Below, one piece after another: positions 1-64,000 of a stretch of 64,000 nucleotides of DNA. Both the position numbers and the translations under genes were made by a program. The notes beneath the pieces were generated by a model, which saw only the letters and a program-made list of their open reading frames with translations, made no database searches and was not told the DNA's origin. The stretch lies in the IMG/VR virus record IMGVR_UViG_3300027759_004177, positions 62,001 through 126,000 of that record; one strand, 5' to 3'. Numbering within the stretch: position 1 is the stretch's first letter; each line of letters opens with the position of its first letter.

Positions 1-15
1 GATATTGTTGGCTAT

Positions 16-390
16 TTAGTTTGGGAGATCAAAATAGCGACGAGTTGTCAACAACCATCCAATTTGGTTAAAGTCCGACTCTACTTCTTCTGTCACATAG
101 CTTTCTTCAACAAAGCCGGTAAAGTCTGTGCCTTGAAATCCGGTGCCTGAGCAGTACCAATCTATGTAACTGTCGTCTTCTCGGATGTCAGCTACAATGC
201 TGGCCGCATAACGCCAGGTGCAGTCCCAATGTATATTTTTAAGTATACCCCAGACATCTTCAGGAACATATTCATTGTTGCAAAGTGCGGCATATAAATT
301 TTGGGCATAGATTTCTTGCTGTCGTACTTTGGATATGATCCAATCTGTACTACGGATATCACGCTCAAGATTAAAAACTCTGCGACCCAT
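16..390 (-). CDS. conserved phage hypothetical protein (paralog of 2407..2811)
   Basis: YAQNLYAALCN...WR.A..IVA...YIDWYCSG shared with 2407..2811; TAAATA 4 nt upstream of ATG. Confidence 0.8.
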   Translation of the reverse strand: MGRRVFNLERDIRSTDWIISKVRQQEIYAQNLYAALCNNEYVPEDVWGILKNIHWDCTWRYAASIVADIREDDSYIDWYCSGTGFQGTDFTGFVEESYVTEEVESDFNQIGWLLTTRRYFDLPN

Positions 391-410
391 AAAGTATTTA
401 ATTGGCTCAT

Positions 411-440
411 AAAAAAAGCACCGCGAACGGTGCTTTTTTT
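411..440. terminator. intrinsic terminator (bidirectional-looking)
   Basis: AAAAAAAGCACCG-cgaa-CGGTGCTTTTTTT. Confidence 0.85.
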
Positions 441-458
441 GACAGTTTTGTTACAGTA

Positions 459-725
459 TTACACTAAACCAGCTGCCAATGCTTTGTAACCAGCAGCAAC
501 CAAACGACGGCTTGGTTTGCCATGACGATATTCAGTTACAGCAACACCGTTGCCTGCCACACGCTTGTTGCCATAGATAGCAAAACCAGCATGACGAATG
601 TCGCTGATTGTAGCGGTTGGGTTCTTGATGGAGAAACGCTTGGCGATTTGGCTCGCTGTCAAAGTTTCACCCTTTAATACTAGTGCGTTAAACAACTTAC
701 CTTGTTTTGTTGAAAGATCAAACAT
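459..725 (-). CDS. small winged-HTH DNA-binding protein
   Basis: LTASQIAKRFSIKNPTATISDIR HTH-like; AGGA SD; promoter at 773-801. Confidence 0.65.
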   Translation of the reverse strand: MFDLSTKQGKLFNALVLKGETLTASQIAKRFSIKNPTATISDIRHAGFAIYGNKRVAGNGVAVTEYRHGKPSRRLVAAGYKALAAGLV

Positions 726-772
726 GTTAATTTCCTTTTAAGTTAAACGCTGTTAATCAACAGCATGAATGT

Positions 773-801
773 ATTATGCACTATTTTTTTGGATCTTGCA
801 A
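773..801 (-). promoter_or_regulatory. sigma70-type promoter
   Basis: TTGCAA-17bp-CATAAT. Confidence 0.6.
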
Positions 802-936
802 CAACTAATTTTACCAAACTGTCAATTTTACCATTGTTTGGCGTATTTGTAAACCAAGTGTACCGGGCCAGCGTTAAATACATTATCCAGGGTCATAACC
901 TTGGGTATTTCAATTAACCTTATGAGGAAATATAAA

Positions 937-1077
937 ATGAAATCATTAATCACTTTAATCGCAACCGCTTTTGCTGTAACCGCTTTTGCTCAGGCACCAG
1001 CCAAAAAAGAAGAGCCAAAGAAAGATGCCCCAAAAGCTGAAGCTAAGAAAGAAGAGAAAAAAGACGCTAAGAAGTAA
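937..1077 (+). CDS. 46-aa secreted Lys/Glu/Ala-rich peptide (not in ORF track)
   Basis: GAGG SD; MKSLITLIATAFAVTAFA signal peptide then QAPAKKEEPKKDAPKAEAKKEEKKDAKK; terminator follows. Confidence 0.8.
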   Translation: MKSLITLIATAFAVTAFAQAPAKKEEPKKDAPKAEAKKEEKKDAKK

Positions 1078-1090
1078 TTCTTGCTGTCTT

Positions 1091-1117
1091 AAAAAAACCG
1101 CCTTCGGGCGGTTTTTT
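1091..1117. terminator. bidirectional intrinsic terminator
   Basis: AAAAAAACCGCC-ttcg-GGCGGTTTTTT between convergent genes. Confidence 0.9.
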
Positions 1118-1129
1118 ATTGTCTGCTGT

Positions 1130-1930
1130 TTATTTGTAAAGTATTTCGTCTGGTACCGAATTAATAAAAGATACTTGAAAGTTGGTTCTGGTATCCGTCA
1201 TATGATCAATGCCATGAAGAATTCTAGTATTGACCAGGCACCAACAACGTTTGAGTTCTTCGTCTGTGCTACGGTAAGCATCAACCACAGTCAATTTGGA
1301 GTTATCAAAACGTCTAACTCCGCGGTCACGGATCAGCGGCTCTCCATGCTCTTGCCAGTAGTATAAAGTGGTATCGGGGCCACCTTTTCTAAAACAGTAA
1401 ATCAACACAAAATCTCTTGTTAGATCAGCATGTGCTCCAACTGTGGGCTGTTCCGGTGTTCCTTTGGCAAAAAACAAACCTGTGTTTAAAAAGTTATCGG
1501 TTAGATTTTCTTTGACCCAAACACTAAATTCATCCTCGGCTGGCAGATCTTCCTTGGCCATGCCAGGATTTACCAATTGGCTAAAACTCACTCGAGCTTG
1601 ATGTGCGGCTCTAAAAGTACGCCCGTCCCAACTTAGTTCGTCTGTGTCTTTGCCAATAACACGGCCATTTATACCGCTGAATAGCCCGCTCCATTCGGGA
1701 TTGGGTGCCGCCAATGCACGATCAATCATGTGTTGTGGGGGAATAGGCAAATGATCCAGCAGTTTGTAACCCCAAGTTGGTATTACAGCGTTGGGATCGG
1801 TAGTTGCACCATAAGCATACACGCCACGCTTGGTACTTTTTTTACTTTCTTCTACCTGGGTATCAAGGTACAGTATTTCCGTGTTTTTGTAGTCTTCTGC
1901 GGTGACAACTTCTGTGTCTTTGTATTCCAT
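1130..1930 (-). CDS. putative Fe(II)/2OG-oxygenase-like protein
   Basis: HAD...LHGI facial-triad pattern; AGGAG SD. Confidence 0.55.
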   Translation of the reverse strand: MEYKDTEVVTAEDYKNTEILYLDTQVEESKKSTKRGVYAYGATTDPNAVIPTWGYKLLDHLPIPPQHMIDRALAAPNPEWSGLFSGINGRVIGKDTDELSWDGRTFRAAHQARVSFSQLVNPGMAKEDLPAEDEFSVWVKENLTDNFLNTGLFFAKGTPEQPTVGAHADLTRDFVLIYCFRKGGPDTTLYYWQEHGEPLIRDRGVRRFDNSKLTVVDAYRSTDEELKRCWCLVNTRILHGIDHMTDTRTNFQVSFINSVPDEILYK

Positions 1931-2002
1931 GTTTTACTCCTGAAAATATATAGAACTATATATATTTACTTATGCAATCTGAAGTAAAATGCAAATACAA
2001 TC

Positions 2003-2164
2003 TCAATCTGAATTTTTGCTTCTAGTGGACCTGGTTTTGCCAATGTTTTCTTCGGCTTTGACATAACCACGGATAAAATCGCGGCGGCGAGCTGGATCAG
2101 TTATGGTTGCGGCCACTCGTTTTACTGATTTTGATACTTTTACTGCACGTGGATCGTATGACAT
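2003..2164 (-). CDS. 53-aa basic hypothetical protein
   Basis: MSYDPRAVKVSKSVKRVAA...; AGGA SD; abuts upstream gene. Confidence 0.6.
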   Translation of the reverse strand: MSYDPRAVKVSKSVKRVAATITDPARRRDFIRGYVKAEENIGKTRSTRSKNSD

Positions 2165-2165
2165 T

Positions 2166-2402
2166 TTAATTTCCTTTGAGGTTGTCTAATACCAATTGTT
2201 TACTGCGTTCTACATCATCCAGGGCCATAGCCAACAGCATTCTGGATCCTAAAATATTAACTGTTTCAAGTATAACACTATTGCCCACTGCTGTCAAATG
2301 GCAATAATCTGGACCCACAGTTGACTGATAAAAGTATTTTGGGTCTTGTAATACTTCCTTGATACTGCCAATCAACAGTTTTTCTATGTCTTGTGTTTTC
2401 AT
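2166..2402 (-). CDS. hypothetical protein
   Basis: ORF in tightly packed operon. Confidence 0.7.
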   Translation of the reverse strand: MKTQDIEKLLIGSIKEVLQDPKYFYQSTVGPDYCHLTAVGNSVILETVNILGSRMLLAMALDDVERSKQLVLDNLKGN

Positions 2403-2406
2403 TTGA

Positions 2407-2811
2407 TCAATCCTTGTCTTTGGGCCATTCGCTTGGATGCCAACCTAACGTCGCAAGATCTGCACGTATCTCATCTGTAACAGTTCCTTCGGGCACATAA
2501 CTTTTTGGTCGTTCAATCCAACGTCCGGTGTCGGGAGTCTCATCACCCATTCCCGAACAATACCAATCCATGTAATCACCACCACGTGCCTCCAGTGTGG
2601 CCACGATACCACCGGCACCACGCCAACTACATGACCAGTATTCGTCTTTGAGAATCGGAACAACATCAGCAGGTTGCCAACGCATGTTGCATAGTGCAGC
2701 ATATACGTTTTGGGCATAGACCTTGTCAGACCGGACCTTGTCTTTGAACCACTGTGAGTCCTGCATGTCTCGTTGTAAATCTCTATCCAAGGATTCGCAC
2801 CTCTCGGACAT
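2407..2811 (-). CDS. conserved phage hypothetical protein (paralog of 16..390)
   Basis: YAQNVYAALCN...YMDWYCSG; start moved to MSERC to avoid a long overlap. Confidence 0.75.
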   Translation of the reverse strand: MSERCESLDRDLQRDMQDSQWFKDKVRSDKVYAQNVYAALCNMRWQPADVVPILKDEYWSCSWRGAGGIVATLEARGGDYMDWYCSGMGDETPDTGRWIERPKSYVPEGTVTDEIRADLATLGWHPSEWPKDKD

Positions 2812-3085
2812 TGGCGGTTTTAAAAGCCCGCCACTCATTTTTATCCAAACACCAAACTGTAATGGTCTCGGGTTTATATAGTCGGGTTTCATGCAACTTG
2901 TCAGCATCACGTTTGGGCATGGACTCTTTACGCAAAGTACAGGGCATAGTACGGACAGTACCATCCTTCTTGACAAAGGTCACTTCGCAATCGTGTTCGT
3001 ACAGCAAGTGAGTGATCTCACGCTCACGATCTCTGATATCTAAATCTTCTACTACGACATTTTCGTACACAATATGATATGTCAT
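2783..3085 (-). CDS. WYL-like/SH3-fold phage protein (DUF2693-like)
   Basis: VTFVKKDGTVRTMPCTL...VWCLDKNEWRAFK pattern. Confidence 0.65.
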   Translation of the reverse strand: MTYHIVYENVVVEDLDIRDREREITHLLYEHDCEVTFVKKDGTVRTMPCTLRKESMPKRDADKLHETRLYKPETITVWCLDKNEWRAFKTANVREVRILG

Positions 3086-3255
3086 TTTGTTTCTTTTCTT
3101 TTTAGTGTCCAAGTGCCATCCTTGTTGTCAATCCACTCAATGGCATCACCTTCTGCCCAGCCCAGCTCTTTGCAAGCCTCGCCGATATCCAACAACATTT
3201 CACCTGGGTGATCAGGATCTTCTACTATGGTTGTAATCCAGCTGAGTCTTGTCAT
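3082..3255 (-). CDS. AbrB/SpoVT-like small DNA-binding protein
   Basis: LLDI...ELGWAEGDAIEW..DG...L pattern. Confidence 0.55.
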   Translation of the reverse strand: MTRLSWITTIVEDPDHPGEMLLDIGEACKELGWAEGDAIEWIDNKDGTWTLKRKETK

Positions 3256-3632
3256 TGGGTGTTTTCCTTTTCTATACCAGAGTTGATCCATTGTTGTAAC
3301 GGATCGTAGTCTAGGTTGGCCCAGTCCGTTGACCCAGGCATGATTTCCATTCGGGCACCTTGGCTGGGCATCTTGTCAATGAAACCTTGTAGCACACGGC
3401 CACCATACCCATTGGTGCCATAGGATCCCTTATGGCAACTGTACACAGATCCTGAGTAGCCTTTAAACTCCCAACGGTTGTCAACAAGTGTGGCTTGAGT
3501 GATACCCGAGTTCATCTGCCAACTGTCTGATCCAGTATAACCACCGTGCCAACAAGCAAACACTTTATACAAGTGTTCTTTGGCGGTGACTATCTTTACA
3601 ACAACCCAACGGTCTGGTATGTGCTCGCTCAT
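3252..3632 (-). CDS. conserved phage hypothetical protein
   Basis: PDRWVVVKI...W.GGY.GSDSW.MNSGI; 4-nt overlaps with neighbours. Confidence 0.75.
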   Translation of the reverse strand: MSEHIPDRWVVVKIVTAKEHLYKVFACWHGGYTGSDSWQMNSGITQATLVDNRWEFKGYSGSVYSCHKGSYGTNGYGGRVLQGFIDKMPSQGARMEIMPGSTDWANLDYDPLQQWINSGIEKENTQ

Positions 3633-4552
3633 TCAATCTCCAAGTACTGTAGTTTAAACCAGTCTGCACTGGCTTCATGTCCAATATAACCACGTGGGTT
3701 ACATACCACCCTAGTTTCGCCAATCCAGTAGTTGAAGTTATAATGCGTATGACCATGCAACCAATAACGAATCTGTGGGCGAGCTTCAATAAACGCATCC
3801 AGGCTACTACGGAATGCGGCATTCAACAGGTTACCTTTGTATTGTTCCGCCACACTCGACTCACTGGGACAATGATGTCCTACCACAACATAGCTACCCG
3901 GGTCACGAGTCGCATGATCAACATAATCTAACATTTTCCTGTGATCGATAACACTATCTTCCGGAGTCCAACGTGCTGGTTCTTCTTTGCTCTTGTAGCC
4001 TGTACGAATCATGGCACCTTTATTATCAAGTTGATACTGTCCACCATTTAGACCATCACCGGTCCATAGCGGATTCCGTTCGTAAATGGGAACTTGACGA
4101 ACTACCATCCTATTACTGTTTAACACTTCGCGGAAGTCGTTCATGGCACTTTGAGCATAGCTCATAGCCTCTCCATCTTCCTGGTTCATATCAGTCCACA
4201 GGGTGCCACCAACAAAGGTGTGCCCTTGATACCGCCATGTTTCTTTTTCAAGAATGTGTAAGTTGCCGTAGTCTAAATGTTCTCGAAGAATGTTTTCAGT
4301 ATAAGCCACATCACCTGAGTAGTGTTCATGATTGCCCATGATGTAAACTACCTCAGGAAATTCCCGACACACATGATCAAAAAACTGCCTGTACTCTCGG
4401 GCCAGGTGCTGAACGTAGGTGGGATTACGATCAGTAAAGTGTTTGGCCACACAGATGTCGCCGGCCAACACCAATACATCAGCACCTTCTGTGTTGTCTA
4501 ACACAATAGGTCCAAACTCTAAATGTATATCACTGCCTAGTGCTATTTTCAA
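3629..4552 (-). CDS. calcineurin-like metallophosphoesterase
   Basis: SDIH, AGD, GNHE, HH.P, HGHTH motifs. Confidence 0.9.
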   Translation of the reverse strand: MKIALGSDIHLEFGPIVLDNTEGADVLVLAGDICVAKHFTDRNPTYVQHLAREYRQFFDHVCREFPEVVYIMGNHEHYSGDVAYTENILREHLDYGNLHILEKETWRYQGHTFVGGTLWTDMNQEDGEAMSYAQSAMNDFREVLNSNRMVVRQVPIYERNPLWTGDGLNGGQYQLDNKGAMIRTGYKSKEEPARWTPEDSVIDHRKMLDYVDHATRDPGSYVVVGHHCPSESSVAEQYKGNLLNAAFRSSLDAFIEARPQIRYWLHGHTHYNFNYWIGETRVVCNPRGYIGHEASADWFKLQYLEIE

Positions 4553-4554
4553 TT

Positions 4555-5865
4555 TTATATTTTCTCTCCGGCTTCAAACCCTCTAAATCCCTTGAATCTA
4601 GGAAATCTCAACGAGTACGATCCATCTTGATTTTGCGTAACAGCGTCGGCACGTACTTCAACAATATTGCCAATGATACTGTCAGCGTTGTCCCAATAAG
4701 TAACACGATCAGCATCTGTAAGTCCGCTTCCAACATTGGTCCTAATAAGTTTACCATCATCTTCTCCTTCTACTATTATAGCACCTAACTTGCCTTGATT
4801 GCGACCAGTTCCTTCTTCAACTCCAATCACAGTCAAACTAACTTCAATATAGGGTTTTTGTTTTAACCAAGCGGTACTGCGTTTACATTCATATCCTGCG
4901 TTGGGGTCTTTGATCATAATACCTTCATATCCACCAGTGATAGCATCGGCGTTAATACGTCCAAATCTACGACGACCGCCCTGCGAATCTAAATCTACCA
5001 GTTCATGTCCCAAAATAGCCACGTTAGGCATATGGTCCGCAATAGGAGCATACCAAGCACGTAACGAATTGCTACGATCCACTTGTGGTACTGAACTGGA
5101 GCCAGCTTGGAAATCTTTTAATGTTAAAATATCAAACAGGTGTAACACCGCATCTGATGCGGCCACATCCGTTTTACGATGCACTTGACGCATTAGGTCT
5201 TGGAAACTGCTACTCATTACTTCGCCATCAAACACCATTGGCTCTCGCAATAGTCGGGCATGCTTGGCAAACTGACGCTTGATGTGCTCAAAGTTTACCA
5301 GTTCCTTGCCATTACGACTATACTGATCAACATGCCCACTTGGATAGACGATAGTAATAACACGCACTCCGTCCAGCTTAACTTCCACCAATTTTGAGCC
5401 TGACACTTTGCTTTCATGATTAGCACCATCGTGAGCAAGTTGGCAACTAAAAACAGGTACAATATATTTTCCATATTTCTTTCCTACTACAGAGTTGACG
5501 GTTTTTTCTGAGACACCACAGCGTAAATCCTTGATCAAGATTCTTCTATACCAATGATTCCATTCGGCTTCTGTTGCATTCAAACGCATGTGATTGACTG
5601 CGGTAATGGCTGCATTGCCAGTGAGCTCTCTGCGTGACAACTGTTCAGCTGTGGCCCAAAACGTTTCTGGTTTTAATCCCCGACCATCACCGGATTTTTC
5701 TTCTACCTTGCGTATTCCAAATGTGACCATTGAGTCCAACGCCCACCGAGCACCTTTAAAGAACTCGTCATTACCGGCCTCTGCTTCACGCTCAACTACA
5801 CCTTCCTTGAACAAGCGACTGTTATCGCTTTCAAGTTCTTGTACCACCTGCCAGGGTTTAAGCAT
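4555..5865 (-). CDS. ATP-dependent DNA ligase
   Basis: KLDGVR (motif I), FDGEV, EGIMIK, WLKQK, SLRFPRF. Confidence 0.95.
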   Translation of the reverse strand: MLKPWQVVQELESDNSRLFKEGVVEREAEAGNDEFFKGARWALDSMVTFGIRKVEEKSGDGRGLKPETFWATAEQLSRRELTGNAAITAVNHMRLNATEAEWNHWYRRILIKDLRCGVSEKTVNSVVGKKYGKYIVPVFSCQLAHDGANHESKVSGSKLVEVKLDGVRVITIVYPSGHVDQYSRNGKELVNFEHIKRQFAKHARLLREPMVFDGEVMSSSFQDLMRQVHRKTDVAASDAVLHLFDILTLKDFQAGSSSVPQVDRSNSLRAWYAPIADHMPNVAILGHELVDLDSQGGRRRFGRINADAITGGYEGIMIKDPNAGYECKRSTAWLKQKPYIEVSLTVIGVEEGTGRNQGKLGAIIVEGEDDGKLIRTNVGSGLTDADRVTYWDNADSIIGNIVEVRADAVTQNQDGSYSLRFPRFKGFRGFEAGEKI

Positions 5866-6496
5866 CTTTCTTTACCTCATGTGGGACAAGCCCGGTTTGT
5901 TCTACTCCATCCTTGTACCAAGTGGTAACTTCATCTTCGTTTTCAGCTTCGTATTCGGCCATGCTTTCACTGATACCAAACGCATCATCCAGTTCTGGTG
6001 GCAACTGCTGTTGTACATCGCCCGAATCCATCTCAGACAAATCATAGTAATCATCTGAGCCATCTTCAAAAATACCAGCAAAGGCGCATCCAGATTCGTA
6101 ATAGGTTGCGTAGACAGTAAAACCCAGGTCTAGCAACTTCTCGTAAGCCGCAATAGGTGGGCTCCAGGCCGAATCAAAGTAAACGATGAGTTCGTGATCG
6201 TCCCAGGTTTGGATACCTTGTCCGTCGCCCACGTCCCACTTGGTGCCCCATTCGTTTACACAGAAGTCGTACCAGTTACCATAACCATGTTTTTCTATAT
6301 TGGCCTGGGTCTGTGTTACCAAACGGTCCTGTTGTTCTGGATCGTTGTGACTACCGGCCACGGTTTCGTTGAGGTCCTGGGGCACAGGAATAAACTCACT
6401 CAAGAAACGACCTTCAGCAAAGGCTGCTTTGGCACGAACAATCATTTCGGGATCTTCGTGAGTGATAGTTAGGGTATTACCACACCAATTAGGCAT
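5858..6496 (-). CDS. DUF1281/YubB-like ferredoxin-fold protein
   Basis: MPNWC.N.L, NWYDF....WGTKWD, FDSAWSPP. Confidence 0.7.
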   Translation of the reverse strand: MPNWCGNTLTITHEDPEMIVRAKAAFAEGRFLSEFIPVPQDLNETVAGSHNDPEQQDRLVTQTQANIEKHGYGNWYDFCVNEWGTKWDVGDGQGIQTWDDHELIVYFDSAWSPPIAAYEKLLDLGFTVYATYYESGCAFAGIFEDGSDDYYDLSEMDSGDVQQQLPPELDDAFGISESMAEYEAENEDEVTTWYKDGVEQTGLVPHEVKKDA

Positions 6497-6656
6497 TTTG
6501 ACTCCTTTGATATTTGAATTCTCGTTTCAACCAATACTTGTACATTTGAAAATACTGTTCTTGTGTATAACGCATTTCGCCATACTCTGCACGTTCATCA
6601 CAATTACGCAACCACAACTCGTGCAACCATCTGCGGAAATCTGTAGTCTTAGACAT
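6489..6656 (-). CDS. 55-aa hypothetical protein
   Basis: MSKTTDFRRWLHELW...; fills gap with stop/start overlaps. Confidence 0.65.
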   Translation of the reverse strand: MSKTTDFRRWLHELWLRNCDERAEYGEMRYTQEQYFQMYKYWLKREFKYQRSQNA

Positions 6657-7093
6657 TATGCTGTCTCCGGGCTCAAAACTTCGTGCAAGGGTTTAAAATT
6701 GTTTCGATGATTCTGGCTCACATACCAAACACCGTGGTCATACAGATAATAGTATTCAGCACCACAACCGTCGTAGTATTCAAGAAAATCTGTTTCGGTG
6801 GCAAAAGATTTAAAATCTGTATTGTCCTCGCCGCGATCACGACCGTAAAAGGTACATTGAGTAGCGATCCACTCATCAATATATTCACAGCGATCATTGA
6901 ATGGGTGTTTTTCACCAATGTCAGCACCTATGCAACTCATATCTCCCTGGGCAATCAATCGATTAACCTTGGGCGAACTTTGATAGTAGGTGTGTAATGC
7001 ACGACCCAGGTGTTCGACGTAACCATCGTAGTGGCAATAGACAGCTTTGATTCTATCACCGTGTTTGATACCAATTGCTGAACGTGTAGCCAT
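6656..7093 (-). CDS. conserved phage hypothetical protein
   Basis: MATRSAIG...YCHYDGY...EYYYLY family pattern. Confidence 0.8.
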   Translation of the reverse strand: MATRSAIGIKHGDRIKAVYCHYDGYVEHLGRALHTYYQSSPKVNRLIAQGDMSCIGADIGEKHPFNDRCEYIDEWIATQCTFYGRDRGEDNTDFKSFATETDFLEYYDGCGAEYYYLYDHGVWYVSQNHRNNFKPLHEVLSPETA

Positions 7094-7443
7094 TACGCCT
7101 GCTCCTCTACTTGTTTGACATGTTTACAGTCGCCGCGATATGTATATCCAGGACATGTACATTTTAACATATTATCTATTTTCTGGACAACATATTCGTT
7201 GCCTTTACTGCCCATAAATTTCCAAGTTTCTGCTTTTACCGGGTCCAAATCAATTTCACCCAGCTCTTTGACTTCTACAAACTGACGACCACGAGTATCA
7301 AAACGATATGGCTTTTTAAATGTTTCAGCAACATCAGTACCACGTCGGATGTAACCGTACATCTTGCTTTTATCTGTGCTCAACAAATAAACATGGTTTG
7401 GGACGTTGCCATCCCAAACTGTAGTTTCACGATAAAATTTCAT
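7093..7443 (-). CDS. SWIM zinc-finger protein
   Basis: CTCPGYTYRGDCKH. Confidence 0.75.
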   Translation of the reverse strand: MKFYRETTVWDGNVPNHVYLLSTDKSKMYGYIRRGTDVAETFKKPYRFDTRGRQFVEVKELGEIDLDPVKAETWKFMGSKGNEYVVQKIDNMLKCTCPGYTYRGDCKHVKQVEEQA

Positions 7444-7790
7444 TAGTCTAATCGGCTACCTGCGTATGCACGGAAACCATACTTCTCAAAAACCTTTGCG
7501 GCCGCTTCGGCACCTGCTTCAAGGGTGTCGATATTTTGCACACCCATTTCCGACGGATTCCAGATCTGGTAACTGCCGGTATAGCTCTTGCGGATACCTG
7601 CGGCCTTGAATGCCTTGCCAAGACGGGTGTTGCCTTTGACACCGTAGATGTCAACCCAGGCAAAACCGCACGAGTATTGATCTTTGCCACCCAGCTTCTC
7701 CTGGAAGTATTTTTCGGCAGCTTCGCGGGCGGCCTGCTTGGCTTCGTTTACGATGGTGTTCACTTGGATGATGTTGTTGATTTCAGTCAT
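7443..7790 (-). CDS. conserved phage hypothetical protein
   Basis: CGFAWV...SRLD; AAGGAG SD; promoter directly upstream. Confidence 0.8.
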   Translation of the reverse strand: MTEINNIIQVNTIVNEAKQAAREAAEKYFQEKLGGKDQYSCGFAWVDIYGVKGNTRLGKAFKAAGIRKSYTGSYQIWNPSEMGVQNIDTLEAGAEAAAKVFEKYGFRAYAGSRLD

Positions 7791-7819
7791 TCTAGCTCCT
7801 TATTAGTTAATATACAAGT

Positions 7820-7848
7820 ATTATACATTTAATTGAATTTTGGGTCAA
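7820..7848 (-). promoter_or_regulatory. early sigma70 promoter
   Basis: TTGACC-17bp-TATAAT. Confidence 0.85.
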
Positions 7849-7866
7849 CCGGGCAGGTTAGTGCCC
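7835..7866. repeat. 32-bp dispersed repeat (-35 box plus GGGCA/TGCCC hairpin), copy 1
   Basis: GAATTTTGGGTCAACCGGGCAGGTTAGTGCCC identical to 30640..30671. Confidence 0.9.
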
Positions 7867-8067
7867 ACTGACATACTGCACTTTCATCTGTTTAAGATAA
7901 CTATCAGTGGCACAAAGACGGGTGATACTGCGACCAGCACTGGCAATGTCAATCCAAGGAATCACTTTTCCAGCGGCATTTAGGTTTAAAACAATGTTGA
8001 CTATTTCACCGTCGAGTTCACCAGCACGGCTAACCCAGGTAATTCTATTTCCGATTTCTAGTTTCAT
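7858..8067 (-). CDS. hypothetical protein
   Basis: AAGGAG SD, own promoter. Confidence 0.75.
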   Translation of the reverse strand: MKLEIGNRITWVSRAGELDGEIVNIVLNLNAAGKVIPWIDIASAGRSITRLCATDSYLKQMKVQYVSGH

Positions 8068-8096
8068 TTTGACTCCTTTTTATTGACTATACAAGT

Positions 8097-8125
8097 ATTA
8101 TACTATTTTGGTATTTTTGAGTCAA
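8097..8125 (-). promoter_or_regulatory. early sigma70 promoter
   Basis: TTGACT-17bp-TATAAT. Confidence 0.85.
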
Positions 8126-8127
8126 CC

Positions 8128-8158
8128 AAAAAAAAACCCTACAAACTGTAGGGTTTTT
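8128..8158 (-). terminator. intrinsic terminator
   Basis: AAAAACCCTACA-aac-TGTAGGGTTTTT. Confidence 0.7.
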
Positions 8159-8160
8159 GG

Positions 8161-8178
8161 TGTTGTTTTTAGGCAACA
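8161..8178. promoter_or_regulatory. palindromic operator-like site TGTTG-N8-CAACA
   Basis: same site at 19262 and 31058, each upstream of an early promoter. Confidence 0.55.
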
Positions 8179-8183
8179 TCACA

Positions 8184-8891
8184 CTATTTGTCAAATGAAT
8201 TATAATCAATTTCAAATGGTGTATCTGCGTCAATAAACTGCGTCAAACGATCTGTTTTGAATCCGCTCAATCGCAACAATGCTCTAGTCCAGTAACCAAA
8301 ATTCATGGTGGCGTGTATGCCAGATTCTTTGTAGTGTTCCCAATAGGCAACTTCTCCGGCTTTCCAACGAGCCCACCATTGGTCTTGGTTGGTTTTTTCA
8401 TCATAAAACCAGATCAACTGTCCAGGCTTCCAATCTTCCAGCATGATCAACACACGACCCACTGAATTTTGATTGTCGTAAAATCTTTGGATTTCTTCGT
8501 CGGTAAAATCGTTTTTGCTCAAGGCTTGATCGCCAGAAGTAATATAACCCAGTTCGAGATTATCATTGTGTATGGGAATCATACAACCAGGTTGCAATAC
8601 CTGCACACGCCCGCCGGGTTTATGAAACCCCAGTATGTCACCTATACGATGCATCACTGACAAATCGGTCACAGTCCATTTGGTAGGATCTGGTGGGTCA
8701 GAAATTGTAACATCAACCTTGGGGTATCCATATTTTTCTACTAGATAATCCACTGGCCATTGGCGTGCTGCGATCTTGGCTTTTCTTAAAAAATCTGGTG
8801 AATTGGCCAAGGTGTTGGCACCCACAGTTTCTTTGGTCCAGGTCGTGAAATCTGGTATGTTTTTGATATGACCGATTATTTTATAACTCAT
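8184..8891 (-). CDS. putative Fe(II)/2OG-oxygenase/cupin-like protein
   Basis: PIHND...LEDWKPG...IHATMN; similar to 35762..36268. Confidence 0.6.
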   Translation of the reverse strand: MSYKIIGHIKNIPDFTTWTKETVGANTLANSPDFLRKAKIAARQWPVDYLVEKYGYPKVDVTISDPPDPTKWTVTDLSVMHRIGDILGFHKPGGRVQVLQPGCMIPIHNDNLELGYITSGDQALSKNDFTDEEIQRFYDNQNSVGRVLIMLEDWKPGQLIWFYDEKTNQDQWWARWKAGEVAYWEHYKESGIHATMNFGYWTRALLRLSGFKTDRLTQFIDADTPFEIDYNSFDK

Positions 8892-8908
8892 ATAATTATT
8901 TATCTTGT

Positions 8909-9871
8909 TTATTTCTTCACAATAGATTGCATGGTGTTGAAAACTTTTTGTTGATTTTCCAACAGCATTTCTCTTGTGCCACCAAATGGTGCTGATGCCA
9001 ATGGTCCTAATCTTTTTTGGATTTCTGGATCGCTAAAACCTTTGGCCAACACCAGATATAAATCTCTGACTATGTGGTCAGGTGTTCCGGCTGGTGCCCA
9101 AACTCCAAAAATCGAAGATAACACAAAATTTGGATGATTTTTATTCAACCACACGGCCTTGGTTGCTGGAGGATTGAATTTATTGGCCATGTCTACCCCT
9201 GCTGGGTCAAATGCTCCAATGATTTTTAATTTTCCTGCTTTGACATGTGATTCCGGAACAGAAATGCTGTCAACTGCTATTTTGACATGGCCTCCCAGCA
9301 CATCGGTCAACACTGGACCAGATCCTTTGTAAACTATAAAATTGGGTTCTGGTAGTTTTTCTAGTTCTGCCCATTTTTTGTAGATTGGGGCCATGATGGC
9401 ACTGAATATGCCAATGTCAAACTTTTTGGGGTTTTGTTTTGCCCATGCAACAAATTCTGCATAGTTGTTGAAAGGTGCATCAGCACTGGCATATAAAACC
9501 TGGATACTTGGCACCACTGGAAAAACTGGTACGACACTTTTTGCGGTGTAAGTGGCAGTGGAATCATTTACTAGTCCTGTGTTAAAACTGGCAGTGGCCA
9601 CTACCATGAGATTGTGCCCGTCGGGTTCGGCTTTGGCAAAGTGGTTCATGCCAATCACACCACCAGCACCAGCCATGTTGGTCGTCACTGATTTCCAACC
9701 GTGTTTTTCAAGTATTTCGCTGGTCAGCCGTGCAATAACATCGTTGCTACCGCCCACGGGCCATGGAGTCATGACATCAATGGTTTTGGTAGGTTTGAAA
9801 TTTTGAGCAGATGCTAGGCCGACTGTTAAACCCAGTATCAGAGCGGCAAAGATTTTTGTGATTTTTTTCAT
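8909..9871 (-). CDS. Bug/TctC tripartite tricarboxylate transporter substrate-binding protein
   Basis: signal peptide; PWPVGGSNDVIAR, N.AGAGGVIG, PDGHNL, YKGSGP..TDVLGG, APAGTP. Confidence 0.9.
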   Translation of the reverse strand: MKKITKIFAALILGLTVGLASAQNFKPTKTIDVMTPWPVGGSNDVIARLTSEILEKHGWKSVTTNMAGAGGVIGMNHFAKAEPDGHNLMVVATASFNTGLVNDSTATYTAKSVVPVFPVVPSIQVLYASADAPFNNYAEFVAWAKQNPKKFDIGIFSAIMAPIYKKWAELEKLPEPNFIVYKGSGPVLTDVLGGHVKIAVDSISVPESHVKAGKLKIIGAFDPAGVDMANKFNPPATKAVWLNKNHPNFVLSSIFGVWAPAGTPDHIVRDLYLVLAKGFSDPEIQKRLGPLASAPFGGTREMLLENQQKVFNTMQSIVKK

Positions 9872-10012
9872 AGAAAGATCCTTTGATTTAGAAAATGTGT
9901 AACTAGATATAAGTTTACACTGAGCTAATAAAAAATGCAAGTGGAAAAGCAGAACTTTGGTGAAGTTTCAGCGGAACTTTGCTGTAACTAATTTTATTTA
10001 GCTTTTGGCAAT

Positions 10013-10033
10013 AAAAAAGCCCCCGGAGGGGCT
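10013..10033 (-). terminator. terminator ending tmRNA transcript
   Basis: AGCCCC-tccg-GGGGCTTTTTT on minus strand. Confidence 0.8.
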
Positions 10034-10034
10034 G

Positions 10035-10350
10035 GTGGTTTCTGTTACGAGGTATTTCCTACCCTAGGCGCTGTTAGGCGGCCAATGCGAACTGTTCGTC
10101 GTTTGCGTTTACGTTGTTTGCTTTTTACGAGTACTCCTCTCGTGTTGCCATCTCTTCTAGCTCACCATGTCGAAACTGTTTCATCCCCATCAAAAAGGCT
10201 CTTGACAATCCAGAATAGATAGTTGGCAACAACTGCTATGCCCCAGAGATAAATCCAATGCCAGTCGTTAAACATAAAAGTCCTTTTGGTGGAGATGCTG
10301 GGTTCTGCCCCCAGGTCCACAGCGCCTTCGATTTGAAGGAATTACAACAA
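10035..10350 (-). ncRNA. ssrA: two-piece (circularly permuted) tmRNA; tag (A)ANDEQFALAA
   Basis: acceptor piece ends CUGGG-GGCAGAA-CCCAG-CAUCUCC-ACCA at 10287; coding piece starts GGGGAUG at 10188 (G3:U70 pair); tag frame 10106..10074; outer ends approximate. Confidence 0.92.
10162..10275 (-). CDS. putative 37-aa membrane peptide in the tmRNA intervening segment
   Basis: AAGGA SD; MFNDWHWIYLWGIAVVANYLFWIVKSLFDGDETVSTW. Confidence 0.45.
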   Translation of the reverse strand: MFNDWHWIYLWGIAVVANYLFWIVKSLFDGDETVSTW

Positions 10351-10369
10351 TATCGTTATTATATACTTA

Positions 10370-11167
10370 TTAAGTTTCTGCGTCAACCTTGGGTTTGGTA
10401 CGCCATTTTGCCAATTCGGATTCAAACTTTTGTTCTAGATCTGCGGTGATAACGGCCTGATCAACCTGTTGTCTTAGTTCATTAGCAAACGTTTCCAATT
10501 GGCCAATGTCGCCCATGTACTTGAACGTGTCTGTGACACGTCTAGTATCGTACGCATCCATGATTATGTGATAGCGGTCCTGATTTGAATCATTGCGAAT
10601 TTGATGCCAGACATTTACCCAAACCATGTAGGCCGTACCAGGTTCCATATACAACGTTTCTCCTTCGGCTGTGAAGGTACATGCAGGATTTGTAATCAGG
10701 GGTATGTGGATACGTGCCATATATTGGTTTTCACCACAATCTCTATGCACCAGACTCTTGCTACCAGCCTTCAGACAAGTTACCCTGGCTCGACGTGGTG
10801 TCAACCCAAATGCCTCAATTTGATCGATGGTCCGAGCAATCTCACCGCAATAGCCCTGTGTGGGTTTCTTGTATTCTAACGAATGTGCAATGTTAAAATA
10901 TTTCAAGGTAGTGTAATTGTTGGCATTTTTAGGAAAGAATACTTCTTCGATAGTGGTGCCTTCTTCGTTTTGAAAAAATTCCCAACCGTCTTGCCAGGCA
11001 CCAGTTTGACTCTGCAAACTCCATCCGCCAAATCCTTTATAGGCATCGGTTTCATATTCTTCGCCTTGCACGACTTGATTGCCCAAAGTAAACACATGAT
11101 TTTTTACATCGGCTACTAACCGGTCATGATCGTATTTGATAAAATTTAATTTTTCATAGAATGACAT
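10370..11167 (-). CDS. aspartyl/asparaginyl beta-hydroxylase-like Fe/2OG oxygenase
   Basis: VHRD...RIHIPLITN...WHQIRNDS..DRYHII. Confidence 0.8.
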   Translation of the reverse strand: MSFYEKLNFIKYDHDRLVADVKNHVFTLGNQVVQGEEYETDAYKGFGGWSLQSQTGAWQDGWEFFQNEEGTTIEEVFFPKNANNYTTLKYFNIAHSLEYKKPTQGYCGEIARTIDQIEAFGLTPRRARVTCLKAGSKSLVHRDCGENQYMARIHIPLITNPACTFTAEGETLYMEPGTAYMVWVNVWHQIRNDSNQDRYHIIMDAYDTRRVTDTFKYMGDIGQLETFANELRQQVDQAVITADLEQKFESELAKWRTKPKVDAET

Positions 11168-11176
11168 CGTACATCC

Positions 11177-11776
11177 TTATAGTGTATTTTTAAATGCTTG
11201 AGCAGCACTTTTATCAAATGTGCCCATGTTACTGGTTACGGATATCCTGGCCTGGCTGGAACAATTGGGTTCTACCATGTGTAATACAAACCCTGGAAAG
11301 AATACCAGTTTACCTTCTGCAGGCTGAATGCGACTAAACTTTGTGCCGTTAACGCCATCATTTCCTGAATCCCAGTCGCATCCATTGCGAGGATCTATTA
11401 GCAATAAGTCACCACAGTTTTCAGGAGCCTTAACATAATAGGTCATTGCAATCTTGGGGCTACCATGTCCATGTATGGGCATACCTTGACCAGGTCGGTG
11501 ATAGTTTATCCAGCCACGAGCATGCCAGAATTCAAATTCCTTGACAGTTGGTGCTATGTAATCGTATGTCTGTGCTTTGACTATTTTGATAGTGTAGTTT
11601 TTTAGTTCTTGTACTCGGGGACTATCGCAGTTCCAAATATTAGAGTTGCCAGCGTCGGCTTCAGGATCACAATATTGGCCAATTTCGTCAAGTAGTTCGT
11701 TGTTGAATTGTTCGTCAAAGTCGGTTTGTATTTCCCACACAGGGGTCACCCACATGTCTGTTTTAGTTATTTTCAT
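11177..11776 (-). CDS. putative 2OG-Fe(II) oxygenase (TIGR02466-like)
   Basis: WINYH...HGH...YYV...DPR...EGKLVFFP..LHMV.PN...RISV. Confidence 0.85.
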   Translation of the reverse strand: MKITKTDMWVTPVWEIQTDFDEQFNNELLDEIGQYCDPEADAGNSNIWNCDSPRVQELKNYTIKIVKAQTYDYIAPTVKEFEFWHARGWINYHRPGQGMPIHGHGSPKIAMTYYVKAPENCGDLLLIDPRNGCDWDSGNDGVNGTKFSRIQPAEGKLVFFPGFVLHMVEPNCSSQARISVTSNMGTFDKSAAQAFKNTL

Positions 11777-12471
11777 TTGAATTGAACCAAGTTGAGTCGA
11801 TTTAAAATCTGCAGATAGTAGAATCCCAAATCAAATTCATTTTTATTTACAGCCATGTTACACAGCCTGCTGTCTCTATGGTGATTGTTGTGTAGTTCTT
11901 CACCAACACACAGTATGCCTACAGGAACAACATTACGAGTATAGTCGCCTAGGTCAAAATTTTTGTAACCGATGCTATGACCAAATACTGTTATTGTTGC
12001 GATTGTTAAAAAATTTACCACAAACAAATGTACAATCCATACGAGAATTCCCAACCAACCAAACAACAGCATGTTGATTAACAATAACAATACAACTCCC
12101 AGTCTTGGATGCCGATCAATAACGGTGTCGGTAGATGCTTCCGCACAGTATCTATGATATTCTTGATCAGAAACTGTTATTTTATACGATCGAAAGAAAC
12201 TTGGAACTAGACAGCACCGCAACAAAGACCAAAAACCAAATCTAGGAGTATGAGGATCATTGTATGAATCCGAGAACTCGTGATGCTTTCTATGTTGTAC
12301 CACAAACTCTCGAGTAACCACATCAAACAAGATCCAATACATGATCTTCATTGCGGTTTCTACTCGCGGAGTCAGGTTGTATTGTCTGTGTATCATATAT
12401 CGATGCATGTACAGGGAAGCCAGCACACAGCCCAGGTGTATGGTCACAATGGTATAGATCAACATCAACAT
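11773..12471 (-). CDS. membrane fatty acid desaturase (delta-9 type)
   Basis: His boxes HRYMIH, HRKHH, HNNHH; TM segments. Confidence 0.85.
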   Translation of the reverse strand: MLMLIYTIVTIHLGCVLASLYMHRYMIHRQYNLTPRVETAMKIMYWILFDVVTREFVVQHRKHHEFSDSYNDPHTPRFGFWSLLRCCLVPSFFRSYKITVSDQEYHRYCAEASTDTVIDRHPRLGVVLLLLINMLLFGWLGILVWIVHLFVVNFLTIATITVFGHSIGYKNFDLGDYTRNVVPVGILCVGEELHNNHHRDSRLCNMAVNKNEFDLGFYYLQILNRLNLVQFK

Positions 12472-12992
12472 AGATTCAATATTTCTAAAACTTGATCATA
12501 CCCTAAATCGTTGGCAGAAACTTGTAAAAACTTTCTTGGCAAACAATTTGTAGAATCAACTCCATGGATGACCTTGCCGTTTAAAATGTACACATCTCCT
12601 GGATAGGCAACAAAACTATCTATTGGTTCTAATTCTTCTATGCGATATGCATGTCCATCACCGTGATCTGCGTAGGTAAACTTTGAAGCATTTTCCGTGC
12701 TTTTGTAAAATGTGGTTCGGTAGTCACCTGTTTCTATGTAGAAATTAATATTGACTTGGTCAACAATATCTGTATGTGGCGGCACTGAGGTTTCTATGTT
12801 AACAAAACTTGTGTAAAAATGTCGACTGTATTCACCAAGTGAAGCGATAAAACGGTCTACGTAATTGGAAGTGACATTAAAGTACTGTATTTTGTTGCCA
12901 TGCGTATCTAATTCAAATTCTATCCGTTTATCTAGAATTTCAAAATCAATGTCGGCAGACGCAGAAAGTTTTTTAAATCGAGAATGAACCAT
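12465..12992 (-). CDS. putative Fe/2OG-oxygenase-like protein
   Basis: PPHTD...INFY...IHGV; start uncertain (12992 or 13022). Confidence 0.6.
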   Translation of the reverse strand: MVHSRFKKLSASADIDFEILDKRIEFELDTHGNKIQYFNVTSNYVDRFIASLGEYSRHFYTSFVNIETSVPPHTDIVDQVNINFYIETGDYRTTFYKSTENASKFTYADHGDGHAYRIEELEPIDSFVAYPGDVYILNGKVIHGVDSTNCLPRKFLQVSANDLGYDQVLEILNLC

Positions 12993-13539
12993 ATTGTCGT
13001 AAAGATTCGTATACTGTTTCATAAGAAAGATCTGTAGTAAACGACAGGGCTTCTCTGTAGTTGGTTTTACTGAGTCCTTCTACGCTGTGTATCTTGCGAA
13101 TATTTAAAAGATATATGTCATGCTTGCGGGCCACAAATTGATCTTCTAACGCCAGATTATCGAGTTTGTAACTGCACTGACATTCTCCAGCACAAAACTT
13201 CTCTACTGTACACTCTGCACATGAAACTGGTTTGGGCTTGGTAAACTCTTCAGACTTTACAGAGAAGAACCGAGTCGGGCAGTTGTTTTCGCTCAGGTAT
13301 ATGTTTATTCTACAACCTATGTCTAGATCCACATGTGGATGTGCATTGTCACCAATGAATGTCATGTAGCTGAGATTAAAATTCTGCTTCAAGTGATCTG
13401 GCAACAGGATATTTCTGCTCAGGTTGGTACGGTAGTATCTGGTCCATCCGCCACCGCAAACGTGTTGTTCGCCCAGGTTTTCAAAGTTGTTGTACAGGCT
13501 TGGACTAATACTATCTAACTTAGTATAGTACCGATTCAT
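12973..13539 (-). CDS. putative Fe/2OG-oxygenase-like protein with Cys-rich insert
   Basis: HPHVD...INIY...IHSV...R; CAEC...CAGECQC insert. Confidence 0.6.
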   Translation of the reverse strand: MNRYYTKLDSISPSLYNNFENLGEQHVCGGGWTRYYRTNLSRNILLPDHLKQNFNLSYMTFIGDNAHPHVDLDIGCRINIYLSENNCPTRFFSVKSEEFTKPKPVSCAECTVEKFCAGECQCSYKLDNLALEDQFVARKHDIYLLNIRKIHSVEGLSKTNYREALSFTTDLSYETVYESLRQYGSFSI

Positions 13540-13934
13540 AGACGTGATTGGAACTCCACCATGGGTGTGGTATCTATGCCTTCTGCCACTACCTGGTCCA
13601 CAGGCTCGGGTATGTTGCGTGCCTGGGCCCACTCTCGGTATTGTGCCACGATAGGACTGGGAGTGTAGTCTATTCCGTCATGCGGATTCTTTAGTGCGTC
13701 ATAAAATTCGTTGCCATACACGATGTAGTTTATCAAAGGATCGCCGGGTAGCAAAAACACTTTGTCTAATATGACCGGGTATTGGTGACACATCTCAAAG
13801 AAACTGTTTCGTTCATCCTCAGTGAGATTGAACACAATGGCGCCAACTTCGGTGTCTAAAAAATACTTGACATACCGGTTGTAATCTTCAGCATCAAAGT
13901 TAACTGGTTGTTTGCCTACAATAATATCGCTCAT
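13536..13934 (-). CDS. hypothetical protein
   Basis: ATGA overlaps on both sides in operon. Confidence 0.75.
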   Translation of the reverse strand: MSDIIVGKQPVNFDAEDYNRYVKYFLDTEVGAIVFNLTEDERNSFFEMCHQYPVILDKVFLLPGDPLINYIVYGNEFYDALKNPHDGIDYTPSPIVAQYREWAQARNIPEPVDQVVAEGIDTTPMVEFQSRL

Positions 13935-14569
13935 AAGTCCTTAATCCTTAACATACTGTTTATAAAACTTTTCAACACCAACCGATCTTTGCTGTCCTTG
14001 GTAAGGTCATGTTTAAAATCTGTAGTCAGGTTTACTCTACATCTCCCCAGGTTCATCTTGACTCCGTGTAGTACATATGATGGCAAAAATATCATGTCGC
14101 CATTTTTAGGGGTTATTGTTTTAATTTCAGTTCGGTGTTCACCGACTCGGCCGGTATCAACATAATAAAATTCACCACCAACATCTGGGCCCTGTATGTA
14201 GTAGCTACAGGCAATAGACGAATCAGGGTGTGCATGGAGTTCTATACGTTCTCCAGCTGTGTTTACATTAAGCCAGGCTCCCGACACAACAAATTCAGCT
14301 CGTTGTGTTGTTGGCATGTATTGATTGACAACCTCAGTGATTACCTCGGTCTTAAAATCAATCAATTCTTGTATACAGGGACTATCATAATCTAATAGAG
14401 ATTCTTTCCCTGAGGCTTCGTCAAACGTGCTGGCAATTTCGTAAAGTTCTCGTAACAACTCTTGATTAAATGATTCTGTAAACGGAGTCTTTTGGTGCCA
14501 CACCGGGCACTCCCACAACGAAGATTTCACACTACTGGCGAAAATACTTTCGTCAATGACCGTGGTCAT
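13931..14569 (-). CDS. putative 2OG-Fe(II) oxygenase (TIGR02466-like)
   Basis: WLNV...HAHP...YY...GDMIFLPSYVLHGV..N...R. Confidence 0.85.
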   Translation of the reverse strand: MTTVIDESIFASSVKSSLWECPVWHQKTPFTESFNQELLRELYEIASTFDEASGKESLLDYDSPCIQELIDFKTEVITEVVNQYMPTTQRAEFVVSGAWLNVNTAGERIELHAHPDSSIACSYYIQGPDVGGEFYYVDTGRVGEHRTEIKTITPKNGDMIFLPSYVLHGVKMNLGRCRVNLTTDFKHDLTKDSKDRLVLKSFINSMLRIKDL

Positions 14570-15474
14570 TTTGCAGCCCTTTGTCCCACACGTTTAAAAC
14601 CAAAGCCTTTAAAGAACGAATAGATTCCAGCACCCGCCAAGGAGGTGTAATAGCTTAGATAAAACAACGCCCACATGGTGTACAAGGTTGGCAAACGATG
14701 GCGGCGTGACTTTTTGCCAACACGTGGCAAGCTGTCAACAAATCGACAAATAGGTTTACCAATCTCCATCAAGATACGACCTTGAACATTGTCTTCGGGC
14801 AATGCACCCATCAAGTAGGCCATGTGTTCTGACCATGGCGTACCAATCTTGATGGCCATGTCCGTGATACGATCTTTTTGTCGTGCCGCACGTTTTTCTG
14901 GGTCAGTGATCCAGGGCATGTACACCGGTCCTTTGCCGTCCATCCAGGCAGTTACAATTCTTGCCCAACGCACATAGCCGCGATACACTCGGCGATCTTT
15001 TTTGCGTAGCCATTGCCCGTACATTTGATCCGCGGCCCAGATGTTTTGATTCATTAGACCAAAGTCGTATAACTTGGCACAAATAATCTTGGAGCAGTTG
15101 CAGGCACAGTTACAGGCATAAGATGTGGTTGTACTGGTACAGTTATATGTGCAGGCACAGTTACAGTTGTTCTGTAACCAACTCTGTGTGTCACAGTTGC
15201 CACAATTGATTTGACCAGTTATGAGACAATTTGTGCAATTTATGTTACCGCAGTTGCAATTTGCAGTACAGTTACCATTGGCACAGTTGGCGCCATCGGC
15301 AGTATTTTGGAAATAGGCTTTGTTATAAAATGCCGTCATACTGGGATTGGCCGGACGCTGGTCGCTACGAATTAATCCATTGAGGAAATTTAAATCTGTA
15401 GAGAAAGTGGCAGCCTGCCCAATTTCGGTGCTGACGTCGCCAACTGCAATTTGTCCGGATGCTGGTAGTGTCAT
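14566..15474 (-). CDS. Asn-Cys repeat protein: tail-tip-type N-terminus, NC-rich core, KIIC domain, C-terminal TM
   Basis: MTLPASGQIAVGDVSTEIG...SMTAFYNK; 16 Cys in aa 64-127, 13 as NC; hydrophobic then basic C-terminus. Confidence 0.8.
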   Translation of the reverse strand: MTLPASGQIAVGDVSTEIGQAATFSTDLNFLNGLIRSDQRPANPSMTAFYNKAYFQNTADGANCANGNCTANCNCGNINCTNCLITGQINCGNCDTQSWLQNNCNCACTYNCTSTTTSYACNCACNCSKIICAKLYDFGLMNQNIWAADQMYGQWLRKKDRRVYRGYVRWARIVTAWMDGKGPVYMPWITDPEKRAARQKDRITDMAIKIGTPWSEHMAYLMGALPEDNVQGRILMEIGKPICRFVDSLPRVGKKSRRHRLPTLYTMWALFYLSYYTSLAGAGIYSFFKGFGFKRVGQRAAK

Positions 15475-15486
15475 GGTAAATTCTCT

Positions 15487-16941
15487 TTATTGAGTATTTA
15501 TGACTGATTCCACCCGACTTTGACCATACACTTCAATTCCTTCGATCTCGCCAACTACTTCACTGACAATTTTGATAGGTATGACTCGTTTCTTTTCAGT
15601 TTCTGTGTGTTCATATATGGTACCAAACACGTCTTGCCGTTCCAAGGGCAACTCGTCCTGTTTGATCAGGGTGGGAATATAACCCGTTATTTTCTCTACA
15701 GCCAGGGCAAACAAGGCCACATTGTCCGAATAGCTGTTGGCACAGCTGACATCCCAGAATTCTTTGTCCAAGAACATGCAGGCACCTTTGCAAAGGTGTA
15801 GTACCGGGCACTTGGGACATTCAGCACGATTTGACCAGTGTGTTGATGTTTTGATAGCCACGTTGTCATAATCGTCTAAATTACCGCCCAAATGGCTTTC
15901 TCCGTTTTTGCCGGTTTCTAGACTGCTGACGTTTTGACAAGTCATCACATTACCACGCAGGTCGATTGCCAACACATGCTCGTCGTCCATGCCGCACTTT
16001 TGTCCTAAGAATTTGGATTCGTCGTGCGCCAGCACGTTTCTAATGAATCCATCGATCTTGTCCAACTGCATCTTGAATCCAATTTGTCCTTGTGTACTAA
16101 AAATATCAGCAAAGGCTGTGCGACGAAATTCAAAATGTTGCTGTTTGGTTTGCAGGCTGTTTTGCATGCCATCAGCATCGTAACTGTCTACAATGCCGCC
16201 TTCGCCCAGAGACACATTGGGGTCTCCTGTGAATTCCACAAACCAGTCATAAATCCGTTTTCTGCTGATGTTTTGTGCATTGAGCATGGGATTAAAGCTA
16301 AAGCCTTTTTTGAGTCTGCTCATCTGACGATAAAATCCCAGGATCTGTTTTTTCTTTTCGGGATCCGCAAACGGATCAGGTCCACGCACATGTTGTCCAG
16401 GACCATCGTGGCTGATTGATACTGTAAAGTTCAATTTCATTAGCCAATCAATTATTTCCTCATTGAGTATGCTGCCATTGGTAATCACACTGAACTGTGG
16501 TTTATGTTTCCAGCCACTAAATTTTTCCAAGATAGCTTCAGCCAAAGGTTTGAGTGTTTTCCAGTAAACAAATGGTTCTCCACCCCAGAACTCAATCTTG
16601 AGGCCTTGGGTTTCATCAAACTCTAGCACTTTGAATTTTTCTAAAAAAACGTCAATGTCTTTCTTTGAAGTTTCTGGAGCACGTTCCACGAACTTCTGTG
16701 AGCAGTAATCGCAAGAGTAATTACAGCTGAGTCCCAACTGTATCTTTAATAGCTGTATCGCACGGCTTTTCTTCAATGGACGATCGCGATCAAAAGCAAC
16801 ATATGGCTTCAAATTGTGTTTGTGTATCTGTGGATATTCAAATACCGTACCATCCTCACTTTTTAAAGTGTTGGTTTCGTTATCGTAATAAAAGATTTTT
16901 TTGTCTGCGGCTGAACGCTCAGCATGAATTTCAAATAGCAT
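15487..16941 (-). CDS. radical SAM/SPASM-domain maturase
   Basis: CNYSCDYC, FWGGEP, ITNG, SISHDG, CG...G.V..C and CPKCPVLHLCKGAC...C SPASM cysteines. Confidence 0.92.
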   Translation of the reverse strand: MLFEIHAERSAADKKIFYYDNETNTLKSEDGTVFEYPQIHKHNLKPYVAFDRDRPLKKSRAIQLLKIQLGLSCNYSCDYCSQKFVERAPETSKKDIDVFLEKFKVLEFDETQGLKIEFWGGEPFVYWKTLKPLAEAILEKFSGWKHKPQFSVITNGSILNEEIIDWLMKLNFTVSISHDGPGQHVRGPDPFADPEKKKQILGFYRQMSRLKKGFSFNPMLNAQNISRKRIYDWFVEFTGDPNVSLGEGGIVDSYDADGMQNSLQTKQQHFEFRRTAFADIFSTQGQIGFKMQLDKIDGFIRNVLAHDESKFLGQKCGMDDEHVLAIDLRGNVMTCQNVSSLETGKNGESHLGGNLDDYDNVAIKTSTHWSNRAECPKCPVLHLCKGACMFLDKEFWDVSCANSYSDNVALFALAVEKITGYIPTLIKQDELPLERQDVFGTIYEHTETEKKRVIPIKIVSEVVGEIEGIEVYGQSRVESVINTQ

Positions 16942-17075
16942 AAACTTCCTTGAATGTACTAGTACTTATCGCTTGCTGTACGGCAAAGATGTTTTATTGA
17001 TCAATCCAGTCGTCGACCGAGATTAAGAGATAAATTATAATGGCTACAAAGATACCAAATGCTATCATACCCATC

Positions 17076-17246
17076 TTAATTGTACCCTTTCACTACTTTG
17101 CCATCAGTTTTGGGATTTCCTCGTGACATAACATCTTCTAATTTTTTGGCACGATCACGTTCGGGCGGTAATGGACCACAACCCAAACGATCCCACTCGT
17201 CTTTGGAGTAGTAATATTGTTCGACTGGTTTTTTAGATTGTTCCAT
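17076..17246 (-). CDS. 56-aa hypothetical protein
   Basis: MEQSKKPVEQYYYSKDEWDRLGCGPLPPE; TAAATA 5 nt upstream. Confidence 0.6.
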   Translation of the reverse strand: MEQSKKPVEQYYYSKDEWDRLGCGPLPPERDRAKKLEDVMSRGNPKTDGKVVKGYN

Positions 17247-17257
17247 AATGGTATTTA

Positions 17258-17445
17258 GTAATGCTCTGCGAACCCCGGTGGTAATTATACCGTATTGCTA
17301 CGGCCTCCACCCACTCCACGACGGGTTCCGTTAACGCATTGCCAGCGGCCTTTTGGTTTAAAGACTACCACCCACGGGGCACGACCACCGTTTCTCCTTC
17401 GTGCGGGTCACACTAGCCCAGCGTTACCCGGGCGGGTCCTTTAAA
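17258..17445 (-). ncRNA. candidate structured ncRNA (unassigned)
   Basis: GC-rich intergenic segment with nested helices GCCCGG/CUGGGC, GCACGA/UCGUGC, GAACCC/GGGUUC, GGUGG/CCACC and CCGUA-GCAA-UACGG. Confidence 0.55.
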
Positions 17446-17562
17446 ACTATATTTTAGCACACTTACCGGCTTTCGCCTTGCTACCAGAATAATCGGTTCG
17501 GGTAAATGCACTAAAGTATAGTAAGGGGCTAACACGTCTCCCGACGATGCCCTTACGGATTA

Positions 17563-17880
17563 TTACTCAGCTACAGCTTCTGCACGAGCCTTGATTGCTT
17601 CAAGACTTGGCTTGACTTTGGTTGCCTTGGCACTCACAGAGCCATTGTACTTGGCATCAGCTGCATCGATAGCGGCACGATAGTCAGCATTGGCATACAA
17701 ATCCGTGGTCTTCAAGAAAGTGACCAATGCTGGCTTAGACATTGCCTTAGGCAATTCCATAAGATTGATATCGCTATCAGTCTTGGCCAAGATCTTGATA
17801 CGGGTCATGTCGCCGGCAAAACGCACCTTGTACTGACCTTTAGTCTTGCTAACACCACCAACTTTGAACAATTTATCCAT
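17563..17880 (-). CDS. conserved phage hypothetical protein
   Basis: GGAG SD, promoter at 17949-17977. Confidence 0.8.
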   Translation of the reverse strand: MDKLFKVGGVSKTKGQYKVRFAGDMTRIKILAKTDSDINLMELPKAMSKPALVTFLKTTDLYANADYRAAIDAADAKYNGSVSAKATKVKPSLEAIKARAEAVAE

Positions 17881-17948
17881 TTGTAAAACTCCATTTTTAA
17901 GTTAAAAAATACTACAATTTATGCTGGACACACTCCAACATATTTCAT

Positions 17949-17977
17949 ATTATAGATTATTTCGAAACGAAAGTCAA
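17949..17977 (-). promoter_or_regulatory. sigma70 promoter
   Basis: TTGACT-17bp-TATAAT. Confidence 0.8.
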
Positions 17978-18004
17978 CCATAATATGAAATTCCTTTTAC
18001 CAAA

Positions 18005-18145
18005 TTACTTGGTAGAATCCGATTTGGTACTAGACATCTTGTCTCGGGTCCATTCTGCGGACTTTTGGATGTCGCTACCAATACCAGCCACAGTACCGCA
18101 AGCGGTCAGCATACTGACCAAAATAACGATAGCAACGGTTTTCAT
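18005..18145 (-). CDS. entericidin A/B-like lipoprotein
   Basis: lipobox LTAC then GTVAGIGSDI; 46 aa. Confidence 0.7.
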   Translation of the reverse strand: MKTVAIVILVSMLTACGTVAGIGSDIQKSAEWTRDKMSSTKSDSTK

Positions 18146-18270
18146 TTGGCCAACTCCTGGCTTTGAGTCTTAACGGTCTGCACACCTTTGTCTAAAATGT
18201 TAGCAATACCACTAAAACCCACAGTAGCCAAAATCAAACCAAAAATGGTACCTAAAATAAATGATTTCAT
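18142..18270 (-). CDS. 42-aa membrane peptide
   Basis: MKSFILGTIFGLILATVGFSG...; GAGGAG SD. Confidence 0.65.
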   Translation of the reverse strand: MKSFILGTIFGLILATVGFSGIANILDKGVQTVKTQSQELAK

Positions 18271-18503
18271 GATGCATACTCCTCGGGGTTAATTAAATCT
18301 GCTTCTAGCACCGCATCTTGGTAAGTGTTGCCACTCAACAGGATGTTTTGCCCATTAGCATAGCAGGCCATGTAAGATCCGCTAACAGGATCGTAATCTA
18401 CTTCAATTAAAAAATTATCCACGTAAGTTCCACCATATCAAAAGACTTGCAATTAGACCAAAACCACCCACAGCCATCAGGACCAGGCCAATGTCAATGA
18501 TTA

Positions 18504-18668
18504 TCATACCGCCTCCACTTGATCAATGCCAAAATTATCACCGTCTACTGGATCACCGAGATCTACTGCACCACTGGCTACTAACTCTTCGGCCTGTTCG
18601 GCAGACTCAGCTTCAACCTCAACCATATAGGTTACAGTTTCGCTACAGTACACACGGAATTTAGACAT
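18504..18668 (-). CDS. 54-aa hypothetical protein
   Basis: VEVEAESAEQAEE motif typical of small phage proteins. Confidence 0.65.
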   Translation of the reverse strand: MSKFRVYCSETVTYMVEVEAESAEQAEELVASGAVDLGDPVDGDNFGIDQVEAV

Positions 18669-18943
18669 TACACACTCTCCAACATATTGGCCGGAACACG
18701 ATATAGACCCACAGCGGTACGAACTGTGATGTTCTTGATACCTACTTTTTCCACGGTACCAACATAAAACTGTCCATTTCGGTTGCTGGTAAACTTGACC
18801 ATGGCACCTCGGTTAAACGAACGAATCTTGGTTTTGGCAAGTTGACTACGAGCAAAAGTCATGGCCGTTTGTATAGTATCCAATTCAGCATTGGTAAAAC
18901 GACCTGAAACAATAGCGGTACGAATGTCTACAATGTCAATCAT
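18668..18943 (-). CDS. hypothetical protein (SH3-like C-terminus)
   Basis: GTVEKVGIKNITV...YRVPANML. Confidence 0.7.
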   Translation of the reverse strand: MIDIVDIRTAIVSGRFTNAELDTIQTAMTFARSQLAKTKIRSFNRGAMVKFTSNRNGQFYVGTVEKVGIKNITVRTAVGLYRVPANMLESV

Positions 18944-18944
18944 A

Positions 18945-19100
18945 TTAAACTCCACAGGCTTCTAAGAAACGGGCTTGGTCAAATCTTGGGTTGGCCGTTT
19001 GTGCAACCCGACAAAATGCAATCGCTGTGGCTAGTGCTTCTGCCTTGTTAGGCATCAAACTGATCTCTTTAGCCATTGCTACAAAGTGTTTTTTGCTCAT
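18945..19100 (-). CDS. 51-aa hypothetical protein
   Basis: MSKKHF...NPRFDQARFLEACG; AAGGAG SD. Confidence 0.7.
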   Translation of the reverse strand: MSKKHFVAMAKEISLMPNKAEALATAIAFCRVAQTANPRFDQARFLEACGV

Positions 19101-19130
19101 TTTGAACTCCTTTTAATTAACTATACAACT

Positions 19131-19159
19131 ATTATACATTAAATGGGTTTTTGGGTCAA
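19131..19159 (-). promoter_or_regulatory. early sigma70 promoter
   Basis: TTGACC-17bp-TATAAT. Confidence 0.85.
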
Positions 19160-19224
19160 CCATTTTAAACAAAACACGGCTTTCTAAACCCATTTTCCAC
19201 TCCTTGCGTATCACTATAAATACT

Positions 19225-19253
19225 ATTATAGATTAAATGGATTTTTTGGGCAA
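19225..19253 (-). promoter_or_regulatory. early sigma70 promoter
   Basis: TTGCCC-17bp-TATAAT; near-identical to 30982..31010. Confidence 0.75.
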
Positions 19254-19261
19254 CCGAAAAG

Positions 19262-19279
19262 TGTTGCTTTTTCACAACA
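19262..19279. promoter_or_regulatory. palindromic site TGTTG-N8-CAACA
   Basis: second of three copies. Confidence 0.55.
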
Positions 19280-19331
19280 GATCAACTGTTAGCGTTTGAC
19301 GCATAAATACAGTATCACAAGGAATTTAGAC

Positions 19332-19943
19332 ATGGCAATCGTAGAAACAAAAATTATTAGTAGACCCGATCCCAGCATCCCGTTTTTTAATCATATCAAT
19401 GCTCCGATTGTGTTGGCATTCAAAGCAGAACTGGGTCTAGTCAAAACAATATCTGATACAGACACATATTATAAAAACATCAATGATTCAGAATCAATTG
19501 TTCTAGAACGTACTTATTCCATCAATTCATTGACACAAACAAGCAGAATGACCTTTGATTCGTTGGCCACTTGGTCTACTGTTGATTCAGCGACTAGCAT
19601 TGCAATTGACAAGGCGTACATTGATTATGCTGAAGCCAATGAACTAACTCACCCCACTGGTCAATATAGCTTGGCAGGTATTGACGCTCCGTTTACTTGC
19701 ACCACAACTTATAATTATAATTCCAATACTACAACTGGCTATCCATTGTTTGAAAGTTTCATTGACGTAATTGAATCATCTGATAAATTAACAAGTTTTA
19801 CCAACACAGGCACACAATTAATCGCTGTTCACACATACACTAATGCTACTGATTTCACTGAAAATCATTGGAAAGATTATAATTTTATAACGTCACTGCA
19901 TAACGGTGGAGTCACAAGAACTATTGCATACGCAATGGTCTAA
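19332..19943 (+). CDS. hypothetical protein
   Basis: TAAATA upstream, AAGGA SD, terminator downstream. Confidence 0.75.
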   Translation: MAIVETKIISRPDPSIPFFNHINAPIVLAFKAELGLVKTISDTDTYYKNINDSESIVLERTYSINSLTQTSRMTFDSLATWSTVDSATSIAIDKAYIDYAEANELTHPTGQYSLAGIDAPFTCTTTYNYNSNTTTGYPLFESFIDVIESSDKLTSFTNTGTQLIAVHTYTNATDFTENHWKDYNFITSLHNGGVTRTIAYAMV

Positions 19944-19981
19944 TCAAATTCAATGTAAATAAAAACAATAATATATCAATT

Positions 19982-20005
19982 AAAAACCCGCCTAGTGCGG
20001 GTTTT
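19982..20005. terminator. bidirectional terminator
   Basis: AAAAACCCGC-ctagt-GCGGGTTTT between convergent genes. Confidence 0.8.
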
Positions 20006-20010
20006 GTGTT

Positions 20011-20412
20011 TTATGCAGGCGTCCAGGCTTTTATCTTATCACGTCCCAGCAATTCTGCTGCGGCCCAGGCTCTGTGATTGCCATCTAAAATATAGCCACG
20101 AGCATCTATCACAATGGGATTTGTGTCTACATGGTGTTGACTGTGTTCACCAGCATGTGCAGGGTCTACAAACATGGCACGATTGTAAGGATCATCAGTT
20201 TTGTTATCTTGTTGTTCGTCGTCATATTCTTGATCAGGTATGCGTAAGGTACTCAATGGTACAGTACGCAATTGGTACCGTGGATATTGTTTGATTAGTT
20301 TTTCTAAAAAGCCGCCACCCTGTTGATCCTCTGGGTGTATGCCTTTGACATATTGCCAAACCTGTTCGCTGGACACGGTCGGAGACTCAGTGACAAATTC
20401 CCGGGCTCTCAT
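20011..20412 (-). CDS. ParB/sulfiredoxin-like domain protein
   Basis: PIVI...ILDGNHRAWAA; N-terminal MRAREFVTE. Confidence 0.7.
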   Translation of the reverse strand: MRAREFVTESPTVSSEQVWQYVKGIHPEDQQGGGFLEKLIKQYPRYQLRTVPLSTLRIPDQEYDDEQQDNKTDDPYNRAMFVDPAHAGEHSQHHVDTNPIVIDARGYILDGNHRAWAAAELLGRDKIKAWTPA

Positions 20413-21707
20413 CGGGCACTGGCTACAAAACGTAGATCTCTACTGATTGTGGCCAACTCTTTTTTGCCTTGTGGTCCAGCTTTATGAACTGTGTCTTGAT
20501 CCACATAGGTATCAGGCTCATCAGCTGATGTTGGTTTTACATTCACTGGCTTGTCTGTGCGGGTGTCAAATCCGTGTATGTTTATGCTACGACCATAGCG
20601 ACGCTGTAGTTCTTGCCAAACACGTTGGCCACCTTCACTTTGTTTTTTGTCACTGACCAGGGTGATACCAAGTTGTAAAATTAAAAACGCATACAAGTCA
20701 GCGGCACGGTAGGTGTTCTTGGGTCCGGAGTATGTGCCCATTACCACAAAGCTATCTCGATTTTCAGAATATGAACGACCAGTGGTGGCCAACTGACTAA
20801 TGCGTGTTTCAGGATTGTACACATAGTATGTTGTTGTCCCGCGATCTTTCCAACTCCATAGCTCATATCCGCCGGGCATTTTGCTGACAAAGTCTGTTAA
20901 ATAGTCGGCTTCTTGACCGCGTGGAATAGGTCGACCATCATTGGGCATGACATCCAAGTGTTGGCGCTTGCTTTTGGCCACAGTGGGTACAGCAGTGATC
21001 TCATTGAGATTGTTGGTTAATTCGTACACAGTGGAACCTGCATAATCAGAAACGTCAACACTATATCCCCAGGTGGCGGCGTAACGCCGAACTAGTCGAT
21101 CATACAATTTAGCTCGGCTTTGATTGTTGTCGTCGTCGTCTTTGGTAGCACTGAAACGAATATGCTCTGGATGTTGCTTTTTAATAAACTGTTGTATTGC
21201 ACCTAATACGGTGGCAAACACTCGCTGTGCATCACCTTCGCCAGTTACGTCTTGGCTATTGTTTCTGTGGAACTCAATTTGATATTCGCCATCTTCTTCG
21301 CGGTTAAACATGATACTGAGATACGTGCCATCTGCTAAGGTAGCTAAAGCATCGTAGTCACCAAACTCACCCTTTTCCCATTTGACCGGGTAAGGTTGAT
21401 CAAACGCTTCCATTATGCCAGTGGCTCTGCGTAGTTGTAGATCAAAGTCCACATCGGACTCGTAACGGTTAATAAACCGTTCATAGTACTGTCGTGCTAG
21501 TGCAGGAGTATCAGCTTCAAAGCGATCTACTATCTGTGCGGATCCAGCAGGACGATCTGCGTGATAGATTTCATAACCTTTGTTGAGACGATCACGCACA
21601 CGAGCCATGTGATCCATACGGCGATCAACATGCTTGCCGGCGCCTTGTAGATAGCGTTGTAATGCTTCATCACTAATTTCGTCTAGGAATAATTCTGTAA
21701 TAAACAT
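20409..21707 (-). CDS. multidomain hypothetical protein, possible internal head protein
   Basis: start MFITELFLDE; modules separated by (I/L)xE sites (IMEAF, LNEIT). Confidence 0.7.
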   Translation of the reverse strand: MFITELFLDEISDEALQRYLQGAGKHVDRRMDHMARVRDRLNKGYEIYHADRPAGSAQIVDRFEADTPALARQYYERFINRYESDVDFDLQLRRATGIMEAFDQPYPVKWEKGEFGDYDALATLADGTYLSIMFNREEDGEYQIEFHRNNSQDVTGEGDAQRVFATVLGAIQQFIKKQHPEHIRFSATKDDDDNNQSRAKLYDRLVRRYAATWGYSVDVSDYAGSTVYELTNNLNEITAVPTVAKSKRQHLDVMPNDGRPIPRGQEADYLTDFVSKMPGGYELWSWKDRGTTTYYVYNPETRISQLATTGRSYSENRDSFVVMGTYSGPKNTYRAADLYAFLILQLGITLVSDKKQSEGGQRVWQELQRRYGRSINIHGFDTRTDKPVNVKPTSADEPDTYVDQDTVHKAGPQGKKELATISRDLRFVASAR

Positions 21708-24541
21708 TATGTACTCATCTTGGGTCTGCAACTGAATGCACTTGGATCTTCTGCGCCAATGTTGCGTAACCAACCTTGAGCCTGTGTCCAAGCACTGGTT
21801 TGGTCATGGTCAGCAAATTCGTGGACCACATGTCCTGAATCACGTTCATATATTTGCCACATAGGAACACCATTTGGTGCAGTTACCTGTACAGGATCGC
21901 CTGCACGGTATACCAAAGTAGCATCATCTCGACCAGTCAATTGTTCTATGTAGCGTTTTACTTCAATGGCAATACTTCTGTTATTGTCAGAGGCCGCCGC
22001 TGTTGATACATATCCGTAGATCCTATCGCCGGATTTAACTTCATAATAGTCGCCGGTTGCAGGACGTTGTGTTGAGAATCCTGCAGGGGGCTGATCACCT
22101 GTCTGTGGATTGATGTGGTTTGCCAACTGATCTCGCCAAGGAGGCGTATCTGTAAAGTTCTGAGCAACGTCAGGTTCGGCATCCTTGTCTGCCTGTTGTG
22201 CTCGTATTTCTAAATTGTCAGCATTTTCAAAATCGTGTAGTGTGGCCACTTGCTTTAATAGTTTTTCGGCTTGTTCTCGATCAACTCGTTTAATAGTATC
22301 AATCACACGACCTGTTGGTGTGTAAACAACGTCCCAGTCTTGTTTTTGCTTGTTGGGATCCTTAGGTATCTCTTCAATAGCAAGACGACCTTGTGGTAGT
22401 TTTTGCTCACGTTCAAATTTACGCATAGCTTGTACTAAACCACTCTTACGACCTTCTTGTTCGTAGTGTACTTCGCCAGTCTTGGTATCGTATACTTTCC
22501 AGTTTTTAATTTCTTCGGCTGGGGCTGCTTTGATATTTTTAGCAAGACGCTCACGCTTGGTCAACTCTGGTTCTGGTGCTTCTGGATCTGCTGGACGTAA
22601 GTTAAACCCAATACCTTGATCAGCATATTTGTCGTATACACTATCAGCGGCTGCACCTTTGGTTTCAAACCCATTCAAGATTTCCAATGTTTCTCCGGTG
22701 TTAACATTGTATACTTCCCAGTCACCTGACTCAGAATTTGATGGCAAGAATTTATACTCCTGTTGGAAACCTTCCATACTGCCGCCAGGACTTATCTTTT
22801 GCTTGGCTCGTTCCCATGCTTCTGTTTTGGTATAGCCATTATAGGTCTGTCCCGGTACACGTTTGCCGTAGCTGTCGTACAAGACCCAGTCACCTTTGGG
22901 TTCTTTTTCCAACTGTTTTTCTGCCCAACTCTTTTTAAGATCCGTACTTGAAATTTCGCCGGCAGCAAAACGACTGAACAAATCCAACGCAGGATCACCT
23001 TCAGGTGGGCTGATCAATTTGTATAACTTCTTGTAGTATTCTTTGCGTTCAGCAGCAGGATTGGCTGCCACTGTCATGGCCTTGGCATAACGCATCAAGG
23101 TATTCTTCAGTCGGTTGATATCTTCAAAATAGTTTGAACCGCCAGCTGAGCGAAACTCAATGTACTTGGCGCCGCGTTCCAAGTGTGGCTTGGTACTGTC
23201 GTTGCCACCTTGTGGGTTGATACTGGTGTACTTGCCAAAGCCGTGATTGTTGATCTCTAAAGCCTTTTGTGCCAGCTCCAGTAAATTGTGACGCATTAAC
23301 TCTAATGCACCACCAATGGCTTCTTTGTTACCTCGCACACGTTGACGTATTTTTTTAATAGCAGCTTCGCAGAAGTGATTACCACTGCGACCAAAATCTT
23401 TTAGTACGTGTTCGTCACCCAAGAACAGGGCCAGCTTGACATAATCAACTTGCCCACCTGTGACCGGTAAACTGACACCCATATGGAATCCGGTTGAACT
23501 ATTACTGTAAGCACCGTTTGATTCAGCCCACTCAAAGAAGTTTTCCATTTGACGCAAACATTCTTCCAATGGCATAGGCGGACTCACAATCTCCACTGGC
23601 ATGTTGTCTGAATCGTCGGCATCTAAACTCATGTCTGGTTCAAAGATCCAAGTTTCATCATCACGACGAGCAGAGTGATATCCGCCCGACACCTTGGTCT
23701 TGACACCCAGTTCCTCACTCAAACTCTTTGCCAACTCTCTAGCATTGTCTTCGCTGAAGCCGCCTTCACTGCTTTGACCAGTGTAAGTTATTACCGGCCA
23801 CATCAATTGGAATTCACTGGCGATGTCACTCATCCAACGCAGGCCAACATCACTAAAGAAACCTGAGTCATCGTCCACATAAAAATCATCGCGGAACTCA
23901 TCTAGTGCTTGATCGTAGTACCCGTCTTGATCCTTGATACTTTGTTCAACATCTTCTTCAAGTATTTCTTCCGCCCCTTCTACTGCTTCAACGTAAAGTT
24001 TGTAGTCAGGATTTGATTTAATATAAGCATCAGCTTCGGCACTGGTATCAAACTTTGGTGCTGCCTCGCCAACTGCTTGTATGCGGTCGGCTTCTCTATC
24101 GTCCATGTCCATGCCTTCGACCAAATAGTCGTGTATACGTTCGGTCATTGGGCGTTCGTCTACCCAAATTTTACGTACAAGATCTTCAGCTTCGTCACGG
24201 AATGCACGGTACATTTGATCATCGTGCCATTCCATGTACTTTTCATCTAGGCCATCTTGCAAGCTGTCTAGGTCACGACCGTATGTAGCATAGCCATATT
24301 CATCGTTACTGAAAAAGTCTATGACTTGTTGTACGCTGTTGGCACGTTCGTCGGCATCGTAGTCGGGTTCTGGATCTTCGTCGTACTCGGCTTCACCGCC
24401 TAAGCCTGTAAACACCAGTTCGGCTTCAAAGCCAGCACGTATGCCTTCGGCTTCGGGACTGGCGGCAAAAGCACGAAGACTGCCCGGGCTCATGCGTAGT
24501 TCGTCTAGTTGTTGTTCAGAAAGTAGCTCTTTGTATCGCAT
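21707..24541 (-). CDS. putative amidoligase (COOH-NH2 ligase type 2) with C-terminal repeats
   Basis: GFEAE, EPDMSL, EIVSPP, STGFHMGVS, KYTSIN, IEFRS motifs. Confidence 0.8.
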   Translation of the reverse strand: MRYKELLSEQQLDELRMSPGSLRAFAASPEAEGIRAGFEAELVFTGLGGEAEYDEDPEPDYDADERANSVQQVIDFFSNDEYGYATYGRDLDSLQDGLDEKYMEWHDDQMYRAFRDEAEDLVRKIWVDERPMTERIHDYLVEGMDMDDREADRIQAVGEAAPKFDTSAEADAYIKSNPDYKLYVEAVEGAEEILEEDVEQSIKDQDGYYDQALDEFRDDFYVDDDSGFFSDVGLRWMSDIASEFQLMWPVITYTGQSSEGGFSEDNARELAKSLSEELGVKTKVSGGYHSARRDDETWIFEPDMSLDADDSDNMPVEIVSPPMPLEECLRQMENFFEWAESNGAYSNSSTGFHMGVSLPVTGGQVDYVKLALFLGDEHVLKDFGRSGNHFCEAAIKKIRQRVRGNKEAIGGALELMRHNLLELAQKALEINNHGFGKYTSINPQGGNDSTKPHLERGAKYIEFRSAGGSNYFEDINRLKNTLMRYAKAMTVAANPAAERKEYYKKLYKLISPPEGDPALDLFSRFAAGEISSTDLKKSWAEKQLEKEPKGDWVLYDSYGKRVPGQTYNGYTKTEAWERAKQKISPGGSMEGFQQEYKFLPSNSESGDWEVYNVNTGETLEILNGFETKGAAADSVYDKYADQGIGFNLRPADPEAPEPELTKRERLAKNIKAAPAEEIKNWKVYDTKTGEVHYEQEGRKSGLVQAMRKFEREQKLPQGRLAIEEIPKDPNKQKQDWDVVYTPTGRVIDTIKRVDREQAEKLLKQVATLHDFENADNLEIRAQQADKDAEPDVAQNFTDTPPWRDQLANHINPQTGDQPPAGFSTQRPATGDYYEVKSGDRIYGYVSTAAASDNNRSIAIEVKRYIEQLTGRDDATLVYRAGDPVQVTAPNGVPMWQIYERDSGHVVHEFADHDQTSAWTQAQGWLRNIGAEDPSAFSCRPKMST

Positions 24542-24607
24542 AATCAGTCATAAAAATAGGGTAATTTTTAGTTACCCTAGTATTTATCAATGGTTGAGTT
24601 TGACTGG

Positions 24608-25426
24608 CTAGTCTGCTGATTTGCACTTGGCACGTTTAGCATTGGTTAGGGCACCGTAGTCTACACGCCATTCTTCGCCAGGTACCAGTTCTACAGCATT
24701 TGCTGGAAATTTAAACTGCACACCCGACTGCGTGGCTATCTGTGAAACAGGCACACGGAATTTGCTGAGATCATTGCCTAGATTGACATAAGGTTTTGTG
24801 TGAGGGAAAACCCAGCCGGCCACTTGCCCACTGCGTTGATTGATTACTATTTTGTAAAATCCGTGCGGCACAACCACCCCAGAACCAATACGAGGATTTT
24901 TTTGATCATATATGGCTCCCACATAGATTGTAAACGGTTGATTCAGCTGTACAGTCCATCCACGTATGCTGGTTTCTAGCAATTTCCAAATGCCGCGATT
25001 TAGGCTACCGTGTTGTGGGTACATGTTGGTCATCAAGAAACTTTCGTATTCTACGATTTCACTCCAACTCAAATCGCCGTCGGGAGCGGCATGTCCTTTG
25101 TCGTAGCCGGTACCGGCATAGTCATCGGGCCTGGCTCCACCCTGTATGCTTTGATCAGCAACAAACGCATTGGTGCGTGGCCAGCATCCTAGAGCATTTT
25201 GTGGTAATAAGGTGTAAGCCACATAGCGTGGAATCATGGCTGGCGCATCATAGGCCACCAAATAAGCTTCTCTGCAGATGGCCTGTGGTTTGACCGCTCC
25301 GCCAACTGTGGCCCAGCCATATGGACTATGGACTTTACAAGCGTCTACTGGTAATGGGGCACGTTGTTCCCAAGCAAAAGTCGACGTGGATAGTGTGAAG
25401 GCTAAAACAGCCAATAACTTCTTCAT
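24608..25426 (-). CDS. secreted DNA/RNA non-specific endonuclease (NucA/EndoG family)
   Basis: signal peptide; GYDKGH, TNMYPQ...NRGIW..LE, VPHGFYK. Confidence 0.9.
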   Translation of the reverse strand: MKKLLAVLAFTLSTSTFAWEQRAPLPVDACKVHSPYGWATVGGAVKPQAICREAYLVAYDAPAMIPRYVAYTLLPQNALGCWPRTNAFVADQSIQGGARPDDYAGTGYDKGHAAPDGDLSWSEIVEYESFLMTNMYPQHGSLNRGIWKLLETSIRGWTVQLNQPFTIYVGAIYDQKNPRIGSGVVVPHGFYKIVINQRSGQVAGWVFPHTKPYVNLGNDLSKFRVPVSQIATQSGVQFKFPANAVELVPGEEWRVDYGALTNAKRAKCKSAD

Positions 25427-25450
25427 TGAAAATCTCCTATTATGGAGTAT

Positions 25451-26008
25451 TTAGCCGTAGATCTCTTGAAACAGGAATTGGCTGTCTTGTAAAAAAGTAT
25501 GCCAAAGATTTCGATTTTTGTAGTTTATTTCTTTTTGTACTGTGATCCAAGTGGGCGGATTCAGATGAATCTGAACTTCAGAATCTGTATCTATGGTACG
25601 CACCTTTAAACCGTGTTTGACACACAAATGTTTGACAGCCAAATTCCAAGTCAAGCAATGCATGTACAACTCAGTGTATCCACGATTACGTGCCCAGGTG
25701 ATACCTTCTTCAATCAGTTGACTGCCTATACCTTCTCCACGCAGTTCTTTTTTGACTATGATACCAAATTCAATTGATTTGTCACTGAGTTCAGCGATGT
25801 GCAATGTTCCTAACCAGCCATCACAGTTTTTAATTATTAAAAAGTGATGTTTGTTGGGTTCTTGCTCTATGCGATCTATCAGATTTTCTATCAAACCCAG
25901 TCCGCCAGATGTACCAAAGTACATTTGACGTGTTTCATCATCCTGCTGTACTAACCAATCACCATAGCGATAATATTCCTTGGCGTTTAGAAATTCAGTT
26001 ATCAGCAT
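25451..26008 (-). CDS. GNAT acetyltransferase
   Basis: EFGIIV...RGEGIG..LI...ARNRG...N. Confidence 0.85.
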   Translation of the reverse strand: MLITEFLNAKEYYRYGDWLVQQDDETRQMYFGTSGGLGLIENLIDRIEQEPNKHHFLIIKNCDGWLGTLHIAELSDKSIEFGIIVKKELRGEGIGSQLIEEGITWARNRGYTELYMHCLTWNLAVKHLCVKHGLKVRTIDTDSEVQIHLNPPTWITVQKEINYKNRNLWHTFLQDSQFLFQEIYG

Positions 26009-26010
26009 TT

Positions 26011-26127
26011 TTATTTTCTGTACAAGTCCTGTGCTTCCGTATACTTGTGATTGCGAGCCAGTTCGGCTGCATATTTGGCTTGACCGATGGCGCACATGAT
26101 GCACCAGAATTTTTTAAGAAATTTCAT
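26011..26127 (-). CDS. 38-aa hypothetical protein
   Basis: MKFLKKFWCIMCAIGQAKYAAELARN...; GGAG SD. Confidence 0.6.
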   Translation of the reverse strand: MKFLKKFWCIMCAIGQAKYAAELARNHKYTEAQDLYRK

Positions 26128-26171
26128 TGTTGTTCTCCAGTTATATCAGTGTTTCTACTGATATAATTATT

Positions 26172-26187
26172 TATTGCAGAGCAACAA
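26172..26187. promoter_or_regulatory. PhaR-box-like site
   Basis: TATTGCAGAGCAACAA matches TATTGCAACGCAACAA upstream of the phasin gene. Confidence 0.45.
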
Positions 26188-26203
26188 TGATTAACATATT
26201 CTA

Positions 26204-26794
26204 TTATCTTTTTGTGATGATCTGGTCAATCAATCCGTATGCCAGTGCTTCTTCTGCACTCATGAAAAAATCTCGTTCCATGTCCACACTGAACTCTTCA
26301 AAAGTTTTGCCCGCAGAGTTGTGTTTGACATAAATCTCGGTGAGATACCGTTTCATTTTGAGAATTTCTTGTGCTTGGATTTGGATATCTGTGGCCTGAC
26401 CACGTGCTCCGCCCGATGGTTGGTGAATCATGTGTCGAGCATATGGTAACATCATGCGTTTGCCTGGGGCTCCTGCGGTTGATAACAAGCTACCCATGGA
26501 GCAAGCCTGCCCCAATACAATAGTGCTAACGTCGGGTTTGATAAACTGCATTGTATCGTAGATGGCCATACCTGCTGTAACGCTACCGCCGGGGCTATTA
26601 ATGTAGAATAATATGTCTGCATTTGGATCTTCGCTTTCTAAAAACAACATTTGTGCTACAATTAAACTGGCACTATGCTCGTTGACATCTGTGTCTAACA
26701 TCACAATACGATCCCGGAGCAAGCGACTGTAAATGTCGTAAGCACGTTCACCGTTGCTTGTTTTTTCTAATACTGTTGGCACAAAATTTGGCAT
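26204..26794 (-). CDS. clpP: ATP-dependent Clp protease proteolytic subunit
   Basis: [29 protein letters not shown]. Confidence 0.97.
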
Positions 26795-26802
26795 AATATT
26801 CC

Positions 26803-27651
26803 TTATGTAAATAACACTGACTTGACTGATTGCCTTGCTTCTATTTCTTCAAATGGCACTGACCCCACGATGTCAGCTAGTGGTACACTACCGCTGACAA
26901 AACAACTTTGCCAAGGTCCAAATATCAATTGATTCTTGTCATAGTATTCTTGTATTATAGCACGTTTTTCCTCGGCTTGCAACTGTGATTGTTCGTAGAA
27001 TCTTACCACAAAGTCGGCTGAGTAGTGTCTAAACGGCTGGAATGCGTTGTTACTGATATATAGATCATTGTCCCAAGCCAAGTGTTCTATGGTTTTGCCA
27101 ATTTCTGAATAGTTTAAAAATATTGTACCTGGCGCCCATACATCTGTGAAATGGGTGTAGTCGGACTCTTCTAATACTGTGTCTTTGGGCAGTCCGTACC
27201 AGGTGACCACATGCCTGGGTTCTGCACCACGGGCGACACTTTCGCATCTGTGTACACAAATGTTTAAATCAGCCAATACCGGTCTAAGTGCGGTGTTGCT
27301 AGCCTGTTGTTTGTCGAGCAGTCCGTGATATGTTTCAAATATAAAATGCCAATAATTAAGCAGATCTTGATCTGCTACGTCTGCCACATACTGCCCTGTC
27401 ACTTCGGGGTAGTATAATTTAATTGTAGTTATACAGCGATTGATTTTTTCTAGAGCATTGTGCTGTTGATCCTTGATGCTACCAAACCCGTAAAATCTTG
27501 CCGGGTCATCTATTTCGTATTGTTGCTGGGCCAGCATGACCTTTTTGACCCAACGGGCAACCACAGGATTATCTCGCAGATGATATTGCACCATGATGGA
27601 GTCATGCAGGTCAGCAGGGTTAGCATATTCAATATGCAACTTGGTAAACAT
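26803..27651 (-). CDS. hypothetical protein
   Basis: 282-aa ORF; TAGACT-17bp-TATAAT at 27658-27686. Confidence 0.75.
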
Positions 27652-27683
27652 AGGATTATTATAACAGAAAACTACAGATTAGT

Positions 27684-28172
27684 CTAGCACTTAGTGAAGT
27701 CTTGATGTCGGAACCAACGTTTTTGACCGTGGGCCGTTTTTAAATTCAAACCATAATGGCCAAAGCGTTCACGCCACATAAAAAAGTCTGGACCGTGGGC
27801 TCCGCCTCTTTTTTCCATTTTACCGTTGTAGTGTTCCCAACGATGTATGTCCCATTGATACTGATGTACCATTTCATGTGCTAGGGTCTGTATGAACCAC
27901 TGTGGACAAAACCATTTATCTACAATATTAATACTACAATAGCTACCATTGTAATATTCCTCATCTTCCCATTGGCAAAAACCCCAGACTCCCTTGAGCT
28001 GACGTTGCACTATTTCGGGCTTGCGTAATTGATTATCAAAACAGTATCTGTTGATTATATTATATGCGTAGTTAATGTCTGCATATCCGGGGCGAAATAA
28101 CTTACGACGTTGGTAAGTGATGCTGGGAAGCTCAGCCTCCATAATTGCTCTGATGGGATTGGGTCTAGCCAT
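27684..28172 (-). CDS. SprT-like zinc metalloprotease
   Basis: TLAHEMVHQ...AHGPDF. Confidence 0.8.
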   Translation of the reverse strand: MARPNPIRAIMEAELPSITYQRRKLFRPGYADINYAYNIINRYCFDNQLRKPEIVQRQLKGVWGFCQWEDEEYYNGSYCSINIVDKWFCPQWFIQTLAHEMVHQYQWDIHRWEHYNGKMEKRGGAHGPDFFMWRERFGHYGLNLKTAHGQKRWFRHQDFTKC

Positions 28173-28248
28173 GAAAATGCCCTCGCTAAGGTATTTATAA
28201 CGTACCCCACGAGAGCATTAACTACCACTTTATTACATCATTAACGGC

Positions 28249-28965
28249 TTAGTTAATGGTAACTTGTCCCACCACAGCACCAGGTTTTTTGATAGCTTCT
28301 GCACGACGAGCTTTATACTCTTCGTTTTCTACCTGCAACAAGTTCAGTGTACCGGTGCTACCATCGGGCCGGACTACACTGATTTCTTGGCCTTTTGGCG
28401 TTGTTGCGGGCTCGGCTTTGGAATTACCAGTGATTTCGTCCAGTTCTTGAAAAGCTTCTTTGCTATTGCGAACCGCTTCTTTGGCTGTTTTCATGGTATT
28501 GGCTGAGCCAATCGGTAAAGCTACCAGCACATAGGTACGGATACGATTACCGTCGGCCACGTGTTTCATTTCCACAGTTTCTACACCGGTGATGTCAACG
28601 TCTGGGCAAATACTACGGATAGCCATTTCACTCATTTCTGTGGTAGTGGTACCATTGTCTTGTGTGAACACTTTGACCTGGCTACGAACCTTGCCTCCAG
28701 CGGCTGTGCAAATCTTGGCATAGGCAATGGCTTTGGCTTTCATATCTGCCATGGCAAAGTCACCCGACGTTGCAGTAGCACTTTCGTACACAGCATTGGC
28801 ACTCTTGGGCAATTTGGTCATCCACTCGGGTGCCTGGCTGATTGCATTGGATTGTTGACCCGGGGTTGGGCCTGTTGGATACAAGTCTGCACGAGTCTGG
28901 TGCTTGGTGGATCCACAGGCACTAAGCAAACCTGCTACTGCTACAACAATTAAAAGCTTCTTCAT
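28249..28965 (-). CDS. lipoprotein (LPP20-like)
   Basis: lipobox LSAC; APEW motif; TTGACA-17bp-TATAAT at 28998-29026. Confidence 0.7.
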   Translation of the reverse strand: MKKLLIVVAVAGLLSACGSTKHQTRADLYPTGPTPGQQSNAISQAPEWMTKLPKSANAVYESATATSGDFAMADMKAKAIAYAKICTAAGGKVRSQVKVFTQDNGTTTTEMSEMAIRSICPDVDITGVETVEMKHVADGNRIRTYVLVALPIGSANTMKTAKEAVRNSKEAFQELDEITGNSKAEPATTPKGQEISVVRPDGSTGTLNLLQVENEEYKARRAEAIKKPGAVVGQVTIN

Positions 28966-29012
28966 TTTATACCTTTCGGTTTGGTTACTATAACAACATT
29001 ATACAATTACGG

Positions 29013-29582
29013 TTAATATTTGTCAAGCACCAACCACTTTGAATTTGCAGTTGTGGTCGATTGGCACATGACACCTTGATAAATGATTAGATTTTGGTCC
29101 TGGCTGGTGCGTTCAATAAATTTACGACACCGGGCCTGTTTCCAAAAGAAATACGGCTGTTTTCTTTCTAAAGCATGGCTATGCAAGTCTGCTTCACTTT
29201 CCCAGATCAATTCGCCCTTGCGTACTGGACGCACACGAATGTCCGGTAAATCCGAACATACCATTTGGGTATCAGCACGTACACGATTGGGTTCAACTTC
29301 TTCTAAAATTGATCCACGGGTGAGTTGTAATGCCTGGGCACATGCTTCAGTTTCGGTTCTCCCGATTCCTGTGCCTTCTACCGTTTTCCATTCGTTGCCC
29401 ACGTGCAAGCGATATCTCAATACACATTTTTGGCCTTTGTCATCCGGTACCACCAGGCGTTGTATGTCTGTGGGTTCGGCATTTATGGGTTGTTTCCACA
29501 AGGTAATGTTTGATCTCATATAGCAATCTGCCACCGCGGTTGATGTGGCCACGCATAACGTCAGTGCTATTGCCAGTTTCAT
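29013..29582 (-). CDS. secreted hypothetical protein
   Basis: signal peptide MKLAIALTLCVATSTAVA. Confidence 0.7.
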   Translation of the reverse strand: MKLAIALTLCVATSTAVADCYMRSNITLWKQPINAEPTDIQRLVVPDDKGQKCVLRYRLHVGNEWKTVEGTGIGRTETEACAQALQLTRGSILEEVEPNRVRADTQMVCSDLPDIRVRPVRKGELIWESEADLHSHALERKQPYFFWKQARCRKFIERTSQDQNLIIYQGVMCQSTTTANSKWLVLDKY

Positions 29583-29878
29583 TTGTTGCCGAACCTGGTG
29601 GGGTTGGTACAACCAATACGCAAATTCCATATCAGTATGCGAGCTGTGGCATTATATACCCGATCCGGTTCATCTAGCGTGGTTGGATCCACGTTGAGCA
29701 GGCCCTTAAGGCGTAATTGTGTTTCGATAAATTTTATGTGGCGATCCAACTGCGGGCAGTCTGCATTGGTATATCGCAAGGCATCCAATTGGTCATAAGT
29801 GAGTGCTTGACCGGACCTGTGGTTTGTAGCACAACCAACCAACGATAGTGCAACCAACAGGACAGCCGTCAGTTTCAC
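29579..29878 (-). CDS. lipoprotein
   Basis: lipobox LVGC. Confidence 0.7.
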   Translation of the reverse strand: MKLTAVLLVALSLVGCATNHRSGQALTYDQLDALRYTNADCPQLDRHIKFIETQLRLKGLLNVDPTTLDEPDRVYNATARILIWNLRIGCTNPTRFGNK

Positions 29879-30108
29879 GCCCGTGCCTGTTTTATTAATC
29901 CGGCAATATGATGCTTTACAATCTTGTGTTTGATCAAATCAGTCACAGTCAAGTACGGCCATTCGATCACAAAAGGACATCCATTTTTCCAACGGCTGTT
30001 TAATAAAAAGTCCTGGTACACACGCAGGTCCTCGGCGCTGGCAGGGTCAAATGCTCGTTTGTGCCATACATGATGGCTGAGTTTAAAATTGTTTCGATCT
30101 AGTTTCAT
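29875..30108 (-). CDS. hypothetical protein
   Basis: TTGACC-17bp-TATAAT at 30115-30143 just upstream. Confidence 0.7.
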   Translation of the reverse strand: MKLDRNNFKLSHHVWHKRAFDPASAEDLRVYQDFLLNSRWKNGCPFVIEWPYLTVTDLIKHKIVKHHIAGLIKQARA

Positions 30109-30132
30109 AATAGTATTATATGACAGTTTGAA

Positions 30133-30291
30133 TTATTGGTCAACTGGATCCGAATCATATTCTTGATTGGCCATGGCCAGCACCTGTTCCATGGTCACAT
30201 AGTCTTTGAAGTAGATATAAGTTTCTTCTACTGAACGGCCTCGGGCCAACCATTCAATGATTTCGATATGGATATCTTTGAAAAATCCCAT
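30133..30291 (-). CDS. 52-aa hypothetical protein
   Basis: MGFFKDIHIEIIE...; stop/start overlap with upstream gene. Confidence 0.6.
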   Translation of the reverse strand: MGFFKDIHIEIIEWLARGRSVEETYIYFKDYVTMEQVLAMANQEYDSDPVDQ

Positions 30292-30596
30292 TATAGCTTC
30301 TCCCCATAAGATTCAGAATCGGCATCAGCAGACTGTTCGGCCTGCTCCAACACATCAAAATCTGACTCTTCCACTACCCAACCCTGACGGCGCAATTCGG
30401 CACGACCAGATGGGGTCTCTTTCATTTTGTCTAAGGTGTTGTGGATAGCATTGATAGCAGCCTCTAACCACTCACGGCTACGCCATTGCTCAGGAGTGGC
30501 ATAACGTGGACGAAAACCAAAAAAATCCTTGTGGAAATCGCTAAAATAACTCTGCAATTCTTCTACATCGTACTGGGCTAAATGGTTCTGTGTCAT
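30291..30596 (-). CDS. conserved phage hypothetical protein
   Basis: SDFHKDFFGFRPR motif; AAGGAG SD. Confidence 0.75.
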   Translation of the reverse strand: MTQNHLAQYDVEELQSYFSDFHKDFFGFRPRYATPEQWRSREWLEAAINAIHNTLDKMKETPSGRAELRRQGWVVEESDFDVLEQAEQSADADSESYGEKL

Positions 30597-30624
30597 ATCT
30601 GCTCCTTATTAACTTAATATAACT

Positions 30625-30653
30625 ATTATACTATTTTGGGAATTTTGGGTCAA
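30625..30653 (-). promoter_or_regulatory. early sigma70 promoter
   Basis: TTGACC-17bp-TATAAT. Confidence 0.85.
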
Positions 30654-30671
30654 CCGGGCAGGTTAGTGCCC
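30640..30671. repeat. 32-bp dispersed repeat, copy 2
   Basis: identical to 7835..7866. Confidence 0.9.
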
Positions 30672-30677
30672 GCTAAC

Positions 30678-30950
30678 TTACATGCTCCAGTATGATTCTG
30701 AAGCAGGACTGCAATAATGCGGAGTATCATACCGCTCAGTGAACTCTTTGCCACCCATGAGGTTTTTCTTGGTCACAAAGGTTTCGTGAACTTCTGCAAT
30801 AAAGCCGCGAGCTTTAAATCCTCCAACCACGCTGTTGATATAATCTTGGGTTACTGGATCAAAGTCACGTTTTTCAACCAATCTGCGACCCGCTTTGATA
30901 CGACGATCAGCTTTGTAAATTTCTACTGTGTATGCTGTAAGTTTGCTCAT
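30678..30950 (-). CDS. conserved phage hypothetical protein
   Basis: NLMGG.EF.E..DTP.YCSPASESYWSM C-terminus; AAGGAG SD. Confidence 0.75.
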   Translation of the reverse strand: MSKLTAYTVEIYKADRRIKAGRRLVEKRDFDPVTQDYINSVVGGFKARGFIAEVHETFVTKKNLMGGKEFTERYDTPHYCSPASESYWSM

Positions 30951-30981
30951 TTTTCGCTCCTTGTTTATCACTATAACTACT

Positions 30982-31010
30982 ATTATAGATTAAATGGATT
31001 TTTGGGTCTA
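30982..31010 (-). promoter_or_regulatory. early sigma70 promoter
   Basis: TAGACC-17bp-TATAAT. Confidence 0.7.
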
Positions 31011-31057
31011 CCAAAATTTGAGCCGTAAAAAAACCCCATTTTTCAGGGGTTTTAGGG

Positions 31058-31075
31058 TGTTGTATTTCTACAACA
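31058..31075. promoter_or_regulatory. palindromic site TGTTG-N8-CAACA
   Basis: third copy. Confidence 0.55.
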
Positions 31076-31077
31076 GA

Positions 31078-31308
31078 TCACTTGGTGGCTGTAAACTTTT
31101 CAAAAGCCTTGGTAAAATCAACAGATTTTGTGCTTTCTACTACTTGTTTTGCCAACTCTAAATTGGTGTCGTAAACAGTTTTGGTAAAACCGGCATAAGA
31201 ATCCACTAGAGTTTCTAGGTTTGCACGGATTGCCTTGTCTTCAACAAATGTCAAAGGTTGCTTGCTTGCTGTTGCTACTTGGTCTACTACTGATTTGAAA
31301 TTAAACAT
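31078..31308 (-). CDS. phasin-like amphipathic helical protein
   Basis: short amphipathic helical sequence; PhaR-box-like site upstream. Confidence 0.5.
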   Translation of the reverse strand: MFNFKSVVDQVATASKQPLTFVEDKAIRANLETLVDSYAGFTKTVYDTNLELAKQVVESTKSVDFTKAFEKFTATK

Positions 31309-31372
31309 TTTATTTTCCTTTTAAGCGAAATGTTATGAACAAGACCCAAACCATTCGGCATCTTGTGTACCA
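31309..31372 (-). promoter_or_regulatory. ROSE-like RNA thermometer candidate
   Basis: AGAUGCC..GGGUCU hairpin plus UUCGCUUAAAAGGA masking the SD; same layout as the hsp20 leader. Confidence 0.45.
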
Positions 31373-31393
31373 CTACTTTATTTAGCAATTATA

Positions 31394-31409
31394 TATTGCA
31401 ACGCAACAA
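31394..31409. promoter_or_regulatory. PhaR-box-like site
   Basis: TGCAACGCA fits TGCRNYGCA on both strands. Confidence 0.5.
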
Positions 31410-31491
31410 AATGCAACCTTTTTGGGCAAAAATATTAATATCATAAAACACCTACTAAATAATACTATCCATCAATTAAGGAGATCTAAAA

Positions 31492-31734
31492 ATGGAATTA
31501 GTCATCATTCTAGTAGGAGTAGTAATAGTTGCATATTTTGGTTATCAAGCATTTGCTAAAAAAGCCGATTCCAACAAAGACGGACATGTTAGCCAAGCTG
31601 AAGCAAAGGCTGTGGTTGAAGAAGCCAAAGTTGAAGTTAAAAAGGTTGCAACCAAGGCCAAAGCCGCAGCTAAAACCACAGCAACCCGAGCCAAGACTGC
31701 CGTTAAAAAAGCAACCACAACTGCTAAAAAATAA
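31492..31734 (+). CDS. membrane-anchored protein with EF-hand-like loop and Ala/Lys-rich tail
   Basis: N-terminal TM; DSNKDGHVSQAE; KAKAAAKTTATRAK. Confidence 0.75.
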   Translation: MELVIILVGVVIVAYFGYQAFAKKADSNKDGHVSQAEAKAVVEEAKVEVKKVATKAKAAAKTTATRAKTAVKKATTTAKK

Positions 31735-32847
31735 TTGGTAACAAATCAGGATGTTGGGATTTATTTCCCAGAGCGTTCCAATCCTATTTTTAGGTTTCAT
31801 TTTAAAGAACTAGGCGGCCGCCCTGCCGATGACTGGAGTTATTACAACGATGTAGATCGTTTTGTTAATTCTGATCACAGCCGGCGAGTCGCTTGTTTTC
31901 AAGTACCGTACCCCTACGGTGATCCAAATTTTCCAAAAAACAATCAAATTGATCAAGAGATAGCCGACATCTACGAACACGTAGACATTATAATTCTTCT
32001 CTGCAGTGAGTTACACGCATCCACAGTGGAATTTGTACGGCGTCATGACCTGCCCAAGATGCGTTGGTTCCTTTGTGGAAGATTAACTCCTCCTTTAAAC
32101 AATGGCCGAACATACACATTCTTGGATTGGTTTACGACTACCATACATTTTTATAAAAATGTGCGTCCCACAACTCTATACCAATTGAATCCCTACGCAC
32201 CTAAACCGTTAATGTTTGATGCTTTACTTGGACGTAGGAAACGTCATCGCAGTCGTGCATACGATTTTATACACGAACAGGGACTGGCAGATAAGGGTAT
32301 AGTAACTTATATAAACACTTTTGATATTGATTTTCAAACTGCAACTGATAGTCAATGGTTATGGGAAGAAGAAGGTTTAACTGAACGTGAAAATGTACAA
32401 TGGACAGTAGAGCCTGTCAAGTATTACGGACACACTATGAGCCTAAGTCAAGTCATGCCGCTGAATATCTATAATCAAACAGCCTACAGTCTTGTGTGTG
32501 AAACCAACTGCGATAATGACTGTGTGTTCTTTACAGAAAAAATAGTTAAACCAATCCTGGCACGTAGATTATTTGTTATGGTTGCTAATAGATACAGTCT
32601 GGCCATGTTACGTGACTTGGGATTTCGAACATTCAACAGCATAATTGACGAAAGCTATGACGAAATAGAACACTACCCTATACGTCAGTATGCTGCATTA
32701 GAGCAACTAAAATGGCTGTGTAAACAACCACAAGAACGGATCTTGGCCGAATGCAGAGATATTGTAGATCATAATTACAATGTGATGATGGGTCGCGACT
32801 GGTATCGGGAATTTAGTGGCACATTAGGCCACGTGTTGTTTGATTAA
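31735..32847 (+). CDS. glycosyltransferase-like protein (ET...TEKxxKP family)
   Basis: VCET...FTEKIVKPI...LRDLGFRTF..IIDESYD shared with 37492 and 57867. Confidence 0.6.
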   Translation: MVTNQDVGIYFPERSNPIFRFHFKELGGRPADDWSYYNDVDRFVNSDHSRRVACFQVPYPYGDPNFPKNNQIDQEIADIYEHVDIIILLCSELHASTVEFVRRHDLPKMRWFLCGRLTPPLNNGRTYTFLDWFTTTIHFYKNVRPTTLYQLNPYAPKPLMFDALLGRRKRHRSRAYDFIHEQGLADKGIVTYINTFDIDFQTATDSQWLWEEEGLTERENVQWTVEPVKYYGHTMSLSQVMPLNIYNQTAYSLVCETNCDNDCVFFTEKIVKPILARRLFVMVANRYSLAMLRDLGFRTFNSIIDESYDEIEHYPIRQYAALEQLKWLCKQPQERILAECRDIVDHNYNVMMGRDWYREFSGTLGHVLFD

Positions 32848-34109
32848 TCAATAAAACCAAAGTTGGCCCAACGGGCACCACCCAAACTTACCCAACCCAA
32901 TGGCCCACCAATTGTGGGACTTGAATTAAACACAACAGCACCGTGTGGTGCATCATAGTTTGGAGGTATACTGGCACTGGACAATGTTGTGGTTCCAATG
33001 GTAATTTTATCTACAACCACTCCGCCCTCGGGCATTAATACCAAATTGTTTTTACCATTGGTGCCGATAACTAATCGTTGGTTACGAGGTGTTTCAAACA
33101 CAGCCACATTGGTTTCACGTTTGCTAAATCCAAATTCAATTTCTTGATCCCATATACTCAAAGCATGTGCTGGCTCAATGGTGTTAATTCCCACACGCTT
33201 GTTGGTGGTATACAGGGTTTGACTTAACAAACTTTCGCCACCAACACGTAGTTCTGCCAAAGTACCCACACGTTGTAGATTACTAAATGTGATATTGTTA
33301 CTTAGGTTTCCGCCACTGACAACTTCAGTACCGTTTAAAGTAATTTTGTTAAGGTCCAGGCCGTTTTCACGAATCTGTTTAAATACCAAGTCTGAAAATC
33401 CGCTGAACACATCGTGGTTTAATCCGCCTTTGACTTCTAGAGCTACCGAATCTACTAGACTAACAAACATGGCAGAATCCCGTGGTACTGTGCCAGTTAC
33501 AACTAAATCGCCTTCGATTGTGGCTGAACCTTTGACTGTGAGGTCTCTAGTTAATAAATTATTTTCTACCACTGTGGTTTCGTCAAAGATGCTCAGTTGA
33601 CAAGCTGTGGCCTTGTCATCGATGCCGGTACTACCAAAATTTTTAACTATACCGCCTGTGATATTTTCGCCGGATAATCGTAAGGTGCTGACATCAACTG
33701 CAACACCTGGTACACTGGCTTCAGGAAAAGAAAACCTGTTGGATTGTATAGCAGATATCAGTGCAGATTGGCAAAGCTCTTGAAAGTTAATGGCATTGAC
33801 TTGCTGTTGAATTGTGTCGTTGGCTATTTGTATAGATTTACTTTGAACTTGGGTAGCTAAATCTGTAACCAAATCATTGACTCTATTGGTCAACTCTGAT
33901 TCAATTGTTTTAGAATCAATTGGTAACTTTGCTAACCGCTCATCAATTTTTTGTCCGAGTCGTTCGCCAAGCATGGTGCCGGTGTCAATAGCCGCAAGCA
34001 CTTCAGAAATTTTAGCCTCAACAGCCGCCGCAGCTTGTTGTTGGACTTTTGTTGTTATTTCTGCTACTAGGTTTTGTACTATTTGATTTACGTGTTGGTC
34101 AATATCCAT
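32844..34109 (-). CDS. probable virion protein (coiled coil plus beta-rich C-terminus)
   Basis: LQRVGTL.EL.V, RVGINT..P fibre-type motifs. Confidence 0.55.
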   Translation of the reverse strand: MDIDQHVNQIVQNLVAEITTKVQQQAAAAVEAKISEVLAAIDTGTMLGERLGQKIDERLAKLPIDSKTIESELTNRVNDLVTDLATQVQSKSIQIANDTIQQQVNAINFQELCQSALISAIQSNRFSFPEASVPGVAVDVSTLRLSGENITGGIVKNFGSTGIDDKATACQLSIFDETTVVENNLLTRDLTVKGSATIEGDLVVTGTVPRDSAMFVSLVDSVALEVKGGLNHDVFSGFSDLVFKQIRENGLDLNKITLNGTEVVSGGNLSNNITFSNLQRVGTLAELRVGGESLLSQTLYTTNKRVGINTIEPAHALSIWDQEIEFGFSKRETNVAVFETPRNQRLVIGTNGKNNLVLMPEGGVVVDKITIGTTTLSSASIPPNYDAPHGAVVFNSSPTIGGPLGWVSLGGARWANFGFID

Positions 34110-34111
34110 TT

Positions 34112-34840
34112 TTACTCGAATTGTATGCTAACTACATGCTCGTAGTTCTTTTTGATTAGACTCTTGTACATCAGGTTTTTATGCACGAGGAAATTCACGG
34201 CTCCAGCGTCCATACTAAACTTTGCTAACTGTTTAAAAAACATAGTACGACGATCAAACGTGCCGTATGTCTTTAAACTGCTTCCTTCAATTTCGTAAAT
34301 CATGGTATCCCATAGTGTACGATCTTTTAAATCCCAGTCGTGATTTTCTAAAAAAATTCTAGTGTCTTTGCCATTTCTAACTGACACTGGCTGACTAAAT
34401 TCACGATCTTTGTAATCCTGATTTTTATAATCACGTATAGTACTTACCACAAATGCTGTGGCCAAATTACAAATTTTAGCTATTTTGTCTTGCTGTGCTT
34501 GATCGCTATCAGCAAAGGTAAAATACTCGTCCATTGCTACCACACATTGAAATTGCTTTTGATGCTTTGGTAAATCCACAGGATTGATATAGGTAAACTT
34601 TACATTCTTGGATTTAACAAATGCCTGTGCAGAGTCGCTGATTTCTGTCACTGCAATAGTCTTGGCTTGACAACTTAGTATTGCTGGATTGAATCCAACA
34701 AATAAAATCGTGGTTGGCTCAAGATTTTCGGTGCGATAAACACCGTCAAGGATTTCCTGCTTGCGAGCAACCACATCGTCAAAGCGGGGATTAAAAGTCA
34801 AAGCGGATAGGACCGCATCTGTATAGTCTGCAAAAGTCAT
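34112..34840 (-). CDS. hypothetical protein, possible methyltransferase-like fold
   Basis: ILFVG...TEIS...FQCVVAM; weak. Confidence 0.5.
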   Translation of the reverse strand: MTFADYTDAVLSALTFNPRFDDVVARKQEILDGVYRTENLEPTTILFVGFNPAILSCQAKTIAVTEISDSAQAFVKSKNVKFTYINPVDLPKHQKQFQCVVAMDEYFTFADSDQAQQDKIAKICNLATAFVVSTIRDYKNQDYKDREFSQPVSVRNGKDTRIFLENHDWDLKDRTLWDTMIYEIEGSSLKTYGTFDRRTMFFKQLAKFSMDAGAVNFLVHKNLMYKSLIKKNYEHVVSIQFE

Positions 34841-34844
34841 ACTA

Positions 34845-35765
34845 CTATTTATTGCTGGAACGCAATAAATCTAGTGTCACACAATGAAATCCACCACCCA
34901 AAGTGCGACTATGACGCAATTCTAAGGGTATAACTGTGAATCGATAACTTTCTAGGGTCTTTATCAGTTCAACTTGATGTCGATCTACTATGACTGTCGT
35001 GGGATCAATGACTAGCATATTCATCGCGATCCATTTGCTGGCATAAGGATACTCATAGAATCCTTGTGCTACTACATCGTGTACCCAAATTTTTTCCCAA
35101 CTTTGCAAACATTTGGGAACTGTTGCGTCTGACACACGACTGGCATTTAACATAACAAGTCCTTCACGTAAGGGAACAATAGTACTGTCAATGTGTACGC
35201 CCGAGTAAAAGTTAACAAGTTCTATAGTGACATCTGGAAATTGATCACACAACCATTCGTATGCTTTCTTATTTCCGCTGTCACTTTCAAGATATAGCCA
35301 AGTATCATTTAGTCTACAAACATTGGCAGCATCAAACACCATGCCCGCATCTCTGGGCATTACTCTGATGTCGTGTGATTTATGTGTTACTTCGTCTAAT
35401 GTAATGATTTCTTGATCTCTGCACGGATACATCATTGCAGGATCTACAATGGTATTACCGTAGATTAACAATCTATCTCTAGGACAATAGTTGTACATAC
35501 CGCCAGTGACCGGATAGTTACGTGGAGCAGGGCGTATTACATGTATGCCAAGATTGTATAAGGTGCAGGCCAATTCGTTTAAATCTTCATTGGCCTCATT
35601 GACAATATGATCTGGCACTGGCCCGCTGGGAACTGGTGTTTCTTTCCAGGTTGTTTTTTCCGACTCGCGAGCAAATACAGGATCCGTACTGGGCCAGTTT
35701 GCGTATTTTGCACTACCTACTACCACTGAACGTAATGGATCCCATTCATTGTAGCTGGATATCAT
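34845..35765 (-). CDS. amidinotransferase (glycine/inosamine-phosphate type)
   Basis: NEWDPL, CPRD, FDAAN, HIDST, SKWIAMN, LGGGFHCVT. Confidence 0.9.
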   Translation of the reverse strand: MISSYNEWDPLRSVVVGSAKYANWPSTDPVFARESEKTTWKETPVPSGPVPDHIVNEANEDLNELACTLYNLGIHVIRPAPRNYPVTGGMYNYCPRDRLLIYGNTIVDPAMMYPCRDQEIITLDEVTHKSHDIRVMPRDAGMVFDAANVCRLNDTWLYLESDSGNKKAYEWLCDQFPDVTIELVNFYSGVHIDSTIVPLREGLVMLNASRVSDATVPKCLQSWEKIWVHDVVAQGFYEYPYASKWIAMNMLVIDPTTVIVDRHQVELIKTLESYRFTVIPLELRHSRTLGGGFHCVTLDLLRSSNK

Positions 35766-36268
35766 TTATGCCCTGTTATTTGTAAAGTGTATCTTGGTGT
35801 TGGACCAATATTAGCAGCCATGTGTGGTACGTCGTAACACCATTCGGCCACAAAACCTGCTCGCCAGCCAGTGATTGGACTACCGGGTCCTTCAAAATAA
35901 TGTCCACTGGCCCAGTCTTCCATAAACACAATAGCTCTATGAATAGTATGTTCCTTGCCTTCTAAGTTAAAAACACTTACATATTTTTTATAATGATCTT
36001 GGTGTGTGGGCATTACTGTGCCACAATCCATGCGATAGTAGGCTGTACCAATATTTTTCCAGCCCATGCTTTCATACAGTTCAATAAACTTGTGATTCCA
36101 CGAAGGTTGGGGTTGACGCATATCGCATAGATGTCCAGCGATCCTGGACTCATATCCCATTGCCTGCCACCGAGTCACGCTGTCTGCATCGTTATACGGT
36201 TCATCAATATAATTCAGATGCTTGTATTCATCGTCCCAAAACTTGTCTATGTGATATGTTATTATCAT
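35762..36268 (-). CDS. putative Fe/2OG-oxygenase-like protein
   Basis: PTHQD...EDWASGH...PHMAAN.G..PR. Confidence 0.6.
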   Translation of the reverse strand: MIITYHIDKFWDDEYKHLNYIDEPYNDADSVTRWQAMGYESRIAGHLCDMRQPQPSWNHKFIELYESMGWKNIGTAYYRMDCGTVMPTHQDHYKKYVSVFNLEGKEHTIHRAIVFMEDWASGHYFEGPGSPITGWRAGFVAEWCYDVPHMAANIGPTPRYTLQITGHK

Positions 36269-37488
36269 TGTGGTCGTGTGTTTCCGTAATGTATAACACA
36301 AATTTCTTTGCTGTCTGTGGTATACTTGCGCCACGGATCAATGACAATGCTACCACTGAGTATTTCACAATACAGTGGTTGCTTGTCAGTAACACCAGCA
36401 TAACCGTAGGTTACTTGTTGGTTGTGTGCCAACAATACGCAACCTACAACACTGGCTGGTACTGTGTCTGGATCTGTTAAGGGATCAATATAATAAGGAT
36501 CAATACCCATTTGTTTTAAATAGCTACCCACTAGCAAACTATAACTGCCTTCTAGGTAAGCCACACCAGGTTTGTATGCTTTGCCGTGTATGTAAACAGG
36601 AAGTCCTGTACGGTTGTCATAAATGTAACGTGCCATGTTCTTGGCCTGGACCTCACGTGCTTTCATGATGGTATCAAAGATATCGTATCCAAGATCCAAG
36701 TTTTCTGCAAGATAACGCAAGGCTATGTTATCTCTAGGATGACATGGCCCTGCATCTCCCATTCCTGCCGTCATGTACTTGGGTCCCATGATCCGCATGG
36801 TTGAATTGGCCAGGGCATCAGTGACCACGTCCACATTGATGTTGCCTTGCTTGACAGCTACGTCTTGGATCATGTTTACCAGGCCAATCTTTGCTGAGAT
36901 GAATGTGTTGTAAAATACCTTGATACATTCAGCCTCGTCCCACGTGCCCACTACGTAACGTGGATTGTTCTCCATTAATGTATTATAGAAGTCAGTCAAT
37001 AAGCGAGCATCGCCTGTCTCGCTACCGTCTTCAGTACCAATGATAACCATCTCTGGGTTAACCATGTCCCATTCAACTGATCCCATTGCGATCAAGTATG
37101 GGTTATAAATGAAACGTGCCTTGGTAATGTGTGTCTTCAGTTCTCTACGTGTAGTGCCGGGAAGAACTGTGGAGATAAGAACTACTAACTGCTCGGGTGT
37201 TGCAAATTCATTGACTTGCCGTAATACATCATTGACAATGGTATAGTCAAAGTCTTTGTTCTTCAAATGAGTGATAGGTTGATCGCCACCGTAGATAGGA
37301 TCATGCGGAGTTTGCACAGCAATAAACACCAGTTCCTTGCCTTCTACCGCTTGTTGCAAAGTGGATGCAATAATTATTTTATCACTTTTCACTGGATAAA
37401 TATCATAACCAGTTACATTATGTTGGCTTGCCATGGTTTCAGCACAAGCCATTCCTAATTTTCCACAACCTATAAAGCCTACGTTCAT
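36265..37488 (-). CDS. UDP-glucose/GDP-mannose dehydrogenase family protein
   Basis: GCGKLG, AVQTP, STVLPGTT, AECIK..YN, GPCHPRD. Confidence 0.9.
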   Translation of the reverse strand: MNVGFIGCGKLGMACAETMASQHNVTGYDIYPVKSDKIIIASTLQQAVEGKELVFIAVQTPHDPIYGGDQPITHLKNKDFDYTIVNDVLRQVNEFATPEQLVVLISTVLPGTTRRELKTHITKARFIYNPYLIAMGSVEWDMVNPEMVIIGTEDGSETGDARLLTDFYNTLMENNPRYVVGTWDEAECIKVFYNTFISAKIGLVNMIQDVAVKQGNINVDVVTDALANSTMRIMGPKYMTAGMGDAGPCHPRDNIALRYLAENLDLGYDIFDTIMKAREVQAKNMARYIYDNRTGLPVYIHGKAYKPGVAYLEGSYSLLVGSYLKQMGIDPYYIDPLTDPDTVPASVVGCVLLAHNQQVTYGYAGVTDKQPLYCEILSGSIVIDPWRKYTTDSKEICVIHYGNTRPQ

Positions 37489-37491
37489 TTA

Positions 37492-38709
37492 ATGTTTTCC
37501 TTAGACAGATTTTACAATATTCTTCATGATAACTTAATATCAAAATTTACCAACGGTAAAAGTGTTTACTTCTACCCCTTTGGCACGTATCAGCAACAAA
37601 ATTTCCTAAATACTAAAATTGATTCAGTTGACCCGGGATTCGGTACCTACAGTCAACAATGGCATATTCAAAACTCCTGGATACATTGTTACTTTTTTGA
37701 TCAAGAGCCTTACTACGATTATACACTACCAATTATACGAAAATCTCAATTGCAACCAGGACATTTTACAGGACCATCACGCATCAATCTTTTGGCTAAC
37801 AGCGAACATTCAAAATTAAAAAATAATTTTGTTAAATCCAATGGATACTACGACTGGTATTATTTTTATCACGGCTTTGCTGCATTGGATTGGTACAGAG
37901 ATTTTCAGTATATTGAACCTGGATCATTTAATCGATTTGATAAAGTATTTATATGTTACAATCATTTGACGTCAAAATATCGTTCCTATCGATTACATCT
38001 TGTTAGTAGTTTGTTAGAACAAGATTTGGTCAAATCGGGGTCAGTCAGTCTATTCCATGAGGGTTGGAAAAAGACAATTGAAGATCCCAACAATCCGTTA
38101 GACAATCGTGCTCGAGTAAAGATATATAAACAATTACGGAATATTAGCGATCCATTGATCATTGACACAGCGACGCCCGATGGTACGTTAAGTGCCAGTG
38201 TCAATTTTGATAGTCTAACCAGCGCCTTGTTTCATGTAGTTACAGAAACTGTATATTTTCAAGACAAGTTACACTTGACAGAAAAAGTGTTTAAGCCCAT
38301 TGTGGCTCAACGACCTTTCTTTTTGGTTAGTACTCCTGGCAGTCTTGCCTACTTAAAACGCTACGGGTTTCGTACATTTGATCGTTGGATAGATGAAAGT
38401 TACGACCAAGAGCAGGATCATTATGTACGCATAGAAAAAATCACATTTGAGCTTGCCAAACTGTGTGCTATGTCTCCGGCAGTACTTAGACAAATGTACT
38501 TGGAAATGCAAGAGGTACTAGAATATAACTTCACGCATTTTTATACCGGATTTAAGGATCTTATTGTTGACGAATTAGTGGATAACTTTGAACACGTACT
38601 ATGTCAAATCAACAACGGAAGACAACCTGGTAATCACAGTCGTTATCATCAACGGTTTGAATTGACCCCAGAGTATCTACTAGAAGTAAAAACCCGCCTC
38701 AAACAATAA
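37492..38709 (+). CDS. glycosyltransferase-like protein (TEKxxKP family)
   Basis: VVTET...LTEKVFKPI...LKRYGFRTF..WIDESYD. Confidence 0.6.
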   Translation: MFSLDRFYNILHDNLISKFTNGKSVYFYPFGTYQQQNFLNTKIDSVDPGFGTYSQQWHIQNSWIHCYFFDQEPYYDYTLPIIRKSQLQPGHFTGPSRINLLANSEHSKLKNNFVKSNGYYDWYYFYHGFAALDWYRDFQYIEPGSFNRFDKVFICYNHLTSKYRSYRLHLVSSLLEQDLVKSGSVSLFHEGWKKTIEDPNNPLDNRARVKIYKQLRNISDPLIIDTATPDGTLSASVNFDSLTSALFHVVTETVYFQDKLHLTEKVFKPIVAQRPFFLVSTPGSLAYLKRYGFRTFDRWIDESYDQEQDHYVRIEKITFELAKLCAMSPAVLRQMYLEMQEVLEYNFTHFYTGFKDLIVDELVDNFEHVLCQINNGRQPGNHSRYHQRFELTPEYLLEVKTRLKQ

Positions 38710-38759
38710 ATACTTGTACATTAAGAACAGCTAAAGCTGTCGTGTATCAAGGAGCTAGT

Positions 38760-39041
38760 ATGAATGAAGCATTTAAGATCATCGGAGATCTAGGTTTTCC
38801 GATTGCTGCCGCACTCGCTGGTGGTTACTTTGTATATCTCACAATCAAACTGTTATTAGCTGGAGTATTGTCCGCTATCAAAGGCATGGCCGGCATTATC
38901 ACAGCCTTAGACAATCGTGTAAAAACTATGAATCACGATGTTATCCGCATTGATACCATTGTTAGTAATGCACTAGGTCTCAAACCTGATACTGATCGTA
39001 TTGCCCGTGCAGACGGCAAGAACGATGCAAGGAGAGACTAA
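38760..39041 (+). CDS. small membrane protein (GFPI family, holin-like)
   Basis: GFPIAAA TM then coiled coil; paralog of 39341. Confidence 0.7.
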   Translation: MNEAFKIIGDLGFPIAAALAGGYFVYLTIKLLLAGVLSAIKGMAGIITALDNRVKTMNHDVIRIDTIVSNALGLKPDTDRIARADGKNDARRD

Positions 39042-39235
39042 TGAGATACTACGACTACGAATGGGACCTGGAGCCCAATAGAATCCTGTTAGACGCTGAA
39101 CTCAATGTAGATGCATTAGGCTGGCGCGGCGGCGACTATTTTAAAGTTATTAATCATAATGGTCGTGTTATGTTGGTCAAAGTTGACCCGCTGGAAAAAT
39201 TTCTAAGAGACGGAGTTGGCGATGAAAAAATATGA
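39041..39235 (+). CDS. hypothetical protein
   Basis: stop/start overlap in operon. Confidence 0.65.
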   Translation: MRYYDYEWDLEPNRILLDAELNVDALGWRGGDYFKVINHNGRVMLVKVDPLEKFLRDGVGDEKI

Positions 39236-39338
39236 TCCTTATGCATTACCACTTAAACAGATTTGGACCGATGGTGATCTAGCCAAGTTTGCACTTATCG
39301 CATTTATAGCAGGTGTAATTACAGGGATATTATTTTAA
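39222..39338 (+). CDS. 38-aa membrane peptide
   Basis: GGAG SD; C-terminal hydrophobic helix. Confidence 0.55.
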   Translation: MKKYDPYALPLKQIWTDGDLAKFALIAFIAGVITGILF

Positions 39339-39340
39339 TC

Positions 39341-39661
39341 ATGGACATTGTAAATTTAATAAACAAATATGGCTTTCCCATTGTGATGGCAGTGGGCATG
39401 GGCTACATCATCAAGTATGTGTGGGAATGGGCCACAAAAGAAGTCAAGCCTGTTATTTCGGATGCCAATACAGTTCTTATTGCTCTTATCGATCGCATCC
39501 GTATGCTAGACAATGACTTGATTCGTTTGAATCAAAAAGTCAATACTGTGTTACATCTACGCGGTAAGACCATTGAGTATGAACGTGTAGAAGCAGAAAA
39601 AGCCATCAATAAAATAGAAAAAACAGTCAACGACAAAGAAGCCACCGGCGGTAACGGATAA
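39341..39661 (+). CDS. small membrane protein (GFPI family, holin-like)
   Basis: YGFPIVMA; LIDRIRMLDNDLIR resembles LDNRVKTMNHDVIR of 38760. Confidence 0.7.
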   Translation: MDIVNLINKYGFPIVMAVGMGYIIKYVWEWATKEVKPVISDANTVLIALIDRIRMLDNDLIRLNQKVNTVLHLRGKTIEYERVEAEKAINKIEKTVNDKEATGGNG

Positions 39662-39678
39662 TCCAATGGCTTATCAAT

Positions 39679-39703
39679 AAAAGCCCCATAAGGGGCTTTT
39701 TTT
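39679..39703. terminator. bidirectional terminator
   Basis: AAAAGCCCC-ataa-GGGGCTTTTTTT. Confidence 0.85.
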
Positions 39704-40391
39704 ATGACTTGAACAAATATCGTTTATGTAAATGTAATCTTGCCTTGTTGTATTGAATGGCAGTAATAACTAGTGCTACTGCCCACGGTACAATGGCGGC
39801 GGCCCATGGAACAAGTCCTGCCCACCAACTAGCCATCAATGGTTCTTTCATTAACATCAACATGGCAACAGCAAACAATACAAATGATCCTACAAATACT
39901 GTATCTGGCCAACGCGATAGAATCTTACTGACCATAGTAGCACCAAACAGAATGATTGGTACACTAATTAACAAGCCAGCAATAACTAGAACAAAACTTC
40001 CGTTAGCGGCTGCGGCAATACCTAATGCGTTGTCTATGCCCATAACAGCATCGGCAACTACAATAGTACCAATTGCACCCCAGAATGTATCCTTAGCGTC
40101 AATGTTGTGTTCGCCGTGATCAAATACTAACTTCCACCCAATCCATATCAATGCCGCGGCACATATGGCACGCAGGCCTGGAATCATTAGTAGGTAGGTT
40201 AATGCTGCTACTGATACAAAGCGTATAGCAATAGCACCAAAGGTTCCCCAAAAGATTGCTTTTTTGCGTAAGTGGTCTGGTAATTTGTTAGCCGCCATTC
40301 CAATAACAAGAGCGTTATCACCGGCTAATACAATGTCTATCAAAATGATAGCGAGAAATGCCCAAAGGGCTTGAAGTGTAAAGAGTTCCAT
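39702..40391 (-). CDS. TerC family membrane protein (YjbE-type)
   Basis: IDIVLAGDNALVI, IVVADAVMGIDNALGI. Confidence 0.92.
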   Translation of the reverse strand: MELFTLQALWAFLAIILIDIVLAGDNALVIGMAANKLPDHLRKKAIFWGTFGAIAIRFVSVAALTYLLMIPGLRAICAAALIWIGWKLVFDHGEHNIDAKDTFWGAIGTIVVADAVMGIDNALGIAAAANGSFVLVIAGLLISVPIILFGATMVSKILSRWPDTVFVGSFVLFAVAMLMLMKEPLMASWWAGLVPWAAAIVPWAVALVITAIQYNKARLHLHKRYLFKS

Positions 40392-40406
40392 AATCTTCCT
40401 TAAAAG

Positions 40407-40499
40407 TTATGGTCTCACCTCTTTGTCTATGCGCCGGATATTGTATATCGTGTTGACGACACTTAGAACCAGCACCTGCTGGTTGGTTACTCCCCACAT
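40407..40499 (-). ncRNA. yybP-ykoY (Mn2+) riboswitch
   Basis: GGGGAGUA...CGUCAAC...CGGCG...GGUGAGACCAU directly 5' of the terC-family gene. Confidence 0.85.
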
Positions 40500-40537
40500 G
40501 TATTTATATACAAATTTTCATTTACAATAAATATTAG

Positions 40538-41272
40538 ATGGGCTTATTAATATACATTCTGGTGATGACTCACATCACCATTGCTTGCGTTACTCTATAT
40601 CTACATAGAAGTCAAGCACACCGCGGCGTTAAATTTGATTCACGTGTTGAACACTTTATGCGTTTTTGGCTGTGGCTAACCACAGGCATGGTCACAAAAC
40701 AATGGGTAGCAACACATCGCAAGCATCACAGATTCACTGATGCCGACGGTGATCCACACAGCCCACATGTGTTTGGAATCTGGCAAGTATTCCTGTGTGG
40801 TGCATTTTACTATGCTGACGCTGCCAAAGACAAACAAATGGTTGAACAATACGGAGTAGGTACACCCGACGATTGGGTTGAAAAGAATATCTACACACCA
40901 TTTAACTTTGTGGGCATAGTGTTAATGTTTTTTATCAACTGTGCTATATTTGGTTGGGCATGGGGATGGTTACCTTGGTTATGGCAAATGATTTGGATTC
41001 CCTTATGGGCCGCAGGTGTCATCAACGGTTTTGGGCACTGGTGGGGATATCGCAACACACAGACCAAAGATTACTCAACCAACATTGTGCCGTGGGCATT
41101 CTTCATTGGCGGAGAAGAACTGCACAACAATCATCACGCAGATCCTGCTAGTGCTAAACTTAGTATGAAGCGGTGGGAATGGGATCTAGGCTGGACCTAT
41201 ATTAAACTTCTAAATCGATTTGGTCTTGCCACTGTCAAAAACCCTCAAATCGACAACGTGCCGGCCAATTAA
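40538..41272 (+). CDS. delta-9 fatty acid desaturase
   Basis: HRSQAH, HRKHH, GEELHNNHH. Confidence 0.92.
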   Translation: MGLLIYILVMTHITIACVTLYLHRSQAHRGVKFDSRVEHFMRFWLWLTTGMVTKQWVATHRKHHRFTDADGDPHSPHVFGIWQVFLCGAFYYADAAKDKQMVEQYGVGTPDDWVEKNIYTPFNFVGIVLMFFINCAIFGWAWGWLPWLWQMIWIPLWAAGVINGFGHWWGYRNTQTKDYSTNIVPWAFFIGGEELHNNHHADPASAKLSMKRWEWDLGWTYIKLLNRFGLATVKNPQIDNVPAN

Positions 41273-42328
41273 GTTTAAAAACTCCAGTTGTGATTCTGCC
41301 TTAGGCGCACAATATCCACAAGCACAAGTATCTTTAACACAACGTATTACAGGCATGCCTGTGGTAAACTGTTGTCGAACTGTGTCAATAATTGCTCGAT
41401 AGTTGTTGATGGTGCCAAGAGGCTCAACTCGTCCTGTGGTACTTGTTTTACAATCCTTGTTGGTGTACACCAGTCCAGTCAGTTGTTCTACAAATAAAAA
41501 ATACCAGTTGACACCGCACGACCAATCACGAAATCCTTGCCTTGGAACAAACGTAATAGCTTCTCGTAAGTTACCATTGGTACTTAACTTACGTCCACCA
41601 CAGCAGGCACGACCTTGTTCAATCATGTTTTTACTAGCATCAAAATCTGACTTACTCACCCAAAACATTTTCATGTAATCAACTTGTTGATCGTTGTACT
41701 TCCACTCTTTGCCCGCAGGGGTGTCTACTACTTTTGCCAAATAGTTGATATTGTGTTCTTTACAAAACTCAATTGCCTGTTCACTGTCTGACCATTTGGT
41801 GTTGTGCATCATAATGATTGCTTTACAAGGCTTGTTGGCCGACTTTAAGATCAACAAGTTATTGAAATATAGTTGTTGTTGCTTGGGCAAGCCTTCAGCA
41901 TGATAGCTCATTGAAAAATAATCCACTAACGGAACTATTTTACCAAACTGATTTTCGCCTACTACTCCGTTGGTTGTGCATGTAACAGTCAAGTGCCATT
42001 GATCCTCATAGGGTCGGTATTTGATTCTGACCTGCTCGAGTATTTCTACAATATCAGGATGGAACAGACTTTCGCCACCATACACATTTAAGATAACTTT
42101 ACGTTGACTGGGTTTGATATGTCGCATGTATTCGCTTACATACGCAAACATAAAATCTATACTTTGCAAACATTCTGCAAGTGGAGGGTGTTCTGTTGTG
42201 TTGTCGTGTTCAGTTGGACCACAATACGTGCAATCAAGATTACAGCGTTTGGTAACTTCCCAATCTAATAGAAAACTAGGGGTGTTGGTGGGATCCAAGG
42301 CAAAGGATATAGAACATACGTCAGACAT
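41210..42328 (-). CDS. radical SAM protein
   Basis: CNLDCTYC, YGGE, TTNG; extra C-terminal Cys cluster. Confidence 0.85.
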   Translation of the reverse strand: MSDVCSISFALDPTNTPSFLLDWEVTKRCNLDCTYCGPTEHDNTTEHPPLAECLQSIDFMFAYVSEYMRHIKPSQRKVILNVYGGESLFHPDIVEILEQVRIKYRPYEDQWHLTVTCTTNGVVGENQFGKIVPLVDYFSMSYHAEGLPKQQQLYFNNLLILKSANKPCKAIIMMHNTKWSDSEQAIEFCKEHNINYLAKVVDTPAGKEWKYNDQQVDYMKMFWVSKSDFDASKNMIEQGRACCGGRKLSTNGNLREAITFVPRQGFRDWSCGVNWYFLFVEQLTGLVYTNKDCKTSTTGRVEPLGTINNYRAIIDTVRQQFTTGMPVIRCVKDTCACGYCAPKAESQLEFLNLIGRHVVDLRVFDSGKTKSI

Positions 42329-42513
42329 AAGTTAAGTATAACAGAAAAAGGTTAAGGAATCAACCGGGGCGACACAAATTGGATTTGGCACCGTTTAAAC
42401 TATACATACTGATCCACTTGTCGACTTCGCTGCCATATTCGGGCATACGGTACGGCAAGAAATACAACTGTAAAAACCACCATACATAATTATCAATATA
42501 AAAATCAATTAGG

Positions 42514-44565
42514 TTATTTCTCATGAGCTATGAATTCCCCATTCCAGTTTGCTGGTAGGTCTTGTTGCTTCATAAAGTCGCAACGTTCAATCCATATCTT
42601 ATAGTACTTGTCCATTTGTCCACCAAAGTTGCCTGTTAACTTTTTGCACATGGCGGCCGCTTCATTGAATTTTTTCTGACGGTACAGGTCATGCATTACA
42701 TCGTGTGCTTCCTTGTCTTTGCTGTAATCTTCACCTCGAGTACGTAATACTGTATAGATTAAGTCTGCTACTGTCTTGCCTTTTGGTTGTAAGTTATCCA
42801 ACAGCAAGTAGAAGAAATCATCTTTAGTTCTGTTGTATGTTTCAGCACCGATAATGGCCAACACACCGTAAGCCTTACAACGTGCTTCTAGTCGGGCGGC
42901 TGTACTAACCATGTCACCCAAGATATCATAACTGTGTCGGTCGGTTGAACCCATCTCACCAATGAACCCAACACCTGTGTTACAGCCCCAGCCCATTGCA
43001 GCTGGCGGCAAGCCTTGTGCTTCCATTTCTTTGGTATAAGCATCTACAGCGTCTAACATTTCTAAACCTACTTTGACAATAGTTCTAGCATGATCAGGAT
43101 CGTCTATAGGCGCACCATGAATGTGCATACTTGCATCACCCACATACTTGATAACCATACCCCGGTTGTCCATGATAGGTTTTGAAATAGCATCCATGTA
43201 ACCGTTCATGTATTTGCCTAATCCGCCTACATCATCGCCATAGTGTTCGCCAATTGGTGTAAAGCCACGTAAGTCACTAAACATAACACTTACGTCTTTA
43301 CGCACACCACGTTTGATCAAGTCAGGATCTTTCTGTAACATCTCCACAACTTCTTTTGAACAGTAACCAGCAAACTGTTTCTTTATGGCTTGCTTTTGTA
43401 AGAACTCGCTTACAAACTTAACACCGTAAGCATGAAGGAGAATAACAGTGAGGCCGCCAGCAAGGGCAGTAATGTCAAATAGCCAAGCATTAGCCGTGTA
43501 AACGTACTGAGATACAGGATACAAAATACCAAGAGCGATAACACCAGTAGCAAGTCCAACATATACATACCTCGTTAAAAATAATAATACGATACCTAAA
43601 ACCACAATAGCAATGATCTCAGCACCATCGGCCCAGTCGGGTCTTGATATTGCTGGACGATCTTTGTTGGCAATAACTGTGCCTAATACTGCGGCCTGTA
43701 AATCTTGTGGTAACATTTCGCCCAGGCTTGTGGCTACAGGGTTTGCTAGACCTTGCGCCGACACACCAACAATAACGATTTCACCATCAAAGTCTCGGGG
43801 CAAGTTGGTTAGGCTATAACGCTCTGGTGTCAAGCTCCAGTCAATCCATATACGACTCAAGCTGTCTGTGGTCACAGGACCAAATGCTGGAATTCGCATT
43901 TTCTCAACACCCTGCTCATTGATTTTAACTTGGAAGGTTGAGTCGCCTGCAGCCACACGCATGACTTCCATGGCCAGGCTTGGATACAATCGACCGTTGT
44001 AAGCAACTACCAGTGGCATACGACGCACAACACCGTCAACTTCCGGAAACGTGTTAACAACACCAACTCCGGCAGCGGCCGTTTCTACACTGGGAATGTT
44101 AGCGATAAGCCCCGGATAGGTCACAAACGCATCTAAACCAAATGGTCCAATTACTGCTGATCCTGGAGCTCGTGGTTGATTTCTTGTCGTTGTTGATCCA
44201 ATGCTAGGAAGTACCGTTGGGTATTGTTTTAACGCTTGCACATACGCAGTATCTTGCCCCATACGGTCTTTATCTGGAGTAAGAATATTAAACACAACAA
44301 GACCAGCATTACGTCTGTAAAGGTCTCGAATAATGGCACCGTATGTATCACGGGAAAAAGGAAATTGCCCATATCGTTCTAATGCTTTCTCATCTATGTT
44401 TACTACACTGACCCCGATCGTTTCGGCAGGTCGGCTAGTAACAAGTGTATCGAAATAGCGTAGCCTTACGCTTTCAACAAACATAGGATCTGCAACACGC
44501 AAGCCCACAATGATTGCTAGTGTTAATAGAGCAGTCCAAGGACTGATTAAGATTTTTTTGAACAT
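42514..44565 (-). CDS. CHASE2-domain class III adenylate/guanylate cyclase
   Basis: DGVVRRMPL (CHASE2), 3 TM, FSDLRGFT, KYVGD, GDMVSTAARLE. Confidence 0.93.
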   Translation of the reverse strand: MFKKILISPWTALLTLAIIVGLRVADPMFVESVRLRYFDTLVTSRPAETIGVSVVNIDEKALERYGQFPFSRDTYGAIIRDLYRRNAGLVVFNILTPDKDRMGQDTAYVQALKQYPTVLPSIGSTTTRNQPRAPGSAVIGPFGLDAFVTYPGLIANIPSVETAAAGVGVVNTFPEVDGVVRRMPLVVAYNGRLYPSLAMEVMRVAAGDSTFQVKINEQGVEKMRIPAFGPVTTDSLSRIWIDWSLTPERYSLTNLPRDFDGEIVIVGVSAQGLANPVATSLGEMLPQDLQAAVLGTVIANKDRPAISRPDWADGAEIIAIVVLGIVLLFLTRYVYVGLATGVIALGILYPVSQYVYTANAWLFDITALAGGLTVILLHAYGVKFVSEFLQKQAIKKQFAGYCSKEVVEMLQKDPDLIKRGVRKDVSVMFSDLRGFTPIGEHYGDDVGGLGKYMNGYMDAISKPIMDNRGMVIKYVGDASMHIHGAPIDDPDHARTIVKVGLEMLDAVDAYTKEMEAQGLPPAAMGWGCNTGVGFIGEMGSTDRHSYDILGDMVSTAARLEARCKAYGVLAIIGAETYNRTKDDFFYLLLDNLQPKGKTVADLIYTVLRTRGEDYSKDKEAHDVMHDLYRQKKFNEAAAMCKKLTGNFGGQMDKYYKIWIERCDFMKQQDLPANWNGEFIAHEK

Positions 44566-44575
44566 CAAGTATTTA

Positions 44576-45571
44576 TTACTTGATCACTGCTAGATTGTCT
44601 TTGAAAATACGCCAGCATTCATCCCAGGTCCAACGTTGACTGGACTGTTTAACCACGCGACCGCTTAGTTTTAAACACTTTTCAACTGCTACCGCTAGGT
44701 CGTTGTCCATATAGCCGTTTATGCCATTTTCAATGATGTCTACGGGACCTTGTACAGGAAAGGCTGCTACAGGAGTACCTTGTGCCATGGCTTCAATCAT
44801 CACTAGACCAAAGGTGTCTGCTCGGCTGGGAAACACAAACACATCAGCTTGATTGTAATAATCAACCAGCTCCTGTCCTTGTTTGTAGCCCACAAACTTA
44901 GCAGAAGGTAGCAACCGACGTGCTTCAGACATGTACGGTCCGTCGCCTACTATAACTAGTGTGTACGCATCTTGTAAAGGAATTAAATCTATCAGACCTT
45001 TTTCAGCACTGACCCGACCCACATTGAGAACCATTGGCTTAGAACGATCATCACACCATTCCGCTGTGGGCTTGATATCTCTGCGTACACCCCGAGTCCA
45101 GATAACCATGCGTCCAAATCCGTGTGATTTTAAATCCGCTTCTATGGTCTTTGTTGTGACCAGCACACGATGACTGTTTTTGTGGAACCAACGCAAATAC
45201 CAGTAAGTTAAACTTTTAGGCACATGATACATTGTTTTTAAGAACTTGGGAAAGTCTGTGTGATAGCTGGTATTGTAAGGAATACTGTTACGTTCACACC
45301 ACCAACGAGCAAAAAAGCCTACAGGCCCTTCTGTAGCGATGTGTATATAATCTGGCTGTATCGCTTTAATTTTCTTACTGATACCGTGCGGCCAGCACAA
45401 GCGAACTTCAGGATAACCAGGGCAAGCAAAATTAGGGAACTGCCCGGGATCAAGATAAACAACACTATACCCGTCACGCCTAGCATGATCTTCCAAGTTT
45501 TTGAAAGTTGTGACCACGCCGTTGATTTGATCTGGGACATTGTCTGTTATGATCAAGATTGTTTTTGACAT
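44576..45571 (-). CDS. GT4 glycosyltransferase (Agt-like DAG glycosyltransferase)
   Basis: QINGVV, HIATEGP.G, SYHT.FP, VGRVSAEK, DTFGLVMIEAMA.GTPV. Confidence 0.85.
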   Translation of the reverse strand: MSKTILIITDNVPDQINGVVTTFKNLEDHARRDGYSVVYLDPGQFPNFACPGYPEVRLCWPHGISKKIKAIQPDYIHIATEGPVGFFARWWCERNSIPYNTSYHTDFPKFLKTMYHVPKSLTYWYLRWFHKNSHRVLVTTKTIEADLKSHGFGRMVIWTRGVRRDIKPTAEWCDDRSKPMVLNVGRVSAEKGLIDLIPLQDAYTLVIVGDGPYMSEARRLLPSAKFVGYKQGQELVDYYNQADVFVFPSRADTFGLVMIEAMAQGTPVAAFPVQGPVDIIENGINGYMDNDLAVAVEKCLKLSGRVVKQSSQRWTWDECWRIFKDNLAVIK

Positions 45572-45726
45572 CGTGTACTTATTTTAAAATTATCAAATTT
45601 AAGCCAATATTGTACGGTGCTTTGAGCTCGCAAACATTCGGATTCGGTAGCAAATTCGATCGTTATTCGTCCTGGTATGTCTTGCGGATTATTCGTGTGA
45701 ACTGCCAGTAGTATCAGTATCCACAT
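45553..45726 (-). CDS. 57-aa secreted hypothetical protein
   Basis: MWILILLAV...EF....EC...C pattern. Confidence 0.5.
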   Translation of the reverse strand: MWILILLAVHTNNPQDIPGRITIEFATESECLRAQSTVQYWLKFDNFKISTRCQKQS

Positions 45727-46480
45727 TGTCATGTGCCTTTGTCCAAGTTACTATTTCCCACCTACCCGAGTGATGCTCAACCAGAGCAGTCATTGATTCG
45801 ACCCAGTCGCCATCATTCATATACACAATGCCATCTATCATCTTTATTTCTGCGTGATGTATGTGTCCACAGATCACACCATCAAAGCCACGTTTCTTAC
45901 AATATGTAGCTAGATTGGTTTCAAACTGAAACATAAAGTCTGCGGCTTTTTTGACACGGTGTTTGAGATACTTGCTTAAACTCCAGTAGCCAAATCCCAA
46001 CTTGTGTCTGATCCAATTAAATCTGCTGTTCCAATCTAATACCAGGTCGTACAGTTTATCGCCCAGGAAACTCAGCCAAGGGGCCAAACGTGTGATTCCA
46101 TCAAACAGGTCTCCGTGGGTGACCAAATATGTTTTGCCATCCGCCCCAATGTGTTCTGTTTGATTTGTTATTTCAACACGTCCAAATCCCATGCCATAAG
46201 GTATGAGTGGTCTCAGAAACTCGTCGTGGTTGCCGGCCACATAGATCACACGTGTGCCACGTTTGGCGTGTCCTAGGATTCTTCTGATTGCATTGGTGTG
46301 GCTTTGTTTCCATCGCCACTTGTTTTGTTGAATCTTCCAGGCGTCAATGATGTCGCCCACTAGATAAAGTGTTTCACAGGTGTTGTGTTTGAGAAAGTTG
46401 TTGAGTTGTTCGGCTTTGCAATCTCTGGTGCCAAAGTGTATGTCACTAATAAAAATTGAGCGATAAGTTTTGGCTGTCAT
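45689..46480 (-). CDS. LpxH-like metallophosphoesterase (UDP-2,3-diacylglucosamine hydrolase family; PlcP-like)
   Basis: YRSIFISDIH.G, LVGDIID, GNHDEFLR, HGDLFD, CGHIH, N.GDWVES. Confidence 0.88.
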   Translation of the reverse strand: MTAKTYRSIFISDIHFGTRDCKAEQLNNFLKHNTCETLYLVGDIIDAWKIQQNKWRWKQSHTNAIRRILGHAKRGTRVIYVAGNHDEFLRPLIPYGMGFGRVEITNQTEHIGADGKTYLVTHGDLFDGITRLAPWLSFLGDKLYDLVLDWNSRFNWIRHKLGFGYWSLSKYLKHRVKKAADFMFQFETNLATYCKKRGFDGVICGHIHHAEIKMIDGIVYMNDGDWVESMTALVEHHSGRWEIVTWTKAHDNVDTDTTGSSHE

Positions 46481-46502
46481 AACCATATTTATCGCTCAAT
46501 GT

Positions 46503-46531
46503 GTTGCAAAGATATTACAGAATTATTACTG
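46503..46531 (-). promoter_or_regulatory. Pho-box-like direct repeats
   Basis: CAGTAAT-aatt-CTGTAAT-atct-TTGCAAC at 11-bp period. Confidence 0.45.
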
Positions 46532-46603
46532 GTTACGGGTTCCAGTGACACCCCATCTTTGTGTCCGCTAAGATTATTTAAGTCTTAGAATATTACGGTT
46601 GTG

Positions 46604-48637
46604 TTAAAAACTAAAACGAGCCTCTATCATAGCACTTTGTACTATGTAATCATATTGTTTGCCATAACCATAACGTAGGCGCACAACACTCTTTGGATCA
46701 ATTGCATATCCAACACTGGCGTAGGCTGTGTTAAAGTTTTGACTGTTGTAAGCATACTCACCTGTTACACGCCAGTCTGTAGCAACCGTGGCGTCATAAC
46801 GTACACCAATGTCTGTGCTGGTCTTGTTTGTGTTGACTGCGTCATATGTCATAGCAGTTAAACTACTACCAGATTCTGCGACCCCGTTGCGACGATTGGT
46901 TTCGTTACGCACACCAACAAAGGGACGTATGTCATTCCACTCTGGTGTGTAAACACGAGCAGTTGCCCACAAGTCTTGACCTTTGGTTGAACTTGTATTT
47001 GCCATGCCCAGTTCAGGTAAACTGTGATTGGTATCAAATGTGTTGGCAGCATAACCAATGTCGTTTTTAAAGATCCAGTCATTGACTGTGTAAGCACTAT
47101 AAATGCCTACGTGGTCTTTGTTTAAACTACCACCTGCATTTGTGCCTGCGGCACCATTTAGGTTAGCCTGACCACGATTGTATTGACCGCCAATGATCCA
47201 GTTTGGAGCAACTTGCCAGTCGTAACCCAGGCCGTATGTCATGCTCTTGTACGAGTAACCACCCACAGAGTTTGATTGGCCGGCGCTGCCTGTCACATAA
47301 AAGGTGTTGCGTTCTGATACATTGAAGTCACCACCCAGCACACGATTGCGATCTAACACATTGCTGTCTAACATGTAGTTCATTGCCTGATTGACATTGC
47401 TCAACTGACTGTATTGATCCACGCGAGTTGAATAGTCATTGGTTTGAATTGCCTGACTGATTTCATTGCCCGATGCACTATTAGAACTGACTGAGTCGGT
47501 TGTGCTCACGGTAACTACAGGAGTTCCATTTGTCACTGTTTGAGTGCCATCGCTGTAAGTTGTGGTAGTCACAGGAGTTGTGGTTGTTGTGACAGTCACA
47601 GGAGTTGTGGTTGTTTGTGTAACTGTAAATGGTGTTGTTACAGTGGTTGTTTTTGTTTGTGTAACTGTCAATGTCTTGGCAGTTTGAGCACCTCTTGCGT
47701 TGTCAATGGCCAAGGCCGCTGCCGCTGTACCGTAAGCAATACTGTTGGTAACTGCGGCGGTCCCGGTTGTGGTTGTTGTGGTAACCGAGTCGACTGTTGT
47801 TGTGCCGGTCACTGTTGGGGCCGAAGGTGGAGGAGTTGGATCTACTGAGGGTGCAACACTACCTGGGTTAGGTGCCACAGCACCAAATGTCTCGCCATTT
47901 TTTGTTACTGTGCCGATTGCATCATTGACCTGTAGCACCGGACTCAGTGCAGTATCACCCTGATTGAATACACCAAAGCCCACTTTGTATGTGCCTGCTG
48001 TTAAAATGTCAAACTGTGCCAACTGCCAACCTGTTGAGCCATAACTGCCAGTTGAGTAGTTGCCTGTGTTGGGGTTGGTAGCACCCAGTAGGGCGTACTG
48101 TCCCAGTACGTTATTGACCTTACCGAATGTGTCGGCTGATCCTGTGTTGACCAAAGTGGCAATACTGCCATCGTTAAACGGCACATAGTCTGTGCTGGTA
48201 TATACCCAGGCCATTTTAAATGTGGCTGGTGCTGTGAATGTGAAATCTTTACTGATCCAAGCAGAACTGGTGATGCCGCCGCCCTGTGACGCTACCAAAG
48301 AATTTAAACTACTAATACTTGAACTGCTCAAACCCAATGCGGTAGTCATTGCAGAATAGTTTTGTTGGCCGCCCGGTTGCATGCCAACCATGTAACTGCC
48401 TGTGTATGGATTGATATTCCATGTGTTAGGACCACAGCAACTAATAGTTTGTGTTCCACTGGTAGTGCTCACACCAATACCGCTTTGCATGTATGGGCCT
48501 GTTTGTGTGCCTGTTCCGCCACCTGCGGTCCAACCGTTGAGGTTGCCGGTGCCAAAACTGTAATCTTGTGTTTGTGCCTGTGCTGAAAAAGCCAGGCATG
48601 CTGCAAAAGCCGCTAGGGCTGTTGTGAAAAACTTCAT
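46604..48637 (-). CDS. autotransporter-like outer membrane protein
   Basis: signal peptide, beta-rich passenger, Pro/Thr-rich stalk, C-terminal barrel ending ARFSF. Confidence 0.75.
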   Translation of the reverse strand: MKFFTTALAAFAACLAFSAQAQTQDYSFGTGNLNGWTAGGGTGTQTGPYMQSGIGVSTTSGTQTISCCGPNTWNINPYTGSYMVGMQPGGQQNYSAMTTALGLSSSSISSLNSLVASQGGGITSSAWISKDFTFTAPATFKMAWVYTSTDYVPFNDGSIATLVNTGSADTFGKVNNVLGQYALLGATNPNTGNYSTGSYGSTGWQLAQFDILTAGTYKVGFGVFNQGDTALSPVLQVNDAIGTVTKNGETFGAVAPNPGSVAPSVDPTPPPSAPTVTGTTTVDSVTTTTTTGTAAVTNSIAYGTAAAALAIDNARGAQTAKTLTVTQTKTTTVTTPFTVTQTTTTPVTVTTTTTPVTTTTYSDGTQTVTNGTPVVTVSTTDSVSSNSASGNEISQAIQTNDYSTRVDQYSQLSNVNQAMNYMLDSNVLDRNRVLGGDFNVSERNTFYVTGSAGQSNSVGGYSYKSMTYGLGYDWQVAPNWIIGGQYNRGQANLNGAAGTNAGGSLNKDHVGIYSAYTVNDWIFKNDIGYAANTFDTNHSLPELGMANTSSTKGQDLWATARVYTPEWNDIRPFVGVRNETNRRNGVAESGSSLTAMTYDAVNTNKTSTDIGVRYDATVATDWRVTGEYAYNSQNFNTAYASVGYAIDPKSVVRLRYGYGKQYDYIVQSAMIEARFSF

Positions 48638-48729
48638 TTTCGAGATCCTTTTTATTATTTTTCTTGATCTCGATACTCATACATCATTGATCCCGTACTG
48701 GGTGTTCAGCAAATCTCAAATTTACAAAA

Positions 48730-48888
48730 TTATTTATTGGGTTTTTGTTCTCGGTTTTGTGGTATTAGATCGGCCCAGTGTCGATAACAGGTCTTGAGAT
48801 ATTGAGTGTTATCGCCTACCTTGCTGTAGACTTGTGCGCCGTGTTCACAACCTGGTACCTGGCATACTGGTGGGATTCCTGTGATCAT
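48730..48888 (-). CDS. 52-aa possible zinc-binding protein
   Basis: CQVPGC...CYRH; GGAGG SD. Confidence 0.5.
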   Translation of the reverse strand: MITGIPPVCQVPGCEHGAQVYSKVGDNTQYLKTCYRHWADLIPQNREQKPNK

Positions 48889-49076
48889 ATGTAGACTACC
48901 TCCCGTAAAAATGGATATTTCATAACAACAAAATCTCTGTATTCTTCGGGTACAAAAAATTCAACCACGTAACCGCGATGCGTTTCAAAATATCCGCCTG
49001 CCTGTTGAACGTACAGGCTCACATCATCCAACACGTTTCTACCGTGATGAAAATATCTTGCTGTAAATGATATCAT
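48885..49076 (-). CDS. hypothetical protein
   Basis: GGAG SD, operon position. Confidence 0.65.
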   Translation of the reverse strand: MISFTARYFHHGRNVLDDVSLYVQQAGGYFETHRGYVVEFFVPEEYRDFVVMKYPFLREVVYI

Positions 49077-49088
49077 TGATTGTCTCCA

Positions 49089-50531
49089 TTATTGTCTTAC
49101 GGTTATTACCCCGCATCCGCCGGCTGTCACACAGGTTGTTGTTATGTTATATACTGCTCCACCCGATTGTATCAGATCTACTGACCCCGGACCGCCTGAG
49201 TTGTTGATTGTGATTGAAGCACGATTAGCCGTGGCTCCTTCTTGTACTGCTGTTATGGTATTGCCATTGCCAGTTAGAGTACTTTCCAGATAGTGTTGTC
49301 CGCCATCTTTTTGTACAACCGACACAGTATTGTTGTTGCCTGTGACTGTGTTGAACAAGGTTTTGTTGGCATTATTGGTCTGCGTGGCATTTACTGTGTT
49401 GGTATTACCGTTGATAGTGGTTTCCATATAGTGTCCACCCACACCGCCAGTGTTGTTTTGTTGCGTGGTCACAGAATTGTAATAACCAGTAACATCCACA
49501 CGCTGATAGTGATTGTTAGAACTGTTGGTTGATGTTCCTGTGGCAGTTACACTTTGATTCAAATTTAAAACGTTGTTGCCGCCTACCACACGCATTTCTA
49601 TTGTGTTTTTACCTGCGGTATCTAGGTCGCCTTGGCGTACAGTAATGCTATTACTACTGCCTTGTATCTGTACAGCCTGTTGCCCTATGCCCTTGAGTTC
49701 GTTGGCACGACCTGATTGCGTGACATTAACGGTATTGTTATCACCCACTTGATCTATGTATATGGTGTTGTTGACCACGCTTTTGGTTTGAAACGCTGTA
49801 ACTCTGGACTGTTGTTCGGTTGTAATATTGGCTGTGTATGTGGGTGCTGGAGGTGGCGCACTATATCCTCCAGCGGATCCACTGGTAGAACCGCCTGTGA
49901 CCGAGTAGTTACCGCCATTGACTGGTGCTCCGTTGTTTATAACGCAGGTTTGTGTTCCGCTGTATAGGGCACAACTTTGCCAGCCATTGCTACTGGTCCA
50001 GCCTTGAGCATAGCCGTTGGTTCCGTACACACCAAATCCTGGGTTATATAAAATGTTAGGGCCGCCGTTAAAACTCAAACTTGGGTCGATAATATACGGT
50101 CCATAGTTGCCGGCCCAGTAGCCGCCGTCTTTGCCATAGAACTCTACCTTAACATACGCAACTGAGGCACAGCTTCCACCACAGTTGGTAGTTGTTAGTG
50201 TATATGTTGTGGGGGCGGTAGCTCCGTAGACCAAGGTGTTGGCCTGCTGTACTGTGTTAACGATTTGGTTGCTGCTATTATAAAAAACCAGTCTTATGGT
50301 AAACGGATCGCCCGGAGCACGACCACCACCATCCATTGCCTGCACAGAAAGAGTTAGTGTTCCGCCGGTCTGCATGGCACTATCGAAAACCACAGTCTGA
50401 CTGACTGTTGCAAAGTTGTAGCCCATCTTAAGGGCATTAGACGTTGTTTGTGCTTTTACCAAACCCAAACAGGACAGCTCTAACAAGGCCACAGCAAAAA
50501 TTATCAACAGGTATGTAAACAATCTTTTCAT
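49089..50531 (-). CDS. secreted FBA-like lectin plus curlin-repeat protein (CsgB-like)
   Basis: FYGKDGGYWAGNYGP; NTIYIDQVGDNN and repeated QxGxxN. Confidence 0.7.
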   Translation of the reverse strand: MKRLFTYLLIIFAVALLELSCLGLVKAQTTSNALKMGYNFATVSQTVVFDSAMQTGGTLTLSVQAMDGGGRAPGDPFTIRLVFYNSSNQIVNTVQQANTLVYGATAPTTYTLTTTNCGGSCASVAYVKVEFYGKDGGYWAGNYGPYIIDPSLSFNGGPNILYNPGFGVYGTNGYAQGWTSSNGWQSCALYSGTQTCVINNGAPVNGGNYSVTGGSTSGSAGGYSAPPPAPTYTANITTEQQSRVTAFQTKSVVNNTIYIDQVGDNNTVNVTQSGRANELKGIGQQAVQIQGSSNSITVRQGDLDTAGKNTIEMRVVGGNNVLNLNQSVTATGTSTNSSNNHYQRVDVTGYYNSVTTQQNNTGGVGGHYMETTINGNTNTVNATQTNNANKTLFNTVTGNNNTVSVVQKDGGQHYLESTLTGNGNTITAVQEGATANRASITINNSGGPGSVDLIQSGGAVYNITTTCVTAGGCGVITVRQ

Positions 50532-51649
50532 TAGTTCTGCCTTAGTGTTATTGTAGTTCCACCGCCTGAGTTTACACGATTTTTAATTTCTATACTGCCT
50601 TGTATCTGATAAATTGTGGTGTTTTGATTTTTAGGCACAGTCACACTTTGTACATTGCTTCCATCGTCTCTGGTCAAGTTCACTGAGTAGTCATCCACTG
50701 ATGCTACAACACCCGTGGTGGCCACATAGTCCGGTAACAATCCACTTTTAGCTGTGTTTAAAAAATCCAATTGAGCAGCCATCTGTGCGTTGATGATATC
50801 TAAGATATTGGCTAAGAGATTCTGATCTAGCAAACTGGTACTAAGAAAATCTTTAAAATGTGTTTCTTGGGCTGTCAACATGTTGACCAAGCCATTTTCA
50901 CGTAAAAAATCTACATCCAAGGCTCCTTTAGCAACGGCTCGTTGTGTAGTTTGAACTTCATTGAGTTCTTTGGGCGGTGCCACAATCAACATGTTGTTGA
51001 TGGCATCAGGGGAGAGATTGACTATGACCGGACGTGTGGGGAAACTTGAGCGTGTTTCTATCTTGGTGGCTTGAAATGGTTTATTTAATATTACACTACC
51101 AGCATCGTTGCTGACTGATATTTCTCCAGTTTTACAATCACGTTCCACATTGACCCAACCACGTGGACAACTGGGCAACAAGATTATAGTTGATGCACCC
51201 AGCTCGTCTACTGTAGCAGTAAAGTCTGTACCGCGTACACCAACAGTAGCGGTAGGAGTATTAAGGGCAACATTTTGAGGACTGTTTTTAGCGATCTGTC
51301 CTGACGCATATCTCACTGTTCCTGCGGCCACATTGACTGCTAACTTGCCGCCTTTGGTTGACTTGGGATCGTATACAAAATCGTCAATGACCAACCTGCT
51401 GTTTTCATTGACCTGTACTTTGGTATCATCGGCAAAAGTTATGCCAACTTTACCCGCTGTGGTTTTTACCGCGTCCTGCATCTCCACTCGAGTTCCCTTG
51501 GTCCCAGTGAGCGTCGTCTTCTGTCGTTGTATCGAAGGCGGGCTGTTCACTTGCTCCGTTATGGTACCAATCGCGGCTTCTAAGTTCATGGATGTACTCA
51601 GCAAGAGTACGCATAGTGTCAGGTTGCATAATTTGTTCCCCTTATACAT
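50531..51649 (-). CDS. FecR-domain secreted protein
   Basis: F.DDT...ENS.L.ID.FVYDP, TPTATVGVRGTDF. Confidence 0.85.
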   Translation of the reverse strand: MYKGNKLCNLTLCVLLLSTSMNLEAAIGTITEQVNSPPSIQRQKTTLTGTKGTRVEMQDAVKTTAGKVGITFADDTKVQVNENSRLVIDDFVYDPKSTKGGKLAVNVAAGTVRYASGQIAKNSPQNVALNTPTATVGVRGTDFTATVDELGASTIILLPSCPRGWVNVERDCKTGEISVSNDAGSVILNKPFQATKIETRSSFPTRPVIVNLSPDAINNMLIVAPPKELNEVQTTQRAVAKGALDVDFLRENGLVNMLTAQETHFKDFLSTSLLDQNLLANILDIINAQMAAQLDFLNTAKSGLLPDYVATTGVVASVDDYSVNLTRDDGSNVQSVTVPKNQNTTIYQIQGSIEIKNRVNSGGGTTITLRQN

Positions 51650-51659
51650 TTATAATCGC

Positions 51660-52451
51660 TTATCTAGCAGTTTGGTTTATAGTTACGCTATTTCCATTTC
51701 CACTGCTACTGGTAAAATTAAACACATTAGCCGCAACACCACCAGACTGTGTCACAGTAAAAGTATTACTACTACCAGTCTGTGTTATACTTGCGGTATG
51801 TCCGCCATCAGCTTGACTTACAGTAAATGAGTTACTGGCCCCCACGGCTGTGATTGTGGCGCTGTTACTGTTACCAGTTTGTGTAACTGTAGCATTATTG
51901 CCACCGCCACCAGTTAGGCTGATGTTTTGTGTATTGGTGTTGCCTTCAACAACGCCAGTAAATGTATTGTTGGCACCACCTGCGGTATTTACAGTTACAC
52001 TATTATCATCGCCCTTGATGTTAAGATTGGCAGTGGCATTATTACCTGACTGTGTGATATTCACAGTATTTCCCGATGCTGTACTGTCATTGGCATTATT
52101 TAAATTAATAATACCTGCGGCGTTGTTACCCGTGACACTATAATTTACCGTGTTACCAGTGGTTCCTGTGCCTGTGCCACGATTGATTCCTAAACTCAAG
52201 GTATTACTACTACCAACCTGATTCACCGTCACTTCGTTACCGTCACCATAGATGCCGGATGGGGTAGTGTTGCTGGTTCCTGTGCCTTGTATGCCGCGTA
52301 CCACGTTGCCTGTTCCGTCTTGTGTAATAGAAATGGTGGCGTTGTCACCTGTTTGATCAATGTAGATACTGTTATCCACAGCATGCACACTCACACTCAT
52401 CACAATACCTAGCAGGATTGTTGTTACTTTTGTCGCTAGTTTGTGTTTCAT
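51660..52451 (-). CDS. curlin-repeat protein (CsgA/CsgB-like)
   Basis: signal peptide; many ~22-aa (I/V)xQxGxxNxA repeats, rich in Gly/Asn/Thr. Confidence 0.8.
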   Translation of the reverse strand: MKHKLATKVTTILLGIVMSVSVHAVDNSIYIDQTGDNATISITQDGTGNVVRGIQGTGTSNTTPSGIYGDGNEVTVNQVGSSNTLSLGINRGTGTGTTGNTVNYSVTGNNAAGIINLNNANDSTASGNTVNITQSGNNATANLNIKGDDNSVTVNTAGGANNTFTGVVEGNTNTQNISLTGGGGNNATVTQTGNSNSATITAVGASNSFTVSQADGGHTASITQTGSSNTFTVTQSGGVAANVFNFTSSSGNGNSVTINQTAR

Positions 52452-52472
52452 AATACTTCTTCCTTTTTGACC

Positions 52473-53807
52473 TTATTTGGTCTCTACTTTACCACTCTTG
52501 ACCTTTTGTTCGTTGACCCCAACAACCAACGGTGTTGCTGATACTACTTTTTGTAAAACATAACCACCCCTACCTTGATGATCCTTAACCCGTAGCCACT
52601 CACCTTCGATAGCAACTACTGTTAATTCTGTACCACGAAGAAATTGCCAAGTTCTTTGGCTGGTTTCTCGTGTTTCTTTATAAATGTATTCTGTTTCTCG
52701 TAACCAAACTCGATTGGCCACTGGTTCTTTTGTTTTTACTTCGGACTGTACTCGTTTCACGCTGTCAGCTAGATTTTCCCCAGGACGGCGTTCCAGACTG
52801 GTAGGAGCTGGTGCTGGTTTTGCTTCCGGTTGTGACGTTACAGGGGCTTGGACTGGTGCTTTGGTTTCTGTGACTGCGACTGGCCCTGGCTCTGGTTTTT
52901 TGGCTGGTTGTTCTGCGACTGGCGTAGGCGGTGTAACTGTTGTAACAGGTTTGACATCATTTCGTGTTTCCTCTCGCTTAAAGCTCCAAACGCCTTTGCG
53001 TTCACCTTCTTTGATCAATTCAACCACGGCAGCTTCCACTGTGGCTTTGACTGCCAAAGTGCCAGGCTCGTTAATTGTTAATCCAGTTTCAAATTCAAAC
53101 ATACTGGCAGTCGGGCTAAGTGCGTTGCTGGCACTACCAAAAACTTGACTAGCAATATTTTTATTTTCAATAAACTTTAGCACAGCCACACTATCTGATG
53201 TGCTGTAAACTATCTTGGTCACACTCACGGCGGCCAAGACCTTGCCGGTGTTCACACTCACGGCTCGTAGACTAATAGTTACAGTATCTTTGCTATACTG
53301 TGTCTGTGGGCCAATGCCCAAAAATCTATAAGCGGCACCACCAGACTCTGAGCTGGAGTCATAGCCAATGATACCACCTTCCATGATGATGCCGGCAAAT
53401 TGTAGGGGCATCAAGGGCTTGGCACCAGGTCCCTCGTAAGCTTCACGCATTTGTCGTATGATGGTACGTTCTTTGGTCAAGCTATCTATGCCCACACGTT
53501 CTACTACATCAAACCACTCACCACGACCCACGTCTTGTAAGGCCTTGATCAGGAACACTTCGGCACCTTGGGTCACTGCCGAGCTCAAGCTGGCTATGCC
53601 CGGGGTAGGTTTACGCTGACCAGTTTTATCAGCAAAACTGTAAACTGCCGCTGTGACTTTCTTGCCATTGGGTGGTGGTAATGTATCAAACTCTTTCTGC
53701 ATTTTGTTGGGCGTGGGTTCAGGACGATATTCAGTGATGCTAGTTTTTTGCGTGGCAGCACAACCAGTTAAGATAGCGACAAAGAGTAAGGTGAATAATG
53801 TACGCAT
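52473..53807 (-). CDS. csgG: curli secretion channel CsgG with C-terminal SH3-like domain
   Basis: lipobox LTGC; AVYSF.DKTGQRKP, S.AVTQGA, FDVVER, EGGIIGYD. Confidence 0.9.
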   Translation of the reverse strand: MRTLFTLLFVAILTGCAATQKTSITEYRPEPTPNKMQKEFDTLPPPNGKKVTAAVYSFADKTGQRKPTPGIASLSSAVTQGAEVFLIKALQDVGRGEWFDVVERVGIDSLTKERTIIRQMREAYEGPGAKPLMPLQFAGIIMEGGIIGYDSSSESGGAAYRFLGIGPQTQYSKDTVTISLRAVSVNTGKVLAAVSVTKIVYSTSDSVAVLKFIENKNIASQVFGSASNALSPTASMFEFETGLTINEPGTLAVKATVEAAVVELIKEGERKGVWSFKREETRNDVKPVTTVTPPTPVAEQPAKKPEPGPVAVTETKAPVQAPVTSQPEAKPAPAPTSLERRPGENLADSVKRVQSEVKTKEPVANRVWLRETEYIYKETRETSQRTWQFLRGTELTVVAIEGEWLRVKDHQGRGGYVLQKVVSATPLVVGVNEQKVKSGKVETK

Positions 53808-54287
53808 TTAACTTCCAAACTGAAATGTACCCAGCGGTACTGTAATTGTGGTTTGGTTGCCCACTGTGTCTGTGACCTGCAGATAAATGTTGCTACTGTC
53901 TTTGCTCCAGAAAATAGTATTGCCCTCAAAGTTCAAAGTACCTGAACAACCCACGCTGTTGCTGCCACTACAGTTGTTGTTGGCAAACATGGCAGTGGCC
54001 AAGTTTTGACTGATCTGAGCGTAGATACGCGACTCTAAGTTGTTTAAAAACTTTTGTATGTTGGTATTTTGTTTATCGGCTTTGGCCTTGTCAATGGCTG
54101 CTTGGATGTCTTTGGCCACCTGTGCTCTGCGTGAAAACTCTTGATTTTCGATAGTAAGGACGTGACTACTGTAACCTGAACCATTGAAACTTGGGCTTTT
54201 AAAACTGTAATCATTGAAAGGGGCGCCGTAGATAGTGGTCGACCACACAGCGATTAAGGTTAGAATAACCTGGTTAAACATACGCAT
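53808..54287 (-). CDS. csgF: curli assembly protein CsgF
   Basis: FKSPSFNG..Y, F..NLESRIYAQIS, QTTITVP; directly upstream of csgG. Confidence 0.75.
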   Translation of the reverse strand: MRMFNQVILTLIAVWSTTIYGAPFNDYSFKSPSFNGSGYSSHVLTIENQEFSRRAQVAKDIQAAIDKAKADKQNTNIQKFLNNLESRIYAQISQNLATAMFANNNCSGSNSVGCSGTLNFEGNTIFWSKDSSNIYLQVTDTVGNQTTITVPLGTFQFGS

Positions 54288-54391
54288 ACTGCTACCTCTT
54301 TTTATTATTATTATCGGTAGTAGAATCGTCAAGACTCTAGCTCCTATTAGTATTTAACAGGATCTAGCACAAATTAAGTGGTGGTTTTAAT

Positions 54392-55558
54392 TTACTCTAA
54401 AGAATACAAACAAGAATGCATTATTTCTGCGCCAACAATGACATTGTCTTTGATTTTTAAATATTTTTGATCAATGTTGTTTATCCATTGGTTTGTGCCC
54501 CAGACCCAAGAGTCGTACAGTTGAGGATTATGTTTTTTTACCCAATATTCACTTTTGACAACCATTGGACCCAGCACTTTACCTGCCTGAAATGTGTTAT
54601 CGTCCCAATACGGATAGCAAGCGTCTCTATAAAATTCTCTATATTTTATATTCGTTGGCAACCTAATATCTAAAATGCGTTGTTTTAACATTCTCTGCAA
54701 TATTTTATAGTGTTTTGTTTTTTTATCGGGATTATTTTTAAAATTATCTATTACTTTAAACAAATTCATCACATGATGTGCCTGGGCTACAGGCAACAGT
54801 GGAAATTTTTTAGTCCAGTAAAACCATTCATTGTGTCTGCCGGGTATTGTTTCTTCGGCTGCACGATCTACAAAATGAGCATGATATTTTTCATCAACTT
54901 TTATAACCTGTATTTTGTCGTGTCCTTGCACAAACGCAATCCGTTTATTTAAACGCATTTGTTGTTCTATGGAGTCTGTGGTTCTATTCCACGTGGTATA
55001 AGTTCTAATGGCCTGATAATGATTGGCTGTGTCTGCTTGAAATCTACTTTCAGGTATGATTGATTGTTCATAACTGTCCGACGAATCATCAAAACTAATT
55101 TTTATATCAGGGTGGTGTTTTTCAACATACTCCAACATGGGCCTGGCAGCAAATTCCCATTCACTATCAACATTCTGTTCATCAAGATCTTGTGTGTTGG
55201 CTTCTACCCATTTTCTCTCTGCACGTAACGGAAATTTAGTATAAATTTCGTCTAACTTTATGTTGTTTTTTAAAAATGTTTGTAGTATATTATGGCTGTC
55301 GGCGCCGCCACTGAAACTGAGAACAATATAGTCGTATTCGTCTCTGATTTGCTGTGCCCGCTGGCAATACAATTCCAGCAAAGATTCTTTCGGAGGTTTA
55401 GTCCAATCTATTTTTTTATAAGTGTCATCGTTGAAGTGCCATGATACATCTTGTTTAGTTTGTGTAGCATCATATAGTGCTTGCATTTTGTTTGCATACA
55501 GTTTATTACCAACTTGGTAATAACCATTTTCGTAAGAATCCGTATGCAACTGTGTCAT
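54392..55558 (-). CDS. PP-loop (adenine nucleotide alpha-hydrolase-like) protein
   Basis: LSFSGGADSHNIL. Confidence 0.6.
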   Translation of the reverse strand: MTQLHTDSYENGYYQVGNKLYANKMQALYDATQTKQDVSWHFNDDTYKKIDWTKPPKESLLELYCQRAQQIRDEYDYIVLSFSGGADSHNILQTFLKNNIKLDEIYTKFPLRAERKWVEANTQDLDEQNVDSEWEFAARPMLEYVEKHHPDIKISFDDSSDSYEQSIIPESRFQADTANHYQAIRTYTTWNRTTDSIEQQMRLNKRIAFVQGHDKIQVIKVDEKYHAHFVDRAAEETIPGRHNEWFYWTKKFPLLPVAQAHHVMNLFKVIDNFKNNPDKKTKHYKILQRMLKQRILDIRLPTNIKYREFYRDACYPYWDDNTFQAGKVLGPMVVKSEYWVKKHNPQLYDSWVWGTNQWINNIDQKYLKIKDNVIVGAEIMHSCLYSLE

Positions 55559-55578
55559 TTTTGTTTTAAGTAGAAAAA

Positions 55579-55884
55579 TTACAGGGATGAAATTTTATCT
55601 AGTATGGCTTGATAAAAGCTATCCAGTTCGCCAGCAAAAGCGCCAACAAGATTTGGTGCCAGGTCCTGACATAGTTGATAATTTTTGTTGTTGAATGCTG
55701 TTATAAATGCCTGGTGTAATTCTTTAAGATTTTCTAGACGTGCGATATCGGGAAATACTCGTTCAGCTGGCACCACACAATATGCTGTGATGGTTTGATC
55801 TCCAACTGGAAATGTTTCTAATTCTAGCACAGTTTGATTGGTGCGTAAACTTTCTGCTGCCGCTCGATTCCAAATGATTTGCAT
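55579..55884 (-). CDS. hypothetical protein resembling the cyclase C-terminal helical domain
   Basis: YQLCQDLAPNLVGAFAGELDSFYQ vs FNEAAAMCKKLTGNFGGQMDKYYK. Confidence 0.65.
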   Translation of the reverse strand: MQIIWNRAAAESLRTNQTVLELETFPVGDQTITAYCVVPAERVFPDIARLENLKELHQAFITAFNNKNYQLCQDLAPNLVGAFAGELDSFYQAILDKISSL

Positions 55885-56441
55885 TATGCTTGTTCCATTG
55901 CTCGTGCGTAGGTACGCTTTTCTAGTTTCAATGAGTGGTATATTGCTTGCACACCCTGTGCTTGGCTGACGCAATCTTCTAAGGCATTGTGTAGGCCTGT
56001 TTTGCCTTTTTCTCTAGGATCACCGTGTACTTGAAACAAGGTACGGCTATCACGTATTTGCCAGAACTGCCAAGGAGTGGGCCAACCCATCTGACGGTAA
56101 ATGTTTTCTAGGATAACAATGTCAAACGCAGGGCCTTGACACCAGATGGCATCAACACCAACTGTAAATTTATTTAATTGTCGATACATTGATTCCAGGC
56201 TAACACGGTTGCCTTCGCCCAAGGCTTCCTCGCGGACGTCTTCTGCTTGATTTGACCACCAGGCCAGTGTATCTTGTTGCACTTCTCGACCCAGGGCAAG
56301 CTGTTCATCCACGTCTATGCGTAAGTATAGGCTGTCGCTAAAACTATCGGGAGTGTAAGGATCGAACTTGACAGCACCCAGGGTGAGAATAGCACAGTCT
56401 GGGCGTGTTCCTAGTGATTCCAAATCTAACATTATGTCCAT
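55884..56441 (-). CDS. DEDDh 3'-5' exonuclease (exo VIII/DexA-like)
   Basis: MLDLESLG, W.QGPAFD, RDSRT, HNALED. Confidence 0.88.
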   Translation of the reverse strand: MDIMLDLESLGTRPDCAILTLGAVKFDPYTPDSFSDSLYLRIDVDEQLALGREVQQDTLAWWSNQAEDVREEALGEGNRVSLESMYRQLNKFTVGVDAIWCQGPAFDIVILENIYRQMGWPTPWQFWQIRDSRTLFQVHGDPREKGKTGLHNALEDCVSQAQGVQAIYHSLKLEKRTYARAMEQA

Positions 56442-56447
56442 GTTAGT

Positions 56448-56476
56448 ATTATACTACATTAAGATTTTTTTGTCAA
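56448..56476 (-). promoter_or_regulatory. sigma70 promoter (leaderless)
   Basis: TTGACA-17bp-TATAAT, 6 nt before ATG. Confidence 0.75.
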
Positions 56477-56938
56477 TAATTTCATGCTTTCGGCTTCCAC
56501 CACACGACTGCGTAGTCCCGAACTGGAAAATGAATGGTCACGACCGTTAAATATTGGCTGAATGTCACGGCGTTGACCCTCGTACTTACCGGTATACTCT
56601 TTGTCTTGGTATTCAACACCAAGTACTCGGATATCCAATGGAAGGATTAACAACAGGTCTACTAGATCCTGTTCTGTTTGATAAACCACCACTTCATCCA
56701 CATAACGGCAAGCAGCCAATTGAATTTGTCGTTCTACAATACTTTGTACAGGTTTATTCTTGGTGTCAGGTCGATCAATGGTGGGATCGGTTTGCAGGCC
56801 AGCGATCAAGTAGTCGCAATGATTCTTTGCTTCTGCCAACATGGCAATGTGTCCAGCGTGTAACATGTCGAAGGTGCTGAAGGTAATACCAATCTTCTTG
56901 CCATCGTCTTTGAGTTTACGAATGTGATTGAATATCAT
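56459..56938 (-). CDS. cytidylyltransferase (TagD-like)
   Basis: FSTFDMLHAGHI, YVDEV, HSFSSS. Confidence 0.88.
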   Translation of the reverse strand: MIFNHIRKLKDDGKKIGITFSTFDMLHAGHIAMLAEAKNHCDYLIAGLQTDPTIDRPDTKNKPVQSIVERQIQLAACRYVDEVVVYQTEQDLVDLLLILPLDIRVLGVEYQDKEYTGKYEGQRRDIQPIFNGRDHSFSSSGLRSRVVEAESMKLLTKKS

Positions 56939-57264
56939 CTGTCTTGTTCGATTTTGACTTGTAAAGGAAACCCGTTGTTGCGAGCCAGTAAGGTAACCTC
57001 AATGCCTTTTTGTTCGGCCATTTCGTAGGGTAATACTGCTACCACTGCTGAACCTTCTTCGTGTACCTTCATGGTCAATGACACAGCGGCGCCTTCATCA
57101 TAGTTGAATATGACCTTGAGTGTTTCTACTACAAATTCCTGCGTGGTCTGTTCATCGTTGATATAGATCACACGGAACTGTGGTGGCTCACCGATATTGA
57201 GCTTGGGTTCAATACGGGTACGCACTACCGACTGGGTTTTGGTTTTTGACATTGTTTCGCTCAT
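56935..57264 (-). CDS. clpS: Clp protease adaptor ClpS
   Basis: P.FRVIYINDEQTTQEFVV, VHEEGSAV, E.AEQK, FPL. Confidence 0.92.
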   Translation of the reverse strand: MSETMSKTKTQSVVRTRIEPKLNIGEPPQFRVIYINDEQTTQEFVVETLKVIFNYDEGAAVSLTMKVHEEGSAVVAVLPYEMAEQKGIEVTLLARNNGFPLQVKIEQDR

Positions 57265-57318
57265 GATATTTTAATAAGGGGAATAAGTTGCCTTCCCCTT
57301 ATTATACACACCTATTAC

Positions 57319-57771
57319 TTATTTTGCAAACGTAATGGCAATTTTTTTAGGTTTTTGTTCTTCAGGAACAATGTGCTCTAAAGCAATGGCCAAGATACCG
57401 TTTTTGATTGTGGCACCTTTGACTTCGGTGTTGTCGGCCAAACGGAATGTGCGTTCAAAGTTACGAGTTGAAAGACCTTTGTGTAGGTATTCAATCTCTT
57501 CGTTTTTGGCAGCCTGTTCGCCACGAACAGTCAATACGCTGTCCTTTAGTTCAACATCAATTTCGCTTTCGGCAAAACCAGCAACTGCGATTTCAATCAC
57601 ATGGTGTTGGTCGTCCAAGCGAATAACATTGTGTGGGGGATAGTTATCACTTTTGCTGTTGGCAAATCCGCGATTTAGTTCATTGAACAAACTGTCAAAG
57701 CCAACGGTATGGCGATGAATTTGGTTAACGAATGTGGGTAAATCGAGTGTGTGAAGTGTAATGTTTGTCAT
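57319..57771 (-). CDS. small heat shock protein (IbpA/Hsp20)
   Basis: NYPPHN, AVAGF, YLHKGLS.R.F.R.F.L, NGIL, PKKI.I. Confidence 0.95.
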   Translation of the reverse strand: MTNITLHTLDLPTFVNQIHRHTVGFDSLFNELNRGFANSKSDNYPPHNVIRLDDQHHVIEIAVAGFAESEIDVELKDSVLTVRGEQAAKNEEIEYLHKGLSTRNFERTFRLADNTEVKGATIKNGILAIALEHIVPEEQKPKKIAITFAK

Positions 57772-57833
57772 TTGTTTTCTCCTTAATTAAGCAAGTATGA
57801 CTTTAATGTAGACCCCACCCGGGCATCTACATA
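57772..57833 (-). promoter_or_regulatory. ROSE-type RNA thermometer
   Basis: CUUGCUU-aauu-AAGGAG with bulged G opposite the SD, preceded by a hairpin. Confidence 0.6.
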
Positions 57834-57866
57834 AGTATTTATACAGGATTTTTCACCGATTGTCAA

Positions 57867-58847
57867 ATGTATCCTTATAATTTATTCAACCCAAAAAAAC
57901 AAATATTACCCATAGTTGTCAATGGCTACGGGTTACCCGGTGATGACCAACGACCGGAAATCCTAGAACAAATTGCCACGAATCCCAGTGCTGAATTAAT
58001 CATATTTGATAAAAGTCTTGGGCCAGAAGATAACGAATTAGAATACCTGGATTGGATAGCAGGATTAAATTTACAACAGGAGTTTATTGTTGCAACATCA
58101 AACTATCGCTATCATTTCGATAAACATGCTAAAATTGTACATTTGCCCAGATACTATGCTAGTATGTTGCGAGATCCAAACAATCAACGGCCTGACATTA
58201 CAACTATTAGACCATATCCGATAAGTTGTTTGACCAAAAATCCTTGGACTCACAAAACATTAAATTTTGTGGCCATGAGCAAACAGCCATGGTTTGATCA
58301 GGTACAAAAAAGTTTTGGGTGGATCTATCCAGAAATATCTGAACAGTATGATTATCTCAGCACAGACGTTTTGAATATGATCACTGCACAAGACGCCGAC
58401 TATTTGCGTTCAATTTATCCGCTTAGACTAAATGCAGAAGACGACATGGACAAATTTGAAAGCAATGCCTGTCCTACATATCAAACCTGTTACATAGATT
58501 ACTTGCCCGAAAGTCGTACTGAAAATACATTCATCAGTGAAAAAACTTGGAAACCCATATTCTCTGGGCAGTTGTTTTTGATATTGGGATCAGTAGGAAC
58601 TATCGAGTATCTTAGAGCAATTGGTGTAGATGTGTTTGATGACATCGTCGATCATGCGTACGATCAAGAACCCAATTTAGAAACGAAGATTGCCATGCTA
58701 ATGACGGCAATTACCAATTTGTTAGCACAGGATTTAGATCAGATTTGGGCAGATACATACCACCGCCGTCAAAAAAATCTGGATCTTGTGTATAGTCCAG
58801 CGTTTCAACAATGTATGTTTGCTGATATTGCTAGTAGAGTTTCTTAG
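57867..58847 (+). CDS. glycosyltransferase-like protein (SEKxxKP family)
   Basis: ES...FISEKTWKPI...LRAIGVDVFDDIVDH.YD. Confidence 0.55.
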   Translation: MYPYNLFNPKKQILPIVVNGYGLPGDDQRPEILEQIATNPSAELIIFDKSLGPEDNELEYLDWIAGLNLQQEFIVATSNYRYHFDKHAKIVHLPRYYASMLRDPNNQRPDITTIRPYPISCLTKNPWTHKTLNFVAMSKQPWFDQVQKSFGWIYPEISEQYDYLSTDVLNMITAQDADYLRSIYPLRLNAEDDMDKFESNACPTYQTCYIDYLPESRTENTFISEKTWKPIFSGQLFLILGSVGTIEYLRAIGVDVFDDIVDHAYDQEPNLETKIAMLMTAITNLLAQDLDQIWADTYHRRQKNLDLVYSPAFQQCMFADIASRVS

Positions 58848-59082
58848 GAAGCGATTCGCTAGCTAGTTTTTTGCGCCAACGATTCTTGGCTGCTGCTTTG
58901 GCTTTCTTGCGACGTGTGGTAGGTTTTTCGTAAGTTTCACGCTCTTTGAGTTCACGAAGCAGGCCGGATTCCAGCACTTTCTTCTTGAATTTACGTAGAG
59001 CTTTTTCTACAGGTTCACCTTCACGCAATGTGACTGTGTTACCTCTACAAACGATTGGACCGCCTTTTGGTGTGTATGCCAT
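58831..59082 (-). CDS. rpsU: 30S ribosomal protein bS21
   Basis: E.VEKALRKFKKKV...G.L.E...RE.YEKPT..RK. Confidence 0.92.
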   Translation of the reverse strand: MAYTPKGGPIVCRGNTVTLREGEPVEKALRKFKKKVLESGLLRELKERETYEKPTTRRKKAKAAAKNRWRKKLASESLPKKLY

Positions 59083-59088
59083 AGTTGT

Positions 59089-59379
59089 TTATTTATTGAA
59101 GTAGTCTTCAGGTTGAGTTAATTCTTGATCTGTGCCGAACTTGATGGTAGGACACAGTACAGGTACTTCTGCATCAGCCGCTTGTAAAATGGTTTCTGCA
59201 CGTTGGACTGCTTGGCCTAACCAATACACGTCTCGCATGTCTGTATGATAAAAGTAAACATTATAGGCACGACTGCTGTTTCTGCAAGCATCGGCACAGG
59301 ATTTGATTTGTTCTTCAGTGGCGTTGACCACTAGTACTGTTTCGATTAGGTCGGGCGGGGTAATAAAGTTACTATGCAT
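59089..59379 (-). CDS. hypothetical protein
   Basis: operon ORF with AAGGA SD. Confidence 0.7.
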   Translation of the reverse strand: MHSNFITPPDLIETVLVVNATEEQIKSCADACRNSSRAYNVYFYHTDMRDVYWLGQAVQRAETILQAADAEVPVLCPTIKFGTDQELTQPEDYFNK

Positions 59380-60997
59380 TTTTCCTTAGGTATTCAGCAA
59401 TCTGTTCACGTTCTACATCTGTCAAGGTATCGGCGTCATATCTATTGGCTTCGATTTCTTCGATCAAATGACGAATATACGCTTCTTCATAAGCATACAC
59501 GTCTGTAGAGCTTTTGTCAACCTCGATCCACTTCTTTTCGTTGAACTTGTATAACCGATTTGGCAAATAATCAGTTCTCAAATAAACATCACCTTTTTGT
59601 GGGTTGGCAGGGAACTCATTGCCAAATCCGGTGTTGGCGGCCTTGCCCAATTGTGGTGCGTTGTCTGCCTGTATGGGTGCTGAATACATGGCACCACGGC
59701 CTGCGCCGGGTACGGCTTCAGCGGCTCTGGGGTTTGGTGTGTCAACAACCACTACCGGTTCTGTTTTAGGTTCTTCTTTGGCCATGACCAGGTCTTCCAT
59801 AAATGGATCTGTTTTTTCATCTAAATCGTAATATTCATCTTTGAGAAACGCTTTTGCTTGTTTCTCGCCTTCGTCGTCGACTTCAGCCTGTATATAAGGA
59901 GTACTTACCAACCCGGTAGGTGAAACACCGGTACCTTTAAATGGTTTGTGATCTTCATCAATCGGTGTGTCTTCTACAACCAGACTGCCTTCGGTATAGT
60001 CTGCTCGACTATCCTCAGCGGCTTCGGCCAACATGGCATTTACATCATTGATGTCGGTATATTCTTCTGGGGGTTCAGCAGTATTGAATGCTGGACCAGT
60101 TTGCACCCAGGTGCCGTCGGGCAACTTGACACCTTCAAAGTCCGGGGCATCATCTTTGATAAAGCGGCGTCGAATCTTTTCTGTGAATTGTGTAAATCGA
60201 TTTGGCTTTGCGTCTGTGGCAACAGGTTCATCTGCATCCTCTCCACGTGCCCAACGAATACTTTGTTGTGCAGCCAAGATCAGCACCAGGGCTAGTGGAT
60301 CAAACACAGCAACAATCATGATGATGACCCAGACCACTGCTTGTTCCAGCAGGTTGGCATCAGGATTGTCACCATAGATCAGTTTGGCAATATATTTGAT
60401 AGGACCCACTTCGGCTTCGACCTTGCGTACTTCAGCGGCAATCGGAGCACGTTGATCATTCAGTCGGACAATTTCCGTTTGTGCTCGAGCTATTTCATTT
60501 TGTAAGTTTGTGCGTTCACGTGCTTGACTGCGACGTATGGCAGTGGCTTTATCGGCACCAGATTCTGTGGTACTACGACTCATGGTTTGATCAACTGCGG
60601 CATCCATTTGTTGTAGAGCACGACGAGCCGAATCAATGTTGTCTCGCTGGATTTTTATTTTTTCATCGTAAATGGCAATCTTGCCCAGTACATCACCTGA
60701 AATCAAATTTTGATCGTTGTGTGCTTTGCTTAGGAAACCAAAGATACCCATTGAGGTAATAAACATTAGTAGTATAACAGCAGGCAGCAGATACAGTTTA
60801 AATGTAAGGCTGGCTCGTTCCCAGTTGTTCTTTAACCATACCGCGGCAACTACTTTGCCTAGTTCTAGGCTGCCGCCCATGATCAAGATGGGAATCACTG
60901 CTCCGGAGAATATGGCCGCCAGGCCGACTATGCTGTAGTATGCACCTACAACTTCAATCAGTAATGCAACAAATAGGGTGAAGTAACCAAATATCAT
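59372..60997 (-). CDS. membrane protein with coiled coil and acidic C-terminus
   Basis: 3 TM, coiled coil, EVGPIKYIA, FDPLA. Confidence 0.75.
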   Translation of the reverse strand: MIFGYFTLFVALLIEVVGAYYSIVGLAAIFSGAVIPILIMGGSLELGKVVAAVWLKNNWERASLTFKLYLLPAVILLMFITSMGIFGFLSKAHNDQNLISGDVLGKIAIYDEKIKIQRDNIDSARRALQQMDAAVDQTMSRSTTESGADKATAIRRSQARERTNLQNEIARAQTEIVRLNDQRAPIAAEVRKVEAEVGPIKYIAKLIYGDNPDANLLEQAVVWVIIMIVAVFDPLALVLILAAQQSIRWARGEDADEPVATDAKPNRFTQFTEKIRRRFIKDDAPDFEGVKLPDGTWVQTGPAFNTAEPPEEYTDINDVNAMLAEAAEDSRADYTEGSLVVEDTPIDEDHKPFKGTGVSPTGLVSTPYIQAEVDDEGEKQAKAFLKDEYYDLDEKTDPFMEDLVMAKEEPKTEPVVVVDTPNPRAAEAVPGAGRGAMYSAPIQADNAPQLGKAANTGFGNEFPANPQKGDVYLRTDYLPNRLYKFNEKKWIEVDKSSTDVYAYEEAYIRHLIEEIEANRYDADTLTDVEREQIAEYLRKNA

Positions 60998-61065
60998 AGT
61001 CAAATATTTAAGAGTTTTAGCTCAGTAATAATACTACAATAAATGGTGTTTGTCAATGAAAATGG

Positions 61066-62793
61066 TTAAGTAATCTCTTGCCAACCAATTTGTGCCAAGA
61101 CATCTGCGTTGTTTGATGTTGCTGCCATGGCCAGTGTGATTATATCGCTAACTCCTGCCAGTGTTCTACCTAATTGAAAGGCAAACGCATCTGCCCCCAG
61201 TTCGGAAAGTTCTCTACTGCTGACATAGCCGGCCTGTAGTTCCGTGCCGCCTGATAAGGCAGTTGCGGCTGTGTCATATTCTACTGTTCCCGAACTACTG
61301 GTTCCTGCCCAGTTGGCATTAGTTAGGGTAGGATTTAATACCAATTTCCAACGATAGTAGTTTACAGTAGGACTTAGTACATCCACTTGTCTGGGCAACA
61401 CAATAGCATCTAATCTTGTGCTGTCCAATCTGATACTAACTACGGGATAGTATGTTCCTGCCGAAGATAGTCTCAATACCGAAGTACCACGCCCGGCTGT
61501 TTCACTGTAAGTAAAAGCATTGTATCCACCTTCACTGATAACTGTGGAACAAATTTGTCGCATCATACTGTCACCACTGGTACCTGCTGTGTTTGTTATT
61601 TCATAACGCACTGGCAATATTGCAGTGGTCATATATGTAGTGGTATTGCCTGCTACGTTGGCATGATGGAACGTATGGCACAGCACATAGGCACCGTTGA
61701 CGACAAAACCACAACGAACAGAGCCCACGCCTAACCATTCTATATCTGTCCAAAATATCTGTGTTCTATCTACATTTAATGCGGCAAATGGATTGTCCCA
61801 AGCATCTTGTCTTATCCTATCCTCAACCAACGCACCACTACTGTAACTTCTTATTACCAAATAGTTATAGGCACCATCGTTTTCAAAGTAGATACCATTG
61901 TTGGTAGTAAAATACCCCACACGTTGACGTAGATTGGTCTTGGGTGTGTTCATACAGAAAGTTGTTAGCACCAACAGACTTTTACCTGGTTGATAAGGAA
62001 ATACTCTTTTTGTTTCTCTTATGACACTAGATCCACTGATGGCAGTTACGTTCAATAGGTATGTGGAACTATCAGCATCATATACTACTGTTCCACCAGT
62101 GGCATTGACATTACTAAAATCACTGTGATCGTAGTATCTTGCTTTGCTGTCGAACAATGTGTATGGTTCGCTGACACGCAGTCTACCAAACGCATCAGTT
62201 GATCCTGAGCCTAGGGTAAATGTACTGGTTCCTGTTAATGTAGCAGTTACATTGCCATCTACTGTAATACTGCCACCGCCATCAGCAATGTTTACATTAC
62301 CGGTAACACCGGGCATTTGTGTAATGCTCACATTGCCAGTGATACCTGGCAGTTGACCAATGTTTACATTACCACTCACTCCTACGGTGCCTGTGATGGC
62401 TGGTAGTGTTGTTATAGCAACTATGTTGCCCAAGATTGCAACGTTACCTGTGACGCTAACATTGCCTGTGATTGAGGGCAAGGTTGTTATACCAGTGATG
62501 TTGCCCGTAACAGTAACATTAGCGTTGCCGGTTGTTACCCAAGGTGTTGTACCTTGATTGACAACCAACACATTGCCAACAAGATACACCGGTATACGTT
62601 GTGCTTCGGTGTTGTTGACTCTAACAGCATCAAGTACATTGACATTACCACTTACTGTGATGTTGTCAGACCCAAGGGTCACACGTAGGTGTGGTTCACC
62701 TGATGTATCATAGGTTAATGCTTTGTGAACATTTAATAGGTTAGGTTCATTGGGATGAACGTAGTTGGTGCTGTTAGGATTCTGTACGCCCAT
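61066..62793 (-). CDS. probable virion structural/fibre protein
   Basis: TGNV..T..P repeats, DAFGRLRVS, lectin-like beta C-terminus. Confidence 0.6.
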   Translation of the reverse strand: MGVQNPNSTNYVHPNEPNLLNVHKALTYDTSGEPHLRVTLGSDNITVSGNVNVLDAVRVNNTEAQRIPVYLVGNVLVVNQGTTPWVTTGNANVTVTGNITGITTLPSITGNVSVTGNVAILGNIVAITTLPAITGTVGVSGNVNIGQLPGITGNVSITQMPGVTGNVNIADGGGSITVDGNVTATLTGTSTFTLGSGSTDAFGRLRVSEPYTLFDSKARYYDHSDFSNVNATGGTVVYDADSSTYLLNVTAISGSSVIRETKRVFPYQPGKSLLVLTTFCMNTPKTNLRQRVGYFTTNNGIYFENDGAYNYLVIRSYSSGALVEDRIRQDAWDNPFAALNVDRTQIFWTDIEWLGVGSVRCGFVVNGAYVLCHTFHHANVAGNTTTYMTTAILPVRYEITNTAGTSGDSMMRQICSTVISEGGYNAFTYSETAGRGTSVLRLSSAGTYYPVVSIRLDSTRLDAIVLPRQVDVLSPTVNYYRWKLVLNPTLTNANWAGTSSSGTVEYDTAATALSGGTELQAGYVSSRELSELGADAFAFQLGRTLAGVSDIITLAMAATSNNADVLAQIGWQEIT

Positions 62794-63674
62794 TACACTT
62801 TGATACCAATAAAGATTTGACTTTGTCTACCTGCCGCCCAGGTGTTGCTGTTAGTGGATCCGTATCCAGTGTTGATTGCTGAACGTGTACCAGCATCTAG
62901 GGCTGATGCATCGTATGTTACCAATACCACAATGCGGCCACTGGCCACACTGGTCAGTGCCGATGACAATGCTGTTAAATTGGCAGGACTAATGTATGTA
63001 TCATATTGAGTGGCTGCTGTGACAACATCACCATATGAATCTAACACTACCAAGTTGTGGCCACGGCCATATGGGTTTGGTGCATCACCTTGACGTAGTA
63101 CTTCAATGTCGTTGACCACTACTCTAGCAGGTTGAAAACTGGGAACATCATAGGTTGATGATTCTGCATAAATCTTGTTGCCACTCACATACTGTGTGGT
63201 TGATATTGCTGTGGTTGTGCCAAATGCTTCGTAGAATGTAAAAGCACTGACAGTAGAAATCCATGGACGACCCACGGTTAATCCGCTGGTGTTGGGATTG
63301 TTAACTATGGCATTGTTGTTGTATTGTGTTGGCAACGCAGAAAGATCATAAGTTGCTCTTGCTTCACCACTGGCAACTCGGTCCAGGGCGGCCAAATCCA
63401 GTTTGGCTTTTTGTTTGAGTTCTTTGGTGGCAAGACGACCAATTTTATTGTTTGTACGCAGTCTAGTTCCAGAGACGATACCAAGACTGGACAATGTTGC
63501 TGATCCACTGGCCACGGATCCATTTAATACTATATCATACCAGGTGCTGTCAAAACCACGTGCTGAATTAACGGCTGTTTTTAATTGGTTGATAGTTTGA
63601 GCATTGTCGATAGTGTAACTGTCGTACAAAGCTGTGTTTAATAAACTTTGAACTGTGATGGTGATGTTGGCCAT
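62793..63674 (-). CDS. ubiquitin-like domain plus ILEI/GG-type domain protein
   Basis: TINQLK...TLSSLGIVSGTRL; RGHNLVVLD...YDTY...IVVLVTYDAS...R.S.IFIG. Confidence 0.55.
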   Translation of the reverse strand: MANITITVQSLLNTALYDSYTIDNAQTINQLKTAVNSARGFDSTWYDIVLNGSVASGSATLSSLGIVSGTRLRTNNKIGRLATKELKQKAKLDLAALDRVASGEARATYDLSALPTQYNNNAIVNNPNTSGLTVGRPWISTVSAFTFYEAFGTTTAISTTQYVSGNKIYAESSTYDVPSFQPARVVVNDIEVLRQGDAPNPYGRGHNLVVLDSYGDVVTAATQYDTYISPANLTALSSALTSVASGRIVVLVTYDASALDAGTRSAINTGYGSTNSNTWAAGRQSQIFIGIKV

Positions 63675-64000
63675 TAGCGGGCTCCTGCTTGGAATCCTGG
63701 ATACATGCTGGGAGCATTGGTACGAATGTCTGCGGGATTTTTACGACTGTGCATGTCATCACCACCTGGGAAAGCAGCACCAACGGGAGCGGTTACTTCG
63801 TTAGGCTCATTGGCATACTGTGTTTGTACACCGCAATCAGCTTCTGGCGCCTCTAATCCAGCCAACTGTTGGATCACTGCCAACAAGTCTGGTTCTGGTG
63901 ATTCTGGTTCCACGGCGATCTGCATCACAGGCTCATCTGGTGCAACAGCCAAGGCGGCAATGGCATCAGGAGCAGGTTGTGCAGGTGTATCTGTAGCATC
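63674..64000 (-). CDS. hypothetical protein, 5'-truncated by window edge
   Basis: frame open to position 64000; YANEP.E, GGDDMH. Confidence 0.7.
   Translation of the reverse strand, partial: DATDTPAQPAPDAIAALAVAPDEPVMQIAVEPESPEPDLLAVIQQLAGLEAPEADCGVQTQYANEPNEVTAPVGAAFPGGDDMHSRKNPADIRTNAPSMYPGFQAGAR

What the first reader, a model, noticed from the sequence alone, without database searches (positions are those of the whole stretch)
14566..15474. Three-part substrate architecture: anchor, NC core, and KIIC domain with TM tail
Seen: residues 1-55 resemble the recurring N-terminal module of small phage tail-tip proteins. The Cys core (DNA 15094..15285) ends abruptly at SKIICAKLY, which is followed by a helical domain (RGY.RWA), a hydrophobic helix and a basic tail. 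Inference: the C-terminal domain resembles CFI-box-CTERM-like modules and may be a cleavable processing or membrane-tethering domain that releases the matured core.
Basis: partly seen in the sequence, partly recalled or inferred. Interest (0 to 1): 0.65.

Follow-up and report, generated by a model that had tools for sequence, protein, structure and literature searches.

The report
Radical-SAM-linked Asn-Cys repeat phage protein
This freshwater phage gene encodes a three-part protein whose asparagine-cysteine repeat is very probably cross-linked by the radical SAM enzyme next door; hundreds of other phages put the same kind of repeat at the tips of their tail fibres, and its C-terminal domain belongs to a large family with no annotation in the libraries searched.

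Summary
The ORF is real but lies on the minus strand (14566-15474, 302 aa). The three parts hold up.

- **N-terminal module (1-58):** conserved and moderately well folded.
- **Asn-Cys core (59-128):** 16 Cys and 16 Asn, with 13 NC dipeptides against 3.7±1.5 in shuffles.
- **Helical 'KIIC' domain (129-302):** ends in an uncharged helix and a basic tail.

A SPASM radical SAM gene accompanies the ORF in 73 of 73 testable related phage loci. More distant orthologues of that enzyme sit 0.8-3 kb downstream of proteins carrying an (xC)n repeat in 54 of 59 loci. Seven of ten such proteins tested match tail-fibre families. The repeat is C-terminal in 51 loci and directly followed by a self-cleaving Hint module in 3.

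The KIIC domain occurs in at least 1,077 protein clusters, and was C-terminal in all 150 listed. It has an invariant Cys (C132 here) and no Pfam, NCBIfam, PHROG or PDB match.

The CFI-box-CTERM resemblance and the 'recurring tail-tip N-module' are not supported. Cleavage of the C-domain is plausible by comparison but unproven.

Best reading: a protein substrate of radical SAM cross-linking, related to a tail-fibre-tip modification system for which I found no description.

The parts
14566..15474 (-). Whole ORF, 302 aa plus stop: the Asn-Cys-rich protein with a C-terminal KIIC domain.
   Evidence: ORF listing. 417 full-length homologues at 90% clustering. The start is fixed by invariant M1 and nearly invariant T2. 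It lies 12 nt after the rSAM stop, and its TGA overlaps the next gene's ATG as ATGA.
15301..15474 (-). N-terminal module, residues 1-58 (MTLPASGQIAVGDVSTEIG ... FYNKAYFQ).
   Evidence: Conserved in the family. AF2 pLDDT is 66-82 per 10-residue block (76-82 over residues 1-50), with short helices and a strand at 52-55 paired with 99-102. No family hit and no paralogue in the genome. The first ~20 aa are shared with P0210 and P0204.
15091..15300 (-). Asn-Cys core, residues 59-128. Two NC-rich blocks (63-94 and 103-127) flank a conserved D-x-Q-x-W-L-Q island. There are six conserved NxxC motifs, and the core ends in the (xC)4 repeat ACNCACNC.
   Evidence: Composition and shuffle test. Invariant Cys and Asn columns. 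AF2 pLDDT below 50. The motif NCNCG-x-h-NC is shared with (xC)n tails of tail-fibre proteins. hhalign matches only the terminal repeat.
14701..15090 (-). KIIC domain, helical part, residues 129-258. Invariant across the superfamily: C132, D149, G166, Y167, G239.
   Evidence: Profile search found 1,077 clusters, C-terminal in all 150 listed. Alignment A4. AF2 pLDDT 90.7, pTM 0.82. No Pfam hit in 112 members. No PDB match by sequence or Foldseek. Only uncharacterised viral homologues in BFVD and the Atlas.
14569..14700 (-). Basic stretch (RVGKKSRRHR), an uncharged aromatic-rich helix (about 262-288) and a basic tail (KRVGQRAAK), residues 259-302.
   Evidence: AF2 helix 261-290. Kyte-Doolittle maximum is 0.99 here. 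Median is 1.72 in 150 relatives, and 91 of them reach 1.6 or more.
15487..16941 (-). Radical SAM / SPASM enzyme, 484 aa: the presumed modifying enzyme.
   Evidence: Pfam Radical_SAM 6.5e-10. SPASM TIGR04085 scores 33.2 bits against a cutoff of 27. Best named relative is PapB at 2e-22, below its cutoff. phrog_1802 at 2e-66. C73/C77/C80 and 7 SPASM Cys are invariant. Present in 73 of 73 testable loci and adjacent in 64.
13931..14569 (-). 2OG-Fe(II) oxygenase (2OG-FeII_Oxy_5), translationally coupled to the ORF.
   Evidence: Pfam 1.7e-10. ATGA overlap. A homologue lies downstream in 63 of 73 loci.
10370..13934 (-). Rest of the conserved cassette: 132-aa unknown (13536-13934); two paralogous unknowns (12973-13632, 12465-13022); fatty-acid-desaturase-like protein (11773-12471); second 2OG oxygenase (11177-11776); Asp/Asn beta-hydroxylase (10370-11167).
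   Evidence: Pfam and NCBIfam. Collinear in IMG/VR and metagenome relatives.

Best explanation
The ORF encodes the protein substrate of the adjacent SPASM-type radical SAM enzyme, in a conserved cassette of a 357-kb freshwater phage.

**Shown**
- The three-part anatomy.
- Strict gene linkage to the enzyme.
- The NC-repeat nature of the core.
- More distant orthologues of the enzyme accompany proteins, mostly tail-fibre-like, that end in the same kind of (xC)n repeat.
- The C-terminal domain is an independent, widespread phage domain with an invariant Cys.

**Inferred**
1. The enzyme binds Cys thiols on its auxiliary Fe-S clusters and cross-links them to nearby residues. The most likely products are beta-thioethers from Cys to the Asn three residues upstream (NxxC, as in NxxcB). 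This would turn the disordered core into a rigid, redox-inert ladder.
2. The neighbouring 2OG oxygenases and the Asp/Asn hydroxylase may hydroxylate the many Asn residues.
3. The KIIC domain acts during maturation as a C-terminal assembly module, either a membrane tether or an oligomerisation nucleus. It is then probably removed at the S128/K129-C132 junction, leaving N-module plus core as a small protein of about 13 kDa whose C-terminal tip is the cross-linked repeat, as in tail-fibre relatives.
For: **Linkage to the enzyme**
- The rSAM is present in 73 of 73 IMG/VR loci with enough upstream DNA. It is adjacent in 64; in all 9 others a desaturase homologue lies between the two genes.
- The same cassette appears in metagenome contigs L003 and L006.
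- Spacing suggests one operon: a 12-nt gap upstream and an ATGA overlap downstream.

**The enzyme**
- It has the CX3CX2C motif plus 7 invariant SPASM Cys.
- Its nearest named relatives are Cys-peptide cross-linkers such as PapB, CcpM and SCIFF maturases.

**The core**
- 13 NC dipeptides against 3.7±1.5 in shuffles.
- 79% of core Cys across the family follow Asn.
- Six NxxC motifs fall on conserved Asn and Cys columns.
- The residues before Cys are N >> A > Q > D. Ala, Gln and Asp are the other acceptor residues that NxxcB tolerates besides Asn (PMC9389541).

**Generalisation**
- At least 571 IMG/VR stretches encode relatives of the enzyme.
- 54 of 59 testable loci have an upstream (xC)>=4 ORF. 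The repeat is C-terminal in 51 and followed by Hint in 3.
- 7 of 10 such ORFs hit tail-fibre PHROGs, down to 2e-70.
- Cultured phages JWF and RSP15 carry the enzyme inside their tail-fibre modules. JWF gp028 reads NCNCDCNCNCSC|FPAGTMVLMADG.
- L009 has paralogues with and without KIIC after the repeat.

**Precedent and other support**
- A SPASM rSAM installs ranthionines on a whole Cys-rich protein, CrpC acting on CrpA (PMC13692751).
- KIIC is always C-terminal, after poly-Gly, poly-Pro, NC or Hint linkers.
- RNA-library contigs lie on the ORF, though this is weak evidence.
Against: - There is no chemical evidence for any cross-link.
- The complex prediction of enzyme with residues 1-135 gave no verdict.
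- No RRE-like recognition domain was detected in the enzyme, and it reaches no curated NCBIfam equivalog cutoff.
- In this subfamily the cassette sits among oxygenase and replication genes, not in a tail module.
- The ORF itself hits no tail-fibre family.
- No member of the subfamily naturally lacks KIIC. KIIC appears at least as conserved as the N-module and core across the family alignments, and no protease is in the cassette.
- The hydrophobic helix is weak here, with a Kyte-Doolittle maximum of 0.99.
- CxxC pairs (C80/C83, C91/C94) and CxC runs could equally bind metal.
Confidence: 0.5

Rival explanations
1. The NC core is a metal-binding module holding Zn, Fe or an Fe-S cluster. Alternate Cys would face one side of a strand and chelate ions, possibly along a trimer axis, as metal sites do in T4 fibre proteins. 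The radical SAM enzyme would then do something else, such as cluster delivery or modification of another substrate.
For: - There are two CxxC pairs (80/83 and 91/94), and relatives expand these into long CxxC runs.
- CxC runs dominate the tails.
- AF2 cannot fold the core without a ligand.
- HxH iron sites in T4 gp37 are cited from my own knowledge.
Against: - Linkage to a SPASM enzyme, whose characterised relatives cross-link Cys-rich peptides, is very tight: 73 of 73 and 54 of 59 loci.
- Asn before Cys is conserved as strongly as Cys itself, which metal binding alone does not explain.
- Metal sites need no dedicated enzyme.
Confidence: 0.17
2. This is a classical RiPP. The N-terminus is a leader, the core is the product, and the KIIC domain is a follower or tether. 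The matured core would be cut free on both sides and released as a bioactive peptide.
For: - The enzyme's nearest named relatives are RiPP maturases.
- The core is disordered in the model.
- The cassette carries several tailoring oxygenases.
Against: - No protease, transporter or RRE was detected in the cassette.
- The N-module is folded and pairs with the conserved W-L-Q island inside the core.
- In relatives the repeat is the tail of proteins of 89-726 aa; of ten tested, seven match tail-fibre families.
- The N-termini of those relatives are unrelated to one another, so they are not a common leader.
Confidence: 0.08
3. The protein is not processed. It works full length as a tail-anchored protein at the inner membrane of the infected cell, for example in exclusion, lysis timing or as an assembly platform. 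The cross-linked core would be its cytoplasmic head.
For: - KIIC appears at least as conserved as the N-module and core, and is never absent in this subfamily.
- A C-terminal hydrophobic helix with flanking basic residues is a family feature.
- The cassette is not in a structural module.
Against: - The helix is weakly hydrophobic in this subfamily, at 0.99.
- Other KIIC carriers are giant baseplate- or fibre-like proteins: DUF4815 proteins, one beside a Gp8-like gene, and one next to cyanophage fibre genes.
- Relatives end at the repeat or place a Hint domain there.
Confidence: 0.18
4. The KIIC domain is itself an enzyme that uses its invariant Cys. It could be a thioester-forming or autoprocessing domain distantly like the NEL E3-ligase fold.
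For: - Cys132 and Asp149 are invariant in 112 diverse sequences.
- The four best VIA-align matches are all NEL domains (SlrP, SspH1, IpaH), with Z 8.0, 7.4, 5.2 and 5.1. The top two have rmsd about 3 A over about 107 residues.
Against: - Those Z values fall below the tool's own caution level for helical folds, and identity is only 5-6%.
- Foldseek finds no PDB match.
- No Pfam NEL hit appears in 112 members.
- There is no CxD motif and no invariant His.
Confidence: 0.06

Closest known systems
CrpA/CrpC of Methanococcus voltae: a SPASM radical SAM enzyme that installs ranthionine cross-links on a Cys-rich protein (PMC13692751)
   Same: A SPASM rSAM gene lies next to a gene for a Cys-rich protein rather than a short peptide. 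The enzyme has three Fe-S clusters, and here the matching Cys motifs are invariant.
   Different: The setting here is a phage. The substrate is an Asn-Cys repeat between a folded N-module and a helical C-domain. Relatives are tail fibres. No sequence relationship to Crp proteins was tested. The chemistry here is unproven.
NxxcA/NxxcB streptococcal RiPP: beta-thioether between Cys and Asn in an NxxC motif (PMC9389541)
   Same: There are six conserved NxxC motifs. Every NCNC unit contains one. The residues preceding Cys (N, A, Q, D) match the acceptor residues that NxxcB tolerates.
   Different: NxxcA is a short peptide with a single motif. Enzyme orthology was not tested. NCBIfam ranks PapB-like models highest, all below cutoff.
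PapB/freyrasin and other ranthipeptide, sactipeptide or SCIFF maturases
   Same: PapB is the best NCBIfam match (NF047865, 2e-22, residues 64-390). Both have the SPASM architecture and repeated Cys-containing motifs in the substrate.
   Different: The score is 79.8 bits against an equivalog cutoff of 340. The acceptor would be Asn rather than Asp or Glu. No RRE was detected. The substrate is a 302-aa protein.
C-terminal intramolecular chaperone / autocleavage (ICA, Peptidase_S74) domain of phage tailspikes and fibres, and of MyRF (PMC8326128)
   Same: Both are conserved C-terminal domains attached to very diverse fibre-like passengers. Both have a conserved nucleophile-type residue at the start of the domain. 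MyRF shows that such a domain can sit before a membrane anchor and release the passenger.
   Different: There is no sequence or fold match: Pfam finds nothing and Foldseek finds no PDB hit. KIIC is all-helical and has a conserved Cys rather than Ser. Cleavage has not been shown.
Hint / bacterial intein-like autoprocessing domains
   Same: In relatives a Hint module sits exactly at the junction discussed here. It follows the (xC)n repeat in JWF gp028, L119, L128 and L131, and it precedes KIIC in P0146, P0154, P0217 and P0230.
   Different: The window's protein has no Hint domain. The repeat runs straight into KIIC.

Membership tests
SPASM-domain radical SAM maturase (the neighbouring enzyme, 15487-16941) | CX3CX2C radical SAM cluster motif | tested here: met
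   Pfam Radical_SAM at 6.5e-10. C73, C77 and C80 are invariant in 22 orthologues.
SPASM-domain radical SAM maturase (the neighbouring enzyme, 15487-16941) | C-terminal SPASM domain with seven Cys for two auxiliary clusters | tested here: met
   TIGR04085 scores 33.2 bits against a cutoff of 27, over residues 316-391. C316, C335, C375, C378, C384, C388 and C400 are invariant.
SPASM-domain radical SAM maturase (the neighbouring enzyme, 15487-16941) | N-terminal RiPP recognition element that binds a leader peptide | tested here: inconclusive
   Only about 65 residues precede the radical SAM core, and no family matches them. The complex prediction gave no verdict.
PapB-family ranthipeptide maturase (NF047865) | Score at or above the curated equivalog cutoff | tested here: not met
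   79.8 bits against a cutoff of 340.
Anaerobic sulfatase maturase (TIGR03942), the annotation given to the JWF orthologue | Score at or above the curated cutoff | tested here: not met
   51.6 bits against a cutoff of 349.45. No sulfatase-type C/S-x-P-x-R motif is present in the substrate.
NxxC-type beta-thioether RiPP (NxxcA/NxxcB) | Conserved NxxC motif(s) in the substrate | tested here: met
   Six motifs, at N66, N72, N77, N103, N105 and N122, all on conserved Asn and Cys columns.
NxxC-type beta-thioether RiPP (NxxcA/NxxcB) | Cys-to-Asn beta-carbon thioether in the product | not testable with these tools
   Needs mass spectrometry or NMR on the modified protein.
RiPP precursor peptide | Short precursor made of a leader (or follower) and a core, with no folded domains | tested here: not met
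   The protein is 302 aa, with a folded N-module (pLDDT about 79) and a confidently folded 130-aa helical domain (pLDDT 90.7).
   No NCBIfam family matches the ORF at E<=0.1.
Peptidase_S74 / intramolecular chaperone autocleavage domain | Sequence or fold match to the family | tested here: not met
   No Pfam hit for the ORF or for 112 KIIC domains. No Foldseek match in the PDB.
NEL (IpaH/SspH/SlrP) E3-ligase fold | Fold match well above background, plus the catalytic CxD motif | tested here: inconclusive
   VIA-align Z of 8.0, 7.4, 5.2 and 5.1 for four NEL domains. This is below the tool's caution level for helical folds. Foldseek finds nothing. No CxD motif is present.
Tail-anchored membrane protein | A single C-terminal transmembrane helix of adequate hydrophobicity | tested here: inconclusive
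   The uncharged helix spans about 262-288, but its Kyte-Doolittle 19-residue maximum is only 0.99. Among relatives, 91 of 150 reach 1.6 or more.
Phage tail fibre protein | Match to a tail-fibre family, or a position in a tail module | tested here: not met
   The ORF has no PHROG hit, and its cassette lies among oxygenase and replication genes. The link comes only from (xC)n proteins beside orthologous enzymes; of ten tested, seven match tail-fibre families.

The most novel reading that the evidence does not exclude
Many phages post-translationally harden the C-terminal tip of their tail fibres. A dedicated SPASM radical SAM enzyme would convert a terminal (Asn/Ala-Cys)n repeat into a ladder of thioether rings. 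I found no described enzymatic covalent cross-link of a phage receptor-binding fibre in the papers searched. The KIIC domain would be a new Cys-dependent, self-removing assembly or tethering domain that plays the role Hint modules play in sister proteins. The window's protein would then be a free-standing, expanded version of such a tip.
Probability: 0.3. Interest if true: 0.85.

Novelty: new variant of a known kind. Interest (0 to 1): 0.74.

Why it matters
Radical SAM cross-linking of Cys-rich sequences is known for short peptides. It has only just been shown for one archaeal protein. If the reading here is right, the same chemistry is used widely by phages, on proteins most of which look like tail fibres.

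The scale is large. At least 571 IMG/VR stretches encode relatives of the enzyme, and cultured phages of Achromobacter and Ralstonia carry it too. This would be a new layer in how receptor-binding tips are built and stabilised, and it can be tested in culturable systems.

The work also defines a large domain family (KIIC, at least 1,077 clusters) with no annotation in Pfam, NCBIfam, PHROGs or the PDB. It sits at the C-terminus of very diverse phage proteins, among them giant DUF4815 proteins of up to about 1,750 aa, and it has an invariant Cys. Its role in assembly, tethering or self-processing is open.

Tried and rejected
- **Complex prediction.** The rSAM with residues 1-135 of the substrate scored 0.00 and gave no verdict. 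It counts neither for nor against binding.
- **Fold searches.**
  - Foldseek of the full-length and C-domain models against the PDB found nothing at E<=0.001.
  - A PDB sequence-profile search found only chance hits on the hydrophobic tail.
  - BFVD and the Atlas returned only uncharacterised viral homologues.
  - The feature search of the Atlas gave only unnamed viral clusters.
- **NEL E3-ligase similarity.** Kept as a lead only.
- **Pfam on all 112 KIIC domains.** No shared family.
- **DNA-level search.** 7 kb around the ORF found no match in cultured phages.
- **N-module searches.**
  - phmmer, HMM and a regular expression over the whole genome found nothing.
  - tblastn against cultured phages gave one hit at E=5.
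  - An HMM search over 2,699 ORFs of the second set of phage loci found nothing.
- **Small (xC)n proteins as homologues of N-module plus core.** BLASTP found no alignment. hhalign aligned only the terminal low-complexity repeat, at 56% probability. Homology beyond the repeat is therefore not claimed.
- **'Standalone' KIIC protein P0125.** It is an artefact of a scaffold gap (runs of X in L174). It is not evidence that the two halves work apart.
- **P0177 context.** It is cut upstream, so rSAM linkage could not be judged.
- **Literature.** Eight searches found no description of the rSAM/(xC)n tail-fibre link or of the KIIC domain. The library is open-access only, so an earlier description cannot be excluded.
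Full report
**What is there**

The finding's coordinates hold a 302-aa ORF on the minus strand, 14566..15474. The plus-strand reading is broken by stops. The window is bases 62001-126000 of a 356,865-bp IMG/VR virus record that CheckV rates as complete. Near-identical DNA occurs in freshwater and lake metagenomes from at least seven studies.

The protein matches nothing in Pfam, NCBIfam or PHROGs. It has 417 full-length homologues among 90%-identity clusters, down to about 55% identity among those listed. All keep the same three parts.

**Gene context**

The ORF sits in a minus-strand cassette:

| Coordinates | Product |
|---|---|
| 15487-16941 | radical SAM / SPASM enzyme |
| 14566-15474 | the ORF |
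| 13931-14569 | 2OG-Fe(II) oxygenase |
| 12465-13934 | three unknown proteins |
| 11773-12471 | fatty-acid-desaturase-like protein |
| 11177-11776 | second 2OG oxygenase |
| 10370-11167 | Asp/Asn beta-hydroxylase |

The ORF starts 12 nt after the enzyme's stop codon. Its own TGA overlaps the next gene's ATG as ATGA.

I tested linkage in 80 related IMG/VR loci, in which the ORF is 40-100% identical to the window's.
- The enzyme is present in all 73 loci with at least 1.5 kb of upstream DNA. It is directly adjacent in 64; in all 9 others a desaturase homologue lies between the two genes.
- An oxygenase homologue follows downstream in 63 of 73.
- Many of these loci are near-duplicates, so the counts overstate independence. 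They still span a wide identity range.
- Two metagenome contigs show the same order, one of them beside T4-type gp59 and gp32 genes.

**The core**

Residues 59-128 contain 16 Cys and 16 Asn out of 70.
- Thirteen of the Cys follow an Asn. Shuffles give 3.7±1.5 NC dipeptides, and none of 20,000 reaches 13.
- Across the family, 79% of core Cys follow Asn. The next most common preceding residues are Ala, Gln and Asp.
- Both the Cys and the Asn columns are invariant or nearly so. Six NxxC motifs fall on those conserved columns.
- A conserved D-x-Q-x-W-L-Q island splits the core into two NC blocks. AlphaFold pairs this island with the N-module.
- The rest of the core is modelled at pLDDT below 50.
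- Some relatives expand the core with extra CxxC and SYNC units.

**The enzyme and its wider family**

The enzyme has the CX3CX2C motif and seven invariant SPASM cysteines. Its best named relatives are Cys-peptide cross-linkers such as PapB, CcpM and the SCIFF maturase. It reaches none of their curated cutoffs.

Full-length orthologues at 35-47% identity occur in Ralstonia phage RSP15, in Achromobacter phages JWF and 2-1, and in metagenome contig L009. In RSP15, JWF and L009, whose neighbourhoods I examined, they lie in tail-fibre modules.
- JWF gp028 is a tail-fibre protein that reads ...NCNCDCNCNCSC followed directly by a Hint module (FPAGTMVLMADG).
- The RSP15 side-fibre protein ends ...NTNCQCGN.
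- L009 has three paralogous small proteins, directly downstream of a gene matching a tail-fibre family. One ends ...NCYTNCNC, one ends ...NCNCNCNCNCDCGGG, and one continues from the same repeat into a KIIC domain.

A scan of IMG/VR found at least 571 stretches encoding relatives of the enzyme. I examined 80 diverse loci from that scan.
- Of 59 loci with at least 2.5 kb upstream, 54 carry an upstream ORF on the same strand with an (xC)>=4 repeat.
- In 51 of these the repeat lies within 12 residues of the C-terminus.
- In the other 3 a Hint module follows it immediately.
- These ORFs are 89-726 aa long. Seven of ten tested match tail-fibre PHROGs, down to 2e-70.
- The motif NCNCG-x-h-NC is common to these tails and to residues 72-80 of the window's core.

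The enzyme family is therefore tied to (xC)n repeats, usually at the tips of tail-fibre-like proteins. The window's protein is an expanded, free-standing variant of that substrate.

**The C-terminal domain**

A profile of residues 127-302 found 1,077 clusters at 50% identity with E<=1e-3. In all 150 listed, the domain lies at the C-terminus, in proteins of 110-1,859 aa.
- Most carriers are not Cys-rich. Their N-terminal parts include DUF4815, Gly_rich_2, He_PIG and Hint domains.
- One DUF4815 carrier lies beside a gene with a faint Phage-Gp8 (baseplate wedge) Pfam hit.
- Only one phage among the 50,697 cultured-phage records has the domain. It is Synechococcus phage SynMITS9220M01, in a 616-aa protein next to fibre genes.
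- The segment before the domain is poly-Gly in 75 of 150 cases, NC-rich in 11 and poly-Pro in 6. In 5 it is the end of a Hint domain, '...VHN' (four complete proteins and one fragment).

Across 112 diverse domains the invariant residues are C132, D149, G166, Y167 and G239. C132 therefore belongs to this domain and not to the core.

With that alignment AlphaFold gives a confident all-helical model, at pLDDT 90.7 and pTM 0.82. Known-fold searches were negative or weak.
- Foldseek finds no PDB match.
- BFVD and the Atlas return only uncharacterised viral homologues.
- The exhaustive aligner ranks four NEL E3-ligase domains first, at Z 8.0 to 5.1. That is under the tool's own caution level for helical folds, and no CxD motif is present.
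- No Pfam family matches any of the 112 domains.

The terminal helix is clearly hydrophobic in 91 of 150 relatives but weak in this protein, with a Kyte-Doolittle maximum of 0.99. A bacterial lipoprotein subfamily of the domain lacks the helix altogether.

**The N-terminal module**

Residues 1-58 are conserved and modelled with moderate confidence. I could not confirm that they form a recurring tail-tip module.
- There is no paralogue in the genome.
- There is no family hit.
- Cultured phages give nothing significant.
- ORFs from 80 phage loci carrying orthologues of the enzyme give nothing.
- Two other KIIC proteins share the first ~20 residues, the motif LP-x-SG-x-I-x-x-x-D-I-x-x-E.

**How it most likely works**

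Three things are shown: the anatomy, the gene linkage, and the comparative pattern.

The rest is inferred. The enzyme probably cross-links core cysteines to nearby residues. NxxC-type beta-thioethers fit best, for two reasons.
[quoted passage not shown] Those are the same residues found before Cys here (PMC9389541).
- A SPASM enzyme acting on a whole Cys-rich protein now has a precedent (PMC13692751).

The oxygenases may hydroxylate Asn. This rests only on gene order. One paper reports the Asp/Asn hydroxylase as core to all pelagimyophages, so it may be independent of this cassette (PMC7029224).

Relatives end at the repeat or place a self-cleaving Hint module there. I therefore think the KIIC domain is a maturation module that is removed, analogous in role to the intramolecular chaperone/autocleavage domains of tailspikes (PMC8326128). 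It may tether the protein to the membrane or nucleate oligomers. This step is the weakest. There is no protease in the cassette, no natural KIIC-less variant in the subfamily, and no experimental datum.

The rivals are metal binding, a released RiPP peptide, an unprocessed membrane protein, and an enzymatic KIIC domain. They are listed with their tests.

**Expression**

Short contigs from three freshwater RNA libraries lie on the enzyme gene, on both halves of the ORF, and on the oxygenase gene, with few or no differences. Depth is low and DNA carry-over cannot be excluded.

**Novelty**

Eight literature searches found no description of the tail-fibre/radical-SAM/(xC)n link or of the KIIC domain. 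A pelagimyophage study notes radical SAM cassettes in the host-recognition cluster without interpreting them. A cyanophage paper lists a radical SAM maturase as an 'antibiotic synthesis' gene. The library holds open-access papers only.

I rate the finding as a new variant of a known kind. The enzymology is RiPP-like, but it is applied to phage proteins, most of them fibre-like, and it comes with a new C-terminal domain family.

Noticed in passing
window 10012-10400 (-): The phage encodes a permuted tmRNA of the betaproteobacterial type. Rfam RF01850 scores 144.5 bits (E 3e-44) and RF04321 scores 133.7 bits. ARAGORN reads the tag peptide as ANDEQFALAA. The gene overlaps the 3' end of the Asp/Asn hydroxylase gene by about 30 nt. 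It hints at a betaproteobacterial host.
   Followed up: partly
L111 3966-4982, L112 3960-4982, L115 4302-5309, L140 3967-4974 and others: In many tail-fibre-type loci a second ORF of about 338 aa lies directly upstream of the radical SAM gene. It carries a C-x2-C-x5-C-x3-C motif like that of SPASM/twitch domains. In L122 the upstream ORF (388 aa) carries a CX3CX2C motif instead. These loci may therefore use two Fe-S enzymes.
   Followed up: no
L009 8237-9001 and L013 4231-4953 (JWF gp029): The ~250-aa proteins just upstream of the radical SAM gene in L009 and JWF share a short motif, D-x-I-x-ALE-x-Q-x-DLLT-x-x-V-x-x-LI (pairwise E 8e-5). They match no PHROG. They may be a conserved accessory or assembly factor of the fibre-type cassette.
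   Followed up: partly
P0236, P0243, P0244, P0255 and similar (KIIC relatives): One subfamily of the KIIC domain ('AELHRQGLM') occurs in proteins with lipoprotein-type signal peptides and Flg_new repeats. It lacks the terminal hydrophobic helix and a middle segment. The domain is therefore probably not restricted to phages.
   Followed up: no
P0230, versus P0146, P0154 and P0217: Among the Hint-KIIC fusions, P0230 has Cys right after the terminal Asn ('VHN|C'), so it could splice like a true mini-intein. The others have Lys there ('VHN|K'), so they could only cleave.
   Followed up: no
window 47540-47848 (+): A 102-aa ORF with 22 Cys in 70 residues lies antisense to the 677-aa ORF at 46604-48637. 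It is probably a spurious reading of the opposite strand.
   Followed up: no
window 21707-24541 (-) and 8909-9940 (-): A 944-aa protein combines an Amidoligase_2 domain with a weak hit to a cap-snatching-endonuclease-like domain. A TctC-type solute-binding protein lies next to the cassette. A TctC gene also neighbours the KIIC protein P0177 in another contig.
   Followed up: no
window 12973-13632 (-): This unknown cassette protein carries a C-x2-C...C-x3-C-x-C cluster (CAECTVEKFCAGECQC) with a sub-threshold SPASM hit (E 0.052). It has a paralogue next door at 12465-13022 that weakly resembles an isoleucine dioxygenase.
   Followed up: no

Follow-up and report, generated by a model that had tools for sequence, protein, structure and literature searches.

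The locus and its neighbouring genes

The window analysed here is a 64,000-nt stretch (bases 62001-126000) of a 356,865-bp IMG/VR virus record (IMGVR_UViG_3300027759_004177) that CheckV rates as complete. Two ORFs on the minus strand, a 105-aa ORF (17563-17880) and a 56-aa ORF (17076-17246), bracket 316 nt of non-coding DNA, and the 3' 190 nt of this gap is locally GC-rich (0.54-0.57, against about 0.35-0.45 in the flanks). A sequence-only reading had proposed a GC-rich multi-helix RNA without a credible ORF at 17258-17445 on the minus strand, just upstream of an rSAM operon region, and had suggested that it is either a new phage ncRNA or a fragment of a large ornate RNA class. We confirmed that a structured RNA element lies where it was proposed: a covariance model built from six homologs places the element, about 188 nt long, at 17257-17444 on the minus strand (191 bits, E about 1e-63), within 1 nt of the proposed coordinates, and nhmmer gives 17260-17442. 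Folding of the single sequence is weak evidence (z = -2.2 for the 331-nt intergenic stretch on the minus strand and -1.45 on the plus strand), and the case rests on comparison with homologs.

The 105-aa protein has no PHROG or NCBIfam match but is conserved in 53 viral loci at 55-100% identity, of which only about six carry the RNA next to it. A near-consensus promoter-like site (TTGACT-17-TATAAT) precedes its gene on the same strand at 17977-17949, and a weak terminator-like hairpin follows the gene. Between this hairpin and the element, at 17451-17459 (minus strand), we read TGCTAAAAT, an extended -10-like sequence 6-8 nt before the first base of the element; it is possibly the element's own promoter, but this is inferred from the sequence only, and a two-hexamer promoter scan did not list it.

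On the other side, the RNA ends about 11-15 nt before the ATG of the 56-aa ORF, which has homologs in 55 viral loci, most of them lacking the RNA. This ORF is the first gene of a possible phage-borne peptide-modification (RiPP-like) cluster (13931-17246, minus strand), which also contains a 26-aa hydrophobic ORF (about 16995-17075), an rSAM/SPASM peptide-maturase-like protein (15487-16941; the best NCBIfam hit is PapB-type, below its cut-off), a 302-aa protein with no family and a 2OG-Fe(II) oxygenase (13931-14569). The cluster accompanies the RNA only in this small clade, so the position of the RNA before the rSAM operon, although true in this window, is incidental.

A search of the whole window against Rfam 15 (4227 models) at gathering score, together with ARAGORN, found a single RNA gene, a permuted (two-piece) tmRNA of the beta-proteobacterial type at 9983-10400 on the minus strand (Rfam hit at 10012-10400; RF01850 144.5 bits, RF04321 133.7 bits) with the tag peptide ANDEQFALAA. 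It lies 6.9 kb downstream of the element on the same strand, and in three other loci a tmRNA lies 1.9-2.5 kb downstream of the element. For the element itself there is no Rfam match: the region 16800-17900 searched at E<=10 gives only a chance snoRNA hit inside the ORF, and 14 homologous loci searched at E<=5 give tRNAs and tRNA-derived noise only.

Homologs and covariation

The first relatives were collected from loci encoding homologs of the two flanking proteins, and an alignment of six sequences already showed 17 compensated pairs. A 25-base pattern taken from three invariant blocks matches at least 119 IMG/VR contigs. The same pattern matches only two places in one genome each of 185,579 bacterial and archaeal species, where we estimate that about one match is expected by chance (for a pattern of roughly 40 bits in 596 Gb), and neither is matched by the covariance model or the HMM. 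The covariance model matches 82 loci at 60-237 bits, and nhmmer gives 133 hits, with 102 unique sequences. There is one copy in the genome of the window. No copy was found by blastn of the window element and of a typical homolog against 50,697 deposited phage genomes, and the covariance model has no match in bacteriophage T4 (whole genome, E<=1), Methylophilales phage Melnitz or Pelagibacter phage HTVC008M. The family is patchy: out of five related large genomes, one has a divergent copy and a 97%-complete one has none, so the RNA is a dispensable, accessory gene.

Eight nested helices were scored on 72 distinct sequences (element position n corresponds to window coordinate 17445-n): Pa (12-17/24-29), Pb (32-36/40-44), Pc (54-57/68-71), Pd (80-84/93-97), Pf (98-100/108-110), Pg (117-122/170-175), Ph (131-134/164-167) and Pe (141-146/151-156). 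In this test 93.4% of cells are paired, against 76.4% when partners are shuffled; 31 of 47 pairs show changes on both sides, none of 500 shuffles reaches the observed values, and sliding the partners drops the pairing to 34-49%. G-U pairs that would be C-A on the other strand fix the minus strand as the RNA strand. Short ORFs overlap the element on both strands, but no conserved ORF is present, and the lengths of homologs differ by amounts that are not multiples of three (188 against 225-227 nt). A mutual-information scan and targeted counts on the 102 unique sequences add tertiary contacts, which are described below together with the helices.

The 5' lead ACCC (17434-17437; ACGU in most homologs) contributes its last three bases to a short closing helix P1 (9-11 with 47-49, i.e. 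with 17396-17398), in which one C-G pair is invariant in 102 out of 102 sequences and the second pair switches between G.U (84 sequences) and C-G (15); a different register for this lead/joiner helix was paired in only 16% of cells and was rejected. Hairpin Pa (17416-17433; GCCCGG/CUGGGC) covaries at all six pairs. Hairpin Pb (17401-17413; three of five stem pairs covary) has an invariant loop ACC(C). It is followed by a conserved joiner, GAAGGAGAA (17392-17400; G-AUGAGAA in most homologs), whose first part is the 3' strand of P1; G49-A53 are invariant in the 102 unique homologs, although one 80-bit homolog that was not in this alignment has AUAA instead. Hairpin Pc (17374-17391) has three covarying stem pairs, and its loop kisses the Pa loop (AUCA/UGAU, GUCA/UGAC, and ACG/CGU in the subtype of this window): pair 21:65 is G-C in 44 sequences and A-U in 32, and the mean loop complementarity is 3.78, against 3.21 +/- 0.07 when partners are swapped between sequences.

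The heptamer GGGUGGU (17367-17373) is invariant at six positions in 102 out of 102 sequences (position 75 is U in 97 and C in five) and is the shared strand of two pseudoknots, both 100% paired: PK1, between the Pb loop ACCC and GGGU (A-U in 97 sequences and G-C in five), and PK2, between GGU and the ACC (17355-17357) of the loop of hairpin Pd (17348-17365; four of five pairs covary). A looser pattern search for GGGC variants gave nine true ones, all of which carry changed Pb and Pd loops, besides about 13 chance hits in GC-rich coding DNA. The invariant strand bridges two hairpin loops, an arrangement that would stack Pb, PK1, PK2 and Pd into one rod (this stacking is inference). Pf (17335-17347) is a 3-bp stem with a C-G to U-A switch in 17 out of 102 sequences and an invariant 7-nt loop, UGGCAAU, that resembles a T-loop.

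The 3' domain (17270-17328) consists of Pg (17323-17328 with 17270-17275; five of six pairs covary), Ph (17311-17314 with 17278-17281; two of four), a conserved internal loop GUGGAR/AUAAUUA and the variable Pe (17289-17304; five of six), which in this window and a few other loci is a short hairpin with a GCAA tetraloop, but in many homologs carries a K-turn-like GUGAUGA...CUGA extension of up to about 90 nt. A conserved 3' tail, GCAGAGCA (17262-17269), contains a near-invariant AGCA. Four signals point to base triples and non-canonical pairs: base 79 (17366) tracks the Pd pair 83:94 (17362:17351), base 71 tracks base 87, positions 135 and 160 switch between G/A and A/G, and tail base 179 (17266) tracks Pg base 171 (17274), the two being G/G in 76 sequences and A/A in 14. 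More than 50 unpaired positions are near-invariant.

Among the helices proposed by the sequence-only reading, four were confirmed (GCCCGG/CUGGGC, ACCC/GGGU, which is PK1, GAACCC/GGGUUC, which is Pg, and CCGUA-GCAA-UACGG, which is Pe) and three were not supported, with observed values equal to shuffled ones. GCACGA/UCGUGC is paired in only 43% of cells and conflicts with the covarying Pb and Pc; AAUGC/GCAUU has no compensatory change and conflicts with the covarying Pf; and GGUGG/CCACC is out of register, as the covarying register (GNGG/CCNC) lies 4 nt further 5'. Our first covariance model was built on a partly wrong structure; its pairing of the 5' GAAC with the 3' GGGUUC was wrong, and the true partner is the internal GAACCC.

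Genomic context and expression of the family

Most relatives of the element are found inside tRNA arrays. Out of 104 unique loci, 90 contain tRNA genes and 76 contain five or more, and all 1,028 tRNAs within 3 kb lie on the strand of the element. An upstream tRNA ends 1-4 nt before the conserved lead in 43 of 99 loci, and a downstream tRNA starts 2-4 nt after the conserved AGCA tail in 18 of 93 loci. More than half of the copies, including the one in this window, have no abutting tRNA yet keep the whole core; in these cases the flanks are diverse (hairpins ending in ACCA, promoters, or ORFs with Shine-Dalgarno sites). Where no tRNA gene is called upstream, several loci have, in the 60 nt upstream of the element, a short hairpin followed by ACCA just before it, which may be a tRNA-minihelix-like processing signal. 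In the window's own genome the 11 tRNA genes lie at 183-202 kb, while the element is at 79.3-79.4 kb.

No protein family is a constant neighbour. Clustering of neighbouring proteins shows that the commonest family is found in 17 of 111 loci; the recurrent ones are a phosphoesterase, a peptidase, a MazG-like NTP pyrophosphohydrolase and a dCMP deaminase, which look like ordinary neighbours of tRNA arrays. Downstream genes differ between loci.

Twenty public sequencing runs, mostly freshwater metagenomes and including five metatranscriptomes, contain the 1-kb stretch. In four RNA runs, examined as assembled contigs only, contigs identical to the window cover the 105-aa gene at word depths of 2-14, whereas contigs 90-97% alike, which run on into the sequences of other family members, cover the most conserved core (17302-17373) at depths of 9-1051; the exact sequence of this phage's element was not recovered. 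This is consistent with very abundant homologous RNAs in lakes, but contigs cannot give ends, strand or true level, and carry-over of DNA into RNA libraries is not excluded. One RNA-library contig of a relative, with a loose end at window position 17373, runs into Illumina adapter sequence about 20 nt beyond the heptamer, inside the joiner (...GAAGUGG), perhaps due to an RNA 5' end, a reverse-transcription stop at the 5' pseudoknotted domain or an assembly artefact.

Interpretation and comparison with known RNAs

We interpret the element as a stand-alone gene for a compact, heavily cross-braced non-coding RNA, belonging to a family confined, as far as sampled, to uncultivated and mostly freshwater jumbo phages. 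What the analysis shows is the fold (a 5' domain in which P1 closes a three-way junction with Pa and Pb, the Pa and Pc loops kiss and the Pb and Pd loops pair with one invariant strand, followed by Pf, and a 3' arm Pg-Ph-Pe with a tail that tracks Pg), the near-invariance of its unpaired bases and the location of the gene, in most phages, within a tRNA array, on the tRNA strand and flush with the neighbouring tRNAs. Its transcription and processing are inferred from these flush junctions: the RNA would be co-transcribed with the tRNAs, RNase P would free its 3' end by cutting the 5' end of the next tRNA, and 3'-end maturation of the preceding tRNA would free its 5' end, which would yield an abundant, stable RNA acting in trans. 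In this phage, which has no adjacent tRNA in the window, the gene has moved between protein genes in this view, and is probably transcribed from the promoter-like site before the 105-aa gene, from its own -10-like site, or from both. We are fairly confident of this part of the interpretation as a whole, and consider it very likely that this is a real family of trans-acting RNAs released from tRNA transcripts.

More speculatively, given the constant company of tRNAs and the tRNA-end-like ACC/GGU pairings, the RNA most likely serves the phage's tRNA and translation take-over module as a scaffold, decoy or sensor that binds a conserved host or phage component; that its partner belongs to the tRNA or translation machinery is only a tentative guess, as this link rests on gene neighbourhood and motif resemblance alone. 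RNase P and T-box RNAs use pairings of this kind (GGU/UGGN-type strands paired to ACC) to hold tRNA 3' ends, but here the ACC partners are internal hairpin loops, and the architectures, gene context and Rfam models of these RNAs do not match. A possible but doubtful extension is that the RNA is a new functional class, either a natural ribozyme or a reader of tRNA 3' ends, in which the GGGUGGU strand would exchange its two internal ACC loops for the ACCA ends of uncharged or damaged tRNAs; giant phages could then sense, shield or sequester tRNAs during infection, for example against host tRNA-cutting defences.

A self-cleaving or otherwise catalytic RNA that helps to cut tRNA polycistrons, for example at its own 5' edge to free the 3' end of the preceding tRNA, remains possible but is unlikely. 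The element directly follows a tRNA 3' CCA in the 43 of 99 loci mentioned above, its many near-invariant unpaired bases and several pseudoknots are typical of ribozymes, and HDV-like theta ribozymes are found next to phage tRNAs, where they are proposed to take part in tRNA end formation (PMC10879173). However, no Rfam ribozyme model matches, the spacing to the CCA varies from 1 to 4 nt, many copies have no tRNA to process, and at 160-260 nt the RNA is far larger than known 5'-edge cleavers, theta ribozymes included. Its helix order (P1-Pa-Pb-Pc-heptamer-Pd) does not fit the nested double pseudoknot, beginning at the cleavage site, of HDV-like ribozymes, and the fold does not appear to map onto the glmS, hatchet, hammerhead or twister architectures. 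Short resemblances to the hammerhead (GAUGAG), twister (GGUCCC...) and T-box (GGGUGGUACCG) cores fall in covarying, variable stems or lack the rest of the core. A ligand-binding aptamer, acting either as a riboswitch for the downstream rSAM/peptide operon or in trans as a sponge for a small molecule, is similarly unlikely. The conservation and pseudoknots are at riboswitch-like levels, the element here ends shortly before a start codon, and in several other loci an ORF with a Shine-Dalgarno sequence follows within 15-30 nt, but the downstream genes are unrelated across loci, the next feature is often a tRNA, no expression platform is conserved (there is no terminator and no Shine-Dalgarno-sequestering helix), no Rfam riboswitch matches, and the trans-sponge version has no direct evidence.

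It is very unlikely that the element is a fragment or domain of a large ornate RNA such as GOLLD or ROOL, or a degenerate RNase P RNA, T-box or tRNA-like RNA, although it shares the tRNA-island context of GOLLD and ROOL (PMC12286853), GGGUGGU(AC) resembles the T-box core, GGU:ACC resembles the RNase P L15-CCA pairing and Pf has a T-loop-like loop. In relatives both ends are set by abutting tRNA genes, so the unit of about 160-260 nt is complete. The mutual-information scan finds no helix joining the 5' and 3' ends, like the terminal P1 of RNase P RNA, and no pair set like its long-range P4 between CR-I and CR-V, and no RNase P model matches at the weak-similarity limits used for all families. 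The T-box features of an antiterminator/terminator switch and a downstream aminoacyl-tRNA synthetase or amino-acid gene are absent (there is no terminator alternative, and tRNAs or unrelated ORFs follow), with no RF00230 hit. The signature of bacterial tRNA mimics (a 5-8-bp acceptor-like helix joined directly to a 5-bp stem with a 7-nt UUYRANY loop) is not found either, as Pf has only a 3-bp stem and no adjoining acceptor-like helix. Finally, a chance GC-rich spacer, a protein-coding remnant or a DNA-level signal can be excluded for practical purposes by the compensatory changes in 31 pairs, the strand-specific G-U pairs, the length differences and the conservation across at least 119 contigs with otherwise different flanks. 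The interpretation offered by the sequence-only reading is partly supported: a new phage ncRNA is supported, whereas a fragment of a large ornate RNA is not.

Phage tRNA islands are already known to hold enigmatic, abundant structured RNAs (GOLLD, ROOL, T4 RNA C and D) with unsolved roles; this family adds a small, well-defined member, with eight covarying helices and at least four tertiary contacts, carried by phage genomes of up to about 357 kb. By context the closest are GOLLD and ROOL, which are phage- and prophage-encoded, often near tRNA islands, highly structured with pseudoknots, without a known protein partner and sometimes very abundant (PMC12286853), but they are about 500-800 nt or more, have a different helix layout, and their Rfam models do not match. 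ROOL and GOLLD have been found to form oligomers. Literature searches for the conserved sequence strings and for descriptions of such an RNA found nothing, although the motif may be contained in the catalogue of unnamed IMG/VR candidate RNAs (about 10,000, or roughly 8,500, candidates) of PMC10690425. Conservation at this level usually marks catalysis or specific molecular recognition, and finding the partner of the RNA could show what giant phages do with their tRNA arrays beyond supplying codons. At about 190 nt in its shortest natural forms the RNA suits chemical probing, crystallography and cryo-EM, and the alignment of 102 unique sequences (82 of them in the alignment on which the corrected structure was scored) and the first covariance model could seed an Rfam entry.

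RNA C and RNA D of bacteriophage T4 (species 1 and 2 stable RNAs) are also small stable RNAs encoded in a phage tRNA cluster, with roles that remain unknown (PMC3014915). T4 rnaD begins 1 nt after tRNA-Arg with AAUGAGAA plus a hairpin (NC_000866, 2149-2173, minus strand), which resembles the joiner plus Pc of the element over 24 nt (7.6 bits with filters off, E about 0.02 in 5.5 kb), but this is probably chance, as the whole-genome search of T4 found nothing. By our reading of the sequences, T4 RNA C shows a T-arm-like hairpin and RNA D ends in CCA, and the RNA described here shows neither. The nearest cultured relatives found, through one protein, are filed in Kyanoviridae, and a kinship to T4-like phages is our tentative reading. 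This protein (684 aa; 42514-44568, minus strand) is 45% identical to a protein of Methylophilales phage Melnitz annotated with an adenylate/guanylate cyclase catalytic domain and 36% identical to one of Pelagibacter phage HTVC008M, suggesting a distant link to those myophages and possibly a betaproteobacterial methylotroph host.

Follow-up and report, generated by a model that had tools for sequence, protein, structure and literature searches.

We found that a 357-kb freshwater jumbo phage carries a PlcP-like metallophosphoesterase gene followed by an Agt/GTcp-like GT4 glycosyltransferase gene, downstream of Pho-box-like direct repeats, suggesting that the phage can probably replace the phospholipids of the infected cell with sugar lipids and free phosphorus when phosphate is scarce. 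The locus lies within a 64,000-nt window (positions 62,001 to 126,000 of IMG/VR record IMGVR_UViG_3300027759_004177), all on the minus strand, and comprises the metallophosphoesterase (45689-46486), a conserved 59-aa ORF (45553-45732) and a 331-aa GT4 enzyme (44576-45571), the predicted diacylglycerol glycosyltransferase. A first-pass annotation had proposed a lipid-remodelling pair of the PlcP-Agt type, with three 7-mers at 11-bp spacing upstream and a UDP-glucose dehydrogenase-family gene at 36265, and each testable element of this proposal was supported, although it missed the 59-aa ORF and a second repeat pair, and both the start codon of the esterase and the status of the third 7-mer required revision. 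No paper that we found describes a phage plcP, and virome surveys list such genes as lpxH.

The phage esterase is separated from LpxH

The esterase is a calcineurin-type metallophosphoesterase (Pfam PF00149, E=3.7e-11) of 265 aa from 46486, but by conservation the real start is most likely the second ATG at 46480, which gives 263 aa. The metal-binding residues D13, H15, G42-D43, G83-N84-H85-D86, H122, G205-H206 and H208 are invariant in a 44-sequence alignment. More than 597 IMG/VR contigs encode a relative, the 80 best being 80-100% identical. Source annotations call all close relatives LpxH, a protein atlas returned only generic "LpxH family" names, and virome surveys list lpxH under LPS biosynthesis, which would make the esterase a UDP-2,3-diacylglucosamine diphosphatase for lipid A and LPS synthesis and the GT4 an LPS or polysaccharide glycosyltransferase. 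However, although its best NCBIfam hit is LpxH, the esterase scored only 43.6 and 32.3 bits against the equivalog models NF003743 and TIGR01854, whose cut-offs are 134 and 190 bits, and 28.5 bits in a scan of the genome, whereas real LpxH genes scored 177-345 bits on TIGR01854, and LpxH in the PDB was matched only at E=2e-3.

To determine if the esterase groups with LpxH, we built a phylogenetic tree, in which 12 LpxH were split from 70 homologs by a branch of length 4.67 with SH-aLRT support of 100, and the phage clade (support 98) was nested among alphaproteobacterial homologs of the plcP-agt operon type; locus L128 was left out of the tree. The cellular relatives are mostly Alphaproteobacteria (144 of 401 sampled genomes), and similarity to alphaproteobacterial operon-linked homologs reached E values of 1e-77 to 1e-94. 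In addition, one vibrio genome holds both a true LpxH (22% identity) and a homolog of the phage gene (41%). The predicted fold (pLDDT 85) shares with LpxH a calcineurin-like core with a helical lid inserted at the same place, and the closest solved and Swiss-Prot folds are LpxH (TM 0.47-0.59), albeit with only 15-21% identity and an rmsd of 10-13 Å; as no PlcP structure turned up in PDB searches, the fold cannot separate the two readings. Taking these observations together with the gene linkage and promoter evidence below, the LpxH reading is largely refuted and very unlikely, while membership in the PlcP family rests on operon-linked homologs and published identity ranges rather than on an experimentally characterised PlcP placed in the tree.

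The downstream GT4 enzyme carries Agt/GTcp signature motifs

The GT4 enzyme (PF00534, 3.9e-23; PF13439, 1.8e-15) is 36-42% identical over about 330 aa, its full length, to GT4 genes directly downstream of the bacterial esterase homologs, including one from a Kordiimonas sp., whereas solved GT4 structures matched only its C-terminal motif region with E no better than 1.4e-8. The SAR11 enzyme GTcp, whose residues were tested by mutagenesis, has the UDP-sugar motifs GRVAxEKN and FPSxTDTFG, the His104-Asp256 dyad and essential residues G16, G82, G85, R190, K195, T257, F258, G259, E264, T162, R163 and W320 (PMC8231724). The phage enzyme has GRVSAEKG and FPSRADTFG, and its G18, G82, G85, R160, R186, K191, T253, F254, G255, E260 and W316 are invariant in 34 sequences, while H104 is present in 33 of the 34 (all 15 viral), T159 is invariant in the viral sequences and T/S/N in the bacterial ones, and D252 is D or E; the residues proposed to bind diacylglycerol are retained. 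The identities to operon-linked homologs of 50-58% for the esterase and 36-42% for the GT4 fall in the range between characterised members, 51% and 43%, respectively (PMC9239053).

The GT4 homolog lies next to the esterase in 24 of 34 bacterial loci, directly downstream in 22, which is the plcP-agt arrangement described previously (PMC4796936). In 76 of 80 related viral loci, the esterase is followed by the GT4 (51) or by a GT2/GT21-like transferase (25), with 1 locus having none and 3 being too short to tell. The conserved 59-aa ORF (45553..45732) is wedged between the two enzymes, overlapping the 3′ end of the esterase gene by 44 nt and the 5′ end of the GT4 gene by 19 nt, and encodes a protein with a hydrophobic N-terminus and two conserved cysteines, but without a Pfam or NCBIfam match. 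Homologs at 40-98% identity sit in the same position in 38 of the 80 related loci and in one bacterial locus, L002.

Compared with the bacterial lipid renovation pathway (Sinorhizobium SMc00171; SAR11 HTCC7211 PlcP and GTcp; Phaeobacter MED193; P. aeruginosa; Methylosinus OB3b), the phage locus has a similar order, with the metallophosphoesterase directly upstream of the GT4 and direct-repeat Pho boxes upstream, as well as the metal-binding motifs and the GT4 motifs GRVxxEKx and FPSxxDTFG with the His/Asp dyad. By contrast, it is encoded by a phage and by hundreds of related viral contigs, contains the additional 59-aa ORF, has a start that looks leaderless and a covarying hairpin across the promoter and start codon, uses the repeat hexamer TGTAAC/T rather than TGTCAT, and has the GT4 replaced by a GT2/GT21-like enzyme in about a third of relatives.

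Pho-box-like repeats precede the esterase gene

The three 7-mers, CAGTAAT (46531..46525), CTGTAAT (46520..46514) and TTGCAAC (46509..46503), are spaced by exactly 11 bp and form a proximal site, P2, although the third is weakly conserved among relatives and CAGTAAT and TTGCAAC deviate from the consensus. A second, better-scoring site, P1 (46590..46610), which overlaps the stop codon of the upstream autotransporter gene, consists of TTTAAC (46608..46603), 5 nt and CGTAAT (46597..46592), and is followed after 11 nt by the −10-like element TAAATA (46580..46575), a geometry also seen before phage pstS genes. To assess whether these sites exceed chance, a weight matrix trained on 37 relatives, leaving out the window's own type, was scanned over both strands of the 356,865-bp genome, in which P1 ranked 1st (23.8 bits) and P2 3rd (15.6 bits), with maxima of 20 shuffles at 14.2-22.4 bits. 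The 14 hits above 12 bits equalled the number in shuffles (4-15), which rejects a general phage promoter motif.

Homologous sites were found in 40 of 69 distinct relatives' upstream regions, with an information content of 1.1-2.0 bits in the two hexamers and 0-0.9 bits in the spacer. A TAAATA −10-like element, located at 46491..46486 for P2, is present in all 40 motif-bearing relatives, and its distance from the second repeat is quantised at 11 or 21/22 nt in 38 of the 40 relatives' sites, the other 2 being the window-type distal site. The remaining 29 of 69 regions lack the promoter, and there the gene abuts an upstream gene, indicating that Pho control is not universal.

We next scanned IMG/VR contigs for the exact repeat-plus-TAAAT pattern without regard to the genes. 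At the 11-nt spacer, the hits comprised 16 PstS genes (12 by tblastn, 2 second-family, 2 cut off; three checked scored 392-422 bits against a cut-off of 339), 11 esterase genes and 7 others, and at 21/22 nt, 6 esterase genes, 1 PstS and 18 others, whereas 0 of 61 hits at all other spacers preceded either gene. In 401 bacterial genomes there were 3 hits, two of which precede ppk1 and a phosphate-selective porin O/P, and 0 with the reversed control. Some relatives (loci L094, L106 and L068) carry canonical TGTCAC/TGTCAT at the same place, and several bacterial homologs have GTCAC/GTCAT boxes upstream. In Pelagibacter phage Mosig, the 50% identical homolog Mosig_00120 ("putative UDP-2,3-diacylglucosamine hydrolase") is divergent from pstS, with TTTAACA-AAAA-CTTAACA and TAAATATTGATATG in the shared intergenic region and the same TAAATATTGnTATG start context, but it has no adjacent glycosyltransferase and its small downstream ORF is unrelated to the 59-aa ORF.

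Alternatively, the repeats may be bound by another OmpR-family regulator or a phage factor, or be only part of a promoter shared by horizontally moving cassettes, since OmpR-family regulators all bind direct repeats spaced by 10-11 bp, the hexamer TGTAAC/T differs from the E. coli TGTCAT consensus, the pstS and esterase promoters could share ancestry rather than a regulator, and in-silico Pho boxes in a cyanophage have failed experimental tests (PMC10976474). However, the motif precedes four unrelated gene families with phosphate functions, namely PstS of two families, the esterase, ppk1 and porin O/P, in both phages and bacteria, the flanks differ while the spacing is strictly phased, canonical hexamers replace TGTAAT/C in some relatives, and no PhoB/OmpR-type winged-helix regulator is encoded in the phage genome, making this alternative improbable. 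The arrangement is reminiscent of cyanophage pstS and phoA and the Pho-box genes of S-PM2d (PMC10976474), in which a host-derived phosphate-stress gene is preceded by a Pho box without a phage-encoded regulator, but here the cargo is a membrane-lipid pathway rather than phosphate uptake or scavenging from the medium, and the hosts are probably Proteobacteria, not cyanobacteria. The beta-type tmRNA was not found above cut-off in 151 sampled genomes.

A conserved hairpin spans the promoter and start codon

The conserved ATG at 46480 begins 5 nt after the −10-like element of P2, and in relatives the ATG follows at 4-5 nt with no Shine-Dalgarno sequence, so the transcript is predicted to be leaderless. 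By contrast, phage pstS genes have a 25-50 nt leader with GGAG after the same element. Notably, a hairpin spans this region (46455..46500), with the 5′ arm ATTGAGCGATAA (46500..46489) overlapping the −10 region, the 3′ arm TTATCGCTCAAT (46466..46455) encoding residues 5-9 counted from ATG 46480, and a 22-nt loop holding the predicted start site and the ATG; TTTTTATT follows. The predicted RNA fold has an energy of −19.3 kcal/mol (z = −4.17), and across 27 distinct relatives 98.5% of cells pair, compared with 83.5% when shuffled and 25-53% in slid registers, with compensatory changes in 5 of 12 pairs. Other relatives have unrelated arm sequences with the same topology, and as the arms covary and differ completely between relatives, a protein operator was rejected. 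A generic promoter and terminator scan flagged neither the Pho promoter nor the hairpin, whose loop exceeds 8 nt. Public RNA runs gave only one 212-nt metatranscriptome contig on the GT4 gene, which could be DNA carry-over and carries no 5′-end information, and none was listed for the esterase.

A model for phage-borne lipid renovation

Taking these observations together, we consider it more likely than not that the pair is a phage-borne copy of the bacterial PlcP-Agt pathway wired to the phosphate-starvation regulator of the host. In this model, phosphorylated PhoB in a phosphate-starved host would bind the TGTAAC/TGTAAT-type repeats that take the place of a −35 box and activate a weak TAAAT −10 promoter, with transcription starting at or next to the A of the ATG at 46480 to give a leaderless mRNA for the esterase, the 59-aa protein and the GT4. 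The esterase would cleave membrane glycerophospholipids to diacylglycerol plus a phospho-headgroup, the GT4 would glycosylate the diacylglycerol to a phosphorus-free glycolipid so that the membrane stays intact, and host enzymes would turn the headgroups into usable phosphorus for phage nucleotide synthesis. As its 5′ arm lies upstream of the start site, the hairpin could form only in read-through transcripts, where we speculate it would terminate them or mask the start region, so that a potentially harmful phospholipase would be expressed only from its own Pho promoter; however, a transcript from P1 would include the hairpin, which leaves the role of P1 unclear. The phage encodes no PstS, PhoA, PhoX or PhoB-type regulator, and release of inorganic phosphate and regulation would therefore depend on the host.

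The same enzymology and Pho control might instead serve a benefit other than phosphorus supply, in which glycolipid replacement, together with a nearby desaturase, remodels the envelope to block superinfection, alter predation or antibiotic susceptibility, stabilise the membrane or time lysis in starved cells. Lipid renovation changes predator and phage interactions in bacteria (PMC9457565, PMC9804370, PMC9938194), the island also holds a fatty-acid desaturase, a TerC protein, an autotransporter and a CHASE2 cyclase, and the phage has no phosphatase or PstS of its own. We regard this as the less likely alternative, because the promoter motif is shared specifically with phage pstS genes, whose role is phosphate acquisition, and because, by our rough estimate, one 357-kb genome holds about 0.7 million P atoms while the phospholipids of a small bacterium hold a few million, comparable to the host chromosome, making membrane phosphorus a meaningful pool.

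Known phage phosphate genes act on external phosphate (pstS, phoA), whereas the present pair would tap the membrane phosphorus of the host while keeping the membrane intact. More tentatively, Pho-regulated membrane-lipid renovation may be a widespread phage strategy in freshwater jumbo phages and at least one pelagiphage, in which case the "lpxH/LPS biosynthesis" auxiliary gene counted in virome surveys would really be plcP, moving a gene family abundant in lake viromes to phosphorus and lipid cycling, and lipid signatures used as markers of phosphorus stress could be partly virus-driven. The gene would then sit in a previously undescribed control cassette, a Pho-box promoter firing a leaderless mRNA from inside the loop of a covarying terminator-like hairpin, with read-through transcripts silenced and the phospholipase made only on the phosphate-starvation signal of the host.

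Neighbouring genes

The gene at 36265..37488 has the N-terminal and central UDPG/GDP-mannose dehydrogenase domains, matches PHROG 9148 "UDP-glucose dehydrogenase" at 4e-96, and has UDP-glucose 6-dehydrogenases as its best PDB matches. It lies 7 kb away in a separate cluster of genes with no recognisable function, and any supply of UDP-glucuronate by it to the pair remains unproven. A CHASE2-sensor adenylate/guanylate cyclase gene (42514..44568; PF05226, 2.7e-38; PF00211, 3e-14) lies 7 nt downstream of the GT4 gene with no predicted terminator between the genes and is possibly co-transcribed, but it is not part of the core pair, being downstream of the GT4 in only 9 of 80 relatives.

Genomic context and organization of the esterase-GT4 pair

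The window corresponds to bases 62001-126000 of a 356,865-bp IMG/VR virus record rated complete, and encodes virion proteins, a DNA ligase and radical-SAM enzymes typical of phages, with a GC content of about 43%. Near-identical DNA occurs in many freshwater metagenomes. The genes of interest all lie on the minus strand, with ORF 45689..46486 encoding a calcineurin-type metallophosphoesterase and ORF 44576..45571 encoding a GT4 glycosyltransferase. Between them lies a 59-aa ORF (45553..45732) that overlaps both genes, homologs of which, at 40-98% identity, sit in the same position in 38 of 80 related viral loci and share a hydrophobic N-terminus and two invariant cysteines, indicating that this is a real gene of unknown function. 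The three 7-mers noted in the first-pass annotation are CAGTAAT, CTGTAAT and TTGCAAC, located at 46531-46503 with a spacing of exactly 11 bp. The same annotation connected the pair with the gene at 36265, which indeed belongs to the UDP-glucose/GDP-mannose dehydrogenase family; however, this gene sits in a separate cluster of genes with no recognisable function, and its link to the pair remains speculative.

The esterase is distinct from LpxH

To determine whether the esterase is an LpxH or a PlcP-like enzyme, we first compared it with profile models, and it scored only 43.6 and 32.3 bits on the two NCBIfam LpxH equivalogs, whose cut-offs are 134 and 190, whereas genuine gammaproteobacterial LpxH genes score 177-345 bits on the TIGR01854 model. 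LpxH sequences in the PDB matched only at E=2e-3. By contrast, the closest named cellular relatives are Alphaproteobacteria at 47-58% identity, and 144 of 401 sampled alphaproteobacterial genomes carry a homolog. Notably, one vibrio genome has both a true LpxH, 22% identical to the phage protein, and a homolog at 41%.

A maximum-likelihood tree of 82 sequences separated 12 LpxH, including that of E. coli K-12, from all 70 homologs by a branch of length 4.67 with SH-aLRT support of 100. The jumbo-phage sequences form one clade (support 98) nested among alphaproteobacterial genes, with the homolog from Pelagibacter phage Mosig nearby. Two short contigs binned into a Bacteroidia MAG (JBIIVF010000148.1, with the esterase, the 59-aa ORF and the GT4) and a Competibacteraceae MAG (the shorter CAIRZE010000028.1, with the esterase and the GT4) carry the phage-type cassette and group with the phage clade, suggesting that they are probably phage DNA mis-binned into the MAGs. 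All metal-binding motifs of the esterase are invariant. The AlphaFold model (pLDDT 85) has the esterase core plus a two-helix lid and most resembles LpxH (TM about 0.55, 15-21% identity), which is expected and does not discriminate between the two readings.

The esterase gene is linked to a glycosyltransferase gene in bacteria and phages

In 24 of the 34 bacterial loci, a GT4 that is 36-48% identical to the phage GT4 lies next to the esterase homolog, directly downstream in 22, which is the plcP-agt arrangement described for marine bacteria (PMC4796936). The phage GT4 contains the two UDP-sugar motifs (GRVSAEKG and FPSRADTFG), and the counterparts of the residues shown by mutagenesis to be essential in the SAR11 enzyme GTcp, including those proposed to bind diacylglycerol, are conserved across 34 phage and bacterial sequences (PMC8231724). 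Solved GT4 structures match only weakly, and only in the C-terminal motif region.

Among 80 IMG/VR loci, the esterase is followed within 2.5 kb by this GT4 (51 loci) or by a 236-aa GT2/GT21-like enzyme (25 loci), while one locus has neither and three are too short. In about a third of related phages, the GT4 is replaced at the same place by the GT2/GT21-like glycosyltransferase (for example, at 4870-5580 of the related viral locus L115). GT21 is the family of the processive diacylglycerol glycosyltransferases (PMC8231724), and the replacement parallels the bacterial plcP contexts that hold processive glycosyltransferases. The esterase itself is 80-100% identical across these loci, while the GT4 ranges from 48 to 100%. 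In addition, in freshwater metagenome run X19, the summed contig depth over the most conserved part of the esterase gene (46241-46407) is about 430, with flanking bins mostly at about 0-15, and many co-occurring phage strains appear to share this segment.

The upstream repeats resemble Pho boxes

In 40 of 69 distinct relatives' upstream regions, two hexamers (consensus TGTAAC-N5-TGTAAT) are followed by TAAAT(A), with a spacing quantised at 11 nt or 21/22 nt, and in the longer class a third, degenerate repeat fills the extra turn. Information content is high in the hexamers and low in the spacers and flanks, and three relatives carry canonical TGTCAC/TGTCAT at these positions. A weight matrix trained without the window's own type found its best hit in the whole phage genome at 46610-46590 (23.8 bits), a second site missed by the first-pass annotation, whereas the site that annotation had reported ranked third. 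The overall hit count equals that in shuffles, so this is not a general phage promoter. Between the two sites lies a 7-codon mini-ORF (ATGGGGTGTCACTGGAACCCGTAA; 46534-46557, minus strand), and an AT-rich inverted repeat, CTAAGA/TCTTAG, brackets the distal TAAATA.

To test the motif without reference to genes, we scanned 2.9 million viral contigs for TGTAAC-N5-TGTAAT-N{10,23}-TAAAT and examined the 120 loci returned. With an 11-nt spacer, 34 hits comprised 16 PstS genes, 11 esterase genes and 7 others, and three of the PstS genes that were checked score 392-422 bits on the PstS equivalog, whose cut-off is 339. With a spacer of 21/22 nt, 25 hits comprised 6 esterase genes, 1 PstS and 18 others, while with every other spacer length none of 61 hits preceded either gene. 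Many IMG/VR viral contigs carry pstS genes, of two PstS families, behind the same TGTAAC-N5-TGTAAT-N11-TAAAT promoter, which defines a Pho-box type shared across a group of phages. In 401 bacterial genomes, the 11-nt pattern occurred three times, against zero for the reversed control, and two of the three occurrences precede polyphosphate kinase and a phosphate-selective porin O/P.

Bacterial homologs of the esterase have GTCAC/GTCAT boxes upstream. In Pelagibacter phage Mosig (MT647606, 93031-94866), the homolog (50% identity), which is annotated as a UDP-2,3-diacylglucosamine hydrolase, is divergently paired with pstS, and the shared 150-bp intergenic region holds the same kind of repeats (TTTAACA-AAAA-CTTAACA) and the same TAAATATTGATATG start context as the jumbo phages. 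The phage studied here has no PhoB/OmpR-type regulator of its own. Taking these observations together, we conclude that the repeats are probably Pho boxes read by the host's PhoB, although predicted Pho boxes in a cyanophage did not all bind PhoB (PMC10976474).

A predicted leaderless start and a conserved promoter-spanning hairpin

After the TAAAT element, phage pstS genes have a 25-50 nt leader with a GGAG ribosome-binding site. By contrast, the conserved ATG of the esterase (46480) begins 4-5 nt after TAAATA and has no Shine-Dalgarno sequence, which about 35% of the phage's genes do have. If the hexamer ends at the T of TAAAT, the A of the ATG is the seventh base, which predicts a leaderless mRNA. 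About 5% of the phage's predicted genes have TAAAT within 16 nt of the start codon, against 1.4% at random positions, and several genes may therefore be leaderless. At 390-457 (minus strand), CTGTAAC-AAAA-CTGTCAA (14.6 bits on the matrix) is followed by a GC-rich terminator hairpin and then TTAAATACTTTATG at the start of ORF 16..390.

A 12-bp perfect inverted repeat pairs the region just upstream of and overlapping the -10 box (46500..46489) with that encoding residues 5-9 of the protein counted from ATG 46480 (46466..46455), and TTTTTATT follows. The RNA folds at -19.3 kcal/mol (z = -4.2). On 27 distinct relatives, 98.5% of cells pair, against 83.5% when shuffled and 25-53% in slid registers, and 5 of 12 pairs show compensatory double changes in 49 cells, a level reached by 0 of 500 shuffles. 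Other relatives have unrelated arm sequences with the same topology, with a mean repeat length of 10.1 bp against 5.3 bp when the upstream part is shuffled. As the 5′ arm lies upstream of the predicted start site, only read-through transcripts can form the hairpin, and we infer that it insulates the phospholipase gene from upstream transcription, either by termination or by masking the start region.

A putative phage-borne lipid-renovation module

The most likely reading is a phage-borne PlcP-Agt lipid-renovation module switched on by host PhoB, in which the enzymatic steps follow from established knowledge of the family (PMC4796936, PMC9239053, PMC8231724). That its purpose is phosphorus supply is an inference. 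The phage has no PstS, PhoA or PhoX, so turning phospho-headgroups into usable phosphate needs host enzymes, and by our rough arithmetic membrane phosphorus is of the same order as the phosphorus in several copies of a 357-kb genome. A rival purpose, envelope remodelling for exclusion or membrane stability, cannot be excluded. Full-text searches found no report of a phage-encoded PlcP or PlcP-Agt pair, and viral 'lpxH' appears in surveys as an LPS-biosynthesis auxiliary gene. While the pathway and Pho control of phage genes are each known, their combination in phages, its breadth, the alternative GT2 partner, the 59-aa companion gene and the promoter-spanning hairpin are new here.

The pair is flanked by a CHASE2-sensor adenylate/guanylate cyclase (42514-44568, minus strand), located 7 nt downstream of the GT4 and possibly on the same transcript, and by a 677-aa protein with an autotransporter beta-domain (46604-48637, minus strand), both of which are unusual phage cargo. 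The phage also encodes a two-piece (permuted) tmRNA of the betaproteobacterial type (10012-10400, minus strand; Rfam RF01850, 144.5 bits against a gathering score of 84; tag peptide ANDEQFALAA), which hints at a betaproteobacterial host, and in some relatives the esterase gene lies directly downstream of this tmRNA gene. In addition, a fatty-acid desaturase (PF00487; 40538-41272, plus strand) and a TerC-family membrane protein (39702-40391, minus strand) lie 3-5 kb from the pair, and in one relative (L090) a desaturase-like ORF directly follows the GT2; the island may hold further membrane-lipid functions.
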